DNA from: Planctomycetales bacterium
Lineage (GTDB): Bacteria > Planctomycetota > Planctomycetia > Pirellulales > JAGQOS01
Direction: 5' to 3'
Assembly (NCBI GenBank): GCA_020427265.1
Contig: JAGQOS010000001.1
Span: 1-44,891, forward strand
DNA: 44,891 bases
Below the pieces are notes generated by a model. The model made no database searches. It worked only from the letters and a program-made list of their open reading frames with translations, and was not told the origin of the DNA. Within the stretch, counting starts at the first letter, position 1. Each line of letters begins with the position of its first letter. A program made the translations under genes and the position numbers. Below are positions 1 through 44,891 of the stretch, piece by piece.

Positions 1-1623
1 GTCTTCGCGGCTGATCCCATGCAGGCGAGCGTTACCACGACGCGCGAAGGTGTCGGGCTTAGCCCGCTGCTACAGCATCCGGCGATGATGATTCATCCGC
101 CGATTGTATTCGCGGGTTACTCCCTGTGGGCGGCCCCCTGCGCGCTGGCGTTCGCCGCGCTGCGACAAACCAACCTGAACCCCCAGTGGACGATGCTCGC
201 TCGCCCTTGGGCGCTCGTGGCCTGGCTGACTTTGGGAGTCGGCATCCTGCTCGGCGCAAACTGGGCCTACGAAGAACTCGGCTGGGGCGGCTACTGGGGT
301 TGGGATCCCGTTGAAAACGGATCGCTAATGCCTTGGCTTACAGGCTCCGCCCTAATCCACGCGCTCATGGTTTGGCGCAAACGCGGCGGCATGAAGAAGA
401 CCGCCGTGTCGCTGGCGATTGGTACGTTTGCCCTGTGCAATTTCGCCACGTTCCTCACACGCAGCGGCATCTTCAGCAGCTTGCATGCATTCAGCGAATC
501 GCCGATTGGATGGATGTTTCTTGCGTTGATGGCCTTACTGGTAATCGCTGGCCTCATTCTCGGTGCTTCGCGGCGCGAATCGCTCGTGGCGACGGGAGCG
601 ATGCGCAGCCTCGTCGCCAGAGAAACGCTCATCGTCATCGCCACCGGCTTGCTGCTGCTGCTTACCGCCGTCGTGCTCATGGGCACGTTGTCGTTGCCGC
701 TTTCGATGTATGTATTCGATCGGCAAGGCGTAGTCGGAGCTCCCTTCTACAACGCCGTGCTGACACCGATCGGTCTCTCGTTGCTGGCTGTGACAGCCGC
801 CGTTCCTTTGCTGCGCTGGGGCGCAGCGCCGACACCCTCGCAGCGCAAGATGTTGATGGCTTCGGCGGCCGCGGCCTTGGCGTTGACCGGCATGGCGGTT
901 CTTCTGGGCGTGCGGCAATGGCAGGGCTTGGCCGTAACGGCGTTGTCGGCGATGACCGTGATCACGTTTGTCGTCGCTTTGGTTCAGGAGGCAATGGCGA
1001 AGTTCCCACACCGGCCCCTATTGGGCGCAATGCGGACCTTGCGCGAGAAACGTCGCGCGTATGCCGGTTACATCATCCACCTGGGATTCGTTTGCCTGGC
1101 GATTGGCATTACGGGTTCGTCGCTGGCGACCCAGCGGCGCGAAGCGGAGATGCGTCCTGGCGACAGTTTGCGCTGGGCGAATCGTGAGATTCGATTCGTA
1201 AAGCTGCATCAACGTGAACTCGACGATAAGTTTGTCGTCGAAGCAGAGCTAGAGATAGCCGACGAAGCGGGTGTCTACCGCCTGCGACCGGCCCGACATC
1301 AATACCGGCTCCAGGAACAATGGACAACGGAAGTCGCGATCCATTCCGATTGGAGCGGCGACTTTTACACGATCCTCCAATACGGCGATACCAGCGGCGC
1401 TGTCTCGCTCACGCTGATCGATAATCCGCTCATGCGCTTCGTGTGGCTCGGCGGACTAATCACGATTTGCGGTGCAACGCTTTCGCTAATTCCTGTTTCC
1501 AAAACGACCGACGTGGCGACGCGCGAAGAGAAATTACGCAGTCCGATCAAGCGACCACACATACTTGACCACAACCAAGCAGCCCAGGAGGGCTCACGAC
1601 AACCCATGCACAGCAGACGATGA
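1..1623 (+). CDS. ccmF: Cytochrome c-type biogenesis protein CcmF (System I haem lyase), 5'-truncated by the window edge
   Basis: Frame 1 is open from base 1, with no stop before the listed Met at 19. The product is a polytopic membrane protein with the Trp-rich WWD haem-handling motif 'WGGYWGWDPVENGSLMPWL'. Its stop overlaps the next start (ATGA at 1620-1623). Confidence 0.9.
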   Translation, partial: VFAADPMQASVTTTREGVGLSPLLQHPAMMIHPPIVFAGYSLWAAPCALAFAALRQTNLNPQWTMLARPWALVAWLTLGVGILLGANWAYEELGWGGYWGWDPVENGSLMPWLTGSALIHALMVWRKRGGMKKTAVSLAIGTFALCNFATFLTRSGIFSSLHAFSESPIGWMFLALMALLVIAGLILGASRRESLVATGAMRSLVARETLIVIATGLLLLLTAVVLMGTLSLPLSMYVFDRQGVVGAPFYNAVLTPIGLSLLAVTAAVPLLRWGAAPTPSQRKMLMASAAAALALTGMAVLLGVRQWQGLAVTALSAMTVITFVVALVQEAMAKFPHRPLLGAMRTLREKRRAYAGYIIHLGFVCLAIGITGSSLATQRREAEMRPGDSLRWANREIRFVKLHQRELDDKFVVEAELEIADEAGVYRLRPARHQYRLQEQWTTEVAIHSDWSGDFYTILQYGDTSGAVSLTLIDNPLMRFVWLGGLITICGATLSLIPVSKTTDVATREEKLRSPIKRPHILDHNQAAQEGSRQPMHSRR

Positions 1624-2336
1624 TCCCTCTCGAAGCGAGACAACTCGGTGTAGCGTATAACCAGCGGCTCGTGCTGCGCAGCGTCGATTTGCAAATTGGT
1701 CCTGGTGAAGCCGTAGCGTTAATCGGCACGAACGGCGTGGGCAAGACAACCCTGCTTCACTGTCTCGCCGGCTTGCAACCATGCACAGCGGGCGAAGTGC
1801 GCTGGTTCGGCGAATCGTCGCTCGGGCAAGCCAACGCGAACCGCAGCGTCGGCCTCATCGCCCATCAACGATTCCTCTATCCCGAGCTGACACCGAGAGA
1901 AAACCTTCTCTTCGCGGCTCGCATGTACGGCCTAGCCTCGCCGCAGAAAAAGGTCGCGACGTCGCTGCGATACGCAGGGCTCGACGAATGGCAGCATCAA
2001 CCCACGGCGACATTGTCGCATGGTTTGCGGCAACGATTGGCTGTTTCGCGTGGCCTGCTGCATGCTCCGAGGATCGCGCTGTTCGACGAACCGTTTTCGG
2101 GGTTGGACGAGAATTCAAGGCAGTGGATGTCGCAGATCCTACACGAGTTGAGATCGCGAGAGACGGCCGTCTGCTTTACCACTCACGACCAAAACCGTGC
2201 CGATTCGCTGGCCGATCGGGTTTTGGAAATTGTCGCAGGCCGGCTGAGCGAGCGCGAGTCCGGCCAGTCGGGCCCAAGTTCGATGCATGCGTTTCGCCCC
2301 GGTCTCCATCCACACAACGAGAGGGCCGCCGCATGA
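1620..2336 (+). CDS. ccmA: Haem exporter ATP-binding protein CcmA (ABC ATPase)
   Basis: Walker A 'GTNGVGKTTLLHCLAG', ABC signature 'LSHGLRQRLAVSRGL' and Walker B 'ALFDEPFSGLD'. It is translationally coupled to both neighbours through ATGA overlaps at 1620 and 2333. Confidence 0.9.
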   Translation: MIPLEARQLGVAYNQRLVLRSVDLQIGPGEAVALIGTNGVGKTTLLHCLAGLQPCTAGEVRWFGESSLGQANANRSVGLIAHQRFLYPELTPRENLLFAARMYGLASPQKKVATSLRYAGLDEWQHQPTATLSHGLRQRLAVSRGLLHAPRIALFDEPFSGLDENSRQWMSQILHELRSRETAVCFTTHDQNRADSLADRVLEIVAGRLSERESGQSGPSSMHAFRPGLHPHNERAAA

Positions 2337-3022
2337 ACGCCGTTTATTTTCATCTCGGCCAATGGTGGTTCTTGGTACGCAAGGATCTGCAGCGCGAATA
2401 TCGCTCACGCGCGGCCTGGCCTTCGATGGCGTTGCTTGGCTTGCTCATGTTGATGGCCATCGAAATGCAACTCGACCTGCCGGCAGCCTTGTCTCGGCAA
2501 GTTGCCGGTGGCATGCTGTGGCTGGCGATCTTTTTTGGCGGCGCCGTGCCGATCGAACGCTCGTTCAGTTCAGAACAGGCCGACGGATGCTGGGACGCGC
2601 TGCGAATGTATCCCGTAGAGGGCGCGACGCTATATCTGGCCAAATTCGCCTTCAACTTTATCTCGCTGGCTATTCTCAGTTGCGTACTGTTGCCGATGTA
2701 CGTTGTGCTTACCGATGCTCCATTGCTCAAGCAATGGCCGGCGACTTCACTGTTGGCCATGCTCACTTGCGCCTCGCTGGCTGCCGCCGGCACGCTGGTT
2801 GGAGCGATCGCCAACTCGCTACGTTCGCGGGGCAACCTGGTCGTGCTGCTGCTGCTGCCGTTGGCCTTGCCTGTGTTGCTGGGCGCGTCCGACGCCACGG
2901 CATCGCTGCTACGAGGCGACACGGGCGATATGTTTGGTCGCTGGCTTCAGTTGTTGGCCGCGTTTTCGCTAATCAACCTGACTGCCGGAGTCTTGCTGTT
3001 CGACTTCGTTCTCGAACGCTAA
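2333..3022 (+). CDS. ccmB: Haem exporter membrane protein CcmB
   Basis: The internal ATG at 2333 overlaps the ccmA stop (ATGA). From there the product 'MNAVYFHLGQWWFLVRKDLQREYRSR...' is a ~229-aa polytopic protein with the CcmB-like stretch 'ERSFSSEQADGCWDAL'. The listed ORF start at 1781 would lie inside ccmA. Confidence 0.85.
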   Translation: MNAVYFHLGQWWFLVRKDLQREYRSRAAWPSMALLGLLMLMAIEMQLDLPAALSRQVAGGMLWLAIFFGGAVPIERSFSSEQADGCWDALRMYPVEGATLYLAKFAFNFISLAILSCVLLPMYVVLTDAPLLKQWPATSLLAMLTCASLAAAGTLVGAIANSLRSRGNLVVLLLLPLALPVLLGASDATASLLRGDTGDMFGRWLQLLAAFSLINLTAGVLLFDFVLER

Positions 3023-3049
3023 TTTGACGCCGAATTGAGGATCTCACGG

Positions 3050-3745
3050 ATGGAACTGCAGAAACTGAAATGCGGCCGACTCGAACCGCTCGGAGGCATA
3101 CTGTTTGCCGCTCTTTTGGCAGGTGTTGGCTTCTTGATCTTGCGCGTCGCTCCTGCTGAAAAGACCATGGGCGAAGTACAACGCATTGTGTACGTTCACG
3201 TCGCCGTTGCGACCTTTGGAATGTTCGGCATGCTACTGGCTGCCGCCGCAGGGCTCGCGCTGCTCGTTCGGCGCGACCAAGGCTGGGATCACTGGGGACG
3301 TGCCGCTGCGGAAGTCGGCTGGCTTTGCTCGACGCTGACCTTGATCACCGGATCACTTTGGGCTCACGAGGCCTGGAACACTTGGTGGACCTGGGAGCCT
3401 CGGCTCACGTCGTCGCTGATTCTGTGGACAATCTATGCCGGCTATTTTCTGCTGCGATCAAGTATCGACAACGATCGCCAACAGGCGCGCGTTTGCGCCA
3501 TCTTGGCGATCGTCGGTGCGTTGGACATTCCCATCATCACGATGGCGACACGCTGGTTCCGCGGCATGCACCCTGTATCACCAGAAATGGATCCTACGAT
3601 GCGCGGCGTTCTGCTGGCGAGCATGGTGTCGCTTACTTGCTTCTTTGCCTACCTTCTCGTGCGTCGCAGTGTGCAATTGCAAATGGGCCACCGTATTCGT
3701 GCGCTGCGGCAACGGCTGCTGTTTGAACAAGGCGTTCGCATGTAA
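3050..3745 (+). CDS. ccmC: Haem exporter / haem-handling protein CcmC
   Basis: WWD motif 'WAHEAWNTWWTWEPRLTSSL' in a polytopic membrane protein. The ATG at 3050 is preceded by AGGA at 3038-3041. The listed start at 3035 is a TTG five codons upstream. Confidence 0.88.
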   Translation: MELQKLKCGRLEPLGGILFAALLAGVGFLILRVAPAEKTMGEVQRIVYVHVAVATFGMFGMLLAAAAGLALLVRRDQGWDHWGRAAAEVGWLCSTLTLITGSLWAHEAWNTWWTWEPRLTSSLILWTIYAGYFLLRSSIDNDRQQARVCAILAIVGALDIPIITMATRWFRGMHPVSPEMDPTMRGVLLASMVSLTCFFAYLLVRRSVQLQMGHRIRALRQRLLFEQGVRM

Positions 3746-3815
3746 CCGCGCGTTGCCTAACGGTAAGGCCGGCGATGTAAAACGGACACGACCTACAAGC
3801 GTTGATAAAGGAATC

Positions 3816-3998
3816 ATGGTCATGGAGTTTCTTACAATTGCCTTTGGCGTGGTTGGCGGCAGCCTTGCGCTTTATGTTGGCTGGCTGGGCGTACACCAAC
3901 GTCACCTCGCTCGACAGTTACACGAGTTGGAATCGCAGCTCGATGCCACGACCGAAACGAATCATTCGCACTCGCAACAGACGCGACGAGCGGCATAA
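3816..3998 (+). CDS. ccmD: Small single-TM protein, CcmD-like by size and position
   Basis: The ATG at 3816 is preceded by AAAGGAA. The 60-aa product 'MVMEFLTIAFGVVGGSLALYVGWLGV...' has one hydrophobic helix followed by a charged tail and lies directly after ccmC. The rest of the listed ORF (3435..) overlaps ccmC out of frame. Confidence 0.55.
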   Translation: MVMEFLTIAFGVVGGSLALYVGWLGVHQRHLARQLHELESQLDATTETNHSHSQQTRRAA

Positions 3999-4042
3999 GC
4001 CGACAGCTAGCGTGGCTGGCTACGGGCCCAAGGGAGTGAAAT

Positions 4043-5062
4043 ATGCCGATTCGATTCGCTTTTCTCGTTATTCTCGGCGTGGCGACAATGGCCGCCGCCG
4101 CGGAACGCGGTGTAGTTCAGGGACGTGTTCTCAACGGCTCGCAGGTCAACGAACCGATTCCCAACGCCCAGGTGATCTTGCGACTTGTGGAGCCCAACGG
4201 GCTTGTCCCTGTTGGTGAAACAACAACCGACGAGTCGGGTCGGTTTCGTTTCGAAAAGCTGCCCGCCGATCTCGGGCTATCGTTCGTTCCCGGCGCCAAC
4301 TGGAACGGCATCCACTACCCGGGCAAGCGCGTACGACTGATTCCCATCGCACCCGAAGCCGACGTAACGATCGTTGCTCACGACTGTGTGGCGGAACCGA
4401 ATCCGCTGATTGCGAAACGCCATTCGATGGAAGTCGAAAGCGACGAAGGGATGCTGCGCGTTACCGAGACCATTCTCATAGAGAATCCGTCGCTTCGATC
4501 CTACGTCGGCAAGAGCGAAGAGGAGGGAGCGTCGCCCGTAACTCTACGGCTTTCGTTGCCGCCCGACTTCGCCAAGGTCGTTTTTGCCGAGGAGTTTTAC
4601 GGACGCCAATTTACGCTTGGCGAAACGACCCTGCAGACCGACATGCCTTGGACGCCGGGCAAACGCGAGGTGAAGTTCACCTATTACCTTCCCTTCGAAA
4701 GCCGCCGCTATCTAATCGAACGAACCTTAGATTTGCCGGTGGATCAGTTTTCGCTCCGTTTGCCTGGCGAATTGGCCAACGATGCCCAGTGCAACCTGGA
4801 CTCGATTTCCGAGAATCGCGAACATTCCGTCGAATTCCGCGCTCAAGGGAGCAATCTGGAACAGGGATTTGTCGTGAAACTTGAGCTAGGCGATCTCCCG
4901 CTCGCCTGGACAACGTATGCGCGCTGGGTAGCCTTGACCTTGCTTGCGTCTCTGATCACCGCACTGACAATCGGGTTGCGGCTACGCAAGGTCGCCGGAT
5001 CGTATGGGGCGAAAGAGCCCGAGCAGATCGAGCCTGCTACGCCCGAGCAACGGGCAGCTTAA
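4043..5062 (+). CDS. Exported, C-terminally TM-anchored protein with an N-terminal carboxypeptidase-regulatory-like (CarboxypepD_reg) fold motif; function unknown
   Basis: RBS AAGGGAG lies 7 nt upstream of the ATG. Signal peptide 'MPIRFAFLVILGVATMAAAAE'. The stretch 'GRVLNG...NAQVILRLVEPNG...TTTDESGRFRFEKLP' is typical of CarboxypepD_reg beta-sandwiches. C-terminal helix 'WVALTLLASLITALTIGLRL'. Confidence 0.7.
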   Translation: MPIRFAFLVILGVATMAAAAERGVVQGRVLNGSQVNEPIPNAQVILRLVEPNGLVPVGETTTDESGRFRFEKLPADLGLSFVPGANWNGIHYPGKRVRLIPIAPEADVTIVAHDCVAEPNPLIAKRHSMEVESDEGMLRVTETILIENPSLRSYVGKSEEEGASPVTLRLSLPPDFAKVVFAEEFYGRQFTLGETTLQTDMPWTPGKREVKFTYYLPFESRRYLIERTLDLPVDQFSLRLPGELANDAQCNLDSISENREHSVEFRAQGSNLEQGFVVKLELGDLPLAWTTYARWVALTLLASLITALTIGLRLRKVAGSYGAKEPEQIEPATPEQRAA

Positions 5063-5641
5063 CATTCCTCAAGTGTGCGGCGATCGCTCGATTCCTGCCC
5101 GAGAAACGACCCTGGGCATGTTCCGATGGTGCTCGTCTGTGCCAACTGTGCGGATTTGCTCACCATATCGACATGCCGTTGCTCCAGAATGACTGCCATT
5201 CGGCAGAACGTCTCGGACAATCGCAGGCGGAACATTAGTCGGGTTTAGTGCTTCTAGATCTCGATTTGCGCGCGAACGTGATGCAACGTGCCGTGAGTGA
5301 CTTTAATAAAAACCATAACTTGTCCAAAACCTAGCCGGTGTTGGTCCGGCATTTGCAGCAGGGGCGCTGGGACTTGATCCTGGACTTACGTGTTGGGTCA
5401 CGGCTCGAGCTACGGCGCCGGGCGACGTGGCGATTGCCGGCGCTCCGCCGAAACTGCGGTCATGCCCACGAGCCGTGGAATCGAAGCGCTTGCGAAAGGG
5501 TAACGTATCATTCAATATGGAGCGTAACTTTGGGTCTTGGCGAATTCGACCGAAGTCGTAATTTGCGTTTTGCTTCGGTTGCTCGATAGTGCAGCAAAAT
5601 ATACAAACAAGTATCGGTAATCCATTGCGGGAGAAAACATC

Positions 5642-6172
5642 ATGAAGATTCGACACCTGGGGCCCAAGTCGCGGTCGGGACTGCGCGTCATCCTCGGTAT
5701 TAGTTGCCTGGCGATTCTCGTATCGTCAGCCGTCTCCCAGTCTCTAGGCGCCGAGCCGCTGGCCTCGCCACCCGAAGGACAAACCTACATTGGTTCGAAA
5801 AAGTGTGCGGCATGTCACTTCGATCAATACCTGAAATGGCGTCAGACGAAGCACGCCAAAGGTTTCGAAATCTTGCCGGCTAAATACCAGGCGGATACAA
5901 GCTGCTTGGCGTGCCACTCCACTGGACATGGGCAGGATACCGGATTCAAAGACATCGGCACCACACCCGACTTGGCGGGAACCTCATGCGAGGCATGTCA
6001 TGGCCCGGGTAGCAAGCACGGCGAAATCGCCAAAGGTTTCGGCACGGCGAAACTCTCGGGCGAAGACGAAGCCTATGTGCGCAGCACGATTCACTTGATC
6101 ATCCAAGGGAATGCGTGCGTCAAATGCCATACGGCAAACGGCCACAAGGATCATCCGCCGTACGACAAATAG
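5642..6172 (+). CDS. Periplasmic tetrahaem c-type cytochrome (cytochrome c554-like family)
   Basis: RBS GGGAG lies 8 nt upstream. There is a signal peptide and four CXXCH sites (CAACH, CLACH, CEACH, CVKCH) in 176 aa. The stretch 'YIGSKKCAACHFDQYLKWRQTKHA' is typical of c554-type multihaem proteins. Confidence 0.88.
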   Translation: MKIRHLGPKSRSGLRVILGISCLAILVSSAVSQSLGAEPLASPPEGQTYIGSKKCAACHFDQYLKWRQTKHAKGFEILPAKYQADTSCLACHSTGHGQDTGFKDIGTTPDLAGTSCEACHGPGSKHGEIAKGFGTAKLSGEDEAYVRSTIHLIIQGNACVKCHTANGHKDHPPYDK

Positions 6173-6481
6173 CGCACTTTTGCGATCGCGCGGTTGAGAT
6201 CCCGGTTTGTTATTCCGCTTCGCTTCGCCACACGCGTTGCGCAGGAAGACGCGAGGCGTGATTGGGCCGTGCTCATCGCTTGCCCTGGCGCTAGGGTTGT
6301 GCAACGGCGAGGTCTGCGTGTCGCCGGTTCGGCATTGGAGCTCAGCTTGGTCTTGGGCGCACGAACCGAACCAACTATATTTTGGATTCCATGACACGAT
6401 CGGCTGGGACTGCGTTTCGCCTCGATCACGAAATGCAATTCAGCAGATCGACAGGCTCGCCGCATACCAAGGATCGTCTCC

Positions 6482-8221
6482 ATGTCGGATCAAGACAAGA
6501 AGCCGGAATCAACCGAAGAAAATCCATCGCCCGCACCCAGCCGCAAGCGGCGCTGGGCGGTACGCCTGTTCATCGCGTTTGCGATCTTGTCGGTCCTCGG
6601 GGCAAGCGTCCTCGGCGTGGCGGAACATGAAACGAGCAAGGCCGATTTCTGCGCCTCGTGCCATATCATGGAGCCATATTACGCGTCCTGGTCCGCCGAC
6701 CTGCATGGCAGCAAACTCGATGTCGCTTGCGTCGAATGTCATTATGCGCCGGGCGAACGTACGACGATCAAAGCCAAGTTCCGCGGCTTGAGCCAGGTTA
6801 CCAGTTACTTTAGCGGCCGCTACGGATCTGGGAGACCCCGCGCTTATGTGAGCAACCTAAGCTGCCTGACAGCCAAGTGCCACGGCGACAAGAAGTTCAT
6901 GGACAAAGCCATTCAGGTGGGCACGGTCAAGTTCAGCCACGCCAAGCACTTGGCGCGCACGGAGGAAATGGAGCAGCCTCAGCAAGCGCGGCTCGAAGAA
7001 TTGCAAAAACAATTGCGCGATACGCTAGGTGAGGAACATTTCAACGAATTACAGATCCTGGGATCGATCGCCGGGTCGGCGAAGCCGCGCTACGATGCCA
7101 TGGTGGCTCAATGCGAACAATGGGAATCGACCGTGGATCGCGAAACACTCGTCGAGTACTCGCAGCTCCTGCATCGCGACGTACGCATTACACAGTTAAA
7201 TGATCTGCAGTGCACGAATTGCCACGCCTACAGCTCTCCGAACCAGGAAGCATTCAACGGCAAGACCGGGCATCACTTCCAAGTTGCAACGACGACCTGT
7301 TACACGTGTCACTTCAACAACGAAGACTACAATACGGGCACAAGCACGTGCCTCTCCTGCCATACTCCGCCGCAAGGCGAGATTCTTGTCCACGCGGAGA
7401 AGGAGCTAAAAGGCGGCGAAGACAACGATGATGCGGCCGCGGCGAAGCCGGTCATGATGAATCATACCGACATGCTGGCTCGCAAAGTGGCGTGCATTTC
7501 CTGCCATGCCGACGCAATCCAACACGATGCAACCGTAACACGCCGCGACTGCGAGCGCTGCCACGACCGTCCCGAGTTTTTCAAGGACTGGAAAGAGCCT
7601 TTCACGCTCGACCTCGTCAAGCACTATCACAGCGTGCACGTTGAACGGCAAAAGGCCAAGTGCCAGGATTGCCATGCCGAAATTCAGCACAAGCTTGTTC
7701 GCGAGGAAGGGAACTTCCTTACTTCCGCCCTTGCCGATTGCGCGCGCTGCCATCCGAACCATCATACCGAACAAGTCGGTTTGCTACTGGGCCACAGCGG
7801 CAGCGGCGCCGTGCAAGGCGAGCCCAACTTGATGTTCGGATCACGAACGAATTGCAGTGGCTGCCATACAGAACTGACCGACGATTTGCACGGCGGCATT
7901 GTCAAGGCGACCGAACAGTCGTGCATTGCGTGTCATGGCGACAAGCACGAAGACACGTTTATGAAATGGAAGCTCGGCCTGGAACTGGTCATGGAAGACG
8001 CCGACAGCGCCTATGCCAACGCCAAGAAGTTGCTCGACGAAAAAACTGAACTGCCGGCTGAAGTACGCGACGAAGCCGCCAAGCTGATACGCGATGCCGA
8101 GGCCGATCTGCGGATGGTAAAAGTCGGCAACGGACTGCACAACATCACGTTTGCGATGGAACTGCTCGACTCGGTAACCACGCGTTGCCGCCAAGCGGCG
8201 ACGCTACTCTCCAAGGAGTAG
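6482..8221 (+). CDS. Membrane-anchored NapC/NirT/NrfH-like multihaem cytochrome c (11 CXXCH plus 1 CX4CH); putative quinol dehydrogenase
   Basis: N-terminal TM helix 'WAVRLFIAFAILSVLGASVLGVA' followed by the NrfH-type first haem site 'CASCHIM' and 'VACVECHYAPGE'. Further sites are CTNCH, CYTCH, CLSCH, CISCH, CERCH, CQDCH, CARCH, CSGCH and CIACH, plus 'CLTAKCH' at 6863-6883. The C-terminal ~100 aa are helical and charged. Confidence 0.88.
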   Translation: MSDQDKKPESTEENPSPAPSRKRRWAVRLFIAFAILSVLGASVLGVAEHETSKADFCASCHIMEPYYASWSADLHGSKLDVACVECHYAPGERTTIKAKFRGLSQVTSYFSGRYGSGRPRAYVSNLSCLTAKCHGDKKFMDKAIQVGTVKFSHAKHLARTEEMEQPQQARLEELQKQLRDTLGEEHFNELQILGSIAGSAKPRYDAMVAQCEQWESTVDRETLVEYSQLLHRDVRITQLNDLQCTNCHAYSSPNQEAFNGKTGHHFQVATTTCYTCHFNNEDYNTGTSTCLSCHTPPQGEILVHAEKELKGGEDNDDAAAAKPVMMNHTDMLARKVACISCHADAIQHDATVTRRDCERCHDRPEFFKDWKEPFTLDLVKHYHSVHVERQKAKCQDCHAEIQHKLVREEGNFLTSALADCARCHPNHHTEQVGLLLGHSGSGAVQGEPNLMFGSRTNCSGCHTELTDDLHGGIVKATEQSCIACHGDKHEDTFMKWKLGLELVMEDADSAYANAKKLLDEKTELPAEVRDEAAKLIRDAEADLRMVKVGNGLHNITFAMELLDSVTTRCRQAATLLSKE

Positions 8222-8230
8222 CATCGCGAC

Positions 8231-10699
8231 TTAGAACGCGTAGCTGAGTCCGCCCAGGAACATGTGGGCCGTGCCGCTGTTGATGCTCGTCGACTTGTCT
8301 TCGTAGTCGAAGTAGACGTAGCGGAAGTAGGTATCCATGCTCCGCATCACCTGATAGTCGACACCGGCATGGAAGCGCGTGGTGTTCACACGCACGTCGG
8401 CGAGCCCGGGCAGGGCCGACCAATCGGCGCCGGCCGGCGAGGCGGGCACCGAAAAGGCGTTGACACCGCGATTCCACTCCACGCCACCGACCAGTTGCAG
8501 GCAAGGCGTCCAGGCGTAGTTGGCGCCCAGGCTTAGCAGGTAATTCTCACCGCCGTACGACCAGCGGGTCTGCTCGGTAACGGCAGGATTGTTGCGGAAC
8601 GAAATCTCGATATCCTGATCAATCCAGTTCGAGAAGTACGCATAGGCTCCGGTGAAAGAGAGCCGGTTCGTGGGTGCATACCACAATGTTCCCATCAACG
8701 GATAGCTTTCTTCGTCGAAGTTGATGCCCTCGGAGTCGTGCCAACTGTCCTGAATGCCAATCTGGACCGTCGCCATCAGGTTCGATGCGGGCGTCCAAGT
8801 ACCGCCGAGTTCGACCAGATGAACCTGTTCCGGCTGGTTCGAGTTGAACGTGCCCGTACCGTCGTGGATCGATCGGATCGGCATATCGACGAACCGGCCG
8901 CGGTAGCGGACAAATCCGTTGAACGTTTGCGAGAAACGGTATTTCGGCGAGAACTCGATCTGATGGGCCACGGTATCGGGCTGTACAAACGTGCCGTTAA
9001 GCGGTGCATCGTATTCGGCATAGTCGCGGTTGATCGACGAGTACTCGTAGCCGGAAACCAGCGAGAAGCGGTCGCGCGGACTTCCGCACGGGCTCCATTG
9101 ACTCTTCACACCCGCGCGAACTCGGTTGTAGTCGACCTGCCGCACAACGGCCCCCGGTTCGCTCTGAGCGGGATTGCCGGTGACTGTGCCCCAGGGCGCC
9201 GTGGTGAGATAGTCGGTGGGCAAATCGTAGTTTTCGTCGTCCATTTTGACGAAACCGATCAGCTTCATGCGTTCGAAGCTGGTGTTGATCAGTCGCACAT
9301 CGTAGCCGGCGAACTCCCGGCGTGTATTACGAAATTCGTTCTTTGTGTCGCCAAGGTACATGTTGGCGTAGAGTTGATTGCAGTCGTTCAACTGGGCGCT
9401 GACCTTCAAGCGATCGACCTGCGTGAAGCTCTCGGGCACGTAGGCATAGCGGTACAGGTCACCGTCGACGTCGTTAGCGGGCGAATAGCTGAAGTGCGAG
9501 TAGACGCGCGTCGCAGCGCCATCGGCTTGTTCAAAGCTGCGCATGGTGCGCGAGTATTCGACCGTAAGGTTGTCGTAGCTAGCTTCGATCACCGGCTGAA
9601 CTTCCATCGTGAGCCAGTCGATCTTCTGGCGTTGGCTTTGCAAGTGGCAGGTGTTGTCGGTCGGTCCGCCGCCGCCCACGTTGTAGCAATGCCCCACGGC
9701 GTTCGCTTGACGTTCGCCGAACTTGCGCATGCCCCAGGTGTTCAGCCGCCATTTGATGTTGTCCGTCAGCTTGCCCTGAAAGCGCGCGTTTAGCTGTTCG
9801 ACGCGAATCGCATAATCTTGTCCGGTGTTCAGGTCTTCCGTCACCACGGCGTCGGCCGGCCCGGGGGGTACCGCGCCGTTGAGGTCGGCGCCGGCGAGCA
9901 AGTCGTGATCCAGACGACGGAGGAAGCGATTGAATTTGACTTTGGCGGTCAAGCGCGGTCCAAAGTAATAGGCACGCGCGTCGGTAGCTTCGTTGTCCAT
10001 GCCGGTCAGTGTGAAGTCGAGCGTGCGTACGCCGTCGCTGCGCATGCCGTCGACGTCCCAGAACGGCGACGACGTGAGTTCCTGAAATTCGCCGACCTTT
10101 TCCAGGTCGCCGTCGGTCGATACGCCCCAATACCCGAAGCGAACTATGGGGCCGTCGAGGTATTCAGTGGGGTCATAAATGGGACCGCAGTCGCAGGCGT
10201 TTACATCGCAATAGCAGCCGTCGCATTGCCATTCGCCACAATTGCCGGTTTGATGGCATCCGCCGCTGTTGCCGGCGCAGGGATGGAGGCAGTACTCGCT
10301 AGTCGTGCAGCAGGAGCAATCGCCGGGGCCATCGAAACGACAGATGTTCGGGGCGCAGCAACAGGAATTGTCGAGGCAGAAACGCACCGGGTTGCAGCAA
10401 TCGCCGCAACCGCTGTCGCACAAATCGCAACTCGCGCCACAGGCTTGATCGCAGGGAGCCGCGTTGTCGCAGGGCGCGGACAGAATTCCGGCCGTCTGCT
10501 GCGCTTCGTATTGCACAGCCCCAGCCTGTTCGCCTGGCGCGCCACCCGATTCGAAAGCCACGGCGGCGTGGTCCGCGGATTCAGCAGCCGGTTTGTCGCG
10601 GAAACCGATCCAGCTTCCTGTCGCACCCGATGTCTGGGCATCCAGCGGGGCGGCGACGGTCGGCACGAGGGCAATGGCCAAGAAGTATATGCGTTTCAT
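8231..10699 (-). CDS. Large outer-membrane beta-barrel protein with Cys-rich N-terminal module (candidate MtrB/PioB-like porin)
   Basis: The start is taken at ATG 10699, which gives the signal peptide 'MKRIYFLAIALVPTVAAPLDAQ'; the listed start at 10780 is a TTG. There are 25 Cys in residues encoded at 10187-10471. The remaining ~640 aa have the alternating hydrophobic/aromatic pattern of beta-strands and end in the OMP-type terminus '...FLGGLSYAF'. Confidence 0.8.
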   Translation of the reverse strand: MKRIYFLAIALVPTVAAPLDAQTSGATGSWIGFRDKPAAESADHAAVAFESGGAPGEQAGAVQYEAQQTAGILSAPCDNAAPCDQACGASCDLCDSGCGDCCNPVRFCLDNSCCCAPNICRFDGPGDCSCCTTSEYCLHPCAGNSGGCHQTGNCGEWQCDGCYCDVNACDCGPIYDPTEYLDGPIVRFGYWGVSTDGDLEKVGEFQELTSSPFWDVDGMRSDGVRTLDFTLTGMDNEATDARAYYFGPRLTAKVKFNRFLRRLDHDLLAGADLNGAVPPGPADAVVTEDLNTGQDYAIRVEQLNARFQGKLTDNIKWRLNTWGMRKFGERQANAVGHCYNVGGGGPTDNTCHLQSQRQKIDWLTMEVQPVIEASYDNLTVEYSRTMRSFEQADGAATRVYSHFSYSPANDVDGDLYRYAYVPESFTQVDRLKVSAQLNDCNQLYANMYLGDTKNEFRNTRREFAGYDVRLINTSFERMKLIGFVKMDDENYDLPTDYLTTAPWGTVTGNPAQSEPGAVVRQVDYNRVRAGVKSQWSPCGSPRDRFSLVSGYEYSSINRDYAEYDAPLNGTFVQPDTVAHQIEFSPKYRFSQTFNGFVRYRGRFVDMPIRSIHDGTGTFNSNQPEQVHLVELGGTWTPASNLMATVQIGIQDSWHDSEGINFDEESYPLMGTLWYAPTNRLSFTGAYAYFSNWIDQDIEISFRNNPAVTEQTRWSYGGENYLLSLGANYAWTPCLQLVGGVEWNRGVNAFSVPASPAGADWSALPGLADVRVNTTRFHAGVDYQVMRSMDTYFRYVYFDYEDKSTSINSGTAHMFLGGLSYAF

Positions 10700-10797
10700 G
10701 GTCCTAGATTCCGATTTACTTTCGCGGGTCTCGGCGCAGCGGGGATTGCGCCAAGGGTAAATCTCTGTCGTGGGTTTCAAACAAACATCGCAGGTAT

Positions 10798-10817
10798 CCG
10801 GGCGCTCTCGCGCCCGG
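10798..10817 (-). other. GC-rich intercistronic stem-loop between the 14-haem cytochrome gene and the barrel gene
   Basis: CCGGGCGC-tctc-GCGCCCGG forms a perfect 8-bp stem that begins 11 nt after the cytochrome stop. No U-tract follows immediately on the minus strand, so it is not a clean intrinsic terminator. Confidence 0.4.
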
Positions 10818-10828
10818 ACTCGCCTTGG

Positions 10829-12316
10829 TTACCGAGCAAACGATCTCGGCAAGTGCGGCGAGGGCAGGTCACTGCCGTGTATCTGGGCATGGCATTGTGT
10901 GCAGTCGCTGTAGAACGCCGCCTGCATACTCGGCGTTGTTCCAACATCGCCCACGCCGGCGCCTGTGTGCGGACCAAAGGTTGGCCCCACGCGATGCCCG
11001 GTGTGACATCGCAAACACAGGAAGGTCGCAGGTTGGTGCAGCAAATTATTGGCTACTGTGCCGTGCGGGTTATGACATATTCCGCAGTCTTCTGTCACGG
11101 GAGGATGGGAGTACACAAAGGGTCCCTGCTTTTCAGCGTGGCACTTGTAACAAAGTTGATTCGTAGTCGCCTCTTTCAAGTTGCCGTGCGCCTGTCCGTG
11201 GCCATCGTGACAATCGGAGCAGACCAACTTTCCTTCCTTGATCGGATGATGCGAAGGCATAGACGTTTCGGCGTAGATCTTGGGATGGCAACCGAAGCAC
11301 ACGTTCGGCTCGTCGACCGACATCGGCATCCGCGGCGCCCGTCGTACGTTCGTGTGGCTAATGTTTACGACATCGGCCACGCCGGTTTTCGGATGGGGGT
11401 TGTGACAGTCGGTACACGCAACGCCGTGCAGGCTGTGCGACGAGGAGTGCCAGGCCATCGTAGGCGCGTCTTTATGGCATTCCAAACACAATTGCGTACG
11501 CGACTCATGACGAATCTTGCCGTGGGGATCATGGCAAGTGGCGCAGGTGAACGAGTTCTGGCCGAGCATTTGATGCGGATGCGCGACGTGCTCGTACTGC
11601 TCCATGTCGCCGTGGCAGCGATAGCAGATTTGCGGCGAGATCGCGCCCATGTGGTGCGAATTGGCTCGCAGGGTCGCCATGTCTGGAGCGGGGGTCTCCA
11701 TTTGCAGGCTCACGAGCTGATGCGGCGGCAGGCGACGAATTTCGGCGCTCTCCAAGTCCGTCGTAGCAGGTGTTCCTGGTGGAACGTTGTAATGGCCCGT
11801 ATGGCAATCGGTACAAGCCACGCCGTTGTGGGCATGCACCGAATTGCGCCAGCGCCCGCCGGGAGCACACTGGTCCTCTTGATGGCACTTCAGGCAGAGT
11901 TCCGACTTTTGTGCCGGCGGCAGCGTCTTGAAGCTAAGGATCGAACCAGGCTCTTTGCCGCGCGTTTGGAGGTGGCGGCTACCCGGTCCATGGCACTGCT
12001 CGCACGATTGGCCACGGTGAATGTTGTGCTGAAACGTCTTCACATAGGTCTCGTGGCAGACCATGCACAACGTGTCGTCGTTGACATATTCGGCATTTTC
12101 AATCTGCGGCACAGGCACATGGAGCGCCGCCAATTGCACCTCTTGGAACTGCCCCTGAGGCTTTGGCCAATACGCCGACTTCGTGTCGACTTCGCCACGT
12201 TCGGCCTTGGTGGAAGACGATTTGCACGAAGCAAATGGCAGCACGCAAACCGCCGCAAAAAGCCAAACCAGACCTTGCCGGATACGAAATCCCGGAACCC
12301 GAATGGTAGTCCGCAC
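10829..12316 (-). CDS. 14-haem c-type cytochrome, probable lipoprotein (MtrA/DmsE-like modules)
   Basis: GTG start at 12316 with GGAGG 7 nt upstream. Signal peptide with a lipobox-like 'LPFASC'. There are 14 CXXCH sites (CMVCH, CEQCH, CLKCH, CTDCH, CYRCH, CATCH, CLECH, CTDCH, CFGCH, CSDCH, CYKCH, CGICH, CLRCH, CTQCH). The C-terminal stretch 'GPFVYSHPPVTEDCGICHNPHGT...LCLRCH' resembles periplasmic deca-/multihaem electron carriers. Confidence 0.9.
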   Translation of the reverse strand: MRTTIRVPGFRIRQGLVWLFAAVCVLPFASCKSSSTKAERGEVDTKSAYWPKPQGQFQEVQLAALHVPVPQIENAEYVNDDTLCMVCHETYVKTFQHNIHRGQSCEQCHGPGSRHLQTRGKEPGSILSFKTLPPAQKSELCLKCHQEDQCAPGGRWRNSVHAHNGVACTDCHTGHYNVPPGTPATTDLESAEIRRLPPHQLVSLQMETPAPDMATLRANSHHMGAISPQICYRCHGDMEQYEHVAHPHQMLGQNSFTCATCHDPHGKIRHESRTQLCLECHKDAPTMAWHSSSHSLHGVACTDCHNPHPKTGVADVVNISHTNVRRAPRMPMSVDEPNVCFGCHPKIYAETSMPSHHPIKEGKLVCSDCHDGHGQAHGNLKEATTNQLCYKCHAEKQGPFVYSHPPVTEDCGICHNPHGTVANNLLHQPATFLCLRCHTGHRVGPTFGPHTGAGVGDVGTTPSMQAAFYSDCTQCHAQIHGSDLPSPHLPRSFAR

Positions 12317-12858
12317 AACTAGACCTCCGTGTCAAACCGCTCAAGGAACAAGCGGCGTGTAATTCACCGTATCGACACATCAACGGCACAAGTCCCCTCC
12401 TGGGTCTTGGCCTCTGCATCGCTCGACCATGCCATTTGGCACGTCCGCGCCACGAGAGATGGTTCACTCTGCCAAGCGTCCACGCTAGCTAGCTCGGGCT
12501 GGCAAGAGAAACCATGTTTTTGTGTCCATCATCGATTCTCGACCTTTCTCGGCCGCGTTTTGAATGAAAATCGCCGGAGCTGCAATCATTTGCCAAGACT
12601 GCATGCAGATCGTCGTGCTGCACACTCCCGGCGCGCGGTACCGCACAAAAAATGGGTAGCTTCCGCTGCGTTGCACACCGGAGCCGGTGGACCGACTTAT
12701 GCGTACGGCGAACGAGCAAGTTAGAGGCAGACTCAGCAAGGTCGGCGCACCTCGCCTAGATTACCTCGCTCTGAAAAGAGACGTCGTGGCGCAACTGCGC
12801 CAGGGTGGACGGCTCGCAAACGCCAGCAACAGGAGGCCAGCTTAGAGTGCCCTTTGAC

Positions 12859-14697
12859 CTATGCCCGCATCGACGCCATCTGAGCTTCAATGGCTGTATT
12901 TGGCCACGATGGCAGTTGTGCAACATGGCTACGAACCAACGCGATGATGGCAAACGTCCATTGAAGAACCAACCCGACCACAACCATTCCCGTGCCGCCG
13001 GCGCCAAATCCGTACGAGTGCGCGCCGGCGGCGAGTACGAAGTTCACGCCGTACCAGGTCATGACCACAAGCGAGAAGCAAACGATCGAGGCCGCGGCCA
13101 AGCCTTTCTCGCCAACCATGCCAGCACTACGTGCATGCAAAAGGGCGAGATAACCGAGCAACGTAATGAGCGACCAAACCTCCTTCGGATCCCAGGCCCA
13201 GAACCGCCCCCAGGCGGCATCGGCCCAGACCGCCCCAAAGCCGAGCCCCAAGACAAGCAGCAAGACACCCAGTCGAGTTGTGAGCAGTGTTGCCTGGCAT
13301 AGCGCGCGCAACTTTGTGTATTCGGACCTGTTTCGCCAATGCGAATACAAGGTGAGGTTCGCCAGCGTTGCCCCCAATGCAAAGGCTGCGAAGCTTAGCG
13401 AAACCGCCAAGACATGCGCTACCAGGAGAGAATTGCTGCGCAACACCGGGTCGAGCGGATTCATCCGCGGATCGAAGACGGCTGGCGATCCGTCGGCGGC
13501 GGCCAGCAAGATCGCTGTGGTCATCGAGGCAGCAACCAGTATTGCCTTGTTGCGATATCTCCACTGTAGCGCCAATGCCAACAAAGCGATTCCACCCGCT
13601 ACCAGGAGAACGGTCTCGAACATGTTTGCCGCGGGAATTCGATTGGCGATCATGCCTCGCATCGCGAGTCCCGCGAAAACAGCCATCAGGCCGATGGCGT
13701 ACGCGATTAGAGCACTAGCAAAGAACGAACCGCGTCGGCGCCGATGATGAACCGAGAACAAACAACAGGCGCCGAAAAAGCTGATCCAGGCCAAACGAAA
13801 GGGTCGCCAATGATTGTAGGCGACTTCGAGCTGCATGGCCGATTCTTTCGGCGCACCGGAATACTTTTTTCCGATCTGCCCGAACGCCGCAGCCAAGTCG
13901 GACGAGGCTTGATGGAAGTCGGACGTGTGGCCAGCTAGAAACGCTTGGCGGGCCTGTTGCAAGTGTTTCTGAATTTTTCGCAGCTCACCGGAAGGGTCGG
14001 TATCATCGTCGAACTTCTGCAACAGGAGTTGTCCGCAAGTCAACCATCGTTGAGGCTCGACTTCATCGGAAGGCAACCATTTGGCAAGCCGTCCCATTCT
14101 TGCTCGCTGATAAGTCCAGTAGCGATCAGCCAGTTCGATTGCTTCCACTTCCACGCGAGTCAATTCTTCGCCTTTCGACTCGGCATCGATCAACCGTTTT
14201 GCCCAGGCATCGAAACTCAGGGCCTTGTCGGTGCGCGTGTCGTACACTTGAATCTTGTTTAGGCGTTCTGCAGAAACCAACAATTCCTTCGCCGGCAGTG
14301 TAAGTCGTTCTCTTAGCTGCGCATCTTCGATGGGCAGTAACGGCATTTTGTCCCATTTGTCAGCCTGGTGAAATTGAAAATAGATCGGACACCAGTCCTT
14401 GAGCTCCAGCATGCGGTCGCGTTGCGAATGGTCCCAACCCTGCCACTCGAAGAGCATGGTCAAATAGGCCGCGGTCGCGTCGAGGCGCACGGACGACTGC
14501 GGATCGCGCAAGCCATGGGAGTTCGAGGTTCGCCACAGTGTCTCTTGTGCGAACGTGTCGAGCGGTTTGAAACGTCCGTCGGACAAAACGCAAATCGGCC
14601 GCCAGGCTTGCACGTCGACTCGCCTGTCCGCCGCCTTGGCGCTGGTCGCACCGATGATCAGACCCGTGTATATCGCTGCCGAAATCCAACGTGACAC
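12859..14697 (-). CDS. ccsA: System II cytochrome c biogenesis protein CcsA/ResC with long N-terminal periplasmic extension
   Basis: GTG start at 14697 with GGAAGGAG 6 nt upstream. WWD motif 'WGRFWAWDPKEVWSL' sits in the C-terminal polytopic half. The N-terminal ~300 aa are soluble and contain 'DGRFKPLDTFAQETL'. The gene lies 27 nt downstream of resB. Confidence 0.9.
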   Translation of the reverse strand: MSRWISAAIYTGLIIGATSAKAADRRVDVQAWRPICVLSDGRFKPLDTFAQETLWRTSNSHGLRDPQSSVRLDATAAYLTMLFEWQGWDHSQRDRMLELKDWCPIYFQFHQADKWDKMPLLPIEDAQLRERLTLPAKELLVSAERLNKIQVYDTRTDKALSFDAWAKRLIDAESKGEELTRVEVEAIELADRYWTYQRARMGRLAKWLPSDEVEPQRWLTCGQLLLQKFDDDTDPSGELRKIQKHLQQARQAFLAGHTSDFHQASSDLAAAFGQIGKKYSGAPKESAMQLEVAYNHWRPFRLAWISFFGACCLFSVHHRRRRGSFFASALIAYAIGLMAVFAGLAMRGMIANRIPAANMFETVLLVAGGIALLALALQWRYRNKAILVAASMTTAILLAAADGSPAVFDPRMNPLDPVLRSNSLLVAHVLAVSLSFAAFALGATLANLTLYSHWRNRSEYTKLRALCQATLLTTRLGVLLLVLGLGFGAVWADAAWGRFWAWDPKEVWSLITLLGYLALLHARSAGMVGEKGLAAASIVCFSLVVMTWYGVNFVLAAGAHSYGFGAGGTGMVVVGLVLQWTFAIIALVRSHVAQLPSWPNTAIEAQMASMRA

Positions 14698-14724
14698 AAG
14701 ATGCTCCTTCCTTCGCGTCTACGA

Positions 14725-16605
14725 TCAGGCCGCTTCTCGCGATTTGCTCCAAGTTTCGTCCGGGTGTTTCCATTCTTCCGTCGCCGTCGAAATTCCTGCT
14801 GCTTCGATTCTCGCACGAACGCGTGCGTTGGCATCCTTGCCACCAGCAATCGAGCGACGGACGAACATGACGGCAATGCCACAGAAAATCATGACACAGC
14901 CCGCCTGTTTCAGCGGCCGGCCGGGATCGAATGTCACCGTAAATCGCGACGCTTGCGCGTTGTGCCTGCTTTCGCCGACTCCCGCCTGGCAGATGGTGAA
15001 ATGTTCATGTCGAAGCGGCCGGTTCGTGCCTATCTCCGCGTCGTCAAGCGGCTTTCCATCGCGACCGACAAGCTGCAGCCGACTTGCATACTCCGCATCA
15101 CCGGCGCCGTCTAGGCCCTGGCGGCGGTCGAAATCGGTAAGTTTCAAGTTGAACCCCAGCGGTTCCGTGCCATTTCCGTAACTTAAAGAGAGCGATCCAT
15201 CGGATGTTTCAATCGTGCCGTGGCTGCGCAATGGCACATTTCGCTGCAACCACAGTTCGTGCGTGGTTCCCGCCACTCGAAGTTCGACCAGAACGGCAGG
15301 CTCGGAGTTTTTCACGCGTTTGCCAAAGGCCGGCTGAAATGACACCTTCTCTTTGGCAAATGGGAAAAACTCTTCGATTTCAACTTGGAAATTGTTCGAC
15401 ACTTCGATGCGTCCGCCGGCCTGCACCTGGCCATGAAACGTGCGTTTCCCGTTTTGACATGTGCGAGCGAGCAATTCGCCATTCAAAGCGCGTAGCAATT
15501 CGACCGAAGTGCCCGCATCCAAGGCGGGATGTTCGTAGCGAAATTTAACCGGGCAGTCGCGTGGGTAAACGCCATCGAGATTCAGCAGCGGATCTTTGGC
15601 GAAGGCGATTTGTCGAAAGGGCGTAACCTCGCCCGGCATGTGCACCTGGAGTTCGACCATCGGATTGCCCGGTTGCTCACCTTTGGTGACGAAACTGCCT
15701 GCCTGACTTGGCCGGGCATTGGGAAGGTATTGGACAATCTCGATGGTCACGCCCGAGTCGTCGAGTGCAATTCGCTTTTCGAGAAACTCGTGGACGGAAA
15801 CCTGCTTGACCATATCTTGATAGTAGATCGTAAGACTTCCCTGTTCGGCGAGCGATTTCTCTTCGACATCTCGGAAGTTCTCCAACATTGCGTCGCTCGT
15901 GGCTTGCTCCAACTGAATGCGTAGCGGCCCGACCATAAGCGCGTTTCCGTAGCGACCCGCGCTGAGCCAATGGCTGGCGACCTTTTTGCCATCGGGCCCT
16001 AGGACTTTGAATGTGAGATAGGGACCGCCGGCGCGGGCGGAATCGGGGGCCCAATCGTGCCGCAGCGAGGCATGACGCAAATAACGCACGATTCGCGCTC
16101 CGACTCCATCGACTTCGCCAACCTCGAGTTCGTGGCCGGCAGTCCAATCAACCGGACCACCGTCGAAGGCAAACTTGAATGGCCGTTCGTCGGGCTTGCC
16201 AACCCACGACGCGGTAATCTGGCTGACGGCAGGCACAACGAATTCGCCGGCCTCCTGGTCTTCGGCCAGTTCCAGCACTCCCTGCTTGCCCTGCAGGAAC
16301 GAAATCAGCATGCCGAGCAGCAGCACCAAGAGCCCGGCATGCGTGAACAGCAATCCGATCGGTGGTCGTTGAAGCGAAAAACGTCGGACCGCTCCACAAG
16401 CGATGTTGACGGCAAGCACCGCCCATAGCCCGCAGAACCAGGGCTGCTCGTATACAAACCATCGGACGTAAGCGCTGCCGTGAATCGCTTCGAGAAACGA
16501 CGTGACGGCGAGCACGGTTGCTATCAATACTAGCAAAGCTACGGCGAGCTGCAGCGACCCCAAGAACGACAATACACGGAAAAATGCGTGGCGGGATTTC
16601 GACAC
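14725..16605 (-). CDS. ccsB: System II cytochrome c biogenesis protein ResB/CcsB
   Basis: ResB-like N-terminus 'FFRVLSFLGSLQLAVALLVLIATVLAVTSF...WFCGLWAVLAVNIACGAVRRF', a large periplasmic domain and a C-terminal TM helix. I place the start at GTG 16605, with AAGGG 7 nt upstream; TTG 16611 is an alternative. The upstream part of the listed ORF (to 16917) is not protein-like and overlaps a transposase relic on the other strand. Confidence 0.8.
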   Translation of the reverse strand: MSKSRHAFFRVLSFLGSLQLAVALLVLIATVLAVTSFLEAIHGSAYVRWFVYEQPWFCGLWAVLAVNIACGAVRRFSLQRPPIGLLFTHAGLLVLLLGMLISFLQGKQGVLELAEDQEAGEFVVPAVSQITASWVGKPDERPFKFAFDGGPVDWTAGHELEVGEVDGVGARIVRYLRHASLRHDWAPDSARAGGPYLTFKVLGPDGKKVASHWLSAGRYGNALMVGPLRIQLEQATSDAMLENFRDVEEKSLAEQGSLTIYYQDMVKQVSVHEFLEKRIALDDSGVTIEIVQYLPNARPSQAGSFVTKGEQPGNPMVELQVHMPGEVTPFRQIAFAKDPLLNLDGVYPRDCPVKFRYEHPALDAGTSVELLRALNGELLARTCQNGKRTFHGQVQAGGRIEVSNNFQVEIEEFFPFAKEKVSFQPAFGKRVKNSEPAVLVELRVAGTTHELWLQRNVPLRSHGTIETSDGSLSLSYGNGTEPLGFNLKLTDFDRRQGLDGAGDAEYASRLQLVGRDGKPLDDAEIGTNRPLRHEHFTICQAGVGESRHNAQASRFTVTFDPGRPLKQAGCVMIFCGIAVMFVRRSIAGGKDANARVRARIEAAGISTATEEWKHPDETWSKSREAA

Positions 16606-16726
16606 TATCAAGCCCTTTGATTGAATCCACCGCGAACAAAGCGACCATGCTCTGAAAAAACGCGGAATATACGTCGGCCCGAATACCGGTTCCCGATTGC
16701 ATGCGTCTGCGACCTGGCAGAGCCCA

Positions 16727-16890
16727 CGGGCGGGGCGAATCGTCTTCGATGTCCCGCCGTGGGTCAAGAGCAGCCAATTCGCCGCCTGGAAAGCATCAAC
16801 AACAAGATCAAAGCCGTCGAACGAATGGTCTACGGATACCGGGACGAAGACGACGACTTCCAGAAAATCCGTCAGGCCTTTCCCAGAAAT
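16727..16890 (+). pseudogene. C-terminal relic of an ISL3-family (DDE_Tnp_ISL3) transposase, frameshifted and truncated
   Basis: One frame reads '...PIRRLESINNKIKAVERMVYGYRDEDDDFQKIRQAFP'. This matches the ISL3 C-terminal signature (E-x-x-N-N-K-I-K-x3-R-x2-Y-G-[FY]-R-D...F). Upstream, '...GRIVFDVPPWVKSSQ' continues in a different frame. Only ~55 of the ~400 expected residues are present, and I saw no inverted repeats. Confidence 0.6.
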
Positions 16891-16901
16891 ACCGGACGAA
16901 C

Positions 16902-16938
16902 AAAAAAAGCGGGTCACCCGCCGAAGCAGGTGACCCGC
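16902..16938 (-). terminator. Rho-independent terminator downstream of the transglutaminase-like gene
   Basis: On the minus strand, GCGGGTCACC-(10-nt loop)-GGTGACCCGC forms a 10-bp perfect stem followed by TTTTTTT. It lies 43 nt after the stop at 16981. Confidence 0.85.
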
Positions 16939-16980
16939 ATAATCAACCCTTGCGGGCAGTTGTCGATTCGCGAGTGCGAC

Positions 16981-18987
16981 TCAGTTCGTCCGTTCCATGC
17001 CGATCCAGTAGTCGATCTCTTCGAAGAAGACCCAGAACATTCCGTCGTCGTTCGAGATCTTGCGGGTCGTTGTCGTGCCATCTTCGAGTGTAATGCGAAT
17101 CGTATCACCCTCGAGCGTGAACGTTCCCGACTCGCGTGTTTCTCGGACCGGGCTCGACGGACCGGAAACTTTCATGTAACCGGCATACTGGCCGTTGGCC
17201 GTTAGTACGGCGACCAACTCCAGTTGCGTCCCTTCGATTTCACCGCGGTAGAGCCAAGATCCGATGAACGGCGAGTTGATCGAATTGGGCGTCGAGGTTG
17301 TCGTGGTCGAAGCCGTTTGCACGGGCACGTTGCGATTGTTGTTGACCAACTGCGTGCTTTCGTTGCGGCGGGGCTCGAACGAATAACCGAGATCCTTCAT
17401 GAAGCTCACGGAAACAGCAGGCAAGTCGAGGCTATGCACGCCCTGGTTCCGCAATGCCCGGATGTCGACGATAATCGACGTGCCATTCTGAGCTTCGCGA
17501 AGTTCCTCCGTGCCCTTCTTAACTGCTTCGAGAAACGATGCGTGGCCGATCATCGTTGCCTCGACACCGATCAGCTTGCCGCTGGGCAATTGCACGGCCG
17601 GAAAGCAGTGGCCAGGAACAACCACCAACGAAGGACGCAGTCCCACGGCTTCGCAGGTGCTGGCGAACAGCACACCGAGGTCGACGCATGTTCCGGCACG
17701 ATTCTGGAGCACGTCGCGTCCCGACTTGATGTGTTGGCCGTTTTTGCCGTCACGAAGCAAACCGGGTGGTGTTTGGTAAGCGATTTGGCTGTCACCCATG
17801 AAGCTAAACAGAGCGTCCAGGAACTTGGCGGCTTCGTCGTCGCTCGAAGAAGCGGCCGCACCGCCGGAAAGCCGGCTCACGCCACCAGCAAGTTGCTGAA
17901 TCACCGGATCGTTGGCGTTAACCATCGAACCGAGCACAAGTTGAATATTGTCGAACCGATCAGCGAAGCTGACCGCCTTGTCGGTGGCCAGGCTCGAAAA
18001 GATCGCTTCGTTACGAGAAAGGATCGTCATCCGGCGAACGTCGCTCTCTTGCACCAGGCGGCCGTCGGCCTGACGGTATTCAATCTCCACTTCCAGGCTT
18101 GCTGGACGGGTGCCAGTGAGCTTGGCGAGTTTTTCGAGATCGTAGATCGGGAAAAACGGATCGACCACGGTTTGCCCGGGGAGCACAACTTCGCTGCGAG
18201 CCCAACGGCTCCAACTGCTGTGTTCGGCAATCCGGAAGCGAACGCGGTAGTCGGTGATTTCTGAGTCACCAGTATTGCGGAAGATGCTGCGAGCGGTCCA
18301 CATTTGCGAGAACTTTTCATTGCCGTAGATCTTGGCCAGGCAGCTCATTACGTCTTTCCGCGTATCGACAGCGAAGTCGGAACCTACGCCGTTGCCCTCG
18401 TTTGTTTGGGCATCCAGATCGTAGGTCAGTTCGGTCATGCGGCTGTCGATGGCGGCTTCGTGAGCGCCTTCGGGAAGCTGCAATTTGATGATCAGCGTTC
18501 CCAGGCCCAACGCCGTATTGGCGGTCGAGCTGAGAATCGCCTGACGATCATCAATCGTGATCAGATCGAGCGACTGATCGTCGATGGCGACCTTCCACTC
18601 GCCTTCATGCTCGATGCGAGCCAGGCCTCGCTGTAAATATTCGATTCGCACGGTGCTATCGCCATCGTCAAAGCGACCGTCGATGTTTTCCAATTGCGCC
18701 CAATGCTTACCGGCGCCAAGTTGCCGGAGTAGTACGGCCATGTTGGGCGAGCTGGTCTTTAGTTCGGTATAGAGATTCGTCGTCAGGCGAATGTCGAGCG
18801 TGATGTTCGCATCGCCCACTTCATTGAGCGTAATGGTGCGCGTCATTTTGACCACGGGACCCGATTGGGCCAGGGCCGTGCTGGCCGTCGTGGCCACGAT
18901 CATGACCAACAGCAGAATAAGACAGAACTGAATTCCCTTCACATCCGTGAGCCGACCCATCATCCGAAAGCGTGCTTGTTGAACCAT
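16981..18987 (-). CDS. Exported transglutaminase-like (papain-fold Cys-His-Asp/Glu) protein
   Basis: ATG at 18987 with GGGGGA 7 nt upstream; the listed start at 19002 is a TTG. Signal-anchor 'IQFCLILLLVMIVATTASTALAQ'. Transglutaminase-core pattern 'RAGTCVDLGVLFASTCEAVGLRPSLVVVPGHCFPAV...IGVEAT' supplies the Cys, His and acidic residue. Confidence 0.75.
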   Translation of the reverse strand: MVQQARFRMMGRLTDVKGIQFCLILLLVMIVATTASTALAQSGPVVKMTRTITLNEVGDANITLDIRLTTNLYTELKTSSPNMAVLLRQLGAGKHWAQLENIDGRFDDGDSTVRIEYLQRGLARIEHEGEWKVAIDDQSLDLITIDDRQAILSSTANTALGLGTLIIKLQLPEGAHEAAIDSRMTELTYDLDAQTNEGNGVGSDFAVDTRKDVMSCLAKIYGNEKFSQMWTARSIFRNTGDSEITDYRVRFRIAEHSSWSRWARSEVVLPGQTVVDPFFPIYDLEKLAKLTGTRPASLEVEIEYRQADGRLVQESDVRRMTILSRNEAIFSSLATDKAVSFADRFDNIQLVLGSMVNANDPVIQQLAGGVSRLSGGAAASSSDDEAAKFLDALFSFMGDSQIAYQTPPGLLRDGKNGQHIKSGRDVLQNRAGTCVDLGVLFASTCEAVGLRPSLVVVPGHCFPAVQLPSGKLIGVEATMIGHASFLEAVKKGTEELREAQNGTSIIVDIRALRNQGVHSLDLPAVSVSFMKDLGYSFEPRRNESTQLVNNNRNVPVQTASTTTTSTPNSINSPFIGSWLYRGEIEGTQLELVAVLTANGQYAGYMKVSGPSSPVRETRESGTFTLEGDTIRITLEDGTTTTRKISNDDGMFWVFFEEIDYWIGMERTN

Positions 18988-19293
18988 TTCCAATTCCCCC
19001 AAGAATAAAGTGAAACATGTCTGGTTTGCCCGACTTCCGTGTCTGACTTGTGCTTCCTGCTGGTAGGCAATCCGTTTTCATGCAACTTGGCGGACAAAAA
19101 ACTCGGAAAATAATTCAAGAAGATTGATGGATCCGAATCTGGCGCAGTAGCTGCCGGTTTACCGGTCGATTTATGTAGAGTTGGCGCTCCAATTCGGCAA
19201 TTTCCGCGGTCGCATACGACGTTTGCGTACGTTCCATGCTTCGCAACGAGCGAGTCAAAGCAACATCTTGCGACCATTCCGCTTGCAGCGCGC

Positions 19294-19328
19294 AAAAAAA
19301 GGCGGCGAGAGCCAAAGCTCTCGCCGCC
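19294..19328 (-). terminator. Rho-independent terminator downstream of the Tyr-rich protein gene
   Basis: On the minus strand, GGCGGCGAGAGC-tttg-GCTCTCGCCGCC forms a 12-bp perfect stem followed by TTTTTTT. It lies 55 nt after the stop at 19383. Confidence 0.9.
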
Positions 19329-19382
19329 ATGGAAAACCAGGTTGTTGGCTTGCCCGATTTAGCCTAAAACCGGGCCATGCAG

Positions 19383-19886
19383 TTACTTAGGAGCGTCTGC
19401 AGCGCCATTGCCCGGGGCATCCGCCGGGGGATCGCCACTGGGGAGGTCGTCGGCGCTGGGTCGCTCGATTTGAACGCCGTCTTCCGAGTCGGGAATCTGC
19501 GGCATTTCGCCCGGTTTCGGGAAGGCCGACTCAGCGATGTCTTCGAGGTTGCCCTTGCGGTCCTTTTCCTCCAACATCGAGTAGCCCTTCTCTTCCAGGT
19601 CGTAACGGCCCCAGTAGACCTTGCGAACCGGGTTGTAGTAGTAGACGTACCGCGGACGCGAGGGGTAGTAGATGCAGTAGTGGTACTTGTAGCCGCTGTA
19701 GCTCGCATACGGCTTGTAGTAATACGAACGGTAATAGTAGGTGCGAGTCGGGTAATAGCTCCAGCTCGAGTAGCGCTGGCGATAGCGGAACAGGCTGGCC
19801 GTGGCGTCGTTGGATGTCACTTGCCATCCGCCAACAGTCGAACCAACCAGCAGGGCCGCCATCAGCAAGGTGCGTCGAGTCAACAT
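19383..19886 (-). CDS. Small secreted tyrosine-rich protein of unknown function
   Basis: ATG at 19886 with AAGGGAG 7 nt upstream. Signal peptide 'MLTRRTLLMAALLVGSTVGG'. The core 'RYSSWSYYPTRTYYYRSYYYKPYASYSGYKYHYCIYYPSRPRYVYYYNPVRKVYWGRY' is extremely Tyr-rich, and the C-terminal tail is acidic and Pro-rich. A strong terminator follows. Confidence 0.75.
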   Translation of the reverse strand: MLTRRTLLMAALLVGSTVGGWQVTSNDATASLFRYRQRYSSWSYYPTRTYYYRSYYYKPYASYSGYKYHYCIYYPSRPRYVYYYNPVRKVYWGRYDLEEKGYSMLEEKDRKGNLEDIAESAFPKPGEMPQIPDSEDGVQIERPSADDLPSGDPPADAPGNGAADAPK

Positions 19887-20346
19887 TTCAAATCTCCCTT
19901 TACCAAGAAAACCAAAGATACGTGTAAGTAGCAGGACTTTCGCTTGCGACAAGAATTCAAATTCCCGTCTACGACCGTATCCGAATTACCGGCAGCAACC
20001 GGACAAAAAAATCGAAAAAGTTTACCGGGACCCGTAAAATCGCGATATTTCAAGATTCTCAACTACAAATAGGGCGATTGCAAGCCAGCCAGATATTTCG
20101 CCGGGCCACGACAAAAAAACTGGCCGCAAAAGGCCACCGTACGAATAGCGTAGCTCACAGGGCAGATCCTGACGGCAAGCGAAGAAAATACGGCGAAGCT
20201 GTCCGGAAAGTTTGGCAAAACCTGATAGACAACTTATTGTGTAACCCGTTTGCCCGCTTTAGGGGGCAGGGGCAGACCGCAATTACGTCAAAGCTTCGAG
20301 AATTGGTCCTCGATTCGTCAAAGCATTCTGATAAGGAGAAAATACA

Positions 20347-21516
20347 ATGAAAAGTACGCGATTTCTTGCATTAATGGTTGCCGGTTTTGCCTTGGTTGCT
20401 CAACCACTGGCCGCGCAAGTGTCCAGGGCCCCCGCTATCGAGCAACCGCCGCAGAATTCGGCGGATACTCAATCGCCTCAACCCGACGCGCCGCCTGCCA
20501 CAAGCGAATCCGCGCCCAATGGCGGATCGCAGATCATACGCGACCGCTTTCCGAACGGTGCGGTACAAGTCGAACGACATGTGATCCGCGGCGTGGACAA
20601 CAACTTCGTGAACCACGGCGCCTGGATGGCCTATTATCCCGACGGCAATGAAGTTGGCGGCGGCGAGTATGTAAACGGCAAACGACAAGGCAATTGGTGG
20701 CGTTGGGTTGCGCCGGGCGAAACGCCGGTGATCTCCGGCCCGCAATATGCCGGATATCAAGGACCGTTCAAATCGACCGCCAATTATGTCGACGACGAAA
20801 TCGAGGGTGCTTGGACGATCGTCGATGCGCGAGGTCAGAAAATCGTCGAGTGGCATTTCCAGGCGGGCAAACCCCACGGCCTCTGGAGCTGGTGGTATCC
20901 CAACGGACAGAAGGAGCGCGAAACGCGCTATGACCAAGGTGTTCCAACCGGCAAAGAATTTGCGTGGGATCCGCAGGGGCATCTTGTTTCGGAAGCCGTG
21001 TACATCGACGGAAGGAAAAAAGTCTTCGTCGAGGCGTGGTACGCGCCGGGAAGCAAGAGTTGGGAAGGTTGGTACCTGGAACCAAAGGAAATCGTGAAGA
21101 CCCAATACGAATGGTGGCTGGGAGAAGCTTCGAGCGTCGTTGTTGGCGTGGAAGGCGAACGCGTGCGACACGGCAAATGGACCTGGTACTTCCCGACCGG
21201 CGGCAAGCAAAGCGAAGGCGTCTATTTGTTCGGGGCGATGCACGGCGAGTGGAAATGGTGGCATCCCGACGGCGCCAAGTGGATTCATGGCGCCTACGCC
21301 AACGGCGTTCAAGCTGGCCAATGGACCTGGTGGCGTCCCGACGGAAGTACCGAGCGACAGCAGAGCTTTCCCGTTGCTGCGCCAGCACAAAGCGATGTGG
21401 CAGCGCCGCCGACAAGTTCCGCACCAACGGCCACTGCGCCAGCTACGAAGGGAGGCGTTGCTCCGCCTCAAACAGGCGCACCGGCGCCTTTGGGGCCAGC
21501 CAATTCGCTGGATTGA
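20347..21516 (+). CDS. Exported MORN-variant repeat protein (YwqK-like repeats)
   Basis: RBS AAGGAG lies 8 nt upstream. Signal peptide 'MKSTRFLALMVAGFALVAQPLAAQ'. Repeated units of the form 'YYPDGNEVGGGEYVNGKRQGNWWRW', 'WYPNGQKERETRYDQGVPTGKEFAW' and 'YFPTGGKQSEGVYLFGAMHGEWKWWHPDG'. The tail is rich in Pro, Ala and Thr. Confidence 0.8.
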   Translation: MKSTRFLALMVAGFALVAQPLAAQVSRAPAIEQPPQNSADTQSPQPDAPPATSESAPNGGSQIIRDRFPNGAVQVERHVIRGVDNNFVNHGAWMAYYPDGNEVGGGEYVNGKRQGNWWRWVAPGETPVISGPQYAGYQGPFKSTANYVDDEIEGAWTIVDARGQKIVEWHFQAGKPHGLWSWWYPNGQKERETRYDQGVPTGKEFAWDPQGHLVSEAVYIDGRKKVFVEAWYAPGSKSWEGWYLEPKEIVKTQYEWWLGEASSVVVGVEGERVRHGKWTWYFPTGGKQSEGVYLFGAMHGEWKWWHPDGAKWIHGAYANGVQAGQWTWWRPDGSTERQQSFPVAAPAQSDVAAPPTSSAPTATAPATKGGVAPPQTGAPAPLGPANSLD

Positions 21517-21528
21517 TCGACACCGCGC

Positions 21529-24500
21529 CTAGGCCCGCCCTAGCGAAGTCCAAGCTGCGCGGACCTTGGGTCGCGGATCGTCTGGCTGGATACCGAGCCG
21601 ATCGGCCAACGCGCGTGCTTGATCGCCAAGCGTCTTCACCGCGGCGTCGTTCGCCGCGCCGGATTCCAATTCGGTCAAAGCCGCCACGAAACAGAAATAG
21701 TCAACCGACTCGATGATGCCCAGTTCCGAGAGCAATTGAAGGGCTGAATTCAAATCATCCCTCGCCTCCTCGGGTTGGCCCAATCGCAAGTACACAATTC
21801 CTCGATCACCGCGGTTGATCGCAATTTGCCCGGGATTCTCTAGTTGTTCGTGTAGTCGCTCGGCCTCATTGAGTTCTTGCAGGGCCTCGTTCAGCCGACC
21901 GAGACCAGCCAGCGCCGCGCCGCGATTACCGACGTTGAGCGCGACCCCCGCCGGAGCCCCCAATTCCAAATTGATTCTCTCGGCCGTCTCGTAGCAGGCC
22001 AGCGCCAATTCGAATTCGCCTTGATCGGCCAAAGCCAAGCCGCGATTTCCCTGATTCACGGCAAGCGCACGTTTTTCTCCCAAAGTCCGCGCTTCTTGCT
22101 CCGCCTCGGCATAGCAGGCGATGGCGCGATCGTAGTGACCACTCTCGGCATAGACAGCTCCGCGGCTTGTTAGCGCCAAGTGCAGCGCGCGACGATCTCC
22201 CCGGCGTCGAGCGATCGTGGCGGCCCTTTCAAAGCACGCCGCGGCTTCCTCAAGGCGTCCGCGTTGCAGTAGAACTTGCCCACCGCGTCGTAGCACGATG
22301 GCCTTCACGCTTTCATCGCTTATCTCTTCAGCCAGCGCGCTGGCGCGTTGATATTGTTCGAGGGCTTCGGCGAGATGTCCGTTCTGCGCGAGCAGAAATC
22401 CATGAGCAGCCAGCGAAAGGGCCAGTCCGTGTCGATCACCGATTCGCTCAGCCACGTCGGCCGATTCTCGAAACAGGTCGCGGGCCTCGCCATGTCGTCC
22501 GTGTGCACGAGCGATCTCACCTTGCTGCCGCAGGGCCAGGGCGAGTTGGTACGAATCTCCCTGCGGCTCGGCAAGCTGGCGAGCTGCGGCGGCCAATTGC
22601 TCCGCTCGCTCGACATCGCCGCCGCCCTGGCACGCCTGCGAAAGCGCCACGGACAACTGCGCCGCCAAAGGCCCCTTCGCCATGCGACTCACGGCTTCAA
22701 GCCGCGTGCGGCGTTCTTCGGCCGGGCCGCGCACGGCCAGCAACTCGTCAAACGCGATGCCCAGGCGGGCTGCGATTTCCGGTTCATTCGCCGCCAAGGC
22801 CCAATCTTGAAGCGCGAACAGGTTGTCGCGCTCAAGGGCCAGGCGTTCGAGTGCTTCCTGCCCGTCGCGGGCATGAATCTTGGCCTGCCACTGTTCGGAG
22901 TATTCCGTCAGGTAGAGCGCAGCTCTGCGCTGCAACGCCTGGTTTTCGTCATCGCTGAGGGTCTGTTCCCGCTTGGCGACGCCATAATCACGTATCGATT
23001 GAAACGCCGTGAACCTGGGTCCAAACTCGGAATCCATGCCGCGCAGCAAACAACGATCTCGCAACGCCTGAATCAGGTCGAAGACTAGCGGGGCGCCGGA
23101 TAAGTGTTCCATGTCGACCGTCGCTTCGGCGGCTTCGAGAAAAAATCCGGCTGTAAAAACGCTCAGTTGCACAAAAGCCGCTTGCTCGGCAACGCTCAAT
23201 AAGTCGTAGCTCCATTGAATTGTGTTCTCAAGGGTCTGCTGTCGCACGGCCAAATCGCGGCGCGAGGAACGCAGGAGCTGAAACTTCTGGTCCAGCTTGT
23301 CGACAATCTGTGCCGGGCTGAGCAATTTTGTGCGCGCGGCGGCCAACTCAATCGCCAGCGGAATCCCTTCCAGTTGACGGCATATCCGACCCACGTGCCC
23401 GGCATTCGTGCTATCGAGCCGAAAGCGGGCATCGCACTCGGTCGCTCGCTCCACGAACAAGCGTACGCTTTCACATTGCGCGAGCGATTCGACCCCCGTG
23501 CAGTTCTGCTCTGGCGTAGTCAGCGGCCCGAGTTCGTACTGGCGCTCGCCAGCCAGTGCAAGTGGTTCGCGACTAGTGGCCAAGAACTTAACGTGGGGCG
23601 CATGGTTTCGCCAGCGGCCAATTGTCGCGTCAGCATGCTCAATCGCCTGCTCAAAGTTGTCGACGATTAGCAACAACGGTTCACGGTACTCGAGCACCGA
23701 GGAAACCTGGTCGACCAGCGAACTGCCTTCGCTCGGCGTAACGCCAAACGTTGCGAGAATGACTTGCGCGATTCCGTCGACCGAAGTTGCGGCCGACAAG
23801 TCGGCGAACCAACAGCCACCTGGAAACTCCGCGAGCAGTCCGTGGGCCGCTTCACAGGCCAACCGCGTTTTGCCCAGTCCTCCAAACCCGATCAGCGTTA
23901 CCAAGGACGCATCGGCTAGCAACTTCGACAACTCCGCCAAATCGGCGTTACGTCCAACGATCGTATCAGACGTTGTTGGCAAATTCCCGATGGGCCGATC
24001 CGCGTGGCCGTGCGACGTCCTTAATTCAAAAATCGACGAGGTCGACGAAAAGGCGAGAGGCGAATCGCGCCGGCCGAGCGCCATGCATCGTCGCAATTCC
24101 TCGGCGAAATCGCGAGCTGTGGTATAGCGATCGCTCGTCGATTTCGCGAGACAGCGCAGGCAGGCTTTCTCGAGTCCAATCGGAATTGCGTCGTCGATCT
24201 GACGCGGGGGCTTCGGATCACGATGCAGGATTTCCTCGAACAACTCGTGAGACTGCTGGCCTTGGAATGGTCGACGTCGCGTCAAGACTTCGTAGAGAAT
24301 GACACCCAAGCTCCACAGGTCGACGCGTCCATCGAATCGGTGTGCTTCGCCGCGGATCTGCTCTGGAGCCATATACGATGGTGTACCGGCAACTTGCCAG
24401 GCATGGGCGCGTTGTTGCGACTCTCGCACGGCCAGTCCAAAGTCGGTGATGCGAGCACGACCTTCCGAGTCGATCAGGATATTTGCCGGCTTGAGGTCGC

Positions 24501-25422
24501 AATGAAACACGCCGTGCTTGTGCGCTTCATGAAGCGCGTCGGCCACTTCGGCCAGCCAGCCGATGGCGCGGTTACATTCGAGCAAATCGCTGTACAAATG
24601 ATCCGCCAACGAATCGCCTTCGATGTACTCCATTACCAAGAAGCAGTTCGCGTCGTCGTGCTGCACGTCGTATATGGTCACCAGGCCCGGGTGCGAAATC
24701 GTGGCGGCTTTGCGCGCTTCGTCGAGTTGGCGACGCAGGTGCTCCGGATTGTGCGCCAGTCGTTCATGCGCCACTTTGATGGCCACATGACGCTCTAGTT
24801 GCGGATCAAAGGCAAGGTAAACCTTGCCGAAGGCGCCTTCGCCAAGCAAGCGCTCGACAGCATATCGGCCAATGATCGAAGGCGGCGACGTCGGCTGACT
24901 GGCCGGAGCCAGGATAACATCGGACGCGTCGGCTTTCTGCGAACCCGCCCTACGGCCGGCTGCAGCCCTTAGCTGACGGTCTATTTCTGCCAGATGACGG
25001 GGTAGCGACGAGGCCAAGTGATCGAATCGGTCGAGGAATTCCTCGTGGCGCGGAGCATCGCCAAACCGATGTCGTACGCGATACTCCTCGGCTACGAGGC
25101 TTACATCGATGATCAACTCGGGGAATTTGGAGCCGTAATCCTCGATGTGCCAGAGATCGACGGAGAGTCCGTCATGAATTTCCGTTTCGTCTTCTCTCAC
25201 CGAGACGGTCGAATTGCCCGCGGCGCGCCATCGGTATTCTAGATCGACCTTGATCAACTCGGCTAACAGACGCGGGCGAGATTGCAGATCGTAATCCGCC
25301 GCATGTTCCTTAGCGAATCGAGCGACATCGGGCGACTCCGGCCCCAGCCACGCCTGCTCGAAACATTCGACCAGATCCTCTTCGTCGGGCAACAACCAGT
25401 GGCTGGAATCTCCGTCGGGCAT
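21529..25422 (-). CDS. Ser/Thr protein kinase fused to a P-loop NB-ARC/STAND-type NTPase and TPR repeats
   Basis: Kinase motifs 'LGEGAFGKVYLA', 'VAIKV', 'HCDLKPANILI', 'DFGLA' and 'GTPSYMAPEQ'. P-loop 'LIGFGGLGKTRLA' lies downstream. The C-terminal ~450 aa are TPR-like ('ALALRQQGEIARAHGRHGEARDLFRESADVAERIGD...'). I saw no TM segment. The gene lies 77 nt downstream of the ECF sigma gene. Confidence 0.9.
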   Translation of the reverse strand: MPDGDSSHWLLPDEEDLVECFEQAWLGPESPDVARFAKEHAADYDLQSRPRLLAELIKVDLEYRWRAAGNSTVSVREDETEIHDGLSVDLWHIEDYGSKFPELIIDVSLVAEEYRVRHRFGDAPRHEEFLDRFDHLASSLPRHLAEIDRQLRAAAGRRAGSQKADASDVILAPASQPTSPPSIIGRYAVERLLGEGAFGKVYLAFDPQLERHVAIKVAHERLAHNPEHLRRQLDEARKAATISHPGLVTIYDVQHDDANCFLVMEYIEGDSLADHLYSDLLECNRAIGWLAEVADALHEAHKHGVFHCDLKPANILIDSEGRARITDFGLAVRESQQRAHAWQVAGTPSYMAPEQIRGEAHRFDGRVDLWSLGVILYEVLTRRRPFQGQQSHELFEEILHRDPKPPRQIDDAIPIGLEKACLRCLAKSTSDRYTTARDFAEELRRCMALGRRDSPLAFSSTSSIFELRTSHGHADRPIGNLPTTSDTIVGRNADLAELSKLLADASLVTLIGFGGLGKTRLACEAAHGLLAEFPGGCWFADLSAATSVDGIAQVILATFGVTPSEGSSLVDQVSSVLEYREPLLLIVDNFEQAIEHADATIGRWRNHAPHVKFLATSREPLALAGERQYELGPLTTPEQNCTGVESLAQCESVRLFVERATECDARFRLDSTNAGHVGRICRQLEGIPLAIELAAARTKLLSPAQIVDKLDQKFQLLRSSRRDLAVRQQTLENTIQWSYDLLSVAEQAAFVQLSVFTAGFFLEAAEATVDMEHLSGAPLVFDLIQALRDRCLLRGMDSEFGPRFTAFQSIRDYGVAKREQTLSDDENQALQRRAALYLTEYSEQWQAKIHARDGQEALERLALERDNLFALQDWALAANEPEIAARLGIAFDELLAVRGPAEERRTRLEAVSRMAKGPLAAQLSVALSQACQGGGDVERAEQLAAAARQLAEPQGDSYQLALALRQQGEIARAHGRHGEARDLFRESADVAERIGDRHGLALSLAAHGFLLAQNGHLAEALEQYQRASALAEEISDESVKAIVLRRGGQVLLQRGRLEEAAACFERAATIARRRGDRRALHLALTSRGAVYAESGHYDRAIACYAEAEQEARTLGEKRALAVNQGNRGLALADQGEFELALACYETAERINLELGAPAGVALNVGNRGAALAGLGRLNEALQELNEAERLHEQLENPGQIAINRGDRGIVYLRLGQPEEARDDLNSALQLLSELGIIESVDYFCFVAALTELESGAANDAAVKTLGDQARALADRLGIQPDDPRPKVRAAWTSLGRA

Positions 25423-25499
25423 CGCGCTAATCTAAAGAATGGAGCGTATGGCTGAGATTCTCTCGAAATAATCGCTGCATCGCCGCATTCGGAGGCATC

Positions 25500-26093
25500 T
25501 CAGGCGCTCGCGGACTCGCTCATGCGCTGTTCGAGCCGCTCCCTGACTTTTTCCATCAAACGGCGCACGGTTCTTTCCGAGCGACCCACATCTTCGGCGA
25601 TCTCTTCAATACCGTATCCCTGCAAGCGAAGTTCCACAATACGTCGCTGGACTTCGTCCATACCGGTCGTCAATTGTTCGATTTCCTCATCGACAGCCAG
25701 CTCGGCATCGGGCGAAGGCCCTTTGTCGACGGCTTCGTGGCCAAACGCAAACGAGGTATCCATCCGCTGGCTTTGCTCGCGATTGAACCCCCTTTTGGCC
25801 GCCGTATGATATTCGACTTTCTGCCGCAATTTGTTGATCGTAATCACGACAAGCAATCGCCACAGATCACCAGTCTCCTCAATTTCATACCGCCCCTGTT
25901 GGGCATGAGCGAAAAAACTGCGAAAGGCGGATTGGACAACATCTTCCGCATCGACGCGCCGCTTCATCTTGGCTGACAATCGGTTGCGAGCCACGGCGAT
26001 CAAGCGTTCGACATAGCGCTGAAACATTTCGCCAGCCGCCGCTTCATCACCTTGGCGGAAGAGTTCGACCAGCACCATCGATGGATCGTTCAC
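25500..26093 (-). CDS. ECF-type RNA polymerase sigma-70 factor
   Basis: GTG start at 26093 with GGGAG 9 nt upstream. Region 2-like 'DAEDVVQSAFRSFF'. Region 4 helix-turn-helix 'VELRLQGYGIEEIAEDVGRSERTVRRLMEKVRERL'. Confidence 0.88.
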   Translation of the reverse strand: MNDPSMVLVELFRQGDEAAAGEMFQRYVERLIAVARNRLSAKMKRRVDAEDVVQSAFRSFFAHAQQGRYEIEETGDLWRLLVVITINKLRQKVEYHTAAKRGFNREQSQRMDTSFAFGHEAVDKGPSPDAELAVDEEIEQLTTGMDEVQRRIVELRLQGYGIEEIAEDVGRSERTVRRLMEKVRERLEQRMSESASA

Positions 26094-26469
26094 GAAAGAT
26101 CGCTCCCTGGCCTAATCGCCGAGAATGAGTGGAATCGCACCGCGTGCCTGGCGGGCAAGGCGTCGCAATTTCTTAGTTTACACGCGGAAATTGCAGATTG
26201 CCACTGCCAGTGAGCATAGCGGCCGCGAACCCGACATTACGGGGCCGATGCGGCACTTTTCGTACAGGCCGCAAAGTTTGCCTAACCCGAACGCCGTAGG
26301 ACCAAAACATTCGTTAAGCTTTGACTCTGTTTGCTGATGTTGCTGGAAACTCGTGGCGATCTTCCGTCTTAACTCCGATAACGTGAACAATCGCAGCCGT
26401 CGGCTCTAAGCCGGCCGCGAGGCAGTACACACACTCAATCATGCAACGCCGATTCACGGAGGATTCGGG

Positions 26470-29058
26470 ATGTTTGGCGCAAAGCGACTAAAATTACGGC
26501 AGAAGATCGCAACAGCTTCGGCTGGATTGTTGGTTGCTGCGGGGAGCATGGCGACGATTGATACCGTACTGGCCGCTGGCCCAGAGACGTCGCAATCTCA
26601 ATCGCAAGCCTATGCCGACTACTACGCCGGCTCCGGTGCAACCCAACATCCGCTGACTTCACAAAAGGTTGCCGTCTCCAAATCGGCGACCGACGAAACC
26701 ATCAAGAAGGTGGCGGCGGAAAAGGCGGTTCAATCCAAGCCGGCGCTGAAACAGCCGACCTCCGAAGAGTACGCGGCCTACTTCGCCTCTACGGCGCCCA
26801 TGCCCATCTACCGAACGCAGGTCGACGGCCAGGAACAGGACGGCGTTTCGATGCAGTTCCAGCACGGTCAGCTGGTTTCGATGATGCAGCCGGAACCCAT
26901 TCAATCGCAACAACCGATCGCACCGGCAACGGCTTCCGTAACGCCCACGTCGTTCAGCCCGTTTGGCGACCTGAGCTTGAGCCTCGACGCCGTCGCCGCG
27001 GGTCATAGCGAGTCGGTTGCTTCGGGTACGCCCGGCGACGTGGTCGTTGGTGGCGAGCAGGCCGTGGTTCGCGCCTCGAACGACGTCGGAACGATTCTCG
27101 CCGATTCGAACCAGGCGATCAACGTCTCGCTGTTTCGACGTCCTAACGTGACACACCCGCACATTCGCGGCTACAACCCGCGACAGATTTACACTCAGAT
27201 GAACGGCGGCAATTGGATCGCGGCCCGTCCCGACCTCGACTCGATCGTCAGCAAGATCGATGCCGGCATCATCGAAGACGTGGTAATCGTCAAGGGTCCT
27301 TATTCGGCGCTGTACGGGCCCGGATTGGCCTTTATCGACATCGTGACCGCTCCCACGCTTCGCTCCGGCTGTTGCGGCGGAGCCGTGTCGGAATTCCGCA
27401 CTGTCATGAATTTCGAAACCAACGGCGGCGGCGCCTATGGGCGTCAGGTCGCGGAGGTTGGCGGCGGCAATTGGGGAGCGAGAGCGAACTTCGGGTTCCG
27501 CGGCGGTGTCGACTACAAATCGGGGAACGAAGGGGGCGGCGCCTCGGTCATCGACGCCAATTACGAGTCGCGCGACATTGAATTCACGCTCGGCTACGAC
27601 ATCGGGTCGGACCAGGAACTCGAATTCCAATACGTTCGCCAGGACACGACCGACGCGATCTTCCACAATCAGCCGCTTGGTATCGACGCCTTGGTCACCA
27701 ACGGATTCAGCCTGCGATACGAGGACTATTGTCCGCTCTATTTCGACCACACGAAAATCGAAGCCTGGTACAACGACACACGAATCGACCAAGATACGAG
27801 CATACGCTTTTTGAACCCGGGCAACATTCCGCTCGTTGTCGATACGGTTGCCGACACGAATCAATCGATCGTCGGGGCCCGTTATGCTGGAACGCTTGGC
27901 GACATCGAATGCGGTTGCGGCGAATTGACGGTCGGAGCGGACATTCGCTACACTCGGCATTCGATCCAGGAGACGAACAACATCTTTATCAACGGCGTGC
28001 AAACACAATTCGACACGCCGCTGGATCTGCCGAGCGGCACAGATTCGATCAATCCCGGCTTTTTTGTCCAGTATGAAGGGCGGGCCAACTGCTGCGTGAC
28101 CTACAAGTTGGGCGGCCGCCTCGATTACATCGAAAGCGAAGTCGGCAATTACCGCCGGATGCCCAATGCCATTCTGCTAGACCCCACGGATCGCAACTTC
28201 ACACTCTGGTCGGCGTTCCTGACCACGAAATACGAGATTGACGATGTTTGGAGCATGACCGCCGGCGTTGGCCACGGCGAGAGGGCGCCGTCGTTGGTGG
28301 AACTCTATACCGACGCTCCGTACATCTCCGGCTTCCAGACGGGTCTCTCGCGGCAATGGGGCAACTCGAATCTTCGCGAAGAGCAAGCGACGCAGTTCGA
28401 CCTCGGCTTGCACGGCGAATACTGCAACGCCGCTTTCGGCGGCAACGCCTATTACTCTTGGGTGCAGGATTACATCGCCCCAACGTTCGTCGATGGCAAC
28501 GAGACCGCGTTCGGCTTCGACCACGGCTACAGCTTCACGAATTCAGATTCGTCGCTTTGGGGTATTGAGGTCAATGGCGTGTATGATCTTACCGACTCGG
28601 TGAGCGTCTTCGGCAATCTGGCCTACAACGAAGGCCGGGACCAAGACCTGTTCAATGATCACGTCTACGGGATTTACCCGCTGCAGTCTCGTGTCGGCGT
28701 GCGATACGAACGAGGGAATCAATGCCGCGGGTTCGGTATGGAGCTCTCGGCCCGCATGGTCGCTGACCAGGAGTTGCTGGCCGACGGCGACCGCTTCATC
28801 AATGGGGCTGGGTATGTCGATGCAATGGGCGGTCCGGAACAGCGCACTCCCGGCTTTACGACTTTCGACTTGCGGACCTTCTATCGCTACAGTCAGAATG
28901 CATTGTTTAGCTTCGGTGTGATGAACTTCGGCGACGCCCAATACTTCGAGCATTTCGACTATCGCCAAAACCCGGTGATCTCGCGGGGCGGCAAGGGCTT
29001 TGTCCCTTCGTACCAGCCTGGAATTAACTTCTACTTCGGCACGGAACTCACGTTCTAG
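26470..29058 (+). CDS. TonB-dependent outer-membrane receptor with ~190-aa low-complexity N-terminal extension
   Basis: RBS GGAGG lies 7 nt upstream, followed by a signal peptide. Plug-domain pattern 'IRGYNPRQIYTQMNGG...IEDVVIVKGPYSALYGPG'. A long beta-barrel ends in '...NFYFGTELTF'. Two hairpins follow, and the second is a canonical terminator. Confidence 0.88.
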   Translation: MFGAKRLKLRQKIATASAGLLVAAGSMATIDTVLAAGPETSQSQSQAYADYYAGSGATQHPLTSQKVAVSKSATDETIKKVAAEKAVQSKPALKQPTSEEYAAYFASTAPMPIYRTQVDGQEQDGVSMQFQHGQLVSMMQPEPIQSQQPIAPATASVTPTSFSPFGDLSLSLDAVAAGHSESVASGTPGDVVVGGEQAVVRASNDVGTILADSNQAINVSLFRRPNVTHPHIRGYNPRQIYTQMNGGNWIAARPDLDSIVSKIDAGIIEDVVIVKGPYSALYGPGLAFIDIVTAPTLRSGCCGGAVSEFRTVMNFETNGGGAYGRQVAEVGGGNWGARANFGFRGGVDYKSGNEGGGASVIDANYESRDIEFTLGYDIGSDQELEFQYVRQDTTDAIFHNQPLGIDALVTNGFSLRYEDYCPLYFDHTKIEAWYNDTRIDQDTSIRFLNPGNIPLVVDTVADTNQSIVGARYAGTLGDIECGCGELTVGADIRYTRHSIQETNNIFINGVQTQFDTPLDLPSGTDSINPGFFVQYEGRANCCVTYKLGGRLDYIESEVGNYRRMPNAILLDPTDRNFTLWSAFLTTKYEIDDVWSMTAGVGHGERAPSLVELYTDAPYISGFQTGLSRQWGNSNLREEQATQFDLGLHGEYCNAAFGGNAYYSWVQDYIAPTFVDGNETAFGFDHGYSFTNSDSSLWGIEVNGVYDLTDSVSVFGNLAYNEGRDQDLFNDHVYGIYPLQSRVGVRYERGNQCRGFGMELSARMVADQELLADGDRFINGAGYVDAMGGPEQRTPGFTTFDLRTFYRYSQNALFSFGVMNFGDAQYFEHFDYRQNPVISRGGKGFVPSYQPGINFYFGTELTF

Positions 29059-29110
29059 TCGAGAGATGGGGCGAATCGCCCCGTTACATGAATTTTTCAT
29101 GATCGAGCGA

Positions 29111-29144
29111 AGTGCCCTGCCGGTTGGCAGGGCACTTCTTTTTT
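29111..29144 (+). terminator. Rho-independent terminator of the TonB-dependent receptor gene
   Basis: AGTGCCCTGCC-ggtt-GGCAGGGCACT forms an 11-bp perfect stem followed by TCTTTTTT. Confidence 0.92.
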
Positions 29145-29326
29145 GCGCCGGCAAATTCGTCAAAAAACCTTCCACCTAATCGTTGATTTTTCGTAAAATA
29201 GGGTCTCAAAGGCGTATAAATTGCTAAGCGGCCTTCACATAGTGAGTTACCGAAAGGAAATTTGGTGCGATTTAGCCGTCCGGTTCGGGAAGGAAATCCT
29301 GATCTAAACTGGACGGAGGGATTTCC

Positions 29327-32300
29327 ATGTTTCGAATCAAAATTTATCTAACCGTCGTCCTGTTGACCCTGACGGCCTCAACGGCCCAGGCCGAAGGACG
29401 ACGCATTGCTGTGCTTGTCGGCATCAATACCTACGACGATGCTTCGTCGATTCCGCAGTTGCGGTACTGTGTCTCCGATGCCGAGATCATGTACAAGCAG
29501 CTAACCACGAACTGCGGTTATGCCAAAGAAGACGTGCTGCTGATGCACGACGAATACGATCGGGCTAAGCGGCACTTGTGGCCGGAGCTCGATCATCTCC
29601 AGCGCCAAGTTCCGTTGTGGCTCGAACGCGCTGGTGAAGAAGACACCGTGCTATTTTTCTTCTCAGGACACGGTTTCTTGAGCGACGGTGAAGGCATTCT
29701 GGCGCCGCTCGATTGTAAGGCCAACGATCTCAAGAGTACCGGACTAAGAACAGAGGAGCTGAAGAAGTGGCTCTTAGCGTGCAAAGCGAAACGCAAATTC
29801 CTGATTCTCGATTGCTGCCATTCCGGTGTCGCACGCAAGGGACGTAATAGCTCAACACCGCTGGGGCAAGAGCTGGGCGGCGAGCGGCTCGATGCGGCCG
29901 AGGTCAAAATTCCAGAGAACAAGCGAATCGCGTTCGAGCGTTCCGAAGGTCTGGTTACGCTCGCCAGTTGCACGCGCGAAGAGCAGTCGCTCGAGTGGGA
30001 AGAAGAAGAACACGGCCTGTTCACCTACTTTCTGGCCCGCGGTTTAAGCGGTTCGGCCGACTTGGATAAAGACGGCATCATCAATCACCTGGAACTTTTC
30101 CAGTTCACCGTGGCCAAGGTCACGAGCACGGCCCAGGTGGAGTTCAATGCCCAGCAAACACCCGTGCTGTTCCACGATCGCGACGCTCGCGGATTGTTCG
30201 AATTAGCAAAGGTCGCGCGCAGCGTAACACCGGAAGAGATCTACATTTCGATCCCTGAACAAGCCGGCAAATCGGACCTGCCCGCCGCGCCCGGCGAACT
30301 GGCCCGCGCAGCATATGGCCGACTGTCGGGTGGCAAAGGAACCGACGCCGACCGCATGGCCGACGCCCAGGTACTAATCGAAGAGGCGGCCCGACTGCGC
30401 GAAGCGGCCGGCGATCTGACCAAATCGGGTTCGACGGCCGCGCGGATTCGCGCGACGAATCCATTCCTTAATCCGTACTTCAATGATGAACGGGCGACGA
30501 CTGTGGCCAAATGGCTCGCCGCCGCGACCAAGGAATACGAGCGCAAGCCCGGCGCAGCACAGCCAGTCGAATTGACGGCATCGCTGGCGATCGCCTGCTG
30601 GCGCCAGCCGGAACGCGACGCGGAACTGGCCGGCCGGTTGATCGACTCACTGGCCGAATATTACCCGTTCGACAAGCATCCGGCACTCAAAAACGCTCAG
30701 GCGCAGCTGTTGATGATTCACGCGGAAACGCGGCCACAAACCGAACAAGGTCGGCGGGCAGCGTTGGCCAGTTACGCTCTGGCGCTCGACCTGATCGACG
30801 TACACGAGTCGCTCGCCAAAAAGGATTTGCGGCCGAGTTTCGTCAACAGCCAGGTGATTGCTCCGGCGATGTCGATCGCCGAATCGCTCAACACCCAGGA
30901 ACCGGCTCTGGCCGGGCAAATCGCTAAGGTTTACGGCTCCTACGGCAATTTGATCGACAAGAACAACTTCTTCGACAAGATCGAAGACGCCCACCAGGCG
31001 CTCCACAAAGCGATTGAACTCGACCCCAACAAGGCCAGCTACCAGTTAGGACTGGGCAGCGTGCTTTTGCAGTTAGACCAGCCTGATTACGCCCGCGTTC
31101 GCCAAGCCGTGAGCCGCACGCTGTCGCTGGCCGGCAGCAATCGGGTCGACGCTGCCGTCGCTTACCGCCTGGGGGGCGACGCGTGGTTCCGCGAATCGCG
31201 TGCTGCGACGAACGTCCAACTGCACAAGCGGATGGAAATGGTCGCCAGCGCCGTCAAATCATACGACCAGGCAATTGCGACATTCTCCCAGGTGCCGGTC
31301 GATCAGCTCAATGCCCGTGGCCGCCGCCACTATGGCGACACATTCCTGAGCCGCAGCGCGGCGCATCTGGAGTTGGCGAATCTCACGCCGCAGATTACCA
31401 GCGCGCAGCGCAAAGCGTTTCTCGACCAATCGCGCGAAGATGCCCGTCGGGCGGGCGATGTCGACAAGAGCCGAGGCTACCAAGCCTACATCGCGATTGG
31501 CAATGCCATGGAGGATTTGGCCTGGTTGCAGGGACAGAAAGAATACTACGCCGAAGCACTCGAAGCCTTTACAAAGGCCGGCAAGCTTCGCTTCGACAGT
31601 CCCATGTGCTGGCTTTGCCGCGGACGCTGTCAATACAAGCGCGTCGTCGATGGCAAGCAGGGCAACTTCCTTCCGGAAGCCCTTAGCGATCTCGAGTACA
31701 GCCTGCGTTTGGAACCGTTACCCGAAGCGCACTACTGGATTGGCATGGTCCATTGGCAGAACGAAGAGTACGCCGAGGCCGACGAGCATCTCACGCAGGC
31801 CGTCGACATGAGTGACCAGTCGGAAGAGATCACACGGCACGATCGCCAGGAGTTCGTGAATAAGTGGGCCGAACTGGCACTGGTCCACGGCGAAAAGCTC
31901 GCGGCGCAGCCTCCCGCACAGCAGGACGGTAAGGCTTCGCGACAATTGGCCATAGCCCGTTTCCGGGCTGGTCGCCTGCGCGAATACGATGCGCTGCGAG
32001 CCACACTGCTGATTGCCCGCTCGTTCGAGGCGGAAGCAAAGATGCTGCTCGAGGGCGGCGCCGCCGGGTCGGTTGTCAAAGGAGGCGAGAACGCCAGCGC
32101 AATCGAGAAACTGAAGGCCGCGCTCGGCGAATATACACGGCAACTCGAATCGCCCGATGTCGCGCTGCCACGGTCGACGCAAGTGGCCTTCCTGTGCCGC
32201 CGGGCCGAATTGCTGCTCACGTCGCCACTGTGGGAGGAAGACGTGCAGCGCGAAGAGCCCGTCGCCCTGGCCAGCGCCGACGAAGCGGTGCGCCTGGCGA

Positions 32301-32650
32301 TCGATCCACCCGACAAGGCCCAAGCGTTGGCCTGGGCGGGAACCGCGCGATTGAAGATCGCCATTGCCGGCAAAACACCGGATTCCACGGAAACGCTGCT
32401 GCGTGAAGCCGAGTCGATGCTCGACGAGGCGTTGCAAACCTACGATCAACACGCGCTAAGTTGGCAATGGAGCGACGCACTGGGGCAGCTGATCCTGCGC
32501 CGCGTTCGCATCGAGCGAGATCGGCCTGATGCCCAGAAGCTGATCGTGAAGGGGTGCGAGCACTTCAAGTTCGCGTTCGAGAACGGTCCTGAACACGCTC
32601 GGCCCGCTATCAAGGCGAAGTGGAAGACGCTCTACGAAATGCGGAAGTAG
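29327..32650 (+). CDS. Exported caspase-family (peptidase C14) protein with ~800-aa TPR/helical-repeat C-terminal region
   Basis: RBS GGAGGG is present. Signal peptide 'MFRIKIYLTVVLLTLTASTAQAEG'. Caspase p20 pattern 'RRIAVLVGINTYDD', catalytic His in 'FFFSGHGF' and catalytic Cys in 'LILDCCHSG'. Downstream TPR-like repeats include 'HYWIGMVHWQNEEYAEADEHLTQAVDM'. Confidence 0.88.
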   Translation: MFRIKIYLTVVLLTLTASTAQAEGRRIAVLVGINTYDDASSIPQLRYCVSDAEIMYKQLTTNCGYAKEDVLLMHDEYDRAKRHLWPELDHLQRQVPLWLERAGEEDTVLFFFSGHGFLSDGEGILAPLDCKANDLKSTGLRTEELKKWLLACKAKRKFLILDCCHSGVARKGRNSSTPLGQELGGERLDAAEVKIPENKRIAFERSEGLVTLASCTREEQSLEWEEEEHGLFTYFLARGLSGSADLDKDGIINHLELFQFTVAKVTSTAQVEFNAQQTPVLFHDRDARGLFELAKVARSVTPEEIYISIPEQAGKSDLPAAPGELARAAYGRLSGGKGTDADRMADAQVLIEEAARLREAAGDLTKSGSTAARIRATNPFLNPYFNDERATTVAKWLAAATKEYERKPGAAQPVELTASLAIACWRQPERDAELAGRLIDSLAEYYPFDKHPALKNAQAQLLMIHAETRPQTEQGRRAALASYALALDLIDVHESLAKKDLRPSFVNSQVIAPAMSIAESLNTQEPALAGQIAKVYGSYGNLIDKNNFFDKIEDAHQALHKAIELDPNKASYQLGLGSVLLQLDQPDYARVRQAVSRTLSLAGSNRVDAAVAYRLGGDAWFRESRAATNVQLHKRMEMVASAVKSYDQAIATFSQVPVDQLNARGRRHYGDTFLSRSAAHLELANLTPQITSAQRKAFLDQSREDARRAGDVDKSRGYQAYIAIGNAMEDLAWLQGQKEYYAEALEAFTKAGKLRFDSPMCWLCRGRCQYKRVVDGKQGNFLPEALSDLEYSLRLEPLPEAHYWIGMVHWQNEEYAEADEHLTQAVDMSDQSEEITRHDRQEFVNKWAELALVHGEKLAAQPPAQQDGKASRQLAIARFRAGRLREYDALRATLLIARSFEAEAKMLLEGGAAGSVVKGGENASAIEKLKAALGEYTRQLESPDVALPRSTQVAFLCRRAELLLTSPLWEEDVQREEPVALASADEAVRLAIDPPDKAQALAWAGTARLKIAIAGKTPDSTETLLREAESMLDEALQTYDQHALSWQWSDALGQLILRRVRIERDRPDAQKLIVKGCEHFKFAFENGPEHARPAIKAKWKTLYEMRK

Positions 32651-33040
32651 AGCGTGCGGGCGCTATTTTCGTAGCACAATTTTTCTAATTCCTTGCTGCG
32701 CCGCCTTGCTTTCACTGCAGCGATCGACGTTTCATCCGGAAAAATCGGCGGAATCGGCGTTCGATCAAACCGGCTCGAATGGGGACAATAAAACCCCACA
32801 GCAGACTCGATGGCTGCAGGATGAACGACTGTTGAGCGTAACACCGCGGTAAATTTTCAGAAACTTTGTCCGGTTTTCACGCTGAATTCGGATTTCGTAC
32901 TAGACCCGGTTGCAACGGAACCGGATTGTCGCAATCAACAAGAAATCCTTGGACGTGACCGAGCAGCGTGCTACGATTGCCATGATTCTATCTGCAATTG
33001 TCAGCCGAACTTGCGCCTAGATAACCAGGAGTCGAGAACG

Positions 33041-34810
33041 ATGCGTTTGGGGAAATTACTTTCTGTATTGGCCGCCTTTGTCCTGTTCGTTGCCCCGTCG
33101 CTCGCGCGGGCGCAGGACTACGACAACGACTTGGCGCTGCGCGCCTTCGAGGTGATTAAGAAACATTGTTACAACTGCCACGGCGCGAATCTCGAGGTAC
33201 CAGGCCTGAATGTCCTCGATCGCGAGAGCCTGACCAAAAAGATTCCCAACGAATTGTCTTATCTCGTTCCCAACGACCTGGACAACTCGCGGTTGTGGCT
33301 TCGTATGGGCGTAGACGGCGACATGCCTCCCAAAAAAGTGAAGGACCGGCCCACGGCGGAAGAGATCGAAACGGTCAAAGCGTGGATTCTCGATGGTGGC
33401 CGATTTCCCCAGGATTCGTCGCGCGAGTACCTTACCGTCGAAGACACGCTGGAGCGCATTTCGCGCCATTTGCGCAAGACCCCGCGCGAAGCCCGCAAAC
33501 ACCAGCGCTATTTCACGCTCACGAACATCCATAACAACCCGGCCTACAACAAGAACGACTTGCGTTTGTATCGCGCGGCATTCGTGAAGCTCGTCAATAG
33601 CCTGAGCCGCAACGCACGCATCGTGCAGCCGACGCTGATCGACGCCGTCGAGGGCGATCCCGACAGCGGCACGATCTTCAATCTCGACCTGACAGAAGTC
33701 GGCTGGGAACTCGATACGTGGCGCGAGGTTATCAAGGAATATCCGTACGGCTTGCGTTGGAACGATGCTTCGCGCCAGGATCTCTCCGACGAAATCATCG
33801 AGTTGCAAGATGAGCTGTTGGGCGATGGTATTCCCAGCATCCGCGTCGACTGGTTCGTCGCCAACGCGTCGCGACCGCCAGCGTATCATCAATTGTTGGG
33901 ACTGCCCGAAACGCTGGGTGAGTTGGAAACCAAGCTCGGCGTCGACTTGAAGCGCGACTTCAAGCTCGATCGGCTGCAGCGAGCCGCCTTTGCCGGTTCG
34001 GCCGTTTCGAAAAACAATCGCCTGATCGACCGGCACGAAGGACAAATCGCCCGTTACTTCTACCTGAGCTACGACTTCGGCAAGAGCTTTGGCCGCGGCG
34101 TACTGTTCCGTTTTCCACTGGGGCCGAAATTTGAAGGCAACAGCTTCAGCGAGCAGGCGTTCGAGCACGATGGCAATGAAATCATCTGGAGCCTGCCCAA
34201 CGGCATGCAGGCTTACATGATTACGAATAGCGAAGGCAAGCGTATTGATGCGGCGCCGATCGAAATCGTGCGCGACTTGAGCGAGATTTCCGGCACGCCG
34301 CAAGTGGTTAACGGCATTTCGTGCCTGGGATGCCACAAACACGGCACGCAGCCCTACCAAGATGCGATGGGTGTCGGCTACGGCACGACCGGCGACGCTC
34401 GCCAGAAAATCGCCCGCTTGTACGCCAAACCCAGTGAAATGTCGAAGCTTGTCGAATCCGACAAGCAGGAGTTCCTTCGCACGCTCCAACGTGTGGCGGG
34501 CCCTTACCTGCAGATCGGTGACGATGCCGACAAGAAACTAGGCGACTTCCCCGAAATGATCAGCACGGTCGCTCGCTGGTACGACAAAGACGTCGGGCCG
34601 AACGAAGTGGCCCTGGAGCTCGGATTCCGCTCGGCCGACAGCCTGGCGATTCGCGGCAACCTGAAGCTGCAGGAATTGGGAATGGGCCCGTTGGCCGATG
34701 GCCACGCGATTCCGCGGCGGATGTGGCATTCGCGTGACGAACCGCCGCAATCGGTCTTCCAACGGGCCGCCGCCGCGCTGGGCGAAGCCAGCGGCATCAA
34801 CCCGGAATAA
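33041..34810 (+). CDS. Exported protein with an N-terminal PSCyt1-like (planctomycete cytochrome c) domain and a second CXXCH site
   Basis: ATG at 33041 with AGGAG 9 nt upstream; the listed start at 33011 is a TTG. Signal peptide 'MRLGKLLSVLAAFVLFVAPSLARAQ'. The stretch 'HCYNCHGANLEVPGLNVLD...DGDMPP...EIETVKAWILDGG' is PSCyt1-like. The second haem motif is 'ISCLGCHKHG'. Confidence 0.8.
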   Translation: MRLGKLLSVLAAFVLFVAPSLARAQDYDNDLALRAFEVIKKHCYNCHGANLEVPGLNVLDRESLTKKIPNELSYLVPNDLDNSRLWLRMGVDGDMPPKKVKDRPTAEEIETVKAWILDGGRFPQDSSREYLTVEDTLERISRHLRKTPREARKHQRYFTLTNIHNNPAYNKNDLRLYRAAFVKLVNSLSRNARIVQPTLIDAVEGDPDSGTIFNLDLTEVGWELDTWREVIKEYPYGLRWNDASRQDLSDEIIELQDELLGDGIPSIRVDWFVANASRPPAYHQLLGLPETLGELETKLGVDLKRDFKLDRLQRAAFAGSAVSKNNRLIDRHEGQIARYFYLSYDFGKSFGRGVLFRFPLGPKFEGNSFSEQAFEHDGNEIIWSLPNGMQAYMITNSEGKRIDAAPIEIVRDLSEISGTPQVVNGISCLGCHKHGTQPYQDAMGVGYGTTGDARQKIARLYAKPSEMSKLVESDKQEFLRTLQRVAGPYLQIGDDADKKLGDFPEMISTVARWYDKDVGPNEVALELGFRSADSLAIRGNLKLQELGMGPLADGHAIPRRMWHSRDEPPQSVFQRAAAALGEASGINPE

Positions 34811-34865
34811 CGAACCACAACTACCGTTTCTCACTATTTCCCTTGAAATCACGATAGGTGCGACC

Positions 34866-36059
34866 ATGACTTCCTTACGATCGATACGCCAATTCCTTTT
34901 CGTGGCGCTCGCCGCGCTCGTGCTGCCGACGCTCGCTTTTGTGACCTCGGCTAACGCCGCCGACAGCGATGAGAGTTCGAAGCTGGCCGACGCCATGCAA
35001 TCGCTAGCTCGGGAAGTCGCCCAGTTTGTCGAGAACGAAAAAGAGACGGGTGGTCAGATTCGCATCAAGAATTTCGACGGTCCTTCGAGCGGCGGCGCTC
35101 GCATCGTCAAGCTCCTGAAAGAGTCGTTGGGAAAGATGGACGACAAGGTAAAGATGGTCGACATCGGCGGCTACACAGTGTCGGGCGAGTTCATGGGCGA
35201 CAAGCGCGACGACCAATACGTCGCCATTATCGAAGCCAAAATCAAGAACAACTCGGGCAACACGGTGCATAATCTGCGCAAGAAGATCGTCACGAATATC
35301 GAAGAGGGCCTGTCGCTGTTCGGGCCCAGTAGTGTCGATCTCTCGGAATCGAGTTCCAGCAAAACAACAGCTGACAGCTCCAAGCCGGACGCTAAGAAGC
35401 CGGAAGAAAAGCCGCTGACCGATTCGTCAGCCGTCGCCAGCAAAGTTGATGCCAGTATCAGCAAGCCCAACGTTTTTGTTCAGAATAATGTCGCGATGCT
35501 TTCGGACAAAAGCCCGTACGGAATCGAACTTCTGATCAAGGAGGAATCGGGATATGTGGCTTGCCCCGTCGAGTCGTCGGCTCTGGCCGCTGGCTTCGCC
35601 AAGGTGCACGTCGATCCGCAAAAGGTTTTCGCCATCCGCGTTTACAACCATAGCGATCGTCCGGTGGGTCTGTCGCTGGCAATCGACGGCATCAATGTTT
35701 TCGCCTTCAGCAAGAACGACTATTACCGCCAGCTCGGCAAGATGGTGATCTATCCCGGCAAGTCGACAATCCTCGGCTGGCACTTTGACGGGCCGATCAG
35801 CCACGAGTTTCTCGTCACGCATTATGGCGACAGCGCTGCCGCCCGCCTCGGGGCGACCGAAGGCCTGGGCATGGTGACAGGCACTTTCTTCGAACTGTTG
35901 CCCCCACGACGCGGTAAAGATGATTTGGGAATCGGCTTCGGTAAAGAAACGGTGATGGAATACCAGAATGTACCGGCCTATTTCGGCAAGCCGCTCGGCG
36001 CCGTGAGCATTCGCTACGAACGGCCGGATCACCCAGTCGATCTTCCGCCGATCAACTGA
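34866..36059 (+). CDS. Secreted protein of unknown function (two-domain, Ser/Lys-rich linker)
   Basis: The ATG at 34866 gives the signal peptide 'MTSLRSIRQFLFVALAALVLPTLAFVTSANAAD'. The N-terminal alpha/beta module and the C-terminal beta-rich module ('VFAIRVYNHSDRPVGLSLAIDGINVFAF...MVIYPGKSTILGWHF') are separated by 'SESSSSKTTADSSKPDAKKPEEKP'. The gene starts 55 nt after the preceding gene. The upstream part of the listed ORF overlaps that gene. Confidence 0.7.
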   Translation: MTSLRSIRQFLFVALAALVLPTLAFVTSANAADSDESSKLADAMQSLAREVAQFVENEKETGGQIRIKNFDGPSSGGARIVKLLKESLGKMDDKVKMVDIGGYTVSGEFMGDKRDDQYVAIIEAKIKNNSGNTVHNLRKKIVTNIEEGLSLFGPSSVDLSESSSSKTTADSSKPDAKKPEEKPLTDSSAVASKVDASISKPNVFVQNNVAMLSDKSPYGIELLIKEESGYVACPVESSALAAGFAKVHVDPQKVFAIRVYNHSDRPVGLSLAIDGINVFAFSKNDYYRQLGKMVIYPGKSTILGWHFDGPISHEFLVTHYGDSAAARLGATEGLGMVTGTFFELLPPRRGKDDLGIGFGKETVMEYQNVPAYFGKPLGAVSIRYERPDHPVDLPPIN

Positions 36060-36421
36060 GAGTCATCGCGCCGGTCGACGCTCGGTTACCGATTGTTGAT
36101 GCGGGCGCAGTTCCCGGACGAGCTCGAGCGCCGAACTGATATCCGCAAATCACATTCATTTGGGCATCGGGCGAATCGGGCGAGTGCCAGGGAGCCGAGG
36201 CGAATTTAATCAAGCATTGCGCGGCAGGTGTCTGAGCCGGCGCTTGGTTATCGACGTTCCTTTCGAAAACTGGAGCGGGAACACTATTTATGCTGCCGAC
36301 TGTGGAATGATGACATCGTCGTCCCATGAATTTGCCATGTTCTAGTGCATCCGTCTTTCATTTGTCGCCACGCACATTCCTCAGCAACTATCGACGCATT
36401 AAATCCGATGGTCGCAATTTG

Positions 36422-39400
36422 TTAGATCGCCGCGCCGATCCTCTCGAAAATCTCGTCAACGAGTGCTTCGCGATGCGTGGTCAACTCGACGGTTACGATT
36501 GTGTCCTTCGTCGACAGACTGCCAAATTCAGCCGGTGCGATTGGCGTTCCCTTACTAGGTTGTGCAGGCAAGGCGATGGCCGGTAGACGCTTATTGGCCA
36601 CGGCAAGGGCCGGGGAGACCTGGACCGAAGGCGAACCGGAGGCTGTGAGCGCGGGAACCGTGATATACTCCAGCGCAAGAGGCTTTGGCTTGCTGGTCTT
36701 GCGGGGCACAACCTGAAGGTTATCAAATCGGTAGATCTGATCGGCGGTGGCGTTGCCCAAATTGGCGAAGCGGATCTGCGACAGTCCGGCGAGCGAGGTC
36801 GCCACACCCATTTGGTCCGTCGGCAAATCGTCGACGTAAACATCCGCCGTACCGAGTACCGTGTCGACGGCGACCGATAGTTTGTAGGTCGTATTCGCGG
36901 TAAGCAAACTCTTCGCCGGCAGCCAGGCGCTGTTGGCCGCGTTACGCAGAAAAAGGTACTTGAAGCGGAAGGCCAACTTCATCTTCCCGCCTGTTCCATC
37001 TTCGAGCGATAGTTGCAGGCTCCATTCCTGATTCACCTGCGCCGGCGTTGTGAACTCGGTTTCGAAGATAAACGAGTCTGAGATCGGCGAGTCGAACGTA
37101 GCCTGGATTTCGTCGTTCTCATTCGTTTGTGCCGCTCCTTCGACGTTTAGAGCCAGTTGGCCGCTGTTGATCGATCCGGTGAGAGTGCCGTCCTCGTCGA
37201 TATCAATGAGCGAGACACCGCCGAACGATCTCCAACTCGTGCCAAGCAGAATTTGCGCATTGAGGTCCGCGGCATCGAAGCCTGCACCAGTTACCGGCGG
37301 CGCGACAAAGGCAGGTGCACCGGACGCGAAGCGGACATCATCGAGTTGATATGCCAGGTCCTCTGCGGCATTGCCGAGATTGCGCAGACTCAAACGCGAT
37401 ACCTGGGCAAGCGTCGTTGTCAGCTTCACACTCTCGTTCTCATTCCAGTAGACCGTAACATCGCCACTGTCCGAGTCGATGACCACGGACAGCCTGTATT
37501 GCGTATTCGGCTGAAGCAGACTTGCGACCGGTTTCCATGCGCCGCTGTTTGAGCGGGCGAAGAGGTAGCGATAGCGGAAGGCGAAGTCGAGATTAGACGC
37601 GCCGCCATCGCCAAGCGAAATCTGAAGATTCCAATCCTGGTCCACTTGCGAAGCTGTTCGAACGAATGTTTCGAACGCAAACTCGCCGCTTGCGGGAACA
37701 TCCAGGTCGATCGCCAGCGTATCGTTCTCACCGCTGGTCGCCTCACCGAGCAGGTCTACCTCCAGCGCGCCGTCCAATTCGGCCGCGCGGATCGTACCGT
37801 CTTGGTCGGAATCGACAAACCCCAGCGCAGCGACTCGTTGGTCGCTCATGATATCCAACGCGAGGGCGCGTCCCGACTTCTCGACGACCGTTCCCTCGGC
37901 GCCGGCATGAAGCGGCGTGGAAAAGCTGCCCAGTCCATCGCTAGCGAAGAACGAATAGTAATGCGTGCCGACCGTCAGGCCACGGACGCCATCGCCGTTG
38001 TCCAATGCACTGGTTGCGATCCCTTCGTAGACGATCGTGCCATCATCGGCGTGTGCGGGGTATCCCTCCTCTTTACGAACAACTCGCGTTATGGGGCTCA
38101 AGGGGCTCGGCACCCAGGCAAGCGCCGCGGAACGAACCGACCCCAAGGCGATAGCCGTTGACGGCGCGTGTAGGGGAGCCAACATTGAGACGGTCGTTTC
38201 GGCTAAGGAAGGCGCGCCGAACGTATCTCGGACGCGAAGAACGATTGGCAAAGGTGTGTTCGGCTGGAGCAGCCCCGAGAGCATGCTCCAGGGAACCGTT
38301 ACCTCCGGACCAAAGAGTTCAAAACTTCCGTCGCCCTGTAAGTCCCATTCGTGACTTACAATCGAGTCGCCCAGAGCTTCATCGGGGTCGAATGAACCGA
38401 AACTGTTTAAATTCAGATCTTCGCCTGGAGCGACAAGATACGGCCCGCCAGGATTGGCAATTGGCGGCCGATTCTTTTCGACGAGCGGATCGACTGAGAT
38501 TGAAACAATCACTTCATTCGAGGTGAATGTGCCGTCGCTTACCTGGAAACTAAAACTGTCGGCGCCGATGTAATCGCTATTCGGCGAGTACAACACATTG
38601 GGAGGATCTCCACTGAGCGTCCCGTGCATCGGTTCTTGAGTGATTGTGAAGAGGAGCGGATCTCCATCGGCATCCGAGGCGTCGAGTTGGATCAGGACGG
38701 CCGAATTCTGAAGTGTCTTCACGAACTGAGGATTGGCGATCGGCGGCGATTGCGCCGGTTCAAGATCGAACACGCCGCCGGCCAGCGGCTCGAACAGCAC
38801 CGTATCGTCCGTCACCCGCAGAAATACGCCGCCGGAAAGGTTCATGTCCGCGTCGTAAACCGTGTTCGCCTTCCATCGATAGGGCGTTACGCCCGGCAGA
38901 GCGATGTCCTGCTCCTGATAACCAACACCGGCGAGCCGAATGCGGAATTGATAGTACTCGCTTGTCTGGAGAAAATCGTGTGGCACTTGGGGCTCGTCGC
39001 TGAACCGCAACTGGGAATTCGAGAGGAATTCGTGAATTTCTTGCGGTTCGTTGTAATAGAAGGGCCTTCGGTCGACCGAATCCGATCCGAACCGTTCGCC
39101 CCGGCCGAGGTCGGTGTCGACAATGACGACTTCGTCCGTGTTATCGATGAAATCGAGGGGATCGAAAATCGGCAGCCCTTCTTTGCCGTCGCGAACCAAC
39201 AGGGTCGCCTCGCCGCCTCGCTGGAGCACTACGTCCCAATGTTCAGGAAGTGCGATGATCTGCTGAACCCAATTGAAGTGTTCCACGCCCAGGGCAACTT
39301 CCGCCTCGGACATCGTGACTCCGCCCTGTCCAGGGTTGAAGTAGCCGTAGATCTTCGTACCATCGATTGCGAATTCAACCGAACCATCGAGCACTTCACT

Positions 39401-41203
39401 GGGAGAACTGAGCGGCATGACCATCACGTTGTTGTGCTCGTTCGACTCGATGATGTCGTTGTACGGATCGACGACGTAGAGGATGTGCGTTGCTTCGGCG
39501 GGCGGTTTTCCCCACCGCGCGGGTTCATTCAGGATTCCGTAGTATCCTTCGTCGCCCTTTCCGCTGAGGGCTTGAACGACAACCGGCTCACCGATGCGCG
39601 AGTCGTAGTCTGGCGCATCGGCCCAGTAAAAGGCTACCTTCACATCGTCGCGAGAATCAGCATCGTTCACCGCATAAGCAAAGTCGAGGCCGCGTAACGA
39701 ACTGTCGAACTCGCGGTCCAGGTTCCATTCCAGATAGTCGGGCTCCAGGTCTGGCAGTGGCAGCGCGAGGAGATTGTTGTCTTCATCCGCTTCTGCGATC
39801 AAGTCGTCCGGATCGATGATCACGAGAATATGCGTCACGCCTTCCGGAGGAATGCGCCCGGCGACCAGCGCGATGAACTCCCCATAGACCCCTTCGAACG
39901 TCGCGACATCCAGTTCACGCAACGGGGCGCCCACGATCGCCTCCCGGTCCGTGCCGGTCGCCCAATACACGGCGACCTTGGTGTCGCCTTCGAGCATTTC
40001 CGGAGAGTCGAGGAGTCGGGGGTGAATGACTTCGTAGGAGAAGGACACGCCCAGTTGATCATCCAGCCAGTTCGCATCCACAACACGCAGGTCCGAGTGC
40101 AACGACAGCGCCACGACGTTGTTTGTTTCCGAGCGTTCCGGCACGAGACTGAGCGGATCGGCGACCGCTAAGAGATAGTTGGCGCCGTCTGGCCGGCTGC
40201 CAAGCGTTTCCGCCGAGATGAGAATGTCTTCGTAATCGAAAGAGCCCTGGGGCACAGTCTGCGCATAAATCGGCGTGCCGATGGCCGAGGCAAGTTCGGT
40301 CCCCTCGGCCCAATAGAGGGCGACCGAGGCGTTTCGCGTCAGCGGCGCTTCGTAGACCGCATGCGACAAAGTGACCCCGCCGAAATCCTCGGGAGCAAGG
40401 GCCCAATCAAGACCGGTGATGGCCATGTCCGTCGCTAACGTCTCCAGCCCCACTCGTAAATGGGATTTCGATTGTAACGAACCGAAGGCCGCGCTGACGC
40501 TCCCCTCGGCGCTCGCGTGCCATGACAATTCAATCGTTTCTCCGAGTGCGACCTGAAACAGATCCGTATAGCTTGTGGTCGGTGAGACCGCGAGGGGGCT
40601 ATTCGTGGCGAACTCGTCGCTGCGGAAGTATCCGGGCGCCGACACCGAATAACTGGTTCGGGCGATCCCTTCCGACGAGGCTAGCACGGACAGGCGAATG
40701 TTGACGCGATTTCCCGGCGTATCGTTGGCATCGGCATGGACAACAAACGAGGCGGCCATGTCGTGAGTTGTTGAGGCCGCCGCACTGCGGAAGGTTGCAA
40801 AGGAAGGCCGGACGTCAATGTCCGCATAAGCGAAGCCCGCATACACGCCTCCTTCACCTTGGTCGGGATTCAAGTGAACGCGCCCGCCGGCGCTGGTACC
40901 GCCAACGAGGAGCAGGGGCTCGACATCAGCGGCCTGGCTGCTGTACGTGTAAAGGGACCCTGGAATATCGAAGGCACTCGCGTCATCGTGGCCAGTGAAC
41001 GTATCCACGGGATCATCGGGGAAGTACTTGTATTGCACTTCCGCGTCGGAAGCACCCCAGGCCAGATCCAACGTGGGAACAAGAAACGCGAGCACCCGTC
41101 GACATTCCAACTCTTCCAGTTCCAGGCGTGCCTTGCGTAACTGGCCACAACGACGCCGTAACGGCGATGCACCAGGGGAACAGAAACCTCGAACAATAGA
41201 CAT
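36422..41203 (-). CDS. Giant modular exported/surface protein (CARDB-like x3, cadherin/VCBS-like, PKD-like, two EF-hand plus LamG-like modules)
   Basis: The ATG at 41203 gives 'MSIVRGF...RKARLELEELECRRVLA', an N-terminal motif I recall seeing on many giant planctomycetal proteins. Three CARDB-like units end in 'ETNNVVAL', 'EDNNLLAL' and 'EHNNVMVM'. 'DASDADGDPLLFTITQEPMHGTLSG...YIGADSFSFQVSDG' is cadherin/VCBS-like. 'PIANPGGPY...SFDPD...HEWDLQGDGSFE' is PKD-like. Ca-binding-type loops are 'DSDQDGTIRAAEL' and 'DIDEDGTLTG'. Confidence 0.85.
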   Translation of the reverse strand: MSIVRGFCSPGASPLRRRCGQLRKARLELEELECRRVLAFLVPTLDLAWGASDAEVQYKYFPDDPVDTFTGHDDASAFDIPGSLYTYSSQAADVEPLLLVGGTSAGGRVHLNPDQGEGGVYAGFAYADIDVRPSFATFRSAAASTTHDMAASFVVHADANDTPGNRVNIRLSVLASSEGIARTSYSVSAPGYFRSDEFATNSPLAVSPTTSYTDLFQVALGETIELSWHASAEGSVSAAFGSLQSKSHLRVGLETLATDMAITGLDWALAPEDFGGVTLSHAVYEAPLTRNASVALYWAEGTELASAIGTPIYAQTVPQGSFDYEDILISAETLGSRPDGANYLLAVADPLSLVPERSETNNVVALSLHSDLRVVDANWLDDQLGVSFSYEVIHPRLLDSPEMLEGDTKVAVYWATGTDREAIVGAPLRELDVATFEGVYGEFIALVAGRIPPEGVTHILVIIDPDDLIAEADEDNNLLALPLPDLEPDYLEWNLDREFDSSLRGLDFAYAVNDADSRDDVKVAFYWADAPDYDSRIGEPVVVQALSGKGDEGYYGILNEPARWGKPPAEATHILYVVDPYNDIIESNEHNNVMVMPLSSPSEVLDGSVEFAIDGTKIYGYFNPGQGGVTMSEAEVALGVEHFNWVQQIIALPEHWDVVLQRGGEATLLVRDGKEGLPIFDPLDFIDNTDEVVIVDTDLGRGERFGSDSVDRRPFYYNEPQEIHEFLSNSQLRFSDEPQVPHDFLQTSEYYQFRIRLAGVGYQEQDIALPGVTPYRWKANTVYDADMNLSGGVFLRVTDDTVLFEPLAGGVFDLEPAQSPPIANPQFVKTLQNSAVLIQLDASDADGDPLLFTITQEPMHGTLSGDPPNVLYSPNSDYIGADSFSFQVSDGTFTSNEVIVSISVDPLVEKNRPPIANPGGPYLVAPGEDLNLNSFGSFDPDEALGDSIVSHEWDLQGDGSFELFGPEVTVPWSMLSGLLQPNTPLPIVLRVRDTFGAPSLAETTVSMLAPLHAPSTAIALGSVRSAALAWVPSPLSPITRVVRKEEGYPAHADDGTIVYEGIATSALDNGDGVRGLTVGTHYYSFFASDGLGSFSTPLHAGAEGTVVEKSGRALALDIMSDQRVAALGFVDSDQDGTIRAAELDGALEVDLLGEATSGENDTLAIDLDVPASGEFAFETFVRTASQVDQDWNLQISLGDGGASNLDFAFRYRYLFARSNSGAWKPVASLLQPNTQYRLSVVIDSDSGDVTVYWNENESVKLTTTLAQVSRLSLRNLGNAAEDLAYQLDDVRFASGAPAFVAPPVTGAGFDAADLNAQILLGTSWRSFGGVSLIDIDEDGTLTGSINSGQLALNVEGAAQTNENDEIQATFDSPISDSFIFETEFTTPAQVNQEWSLQLSLEDGTGGKMKLAFRFKYLFLRNAANSAWLPAKSLLTANTTYKLSVAVDTVLGTADVYVDDLPTDQMGVATSLAGLSQIRFANLGNATADQIYRFDNLQVVPRKTSKPKPLALEYITVPALTASGSPSVQVSPALAVANKRLPAIALPAQPSKGTPIAPAEFGSLSTKDTIVTVELTTHREALVDEIFERIGAAI
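36708..37845 (-). repeat. Tandem duplication of a ~205-aa EF-hand-loop plus LamG-like module inside the giant gene
   Basis: Copy A (~37325-37845) reads '...DSDQDGT...ENDTLAIDLDVPASGEFAFETFVRTASQVDQDWNLQISLGDGG...FAFRYRYLFARSNSGAWKPVASLLQPNTQYRLSVVID...RLSLRNLGNAAEDLAYQLDDVRF'. Copy B (~36708-37230) reads '...DIDEDGT...ENDEIQATFDSPISDSFIFETEFTTPAQVNQEWSLQLSLEDGT...LAFRFKYLFLRNAANSAWLPAKSLLTANTTYKLSVAVD...QIRFANLGNATADQIYRFDNLQV'. The offset between copies is ~617 nt. Confidence 0.75.
39412..40436 (-). repeat. Three tandem ~113-aa CARDB-like coding repeats inside the giant gene
   Basis: The units span 40100-40436, 39752-40099 and 39412-39751. They share the pattern '...V(A/K)(L/V/F)YWA.G......IG.P......THIL.V.DP...I.E..E.NN...L'. 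Confidence 0.7.
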
Positions 41204-42194
41204 GGGTGTTGCCTCACATGAGAAAGTATCGACTAAAGTTGCCCGCAGTCGTAGAAGGTCCCAAAGCCTGCAGCCGCTAGCACTTATCGACCGCGCTAGA
41301 TTCCGCACCGATGGTCAACGGAACGCGAAGACATCGCTCGAATCAGCGATAAAGAAGAGTTGGCGCGTCGCTAGCTGGATTGGCTAACCAGCCAAACCCA
41401 GGCGAGTTCCTGCAAATCGAAATCGAACTGCCGACGCAACCCAGGATCCATACCCAGGCGGATCCAAAACTCAGCGAGCCGACGATGCGTCGGGCTTTCA
41501 AGAAAGCCCCGCCGTGAACATCGAGAGCAGGCAATCTGCGACATGGTTGCTGTCACCTAAACGATGGCGAAGTCTTAGAGATTGTCACGGCCAATCGCCG
41601 AACCGTTAGGGCGACTCCCTGTTTTCCGCAGCGGACCGCCAGACGGGACAACTCAGAGCCATCAAAGAAAATTTATACATCCGCCATTTGCGAAGTCAAT
41701 ATGCGACTCACAAAATCGATGGGTTCACTCGGGATGAGCGGAAACGCATCGGACCGACTACCTTCCGAGTCGCCTCGATCGTAGCGGACATTCGTGCTTT
41801 TCATAGCGTGTCCCGATCCAGCACAGGGAGTATCCAGCATTTCAGTAATCTGCATCGACTCGGGAAGCTTCGGGCACTTTTGGCAGATGCCCGACGTCTA
41901 CCGGGTGAGCGCGACCAGTAGGCTTCGGGCCGGACGCGTACTTGCAGTTACTCTATGGGCAAGTCGCCGATGCAGATAATGGCGGCGCGTAAGTGATTCC
42001 GAAACCCACCGTGGCGAGTTCACCAGAGCAAGGAAAGTGTTCCCCTTTTGCCTTTCATTGCACTTTTCAAATTCGACTCTCTGATTCTGGCATCCCGATT
42101 GGGTGCATGCGGTCGCGTGACGACGCAAAGGGCGTGTCTATCAGATGTCCACGTCTGAAACACGTCTACGGCGACGAAGATCAGGACTTATGTC

Positions 42195-42629
42195 ATGAAC
42201 GCTCTCGGACCCAACCTTTTTGCGTCGACTTGCAGACGTTTGCCAACCCGCCCCGATGAGAACGCGCTTCACGTCAGCCTGATCGAGTTCCATTCAGGGT
42301 CGCACACGATTCACAGATACGATCTGGCTATGGAGTCGGCCAAAGCTCGCAACCTGGCCAACTTTCACGTCCACATGTTAGTGGAAACAGCCAAATCGCG
42401 AGCTCGGCTGGAATCTTGGGAGTGTTTCACGCACAATCAGGTAATAGCGTTTCGCGGTCTGGTAGTCGGAATCGGTTTTTCCGATTTGAGATGTGCTCTG
42501 GGCGAGTCAGTGGAAGGACTGTTTCTCCAAGATGCGTTCGACGACGAGCATCCGGGTGTGCTGTTCGAATCCGGCGCCGGACCGCTACATCACCTGAAAA
42601 CTTCCAAAGGTGTTTCCGATGCACAATAG
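42195..42629 (+). CDS. Hypothetical protein (weak call)
   Basis: A 144-aa ATG-initiated ORF in an otherwise ORF-poor stretch. It has no recognisable motif and no obvious RBS, and its codon usage is only moderately gene-like. Confidence 0.3.
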   Translation: MNALGPNLFASTCRRLPTRPDENALHVSLIEFHSGSHTIHRYDLAMESAKARNLANFHVHMLVETAKSRARLESWECFTHNQVIAFRGLVVGIGFSDLRCALGESVEGLFLQDAFDDEHPGVLFESGAGPLHHLKTSKGVSDAQ

Positions 42630-42862
42630 GCGCGCAAACTGGCCTTCATCAATCAACTAAATCGCCGGTACTTTACCAGACGTTCGTCTGCGGCGGCGAG
42701 ATCGGCCAAACGCCGATGAGCGAACCGGGGTCCGGCCGCGACCACAGCCCGACGGACTTCACCATATCGCATTCGGAATTCGTTTCTGGCGCGTAATTTC
42801 GCCGATCAGCTTTCTGAACGATATAGCACTCAGGCTTCAGTCTGTACTCCAACGAGTTGATC

Positions 42863-44891
42863 ATGAAACAAATAGGCATCCTTGCTGCGACCACAATCCT
42901 GGCCACTAGCGGCTTCGTCTCCGCAGCCGATCCGATTCTCGAGTGGGCGTTCGACGGGGAGTCGCAGGCCGGGGCATGGGTCGGCAAATTCGGGACTCCC
43001 GTCGATGGCCCTCGTCCGCCAAAATATCCCGCTTTTGAAGCGTTGAACCGCGCTATGTCTTTCGCCGGCCATGAGGGCGCCATCGACGTCAAGGATCACG
43101 AACGGGGAGGGTTCGTCAACGTTCGCTTTGGCAAGGGTGACACCTTCGGTTTTGAAACGTGGGTGAAACTCGGATCGTTGGGGCAGGGCCATGTGGCGTA
43201 TGTCGTCGGCAAGGGACGGCACATAAGTCATGGCGAGAATTTTCCTGAGACCAACCAGAATTACGCCGTCCGTTTTCAGGAAACCGGCGGAGGCGCACAA
43301 CTCGGATTTCTCTTCACGAGTCAGCATCCCGAGACCGGCAAGTTCGCATGGCATCGTTGGTGGAGCGCCGCGACCGTGCCGCCGACCGGCTGGCATCACG
43401 TGGCGCTGCAATACACTTTCGGCGAAGCCGAAAGTTTGAGAGCCTGGATCGACGGCAAGCCGGTCACAGGCAAATGGGATCTCGATGGCAAGACCGATCT
43501 GCCACCCGTGCAGGATGCAGACGACCTTGTCATCGGCACCGGATACACGCGCGGCGAAGGCTCGTCGTTCCGCGGATGGCTCGACAACCTGGCGATCTAC
43601 CGTTGCGGCTTTGATTCGGAAGTGATCGCACGGCGATACCAATACGTTCCTCCGCCGCCAGCCGTTACGCGCGAGATGATTCCGCCAGGAAAAGTGCTCG
43701 TGCAGATTAGCGAAAAGGGCGTGCCGGAAGCGAATGGCTGGCCCGACGAGCCTCAGGTCACCGAAACGTACACGGAAGACGTGTTCGGCTTCTTCGAAGT
43801 CCCGCATAAATACGTCTCTACGGGCGTGCGGGCCGACCGTCAAAATCCTTCGCACCTCCGCGCGTCGGCGATCGTGAAGCTGCCAAAGGGCAAACATCGT
43901 CTGCTGCTGCGAGGCCGCGGAATGTCGAGGCTGATCGTCGACGGCAAGGAACTGCTGGAGAATGGACCTCGAACGCTCGATTCCGGTGGTCATACTCCGC
44001 TGGCCGTGCAGGACGATTACCTCGACCTCGGTCCCGATTTCCGCTTCGTGCCGCCTGGAAATCGTGATGCTTGGCGCGAGTTTGAATCTTCCGGCGGCGA
44101 ACACTTCGTGATTCTCGAAACCATGCTCGGGAACATCAAAGGCAAGTTAAAACAACGACCAGAACTCGGCGAAACCGTTGCAGCGATCTCGCTGGAAGGA
44201 AGCGAGTCGTGGTCGTTGCTTTCACCCGGAAAACGACAGGTGGCGTACAACGACGCCGGCTGGGCCGACTTTGCAGCCGAACGCCGCGCCTGGCTCCACG
44301 GGATCAATGCAGCTTCCAGAGCAAAATGTCGCGAGGCCCACAGCGAATACTGGAACCGGCGTCGCGCGGCCGCTGCCGCCTGGCTGGCTGACACGAAGCC
44401 CGTAGCCGTGCCCGCACTGGCGAACGGTTTTCCCACGAACAACGAGATCGATCATTTCATCGCGGCGAGAATCGCTGCCGTCGCCCATGATGCGAAACAG
44501 GGCCAACAATCCGAAGTGGACTACTTTGGAGACATCCGCCCGCTGCTCGAGAATCGCTGCTACGATTGCCACCAGGGGGGAAAGGCTCAAGGGGATTTGC
44601 GCCTCGACGACCATGCTTCGGTGCTGCGGGGCGGTGAAGCGGAAGGGCCGGCCGTCGTTCCGGGCAATGCCGACGAGAGCGCTTTAGTTGCTCGTGTCAC
44701 ATCCGACGACGACGACATTCGGATGCCGCCCAAAGGTGACCCGCTCTCCGGCAATGAGATCGCTTTGCTGAAGCGGTGGATCCACGGCGGCGCAGTGTGG
44801 CCTCAGTTTGACGTGAGAGACTTCGAACCGACGCCGCTTGCGGACGACCTTGTATTTCTGCGCCGCGCGACTCTCGACACCGTCGGCGTGA
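42863..44891 (+). CDS. Exported LamG-like plus PSCyt1 (planctomycete cytochrome c) plus DUF1549/PSCyt2-type protein, 3'-truncated by the window edge; not in the supplied ORF track
   Basis: By hand translation, the frame starting at ATG 42863 stays open to the window end. Signal peptide 'MKQIGILAATTILATSGFVSAADP'. LamG-like 'WHHVALQY...LRAWIDGKP...FRGWLDNLAIY'. PSCyt1 'FGDIRPLLENRCYDCHQGGKAQGDLRLDD...VVPGNADESALVARV...RMPPKGDPLSGNEIALLKRWIHGGAVW'. The DUF1549 domain begins at 'DDLVFLRRATLDTVGV'. Confidence 0.88.
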   Translation, partial: MKQIGILAATTILATSGFVSAADPILEWAFDGESQAGAWVGKFGTPVDGPRPPKYPAFEALNRAMSFAGHEGAIDVKDHERGGFVNVRFGKGDTFGFETWVKLGSLGQGHVAYVVGKGRHISHGENFPETNQNYAVRFQETGGGAQLGFLFTSQHPETGKFAWHRWWSAATVPPTGWHHVALQYTFGEAESLRAWIDGKPVTGKWDLDGKTDLPPVQDADDLVIGTGYTRGEGSSFRGWLDNLAIYRCGFDSEVIARRYQYVPPPPAVTREMIPPGKVLVQISEKGVPEANGWPDEPQVTETYTEDVFGFFEVPHKYVSTGVRADRQNPSHLRASAIVKLPKGKHRLLLRGRGMSRLIVDGKELLENGPRTLDSGGHTPLAVQDDYLDLGPDFRFVPPGNRDAWREFESSGGEHFVILETMLGNIKGKLKQRPELGETVAAISLEGSESWSLLSPGKRQVAYNDAGWADFAAERRAWLHGINAASRAKCREAHSEYWNRRRAAAAAWLADTKPVAVPALANGFPTNNEIDHFIAARIAAVAHDAKQGQQSEVDYFGDIRPLLENRCYDCHQGGKAQGDLRLDDHASVLRGGEAEGPAVVPGNADESALVARVTSDDDDIRMPPKGDPLSGNEIALLKRWIHGGAVWPQFDVRDFEPTPLADDLVFLRRATLDTVGV

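Follow-up and report, generated by a model that had tools for sequence, protein, structure and literature searches.

A candidate MtrAB/OmcKL-type electron conduit in a Planctomycetales genome and a putative haem-attachment motif on its barrel

The region 5642-16605 of a Planctomycetales genome raises the question of whether its multihaem cytochromes and large beta-barrel protein form an electron conduit across the outer membrane, and whether the barrel itself carries a haem. The region lies within a stretch of 44,891 nucleotides (GCA_020427265.1 JAGQOS010000001.1:1-44891), hereafter the window. A first-pass annotation had proposed a conduit of the MtrAB/PioAB/MtoAB type. Homology, predicted structure and synteny support that proposal, and we consider that the region probably codes for an MtrAB/OmcKL-type conduit carrying electrons across the outer membrane, with feeders in the inner membrane and the periplasm and cytochrome-maturation genes of its own. 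None of the annotation's three grounds for refutation was encountered: those concerning the barrel's family and synteny and the nature of the 14-haem protein were checked directly, that concerning the pore indirectly. The parts list of the annotation was borne out: all six genes are present, and sequence inspection gives 4 + 12 + 14 = 30 haems for the three cytochromes, the total it had predicted. Neither a further multihaem ORF nor an MtrC-type outer decahaem was found in the cluster. The long plus-strand ORF 9818-12322 has zero CXXCH motifs and is read as a probable shadow of the genes on the minus strand. An Rfam scan of 4500-17500 returned no RNA families, and a promoter scan returned nothing exceeding shuffled expectation.

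Feeder cytochromes and maturation genes

The gene at 5642..6172 (+) encodes a c554-like periplasmic cytochrome of 176 aa with four CXXCH motifs and a Sec signal peptide, in agreement with the soluble 4-haem cytochrome that had been predicted. It scores 56 bits against PF13435 (Cytochrome_C554; cut-off 20.8), matches the C-terminal haem domain of NF041198 and has homologues in 19 related loci. The gene at 6482..8221 (+) encodes a 579-aa protein with 11 CXXCH motifs and one CX4CH (CLTAKCH, aa 128). Its N-terminal transmembrane helix (about aa 25-47) and a PF03264 (NapC/NirT N-terminal domain) match of 47.1 bits over aa 27-112, above the cut-off of 24.1, confirm the membrane-anchored NapC/NrfH-like 12-haem protein of the earlier reading. 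Anchor and haem domain place it in the NapC/NirT/NrfH family, with 12 haems against the 4-5 of that family. The 11 + 1 pattern of motifs is repeated in 14 homologues; in two, all 12 are CXXCH.

Two maturation genes lie on the minus strand. The CcsA-type System II cytochrome c synthase subunit (12859..14697, -) has 612 aa with a long N-terminal extension; it scores 105.7 bits against PF01578 and 136.7 bits against TIGR03144, below the equivalog cut-off of 187.6, and contains the WWD motif as WAWDPKE. The ResB/CcsB-type subunit (14725..16605, -) matches PF05140 with 51 bits and probably starts at GTG 16605 or TTG 16611. With both domains and the WWD motif present, the pair is assigned to System II. 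An intrinsic-terminator-like hairpin that ends the upstream gene (16909..16938, -; 13-bp stem, 10 GC pairs, then TTTTTTT) marks the predicted 5' boundary of the minus-strand unit. Since this strong terminator falls inside the extended ResB ORF, the longer ORF is excluded and ResB starts near 16605, as the annotation had placed it.

The resB-ccsA haem-lyase pair is therefore present as annotated, but that plain label understates the context. System I genes ccmF, ccmB and ccmC (Pfam CcmF_C, CcmB, Cytochrom_C_asm), together with a conserved 339-aa CarboxypepD_reg-like membrane protein, occupy 19..5062 (+), outside the annotated coordinates but within the same conserved island. The same set flanks the cytochrome-barrel pair in the related loci L002, L006, L012, L026, L051, L060 and P0015. 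Thus, cytochrome-maturation genes of System I and of System II stand together in the island.

The cytochrome-barrel pair and its relatives

The 14-haem lipoprotein cytochrome (10829..12316, -; 495 aa, 14 CXXCH, lipobox ...PFAS/C) is of the MtrA/DmsE/OmcK type. It passes the DmsE/MtrA decahaem model TIGR03508 (252.1 bits, cut-off 192.2), narrowly misses the GSU2203/OmcK decahaem model NF041028 (310.8 bits, cut-off 325), and matches MtrA of the solved Mtr complex in the PDB (6r2q_A) with E 4.9e-38. These results confirm the suspected link to the DmsE/MtrA family and speak against a reductase subunit with a soluble substrate. Homologues are named 'DmsE family decaheme c-type cytochrome' by JGI. 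The protein departs from the TIGR03508 norm of ten CXXCH in about 300-330 aa. In the alignment with MtrA, haems 2-4 and 9-14 are matched while haems 5-8 fall in an unaligned stretch between the segments, and these four are read as a probable insert between two MtrA-like halves. As 14 CXXCH motifs occur in 495 aa and their positions are conserved across homologues, chance is ruled out; the 14 haems and the lipobox are kept in the loci L001-L006 examined, with the L006 copy split by a frameshift. Given that MtrA is no lipoprotein, the window cytochrome has an uncertain topology. Its relative OmcK is predicted to be extracellular in the tables of two studies (PMC13194489, PMC10553843).

The barrel gene (8231..10699, -) encodes 822 aa from MKRIYFL, in an ORF that stays open to 10780. 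A signal peptide and a beta-rich C-terminal region are present, and the protein ends in a complete beta-signal (...SYAF). Its AlphaFold model has a mean pLDDT of 70.8, mostly above 80 in the barrel region (aa 185-822), and 26 strands were counted by hand in the DSSP string, the same number as in MtrB; we therefore describe it as an outer-membrane 26-strand beta-barrel of the MtrB/OmcL type. The top PDB match of the model by Foldseek was MtrB (6r2q_B; E 2.7e-18, TM 0.70 normalised to MtrB), nine orders of magnitude in E ahead of the next matches, TonB-dependent receptors (E ~1e-9, TM ~0.3). As to strand count and fold, the structural check suggested by the annotation thus came out in its favour, on a predicted structure. 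The sequence search against the MtrB/PioB family did not: PF11854 gave 17.7 bits, below the gathering cut-off of 23, and covered the C-terminal 140 aa only, and a precomputed PF11854 match is found in 2/120 barrel homologues. Searches of PDB sequences with the single sequence and with a 58-sequence family profile yielded no matches, MtrB included; therefore, the link to MtrB rests on the predicted structure with its mean pLDDT of 70.8. Against NF041027, the GSU2204/OmcL CXXCH-containing (seleno)protein family, the barrel scores 175 bits (E 2e-51; cut-off 350), and this model is matched by 58/58 aligned members of the barrel family. Judged by sequence, the barrel is clearly homologous to the NF041027 family yet outside the equivalog.

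Two further features of the barrel protein deserve mention. An N-terminal Cys-rich domain (10187..10471, -) contains 25 Cys in 95 aa. Its pattern is partly kept in the close clade (0-25 Cys) and missing from distant family members, and it forms the low-confidence part of the AlphaFold model; the 160-aa N-terminal region may be a pore plug. In addition, the gene lacks selenocysteine, with no in-frame TGA and an uninterrupted frame from ATG 10699 to the stop at 8231. The idea that short CXXCH-type members on long contigs (P0221, P0238, P0243) are cut at a selenocysteine codon was rejected, as their C-termini look like frameshift read-through and are hence uninformative on selenocysteine.

On the same strand, the 14-haem gene precedes the barrel ATG by 129 nt, the order of mtrA-mtrB, and a 14-haem homologue directly upstream on the same strand was found in 58/58 related loci with upstream DNA. 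This conservation of the pair, which the annotation had proposed to survey, together with the MtrB fold and the OmcL homology, speaks against a non-redox porin family without multihaem neighbours. Recurrent neighbours are NapC-like, c554-like, CbcL-like (multihaem plus cytochrome b) and Rieske/cytochrome b genes. The module was found across hundreds of protein clusters; the named homologues are all from MAGs, and the barrel-type family carries the database label 'hypothetical protein'.

The closest sequence families for both partners are OmcK and OmcL (GSU2203/GSU2204) of Geobacter sulfurreducens and OmcKL of HotSeep-1 and Seep-SRB2. OmcKL is a proposed porin:cytochrome conduit of Geobacter and of ANME-partner sulfate reducers, never characterised biochemically (PMC10553843, PMC4070692). 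Both systems consist of a two-gene cytochrome and porin unit, with a single haem-type motif at a homologous position of the porin. However, neither window protein reaches the curated cut-off of its family, the cytochrome has 14 haems instead of 10, and the porin has a CX12CH motif instead of CXXCH, no selenocysteine and an added N-terminal Cys-rich domain. The host is also different, being a planctomycete whose island includes NapC-like and c554-like genes and two maturation systems. Similar to MtrAB of Shewanella MtrCAB (PDB 6R2Q), MtoAB and PioAB, the window pair has the gene order cytochrome to barrel; it shares the MtrA homology and, in the predicted structure, the 26-strand MtrB fold with MtrAB, and the want of an MtrC partner with MtoAB and PioAB. 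It differs from MtrAB in that the barrel has no significant MtrB sequence match in the PDB and stays below the Pfam cut-off, whereas the cytochrome has four haems more than MtrA and is lipid-anchored. The barrel also carries a CXnCH motif, for which there is no known counterpart in MtrB; of MtrB, only an N-terminal CXXC is known.

The CXnCH motif of the barrel

Every barrel of the family contains one C-Xn-CH motif, with n ranging from 2 to about 31. In the window barrel n is 12: the motif CYNVGGGGPTDNTCH (aa 338-352; 9644..9688, -) sits at the tip of the beta7-beta8 hairpin, in predicted extracellular loop 4, and is a candidate covalent haem site. Some members have the canonical CXXCH at this position, including a true CXXCH in some planctomycete relatives; others have CX3CH or CX4CH, and most have CX8-31CH. 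Among 47 diverse representatives, conservation reaches 100% for C351 and H352 and 94% for C338, and H352 is invariant even in members as little as ~30% identical to the window barrel. The segment -CH-x-x-S-Q-x-Q-x-I-D-W is invariant in the family, with a single upstream Cys at variable distance. Each of the in-silico mutants C338S, C351S and H352A loses 9.3-9.7 bits against NF041027, while the double mutant C338S+D348C, which makes a CXXCH, has its score restored. At the level of this family model, the mutations show that the CX12CH maps onto the CXXCH for which the GSU2204 family is named.

Because a conserved and unusually spaced haem-attachment motif stands on the pore protein, the pore itself may be a cytochrome, and the barrel may carry a 31st haem at its outer mouth. 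As a tentative proposal, which we hold with less than even confidence, the MtrB-type barrel would be a c-type cytochrome whose haem is thioether-linked through CXnCH, with a spacer of 2 to about 31, in a loop at the pore mouth, where it would replace an MtrC-type surface cytochrome. Together with its 14-haem partner it would make a 15-haem wire-in-a-pore complete in itself. System I and System II may both be kept alongside on account of its maturation, and the arrangement would be widespread in uncultured Pirellulales-type Planctomycetota of soils, sediments, groundwater and sea water.

Precedents exist for both elements of this proposal. A haem-bearing barrel has its precedent in Cyc2, the cytochrome-porin fusion of Fe(II) oxidisers, an outer-membrane beta-barrel for which one covalent haem c has been proposed. 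The likeness is a partial one: with about 16 strands Cyc2 is a small barrel, its CXXCH domain is N-terminal and it is not known to have a threaded multihaem partner, whereas the window motif is in a loop of a 26-strand barrel with a 14-haem partner. For the spacer, MccA/SirA has a CX15CH haem site served by a dedicated lyase (Wolinella CcsA1; Shewanella SirEFG), and its maturation genes likewise lie beside the substrate gene (PMC6976685). In the barrel family, however, the spacer is not fixed, and the carrier is an outer-membrane barrel. We considered ResB/CcsA as a lyase dedicated to long CXnCH spacers. This idea is unsupported, since ResB/CcsA is also adjacent where n is 3 or 4, and is further weakened by some long-n loci that have no ResB within 10 kb.

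The conduit might be real and the motif still serve another purpose. The C...CH could be a structural disulfide that staples the beta7-beta8 hairpin, or a His/Cys metal site, leaving the 14-haem protein alone to carry electrons as in MtrAB and MtoAB. The AlphaFold model places C338 and C351 opposite one another in the hairpin as cross-strand neighbours, the classic geometry of a disulfide. The usual spacing, CX2-4CH, falls far short of the ~31 residues reached in this family; in the close clade H337 and H352 form a pair, and no invariant distal (sixth) haem ligand was found among the 47 representatives, in which H265 and H337 are 79% and M386 is 81% conserved. We nevertheless regard this explanation as unlikely. 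Conservation of the His that directly follows the second Cys is 100%, as at haem c sites; CXXCH, CX3CH and CX4CH forms occur at the same barrel site, and the Geobacter family is named for its CXXCH; and the CX15CH haem site of MccA/SirA offers a precedent for such spacers (PMC6976685). In addition, H337 is lost in distant members, so a symmetric 2His/2Cys site (HC...CH) is not the conserved feature and was rejected.

Electron flow and its meaning

Based on these observations, we propose a path for the electrons. The 12-haem NapC/NirT-type protein would pass electrons to or from the quinone pool, and the 4-haem c554-like protein would shuttle them across the periplasm. The 14-haem lipoprotein, by homology an MtrA-like decahaem wire with a four-haem insert, would be threaded through the barrel, whose fold is MtrB-like with 26 strands. 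At the surface, a haem bound covalently to CX12CH in extracellular loop 4, as its conservation suggests, would be the point where electrons enter or leave, taking the place of an MtrC-type outer cytochrome.

Although the sequence does not decide between the two directions of this flow, we somewhat favour the outward one, in which oxides of Fe(III)/Mn(IV), humics or further acceptors outside the cell are respired, over the inward one from Fe(II)/Mn(II). The role for which NapC/NirT-type and CbcL-like proteins are best known is quinol oxidation that feeds outward extracellular electron transfer (PMC6295460), and OmcK/OmcL are up-regulated on iron oxides in Geobacter (PMC4070692). The same hardware could instead work as in MtoAB/PioAB, oxidising extracellular Fe(II)/Mn(II) or taking electrons from minerals or partner cells and handing them to periplasmic cytochromes and then to an oxidase or, via a bc-type complex, to the quinone pool. 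The missing MtrC-type decahaem would fit such uptake, as would the Rieske/cytochrome b/multihaem genes adjoining the barrel in two related loci and the oxic or micro-oxic settings of homologues, including a TARA ocean sample. OmcKL of HotSeep-1 has been proposed to take up electrons from ANME partners (PMC10553843), and CymA-type proteins have been assigned to Fe(II)-oxidiser clusters as well (PMC5566968). However, no oxidase or carbon-fixation genes were found in the window, and the sequence has no direction-diagnostic feature, leaving inward flow somewhat improbable in our estimate.

Alternatively, a DmsEF-type conduit would feed a specific surface terminal reductase, for example a molybdoenzyme for DMSO or for selenium/tellurium or sulfur compounds, and not minerals directly. 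The 14-haem cytochrome passes the DmsE-family model, OmcL of Geobacter is a selenoprotein (PMC13188914), a UshA-like selenoprotein has a haem domain that the 4-haem protein resembles, and in one related locus a fragment of a molybdopterin oxidoreductase lies about 8 kb downstream. Such a role appears very improbable to us, given that a reductase gene is absent from the window and not consistently linked in 75 related loci, in which the conserved partners are cytochromes and maturation genes throughout.

The novelty of the conduit, as first claimed, has to be tempered. Porin-cytochrome genes in Planctomycetota MAGs were reported by FeGenie-type surveys (PMC10732223), OmcKL conduits have been proposed (PMC10553843), and JGI labels already carry the name 'DmsE family decaheme'. 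What is new here is the C-Xn-CH motif, family-wide in the barrels and mapped in silico to the CXXCH of the GSU2204 family. It makes a testable case of a large porin being itself a cytochrome, and offers a natural spacer-length series for studying haem lyase tolerance. A family labelled 'hypothetical protein' in public databases thereby gains a functional hypothesis. Pirellulales-type planctomycetes, mostly regarded as aerobic degraders of polymers, abound in soils, sediments, marine particles and deposits of metal oxides. With a conserved Mtr/OmcKL-type conduit they would gain access to mineral or humic respiration, or to electron uptake; if the reading of the barrel as a cytochrome is true, these supposedly ordinary aerobic heterotrophs would be capable of extracellular electron exchange.

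Gene content of the cluster and its surroundings

Re-reading of the sequence confirmed all six genes of the previously annotated cluster. The forward strand encodes a 176-aa 4-haem protein (5642-6172; four CXXCH motifs, signal peptide) and a 579-aa 12-haem protein (6482-8221; N-terminal transmembrane helix, 11 CXXCH and one CX4CH). The reverse strand encodes an 822-aa barrel protein (8231-10699; signal peptide, aromatic C-terminal residue) and a 495-aa 14-haem protein (10829-12316; 14 CXXCH, lipobox), with CcsA-like (12859-14697) and ResB-like (14725 to about 16605) genes upstream on the same strand. The three cytochromes are the only multihaem ORFs in the cluster. A strong reverse-strand terminator at 16938-16909 closes the gene preceding ResB, supporting a ResB start near 16605. 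The System I genes ccmF, ccmB and ccmC (19-3745) share the island with this System II pair. The System I stretch spans 19-5062 (forward strand), where a 339-aa CarboxypepD_reg-like membrane protein is encoded after ccmC. This protein, which may be a System I accessory, has the same place after ccmC in the related loci L002, L006, L012, L026 and L051, and L069 has a homologue of it.

The window is planctomycete-like: it encodes a PSCyt1 domain together with an ECF sigma factor of planctomycete type, and all named homologues come from MAGs of Planctomycetia, Pirellulales or Planctomycetaceae. A 673-aa secreted protein encoded just upstream of the cluster (16981-19002, reverse strand) matches the transglutaminase core weakly and, in part, the N-terminal ~300 residues of the anti-phage protein ProA (73 bits, well short of the cut-off). 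The region 21529-32650 encodes a 1297-aa Ser/Thr kinase-AAA/NB-ARC-TPR protein, an ECF sigma factor of planctomycete type, an 862-aa TonB-dependent receptor and a 1107-aa caspase(C14)-TPR protein, a set that suggests signalling or iron uptake. This region is probably unrelated to the conduit, though it may be relevant to metal sensing.

The cytochromes, the barrel and the conserved 14-haem-barrel pair

The 14-haem protein scored 252.1 bits against the DmsE/MtrA family (TIGR03508), above the curated cut-off of 192.2, and narrowly missed the GSU2203 family cut-off (310.8 versus 325 bits). Its sole match among solved structures is MtrA of the Mtr complex (6R2Q chain A, E 4.9e-38). In this alignment haems 2-4 and 9-14 pair with MtrA haems. 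The stretch separating the two matched segments, with haems 5-8, is unaligned, and we read it as an insert. The 14 haem sites and the lipobox are kept in the related loci L001-L006, the L006 gene being split by a frameshift. At its N-terminus the 12-haem protein carries a NapC/NirT domain (PF03264). Its pattern of 11 CXXCH and one CX4CH recurs in 14 homologues and two others carry 12 CXXCH, evidence that the CX4CH is a genuine twelfth site. The c554-like 4-haem protein matches NF041198, a "UshA-like (seleno)protein", over the C-terminal ~110 residues of that model; in other phyla the tetrahaem module therefore occurs as a fusion with a UshA-like selenoenzyme.

The barrel matches the MtrB/PioB family only below threshold (PF11854, 17.7 bits, cut-off 23). 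It scored 175 bits against NF041027, the "GSU2204 family CXXCH-containing (seleno)protein" (cut-off 350, E 2e-51), and neither the protein nor its family profile matched any PDB sequence. An AlphaFold model from a 58-sequence alignment has a mean pLDDT of 70.8, low for the first ~182 residues and mostly above 80 at 185-822. The DSSP string of the model gives 26 predicted transmembrane strands, with short turns (2-9 residues) on one side and every long loop on the opposite side. Foldseek of the model against the PDB placed MtrB (6r2q_B) at the top (E 2.7e-18, TM 0.70), followed by TonB-dependent receptors (about 1e-9, TM about 0.3). The low-confidence part includes a stretch with 25 Cys in 95 residues (aa 77-171; 10187-10471, reverse strand), which may form a disulfide knot, bind a metal or an Fe-S cluster, or act as a plug. 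A looser form, CCTT..HPC.C..GNC, is common to the close clade, some members lacking it, and the stretch is absent from all distant relatives.

The barrel family comprises 568 clusters at 50% identity (E ≤ 1e-3; 200 at ≤ 1e-30), annotated in public sources as "hypothetical protein". Of 75 non-redundant related loci, 17 are cut at a contig end. The other 58 extend upstream of the barrel, and in all of them the gene immediately before it, on the same strand, encodes a homologue of the 14-haem protein. Recurrent neighbours of the pair are the NapC-like 11-12-haem protein, the c554-like protein, ccmEFABC, ResB/CcsA (often one fused protein of ~1200 aa), a CbcL-resembling multihaem-cytochrome b fusion and Rieske/cytochrome b/multihaem genes; System I and System II genes both recur beside the pair. 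The Rieske set, which directly adjoins the barrel, and the CbcL-like fusion of a ~10-haem cytochrome c to a b-type membrane domain are found in related loci (the P0015 locus, L006 4914-8114, L001 11741-14263, L004 806-2977) and not in the window. L031 apparently has two barrel paralogues (5742 and 10001-11977), one immediately following the 14-haem gene, the other about 4 kb downstream. Apparent frameshifts split or shorten several family members in public assemblies (L006 8372-9864, P0221, P0238, P0243), the 14-haem protein of L006 being annotated in two pieces of 199 and 282 aa. MAG gene calls under-report the family.

A haem-type motif of variable spacing in the barrel

The new element is a CXnCH motif within the barrel. 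HC...CH is invariant in the close clade, and among 47 diverse representatives conservation is 100% for C351, H352, Q358 and W362 and 94% for C338. The segment -CH[VL]xSQxQxIDW is fixed in the family, with a lone upstream Cys at varying distance. The form is CXXCH in P0189, P0213, P0221, P0238, P0243, P0253, L048 and L076, CX3CH in L001, L035, L064 and P0185, CX4CH in P0141, P0147, P0186, L025, L031, L032 and L061, and CX5 to CX31 in the remaining members (n = 12 in the window). Among the full-length barrel sequences examined, only P0004 has an additional CXXCH.

Identity with the name-giving CXXCH of the Geobacter family was tested by scoring in-silico mutants of the barrel core against NF041027. 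The native core scored 149.0 bits, and C338S, C351S and H352A decreased this to 139.6, 139.7 and 139.3, indicating that the three residues are strongly conserved NF041027 positions. The C338S+D348C mutant, which creates a CXXCH, scored 148.2 bits, so the model accepts the first Cys at spacing 2. Strand parity, counted from each terminus, puts the predicted position of the motif at the tip of the long hairpin β7-β8 (315-340/349-375), extracellular loop 4.

We infer a single haem c on the barrel, near its outer mouth; this haem could exchange electrons, either way, with the last haem of a threaded 14-haem wire. The main alternative is a disulfide between C338 and C351, because the two are cross-strand neighbours in the model. 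Candidate distal ligands are not invariant (H265 and H337 79%, M386 81%). Dedicated lyases are known for CX15CH and CXXCK motifs (PMC6976685), and anammox planctomycetes have System II only (PMC4222556). Neither maturation system can be assigned to the unusual motifs, as ResB also adjoins barrel loci at n = 3 or 4.

Relation to known conduits and electron flow

The Geobacter families matched by the cytochrome and the barrel are those of OmcK (GSU2203) and OmcL (GSU2204), which are up-regulated on hematite and magnetite (PMC4070692). In a selenoprotein review the GSU2204 family is listed as an MtrB/PioB-family barrel (PMC13188914), and an "OmcKL" porin:cytochrome conduit has been proposed for two ANME partners, HotSeep-1 and Seep-SRB2 (PMC10553843). 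Marker searches in Planctomycetota MAGs are reported to have turned up porin-cytochrome genes (PMC10732223), and Planctomycetes are included in PCC4 subgroup II (PMC5566968); the porin-multihaem system of Verrucomicrobia is unrelated (PMC5615132). Our literature search, of incomplete coverage, found no paper on the planctomycete barrel family, its variable CXnCH or the 14-haem protein paired with it.

The porin-cytochrome reading of the first-pass annotation is supported, with a conduit of the OmcKL/MtrAB type. Of real interest is the possibility that the barrel is itself a cytochrome. The sequence alone does not decide between the two directions of electron flow. Outward transfer is favoured by the quinol-dehydrogenase-type partners and the Geobacter expression data. 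In favour of inward transfer, an MtrC-type protein is lacking, bc-type genes are neighbours in related loci, and the HotSeep-1 model points that way.

Follow-up and report, generated by a model that had tools for sequence, protein, structure and literature searches.

A conserved Cys-rich domain at the N-terminus of an MtrB-like outer-membrane barrel in Planctomycetota

Bacterial electron passage across the outer membrane is modelled on Mtr-type porin-cytochrome conduits. The stretch of planctomycetal DNA analysed here (44,891 nucleotides, hereafter the window) carries on its minus strand an MtrB-like outer-membrane barrel gene encoding 822 amino acids (P0001; 8231..10699, with an ATG at 10699), and towards its N-terminus this protein packs 25 Cys into 95 residues. 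The locus raises the question of whether such a segment truly belongs to the barrel protein and, if it does, what so many thiols might be doing on an electron conduit. Here we report that the module is real, specific to one barrel family, located ahead of barrel strand 1, dispensable, and plastic in its Cys positions, and we weigh the chemistries that could account for it.

A Cys-rich domain confined to one barrel family

Positions 10187-10471 (minus strand) span the first to the last of the 25 Cys codons exactly, within a Cys-rich string of 99 residues (10181-10477, minus strand) that is in frame with the 822-residue gene. Against a Cys background of 1.0%, taken from the window's non-cytochrome ORFs and the barrel body, the probability of at least 25 Cys in 95 residues is ~5e-28. 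The count that an earlier sequence-only reading had made ahead of the barrel is confirmed. That reading had also set the module between signal peptide and barrel; its position stands, but a linker of ~52 residues (aa 23-74; 10478..10633, minus strand) first separates it from the signal peptide. This linker is acidic and of low complexity (net charge -4; pLDDT 25-36 in the AF2 model), and among homologues it differs in both length and sequence. The signal peptide itself (aa 1-22, MKRIYFLAIALVPTVAAPLDAQ; 10634..10699, minus strand), recognised from its sequence, shows no twin-arginine motif and fits the family consensus N-terminus MxRxxLxxA...A.E. Because the start agrees with this consensus, and because an alignable Cys-rich module occupies the same place in ~80% of complete close homologues, the comparison indicates that the segment is genuinely translated as part of the barrel gene; a start codon downstream of it, which the sequence-only reading had named as a possible pitfall, is ruled out on the same grounds. 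No tandem DNA repeat was found across the segment, and self-alignment of the module's two halves against shuffles revealed no significant internal duplication of the protein (p = 0.2); together these results rule out an origin by repeat or duplication.

A profile of the module, run against 1.84 billion (1.84e9) representative proteins, returned just 14 representative matches, with E-values down to 1e-24 and in the barrel family only. Nine of them lay outside the known family members, and all nine continue into this same barrel or stop at the end of a fragment. The exhaustive search rules out a Cys-rich repeat common to many planctomycetal proteins, the other pitfall that had been foreseen, and it indicates that the segment is a family-specific domain found only at the N-termini of this barrel family. 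The earlier reading had not recognised the module as any named domain, and this likewise held: no Pfam or NCBIfam family was found for the window module at E<=10, and the best PDB profile match, to a potato type II (PotII) proteinase inhibitor (1ce3_A), was not significant (E = 0.35). Models for YTV, LDL-A, TSP3 and metallothionein domains did not match the Cys-rich forms of the module.

Within the family the distribution is patchy. Counted over ~50 readable N-termini among 78 species-level loci, any form of the module was seen in only ~17 of the 78, and distant members of the barrel family are without it. It has been lost in P0036/P0047/P0055 and in P0073, and at least one of these lineages (P0047, locus L001) retains the same operon. 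Since it is seen in so few loci and is lost from lineages that keep the operon, the sequence comparison identifies the module as an accessory rather than a core part of the conduit.

The barrel host and its gene neighbourhood

The barrel body (aa 185-822, ending ...LSYAF; 8234..10147, minus strand) is modelled by AF2 with high pLDDT as ~26 barrel strands, assigned by DSSP, in the MtrB fold. Its best Foldseek match in the PDB is MtrB (6r2q_B; E 2.5e-17, TM 0.72 normalised to target length). Sequence profiles respond less strongly: the Pfam MtrB/PioB family (PF11854) reaches 18 bits, below its cut-off of 23, over the C-terminal 144 residues only (E 0.0012), and the NCBIfam GSU2204 family (NF041027) scores 175 bits (E 2e-51), below a curated cut-off of 350. 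The NF041027 match begins at residue 186 and does not cover the Cys-rich module. Taken together, fold and sequence point to P0001 being an MtrB-type sheath of the outer membrane with an electron-carrying cytochrome inside, in line with the sequence-only reading, which had compared the host with MtrB-type porins and called it cytochrome-associated. N-terminal extensions of outer-membrane β-barrels are periplasmic by the standard rule, and the module, which sits ~20 residues ahead of β-strand 1, should therefore lie on the periplasmic side of the outer membrane.

The gene immediately upstream of the barrel gene, in this window and in all 78 related loci (all of them Planctomycetota MAGs), encodes a 14-haem MtrA/DmsE-type cytochrome whose lipobox reads LPFASC (10829..12316, minus strand; 14 CXXCH motifs). 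It scores 252 bits against TIGR03508 (cut-off 192) and 311 bits against NF041028, the GSU2203 family (cut-off 325). GSU2204 and GSU2203 (OmcK) of Geobacter sulfurreducens are the best-scoring curated families for barrel and cytochrome and form, as in the window, a two-gene barrel and cytochrome module, but both window scores fall below the family cut-offs (175/350 and 311/325 bits). The GSU2204 family is moreover described as a CXXCH-containing (seleno)protein, whereas the window barrel contains no CXXCH motif and has instead an invariant H337-C338...C351-H352, with a family spacer of HC-x(10-31)-CH.

The same string of genes is headed (12859..16917) by CcsA (12859-14697, minus strand) and ResB (14725-16917, minus strand), identified by Pfam and NCBIfam matches, which form a System II cytochrome c maturation pair and whose linkage is found again in related loci. 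Convergent to this string run genes for a tetrahaem c554-like cytochrome (5642-6172, plus strand) and a NapC/NirT-type 11-haem membrane cytochrome (6482-8221, plus strand), assigned by Pfam and NCBIfam matches and motif counts; these too recur in related loci. No Dsb-type gene is present in the window.

Electrons probably cross the membrane through the 14-haem cytochrome inside the barrel, and not through the Cys-rich domain. Haem attachment to the module was rejected, as it lacks a CXXCH and the relevant Cys is followed by an unconserved Y, R or H. So was the idea that a basic cytochrome docks electrostatically on the acidic module, the cytochromes being roughly neutral. A partner Cys on the cytochrome co-occurring with the module was sought as well; the only conserved non-haem Cys of the cytochrome are that of the lipobox and that of a CH-x4-C motif, and both are present with and without the module.

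Module anatomy and the possible roles of its cysteines

The module has two parts. A Cys/Asp-rich extension (aa 75-104, APCDNAAPCDQACGASCDLCDSGCGDCCNP, 8 Cys; 10388..10477, minus strand) lies outside the family profile match, has no counterpart in an alignment of 78 module sequences and is unique to the window. The conserved core (aa 105-167; 10199..10387, minus strand), defined by alignment, profile search and Cys occupancy per column, is all that the family profile covers. Its family consensus, FHPVCDCxCxIxxLDxWCxCDxxCCTTxxxxxHPCxCxxGNCYLTExGxWVSNDxxCDVxG, contains 11 Cys, and in the 78-sequence alignment its near-invariant positions are C141 (77/78), C164 (74/78), G146, W157 and D165-V166. 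A Cys spacing shared among barrel orthologues, to which the sequence-only reading had tied the interest of the module, is upheld in part: a recognisable common scaffold exists, but only two Cys positions are near-invariant, ~11 are 'consensus' positions and the remainder turn over. The window copy is extreme, with 25 Cys compared with 9-18 in homologues, and neither the 78 aligned module-bearing copies nor the 97 complete homologues studied include a richer one. Cys makes up 25 of its 99 residues, in motifs that include CC, CCC, CxC and CxxC, and its net charge is -11 against a family mean of -7.

AF2 gives the module a pLDDT below 50 in the full-length run and a mean of 52 when modelled alone. 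The sole secondary structure, present in both runs, is a β-hairpin (aa 148-159, CHQTGNCGEWQC; 10223..10258, minus strand) with the pattern G-x-C-[YR]-x-T-E-D-G-x-W between ends that read HPC...CDV. Its two flanks are C137-x3-C141 and C159-D-G-C162-x-C164, and these flanking Cys are the ones kept in reduced homologues; an N-terminal CxCxC/WCxC/CC sub-cluster stands ahead of the hairpin core. One might read so poorly predicted a segment as a largely unstructured, compositionally drifting spacer whose Cys enrichment is a tolerated, lineage-specific expansion, and the fast turnover of Cys positions, the repeated loss of the module and the 30-residue extension unique to the window would all fit. 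We regard this as improbable: a 65-position profile, in which G and W are invariant and C, C and D-V near-invariant, is conserved across a clade whose host barrels are ~45-55% identical, with E-values as low as those reported above, and exporting 25 purposeless Cys would carry a cost and a risk of misfolding.

The sequence-only reading had suggested a redox gate, a metal trap or a docking site for the cytochrome as possible roles. We tentatively prefer, at somewhat less than even confidence, to see the module as a covalently cross-linked (mostly disulfide) periplasmic cap or tether at the barrel rim. The conserved hairpin core would be clamped through Cys at both of its ends (HPC...CDV), and the cap or tether would stabilise or anchor the porin-cytochrome complex. 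The supernumerary, poorly conserved Cys might leave unpaired thiols for intermolecular links with the cytochrome or with the protein-rich envelope of planctomycetes. Its absence from distant family members and its loss in several others speak for a structural rather than a catalytic part of the module, and two naturally depleted homologues, P0110 and P0114, are informative here. They retain the scaffold (FH.V.D...P.LG...TTN.W..HPC..HGN.Y...DG.W..ND..CDV in its non-Cys form) with only 2-3 Cys (2 in P0114), and the two Cys common to both are the near-invariant C141 and C164. Where these two have lost a Cys they carry F, W or Y, the classic replacement for a buried disulfide, and judged from these sequences the lone pair would suit a disulfide and not a metal site. 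Overall we lean somewhat towards a disulfide or cross-link role; both the disulfide chemistry and the part played as cap or tether are inferred. The phylum offers a precedent, in that cell-wall preparations of planctomycetes contain Cys-rich proteins, YTV proteins among them (PMC8567305).

Several observations count against a cap or tether, namely the turnover of Cys positions, the want of a confident AF2 fold, a subclade with CxxCG motifs, the lack of a Dsb-type gene in the window and the lack, in the partner cytochrome, of an additional Cys that goes together with the module. Joint loss of Cys columns offers at most weak support for specific pairs: columns 70-83 and 68-88 tend to disappear together (p = 0.0014 and 0.016, uncorrected), a tendency that fails correction for 91 tests. 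An even-Cys bias, the signature expected of disulfides, is absent both from the whole mature proteins of the 97 complete homologues (48 even, 49 odd) and from the modules (37 even, 40 odd). With parity balanced and 11 Cys in the consensus, an intramolecular disulfide knot in which every Cys is paired is not supported. Fixed-framework disulfide mini-domains such as knottins, PotII inhibitors and LDL-A modules differ in the same respect, having a conserved even number of Cys. Local resemblances to them do occur: C-x-x-G-x-C-Y-x-x-x-D-G-x-W-V-C in the module is PotII-like, and its W-x-C-D-G pattern recalls LDL-receptor class A modules.

Random parity and variable Cys number would be easier to reconcile with thiolate clusters than with a fixed disulfide map, and the module may instead bind metal through a four-Cys hairpin clamp of zinc-ribbon or rubredoxin-like type, supplemented in Cys-rich copies by metallothionein-like clusters. 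Zn could then be held structurally, or soft cations (Fe2+, Cu+, Cd2+, Hg2+, or selenite/arsenite) buffered or trapped, where a metal-respiring conduit opens to the periplasm. The module shares with zinc ribbons and rubredoxins the arrangement of two Cys knuckles around a β-hairpin. One subclade has a reduced, 4-Cys zinc-ribbon-like form (CxxCG-x13-17-CxxCG, with knuckles CPHCG/CRHCG...CETCG/CPRCG and the C164 equivalent often missing) and gives sub-threshold matches to Zn_Ribbon_1, DZR and RCKP-type rubredoxin-like models (E 0.005-0.015). Both knuckles are retained in the window (C137-x3-C141 and C159-x2-C162), a conserved His stands beside the first (HPC), and a Cys content of 25% in CxC, CC and CCC motifs, with a net charge of -11, lies within the 20-30% Cys in CxC/CC/CxxC motifs typical of metallothionein-like proteins.

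We nevertheless consider metal binding rather unlikely. Reduced homologues match the zinc-ribbon and rubredoxin-like models below threshold only (E 0.005-0.15); the window copy, with CxxxC as its first knuckle and CxxC as its second, matches none of them and has no Pfam or NCBIfam metal-binding match at any reported E-value. Most of the family does not conserve the knuckle Cys: just 31/78 sequences have the first Cys of the first knuckle, and 39/78 have Ser at the first Cys of the second. The scaffold of P0110/P0114 has too few Cys for a Cys4 site, and the residues that stand in for lost Cys are G, S, A, F, W or Y and not H, D or E. Unlike metallothioneins, the module has an invariant W157, conserved F/Y/W positions and mostly variable Cys columns. 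Zinc ribbons and rubredoxins are also cytoplasmic, whereas the module is exported; as a BAM substrate with a Sec-type signal, the protein would have to pick up any metal in the periplasm, and a cluster loaded in the cytoplasm is unlikely.

The module could also act as a redox-responsive thiol/disulfide switch that follows the redox poise of the haem chain or the periplasm, a change in the shape of the cap gating the periplasmic shuttle cytochromes or signalling the state of the conduit. Its place at the periplasmic entrance, beside the 14-haem cytochrome and the tetrahaem shuttle gene, would suit such a role; homologues carry CxxC-type motifs, including a DsbA-like CPHC, odd Cys counts allow free or exchanging thiols, and the equivalent Cys42 of MtrB is functionally essential (PMC12175506). 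This seems improbable, given that there is no thioredoxin-like fold or family match, that the module is dispensable in many orthologues having the same operon, and that C141/C164 is the only Cys pair conserved enough for a dedicated switch.

Chlamydial OmcA/OmcB outer-membrane proteins are disulfide cross-linked, and the Cys-rich envelope proteins of the PVC group, whether these or the YTV-domain proteins, resemble the module protein in being exported, rich in Cys and from a related lineage. In contrast to YTV proteins, the module is confined to one barrel family, and no YTV match was found (Pfam, E<=10) for the window module, two Cys-rich homologue modules and one Cys-depleted homologue module.

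Relation to MtrB and meaning for outer-membrane electron conduits

The nearest parallel is the N-terminal CXXC of MtrB (Cys42/Cys45), a 'molecular signature of metal-reducing Gammaproteobacteria' (Wee et al. 2014, as cited in PMC12175506). Fe(III) reduction by S. oneidensis requires Cys42 of this MtrB site, and a heterologous disulfide has been suggested, while the crystal structure of S. baltica MtrB lacks the N-terminal CxxC motif (PMC12175506). MtrB, like P0001, is a 26-strand sheath around an MtrA-type cytochrome, and its CXXC occupies the same general place as the module, past the signal peptide and just ahead of β-strand 1. A W-x-C-x-G-C motif can be read in both (W157-Q-C-D-G-C162 in the window; AWSCKGC, residues 39-45, in S. 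baltica MtrB, 6r2q_B), and the module may be viewed as an elaboration of this site in Shewanella MtrB. They differ in that MtrB has two Cys where P0001 has 25 in a 99-residue domain with its own conserved scaffold, in that the first Cys of the CxxC is Ser in half of the planctomycetal family (39/78) and Cys in MtrB, and in that the CxxC stands ~25 residues from strand 1 in P0001 against ~8 in MtrB. The likeness is one of motif and general position rather than of demonstrated homology.

A conserved, previously undescribed Mtr-like gene island is now documented in Planctomycetota, comprising a quinol-dehydrogenase-type cytochrome, a tetrahaem shuttle, a 14-haem lipoprotein and the barrel, with both cytochrome-maturation systems alongside. 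It appears that a clade of uncultured Planctomycetota expanded the MtrB CXXC position into a conserved Cys-rich domain, and natural variants ranging from 0 to 25 Cys, 4-Cys and 2-Cys forms included, make up a ready comparative series that could separate disulfide tether, metal site and redox switch at this N-terminal position. That the domain is a periplasmic metal-binding and/or redox-active thiolate centre built into an outer-membrane electron conduit is, in our estimate, unlikely. Were it true, it would explain the essential N-terminal Cys of Shewanella MtrB and would represent a chemistry unlike that of any characterised part of a porin-cytochrome complex, in which metal ions or oxidants are sensed or trapped at the porin mouth and electron flow is tuned or gated.

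A cysteine-rich domain on an MtrB-type barrel

The module is encoded in a stop-free minus-strand frame of 849 codons (8231-10780; open-reading-frame list and direct translation), in which the ATG at 10699 (MKRIYFLAIALVPTVAAPLDAQ...) is the biologically sensible start and gives an 822-aa protein. The 99-aa string quoted in the sequence-only reading occupies residues 75-173 (10181-10477, minus strand), and its first and last Cys codons span exactly 10187-10471, with 25 Cys in 95 residues. Against a Cys background of 1.0% (the window's non-cytochrome open reading frames plus the barrel body), the chance of this content is about 5e-28; no tandem DNA repeat was found in the module region and no significant internal duplication in the module. 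The concern that the true start codon lies downstream can be set aside, as the signal peptide matches the conserved family consensus and at least 8 Cys stand at the module's position in 77 of 97 complete close homologues, indicating that the region is translated. An acidic linker of about 52 aa separates signal peptide and module.

A 65-position profile was built from an alignment of 78 module-bearing homologues (consensus FHPVCDCxCxIxxLDxWCxCDxxCCTTxxxxxHPCxCxxGNCYLTExGxWVSNDxxCDVxG). G146 and W157 (window numbering) are invariant in it, and C141 (77/78), C164 (74/78) and D165-V166 nearly so. The Cys spacing, proposed earlier as a check on orthologues, is thus kept in part: in about 11 columns a majority of sequences have Cys, and in many others Cys is only sporadic. 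The profile matches just residues 105-167 of the window copy, whose first 30 residues (APCDNAAPCDQACGASCDLCDSGCGDCCNP) are unique to it and whose 25 Cys, versus 9-18 elsewhere, make it the richest among the homologues examined.

Searching 1.84 billion representative proteins returned 14 profile matches at E<=0.001. Five are known family members; the other nine continue into the barrel start (RFGWWG...) or end as fragments within or just past the module, none with another architecture, which rules out the general planctomycetal Cys repeat that the sequence-only reading had considered. Its statement that no named domain fits also held: the Cys-rich forms drew no Pfam or NCBIfam match even at E<=10, and the best match in a PDB profile search, a potato type II proteinase inhibitor, was non-significant (E = 0.35). 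Identity with the YTV domain was rejected, and the module could not be assigned to the metallothioneins or to fixed-framework disulfide domains, nor the window copy to the zinc ribbons. AlphaFold2 gave no usable geometry for the module; in both runs the only secondary structure predicted in it was a β-hairpin (residues 148-151 and 156-159). The module is real, non-random, clade-conserved and unnamed and, judging from the alignments and searches, is a domain restricted to one barrel family.

AlphaFold2 (104-sequence alignment) models a barrel of about 26 strands with confidence, pLDDT being mostly above 80-90 from residue ~181 on. Its best Foldseek match in the PDB is MtrB in the Shewanella baltica MtrCAB structure (6r2q_B, E 2.5e-17, TM 0.72), with TonB-dependent receptors far lower in the list. 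Family assignment rests on MtrB fold and synteny, the scores being under the cut-offs both for Pfam MtrB_PioB (18 bits, cut-off 23) and for NCBIfam NF041027, "GSU2204 family CXXCH-containing (seleno)protein" (E 2e-51); the CXXCH of that family's name is absent from the window protein. With an MtrA-like gene directly upstream of the barrel in 78/78 loci, the earlier view of an MtrB-type porin beside a multihaem cytochrome is borne out, and the protein is a porin of the Mtr type that bears a new domain at its N-terminus.

The barrel bodies also share an invariant A-H-C-F...N-x-C-H-V-L-S-Q-x-Q-x-I-D-W motif (152/152; residues 337-352, 9644-9691, minus strand), with 10 to 31 residues between its two Cys (12 in the window). 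In the AlphaFold2 model these Cys face one another close to the tip of the long β7-β8 hairpin, a tip that is extracellular by strand counting. This HC-x(n)-CH motif may form a loop stapled by a disulfide and bearing a His pair, or may correspond to the GSU2204-family CXXCH, which has Sec in some members.

The electron-transfer island and its surroundings

Directly upstream of the barrel gene, on the same strand, lies a 495-aa cytochrome gene with 14 CXXCH motifs and a lipobox (10829-12316, minus), scoring above the DmsE/MtrA cut-off (TIGR03508, 252 bits) and near that of GSU2203/OmcK. In this MtrA-like partner the haem motifs number 14 rather than 10, the signal is of the lipoprotein type (…VLPFASC), and an additional conserved Cys follows haem motif 3 by four residues (CLKCHQEDQC); loci with and without the module share these features. 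Upstream of it stand CcsA and ResB, the System II cytochrome c maturation pair (12859-16917, minus). Genes for a NapC/NirT-type 11-haem membrane cytochrome and a tetrahaem c554-like cytochrome converge with the barrel gene from the plus strand, and System I genes (CcmF, CcmA, CcmB, CcmC; 19-3745, plus) open the window.

Both maturation systems therefore flank the electron-transfer genes, a linkage repeated in many related loci; in L001, the locus of barrel protein P0047, ResB and CcsA are fused. One of the two systems may serve as a lyase devoted to an atypical haem site. The 579-aa NapC/NirT-type cytochrome carries, besides its 11 CXXCH, a CLTAKCH (CX4CH; residues 128-134, 6863-6883, plus), possibly an atypical twelfth haem site.

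One genome per GTDB species was scanned, which yielded 78 loci, every one from a Planctomycetota MAG (Pirellulales, Planctomycetaceae, Thermoguttaceae, Isosphaeraceae, Gemmataceae and Ca. Anammoximicrobium), with ResB/CcsA, NapC-like, tetrahaem and Ccm genes recurring near the barrel. Every record title among the 78 matches is labelled MAG, with no isolate genome; habitats include groundwater, soil, sediment, sand filters and similar. The barrel-cytochrome gene set is a conserved Mtr-like extracellular-electron-transfer island, and we found no description of one in Planctomycetota in the searchable literature.

An 834-codon plus-strand frame (9818-12322) overlaps the barrel and cytochrome genes, in a region of 58% GC, and is taken to be a shadow ORF; the two minus-strand genes have hundreds of homologues. 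Adjoining ResB, a 673-aa protein (16981-19002, minus) has a weak transglutaminase-like core match, and its residues 241-530 resemble the N-terminal part of an anti-phage ProA model (E 6.6e-21, far under the cut-off). Two large signalling-type proteins, a 1297-aa Ser/Thr kinase with an NB-ARC/AAA region and TPR repeats (21529-25422, minus) and a 1107-aa caspase-domain (Peptidase_C14) protein with TPR repeats (29327-32650, plus), bracket a TonB-dependent receptor gene (26470-29058).

Natural variants and the chemistry of the module

In a rough tree built from 152 barrel bodies by neighbour joining, the module falls in one crown clade; distant members of the family (<=42% identity) lack a module ahead of strand 1 and have 0-4 Cys. 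The subclade at whose base the window protein branches holds several forms: a "Type A" module with 12-18 Cys (...CRFD.P.DC.CCTT..YC.HPC....G.CRQ....G.W.CDG..CDV), a clade with a reduced 4-6-Cys form (CxxCG-x13-17-CxxCG(C)DV, e.g., YCPHCG...ACPRCGRDV), and true losses (P0036, P0047, P0055 and P0073). The P0047 locus nevertheless retains ResB-CcsA, the 14-haem cytochrome, the barrel, and the tetrahaem and NapC-like genes. P0110 and P0114, members of the other main clade, retain the non-Cys scaffold with just 2-3 Cys; the two Cys common to both proteins coincide exactly with the near-invariant HPC and CDV positions, and the remainder have become F, W, Y, G or S. These variants show that the module is an accessory of the conduit, that most of its Cys are not needed for its fold, and that what is minimally conserved is a β-hairpin with a clamp at each end. 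The module's dispensability and plastic Cys pattern weaken the putative roles first proposed for it (redox gate, metal trap or docking site). We consider it improbable that it is a functionless drifting spacer.

We tentatively picture the module as a compact cap or tether on the sheath's periplasmic rim, mostly disulfide cross-linked, with spare thiols that would be available for intermolecular links. Disulfides are favoured by the two-Cys minimal form, which fits a disulfide and not a metal site, by the aromatic residues replacing lost Cys, by weak co-loss of alignment columns 70-83 (p = 0.0014) and 68-88 (p = 0.016; both uncorrected), and by export of the module together with the Cys-rich proteins identified in planctomycetal cell-wall preparations (PMC8567305). 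A fully paired knot is counted against by the 11-Cys consensus and by the lack of even-number bias (37 even and 40 odd modules; 48 even and 49 odd whole mature proteins).

Metal binding is unlikely, although the CxxCG...CxxCG clade, with sub-threshold zinc-ribbon and rubredoxin-like matches, would fit a knuckle pair, CxC and CC motifs occur, and the module is strongly acidic (net charge -11 in the window copy, family mean -7). The knuckle Cys are unconserved in most of the family, and a Sec-type signal on a protein that must reach the BAM machinery unfolded would exclude cofactors loaded in the cytoplasm. A redox switch seems very doubtful. No Cys of the partner cytochrome follows the module's distribution, and no basic partner for electrostatic docking on it is evident.

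The N-terminal site of Shewanella MtrB

The closest known feature to the module is the N-terminal CXXC of Shewanella MtrB. Residues 36-50 of S. baltica MtrB, just before strand 1, read ...KMSAWSCKGCVVETG..., and the window protein (...GEWQCDGCYCDV...) has the same W-x-C-x-G-C motif. As stated in PMC12175506, which cites Wee et al. 2014, C42A in MtrB abolishes Fe(III) reduction and C45A does not, and a heterologous disulfide has been proposed; the same paper notes that the crystal structure lacks the motif. The module of the planctomycetes may be an elaborated form of this site. Homology is a lead only, as the motif is short and half of the planctomycetal family has Ser in place of its first Cys. 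Across the family the Cys number runs from 0 to 25 where MtrB has its unexplained essential Cys, which makes a natural series.
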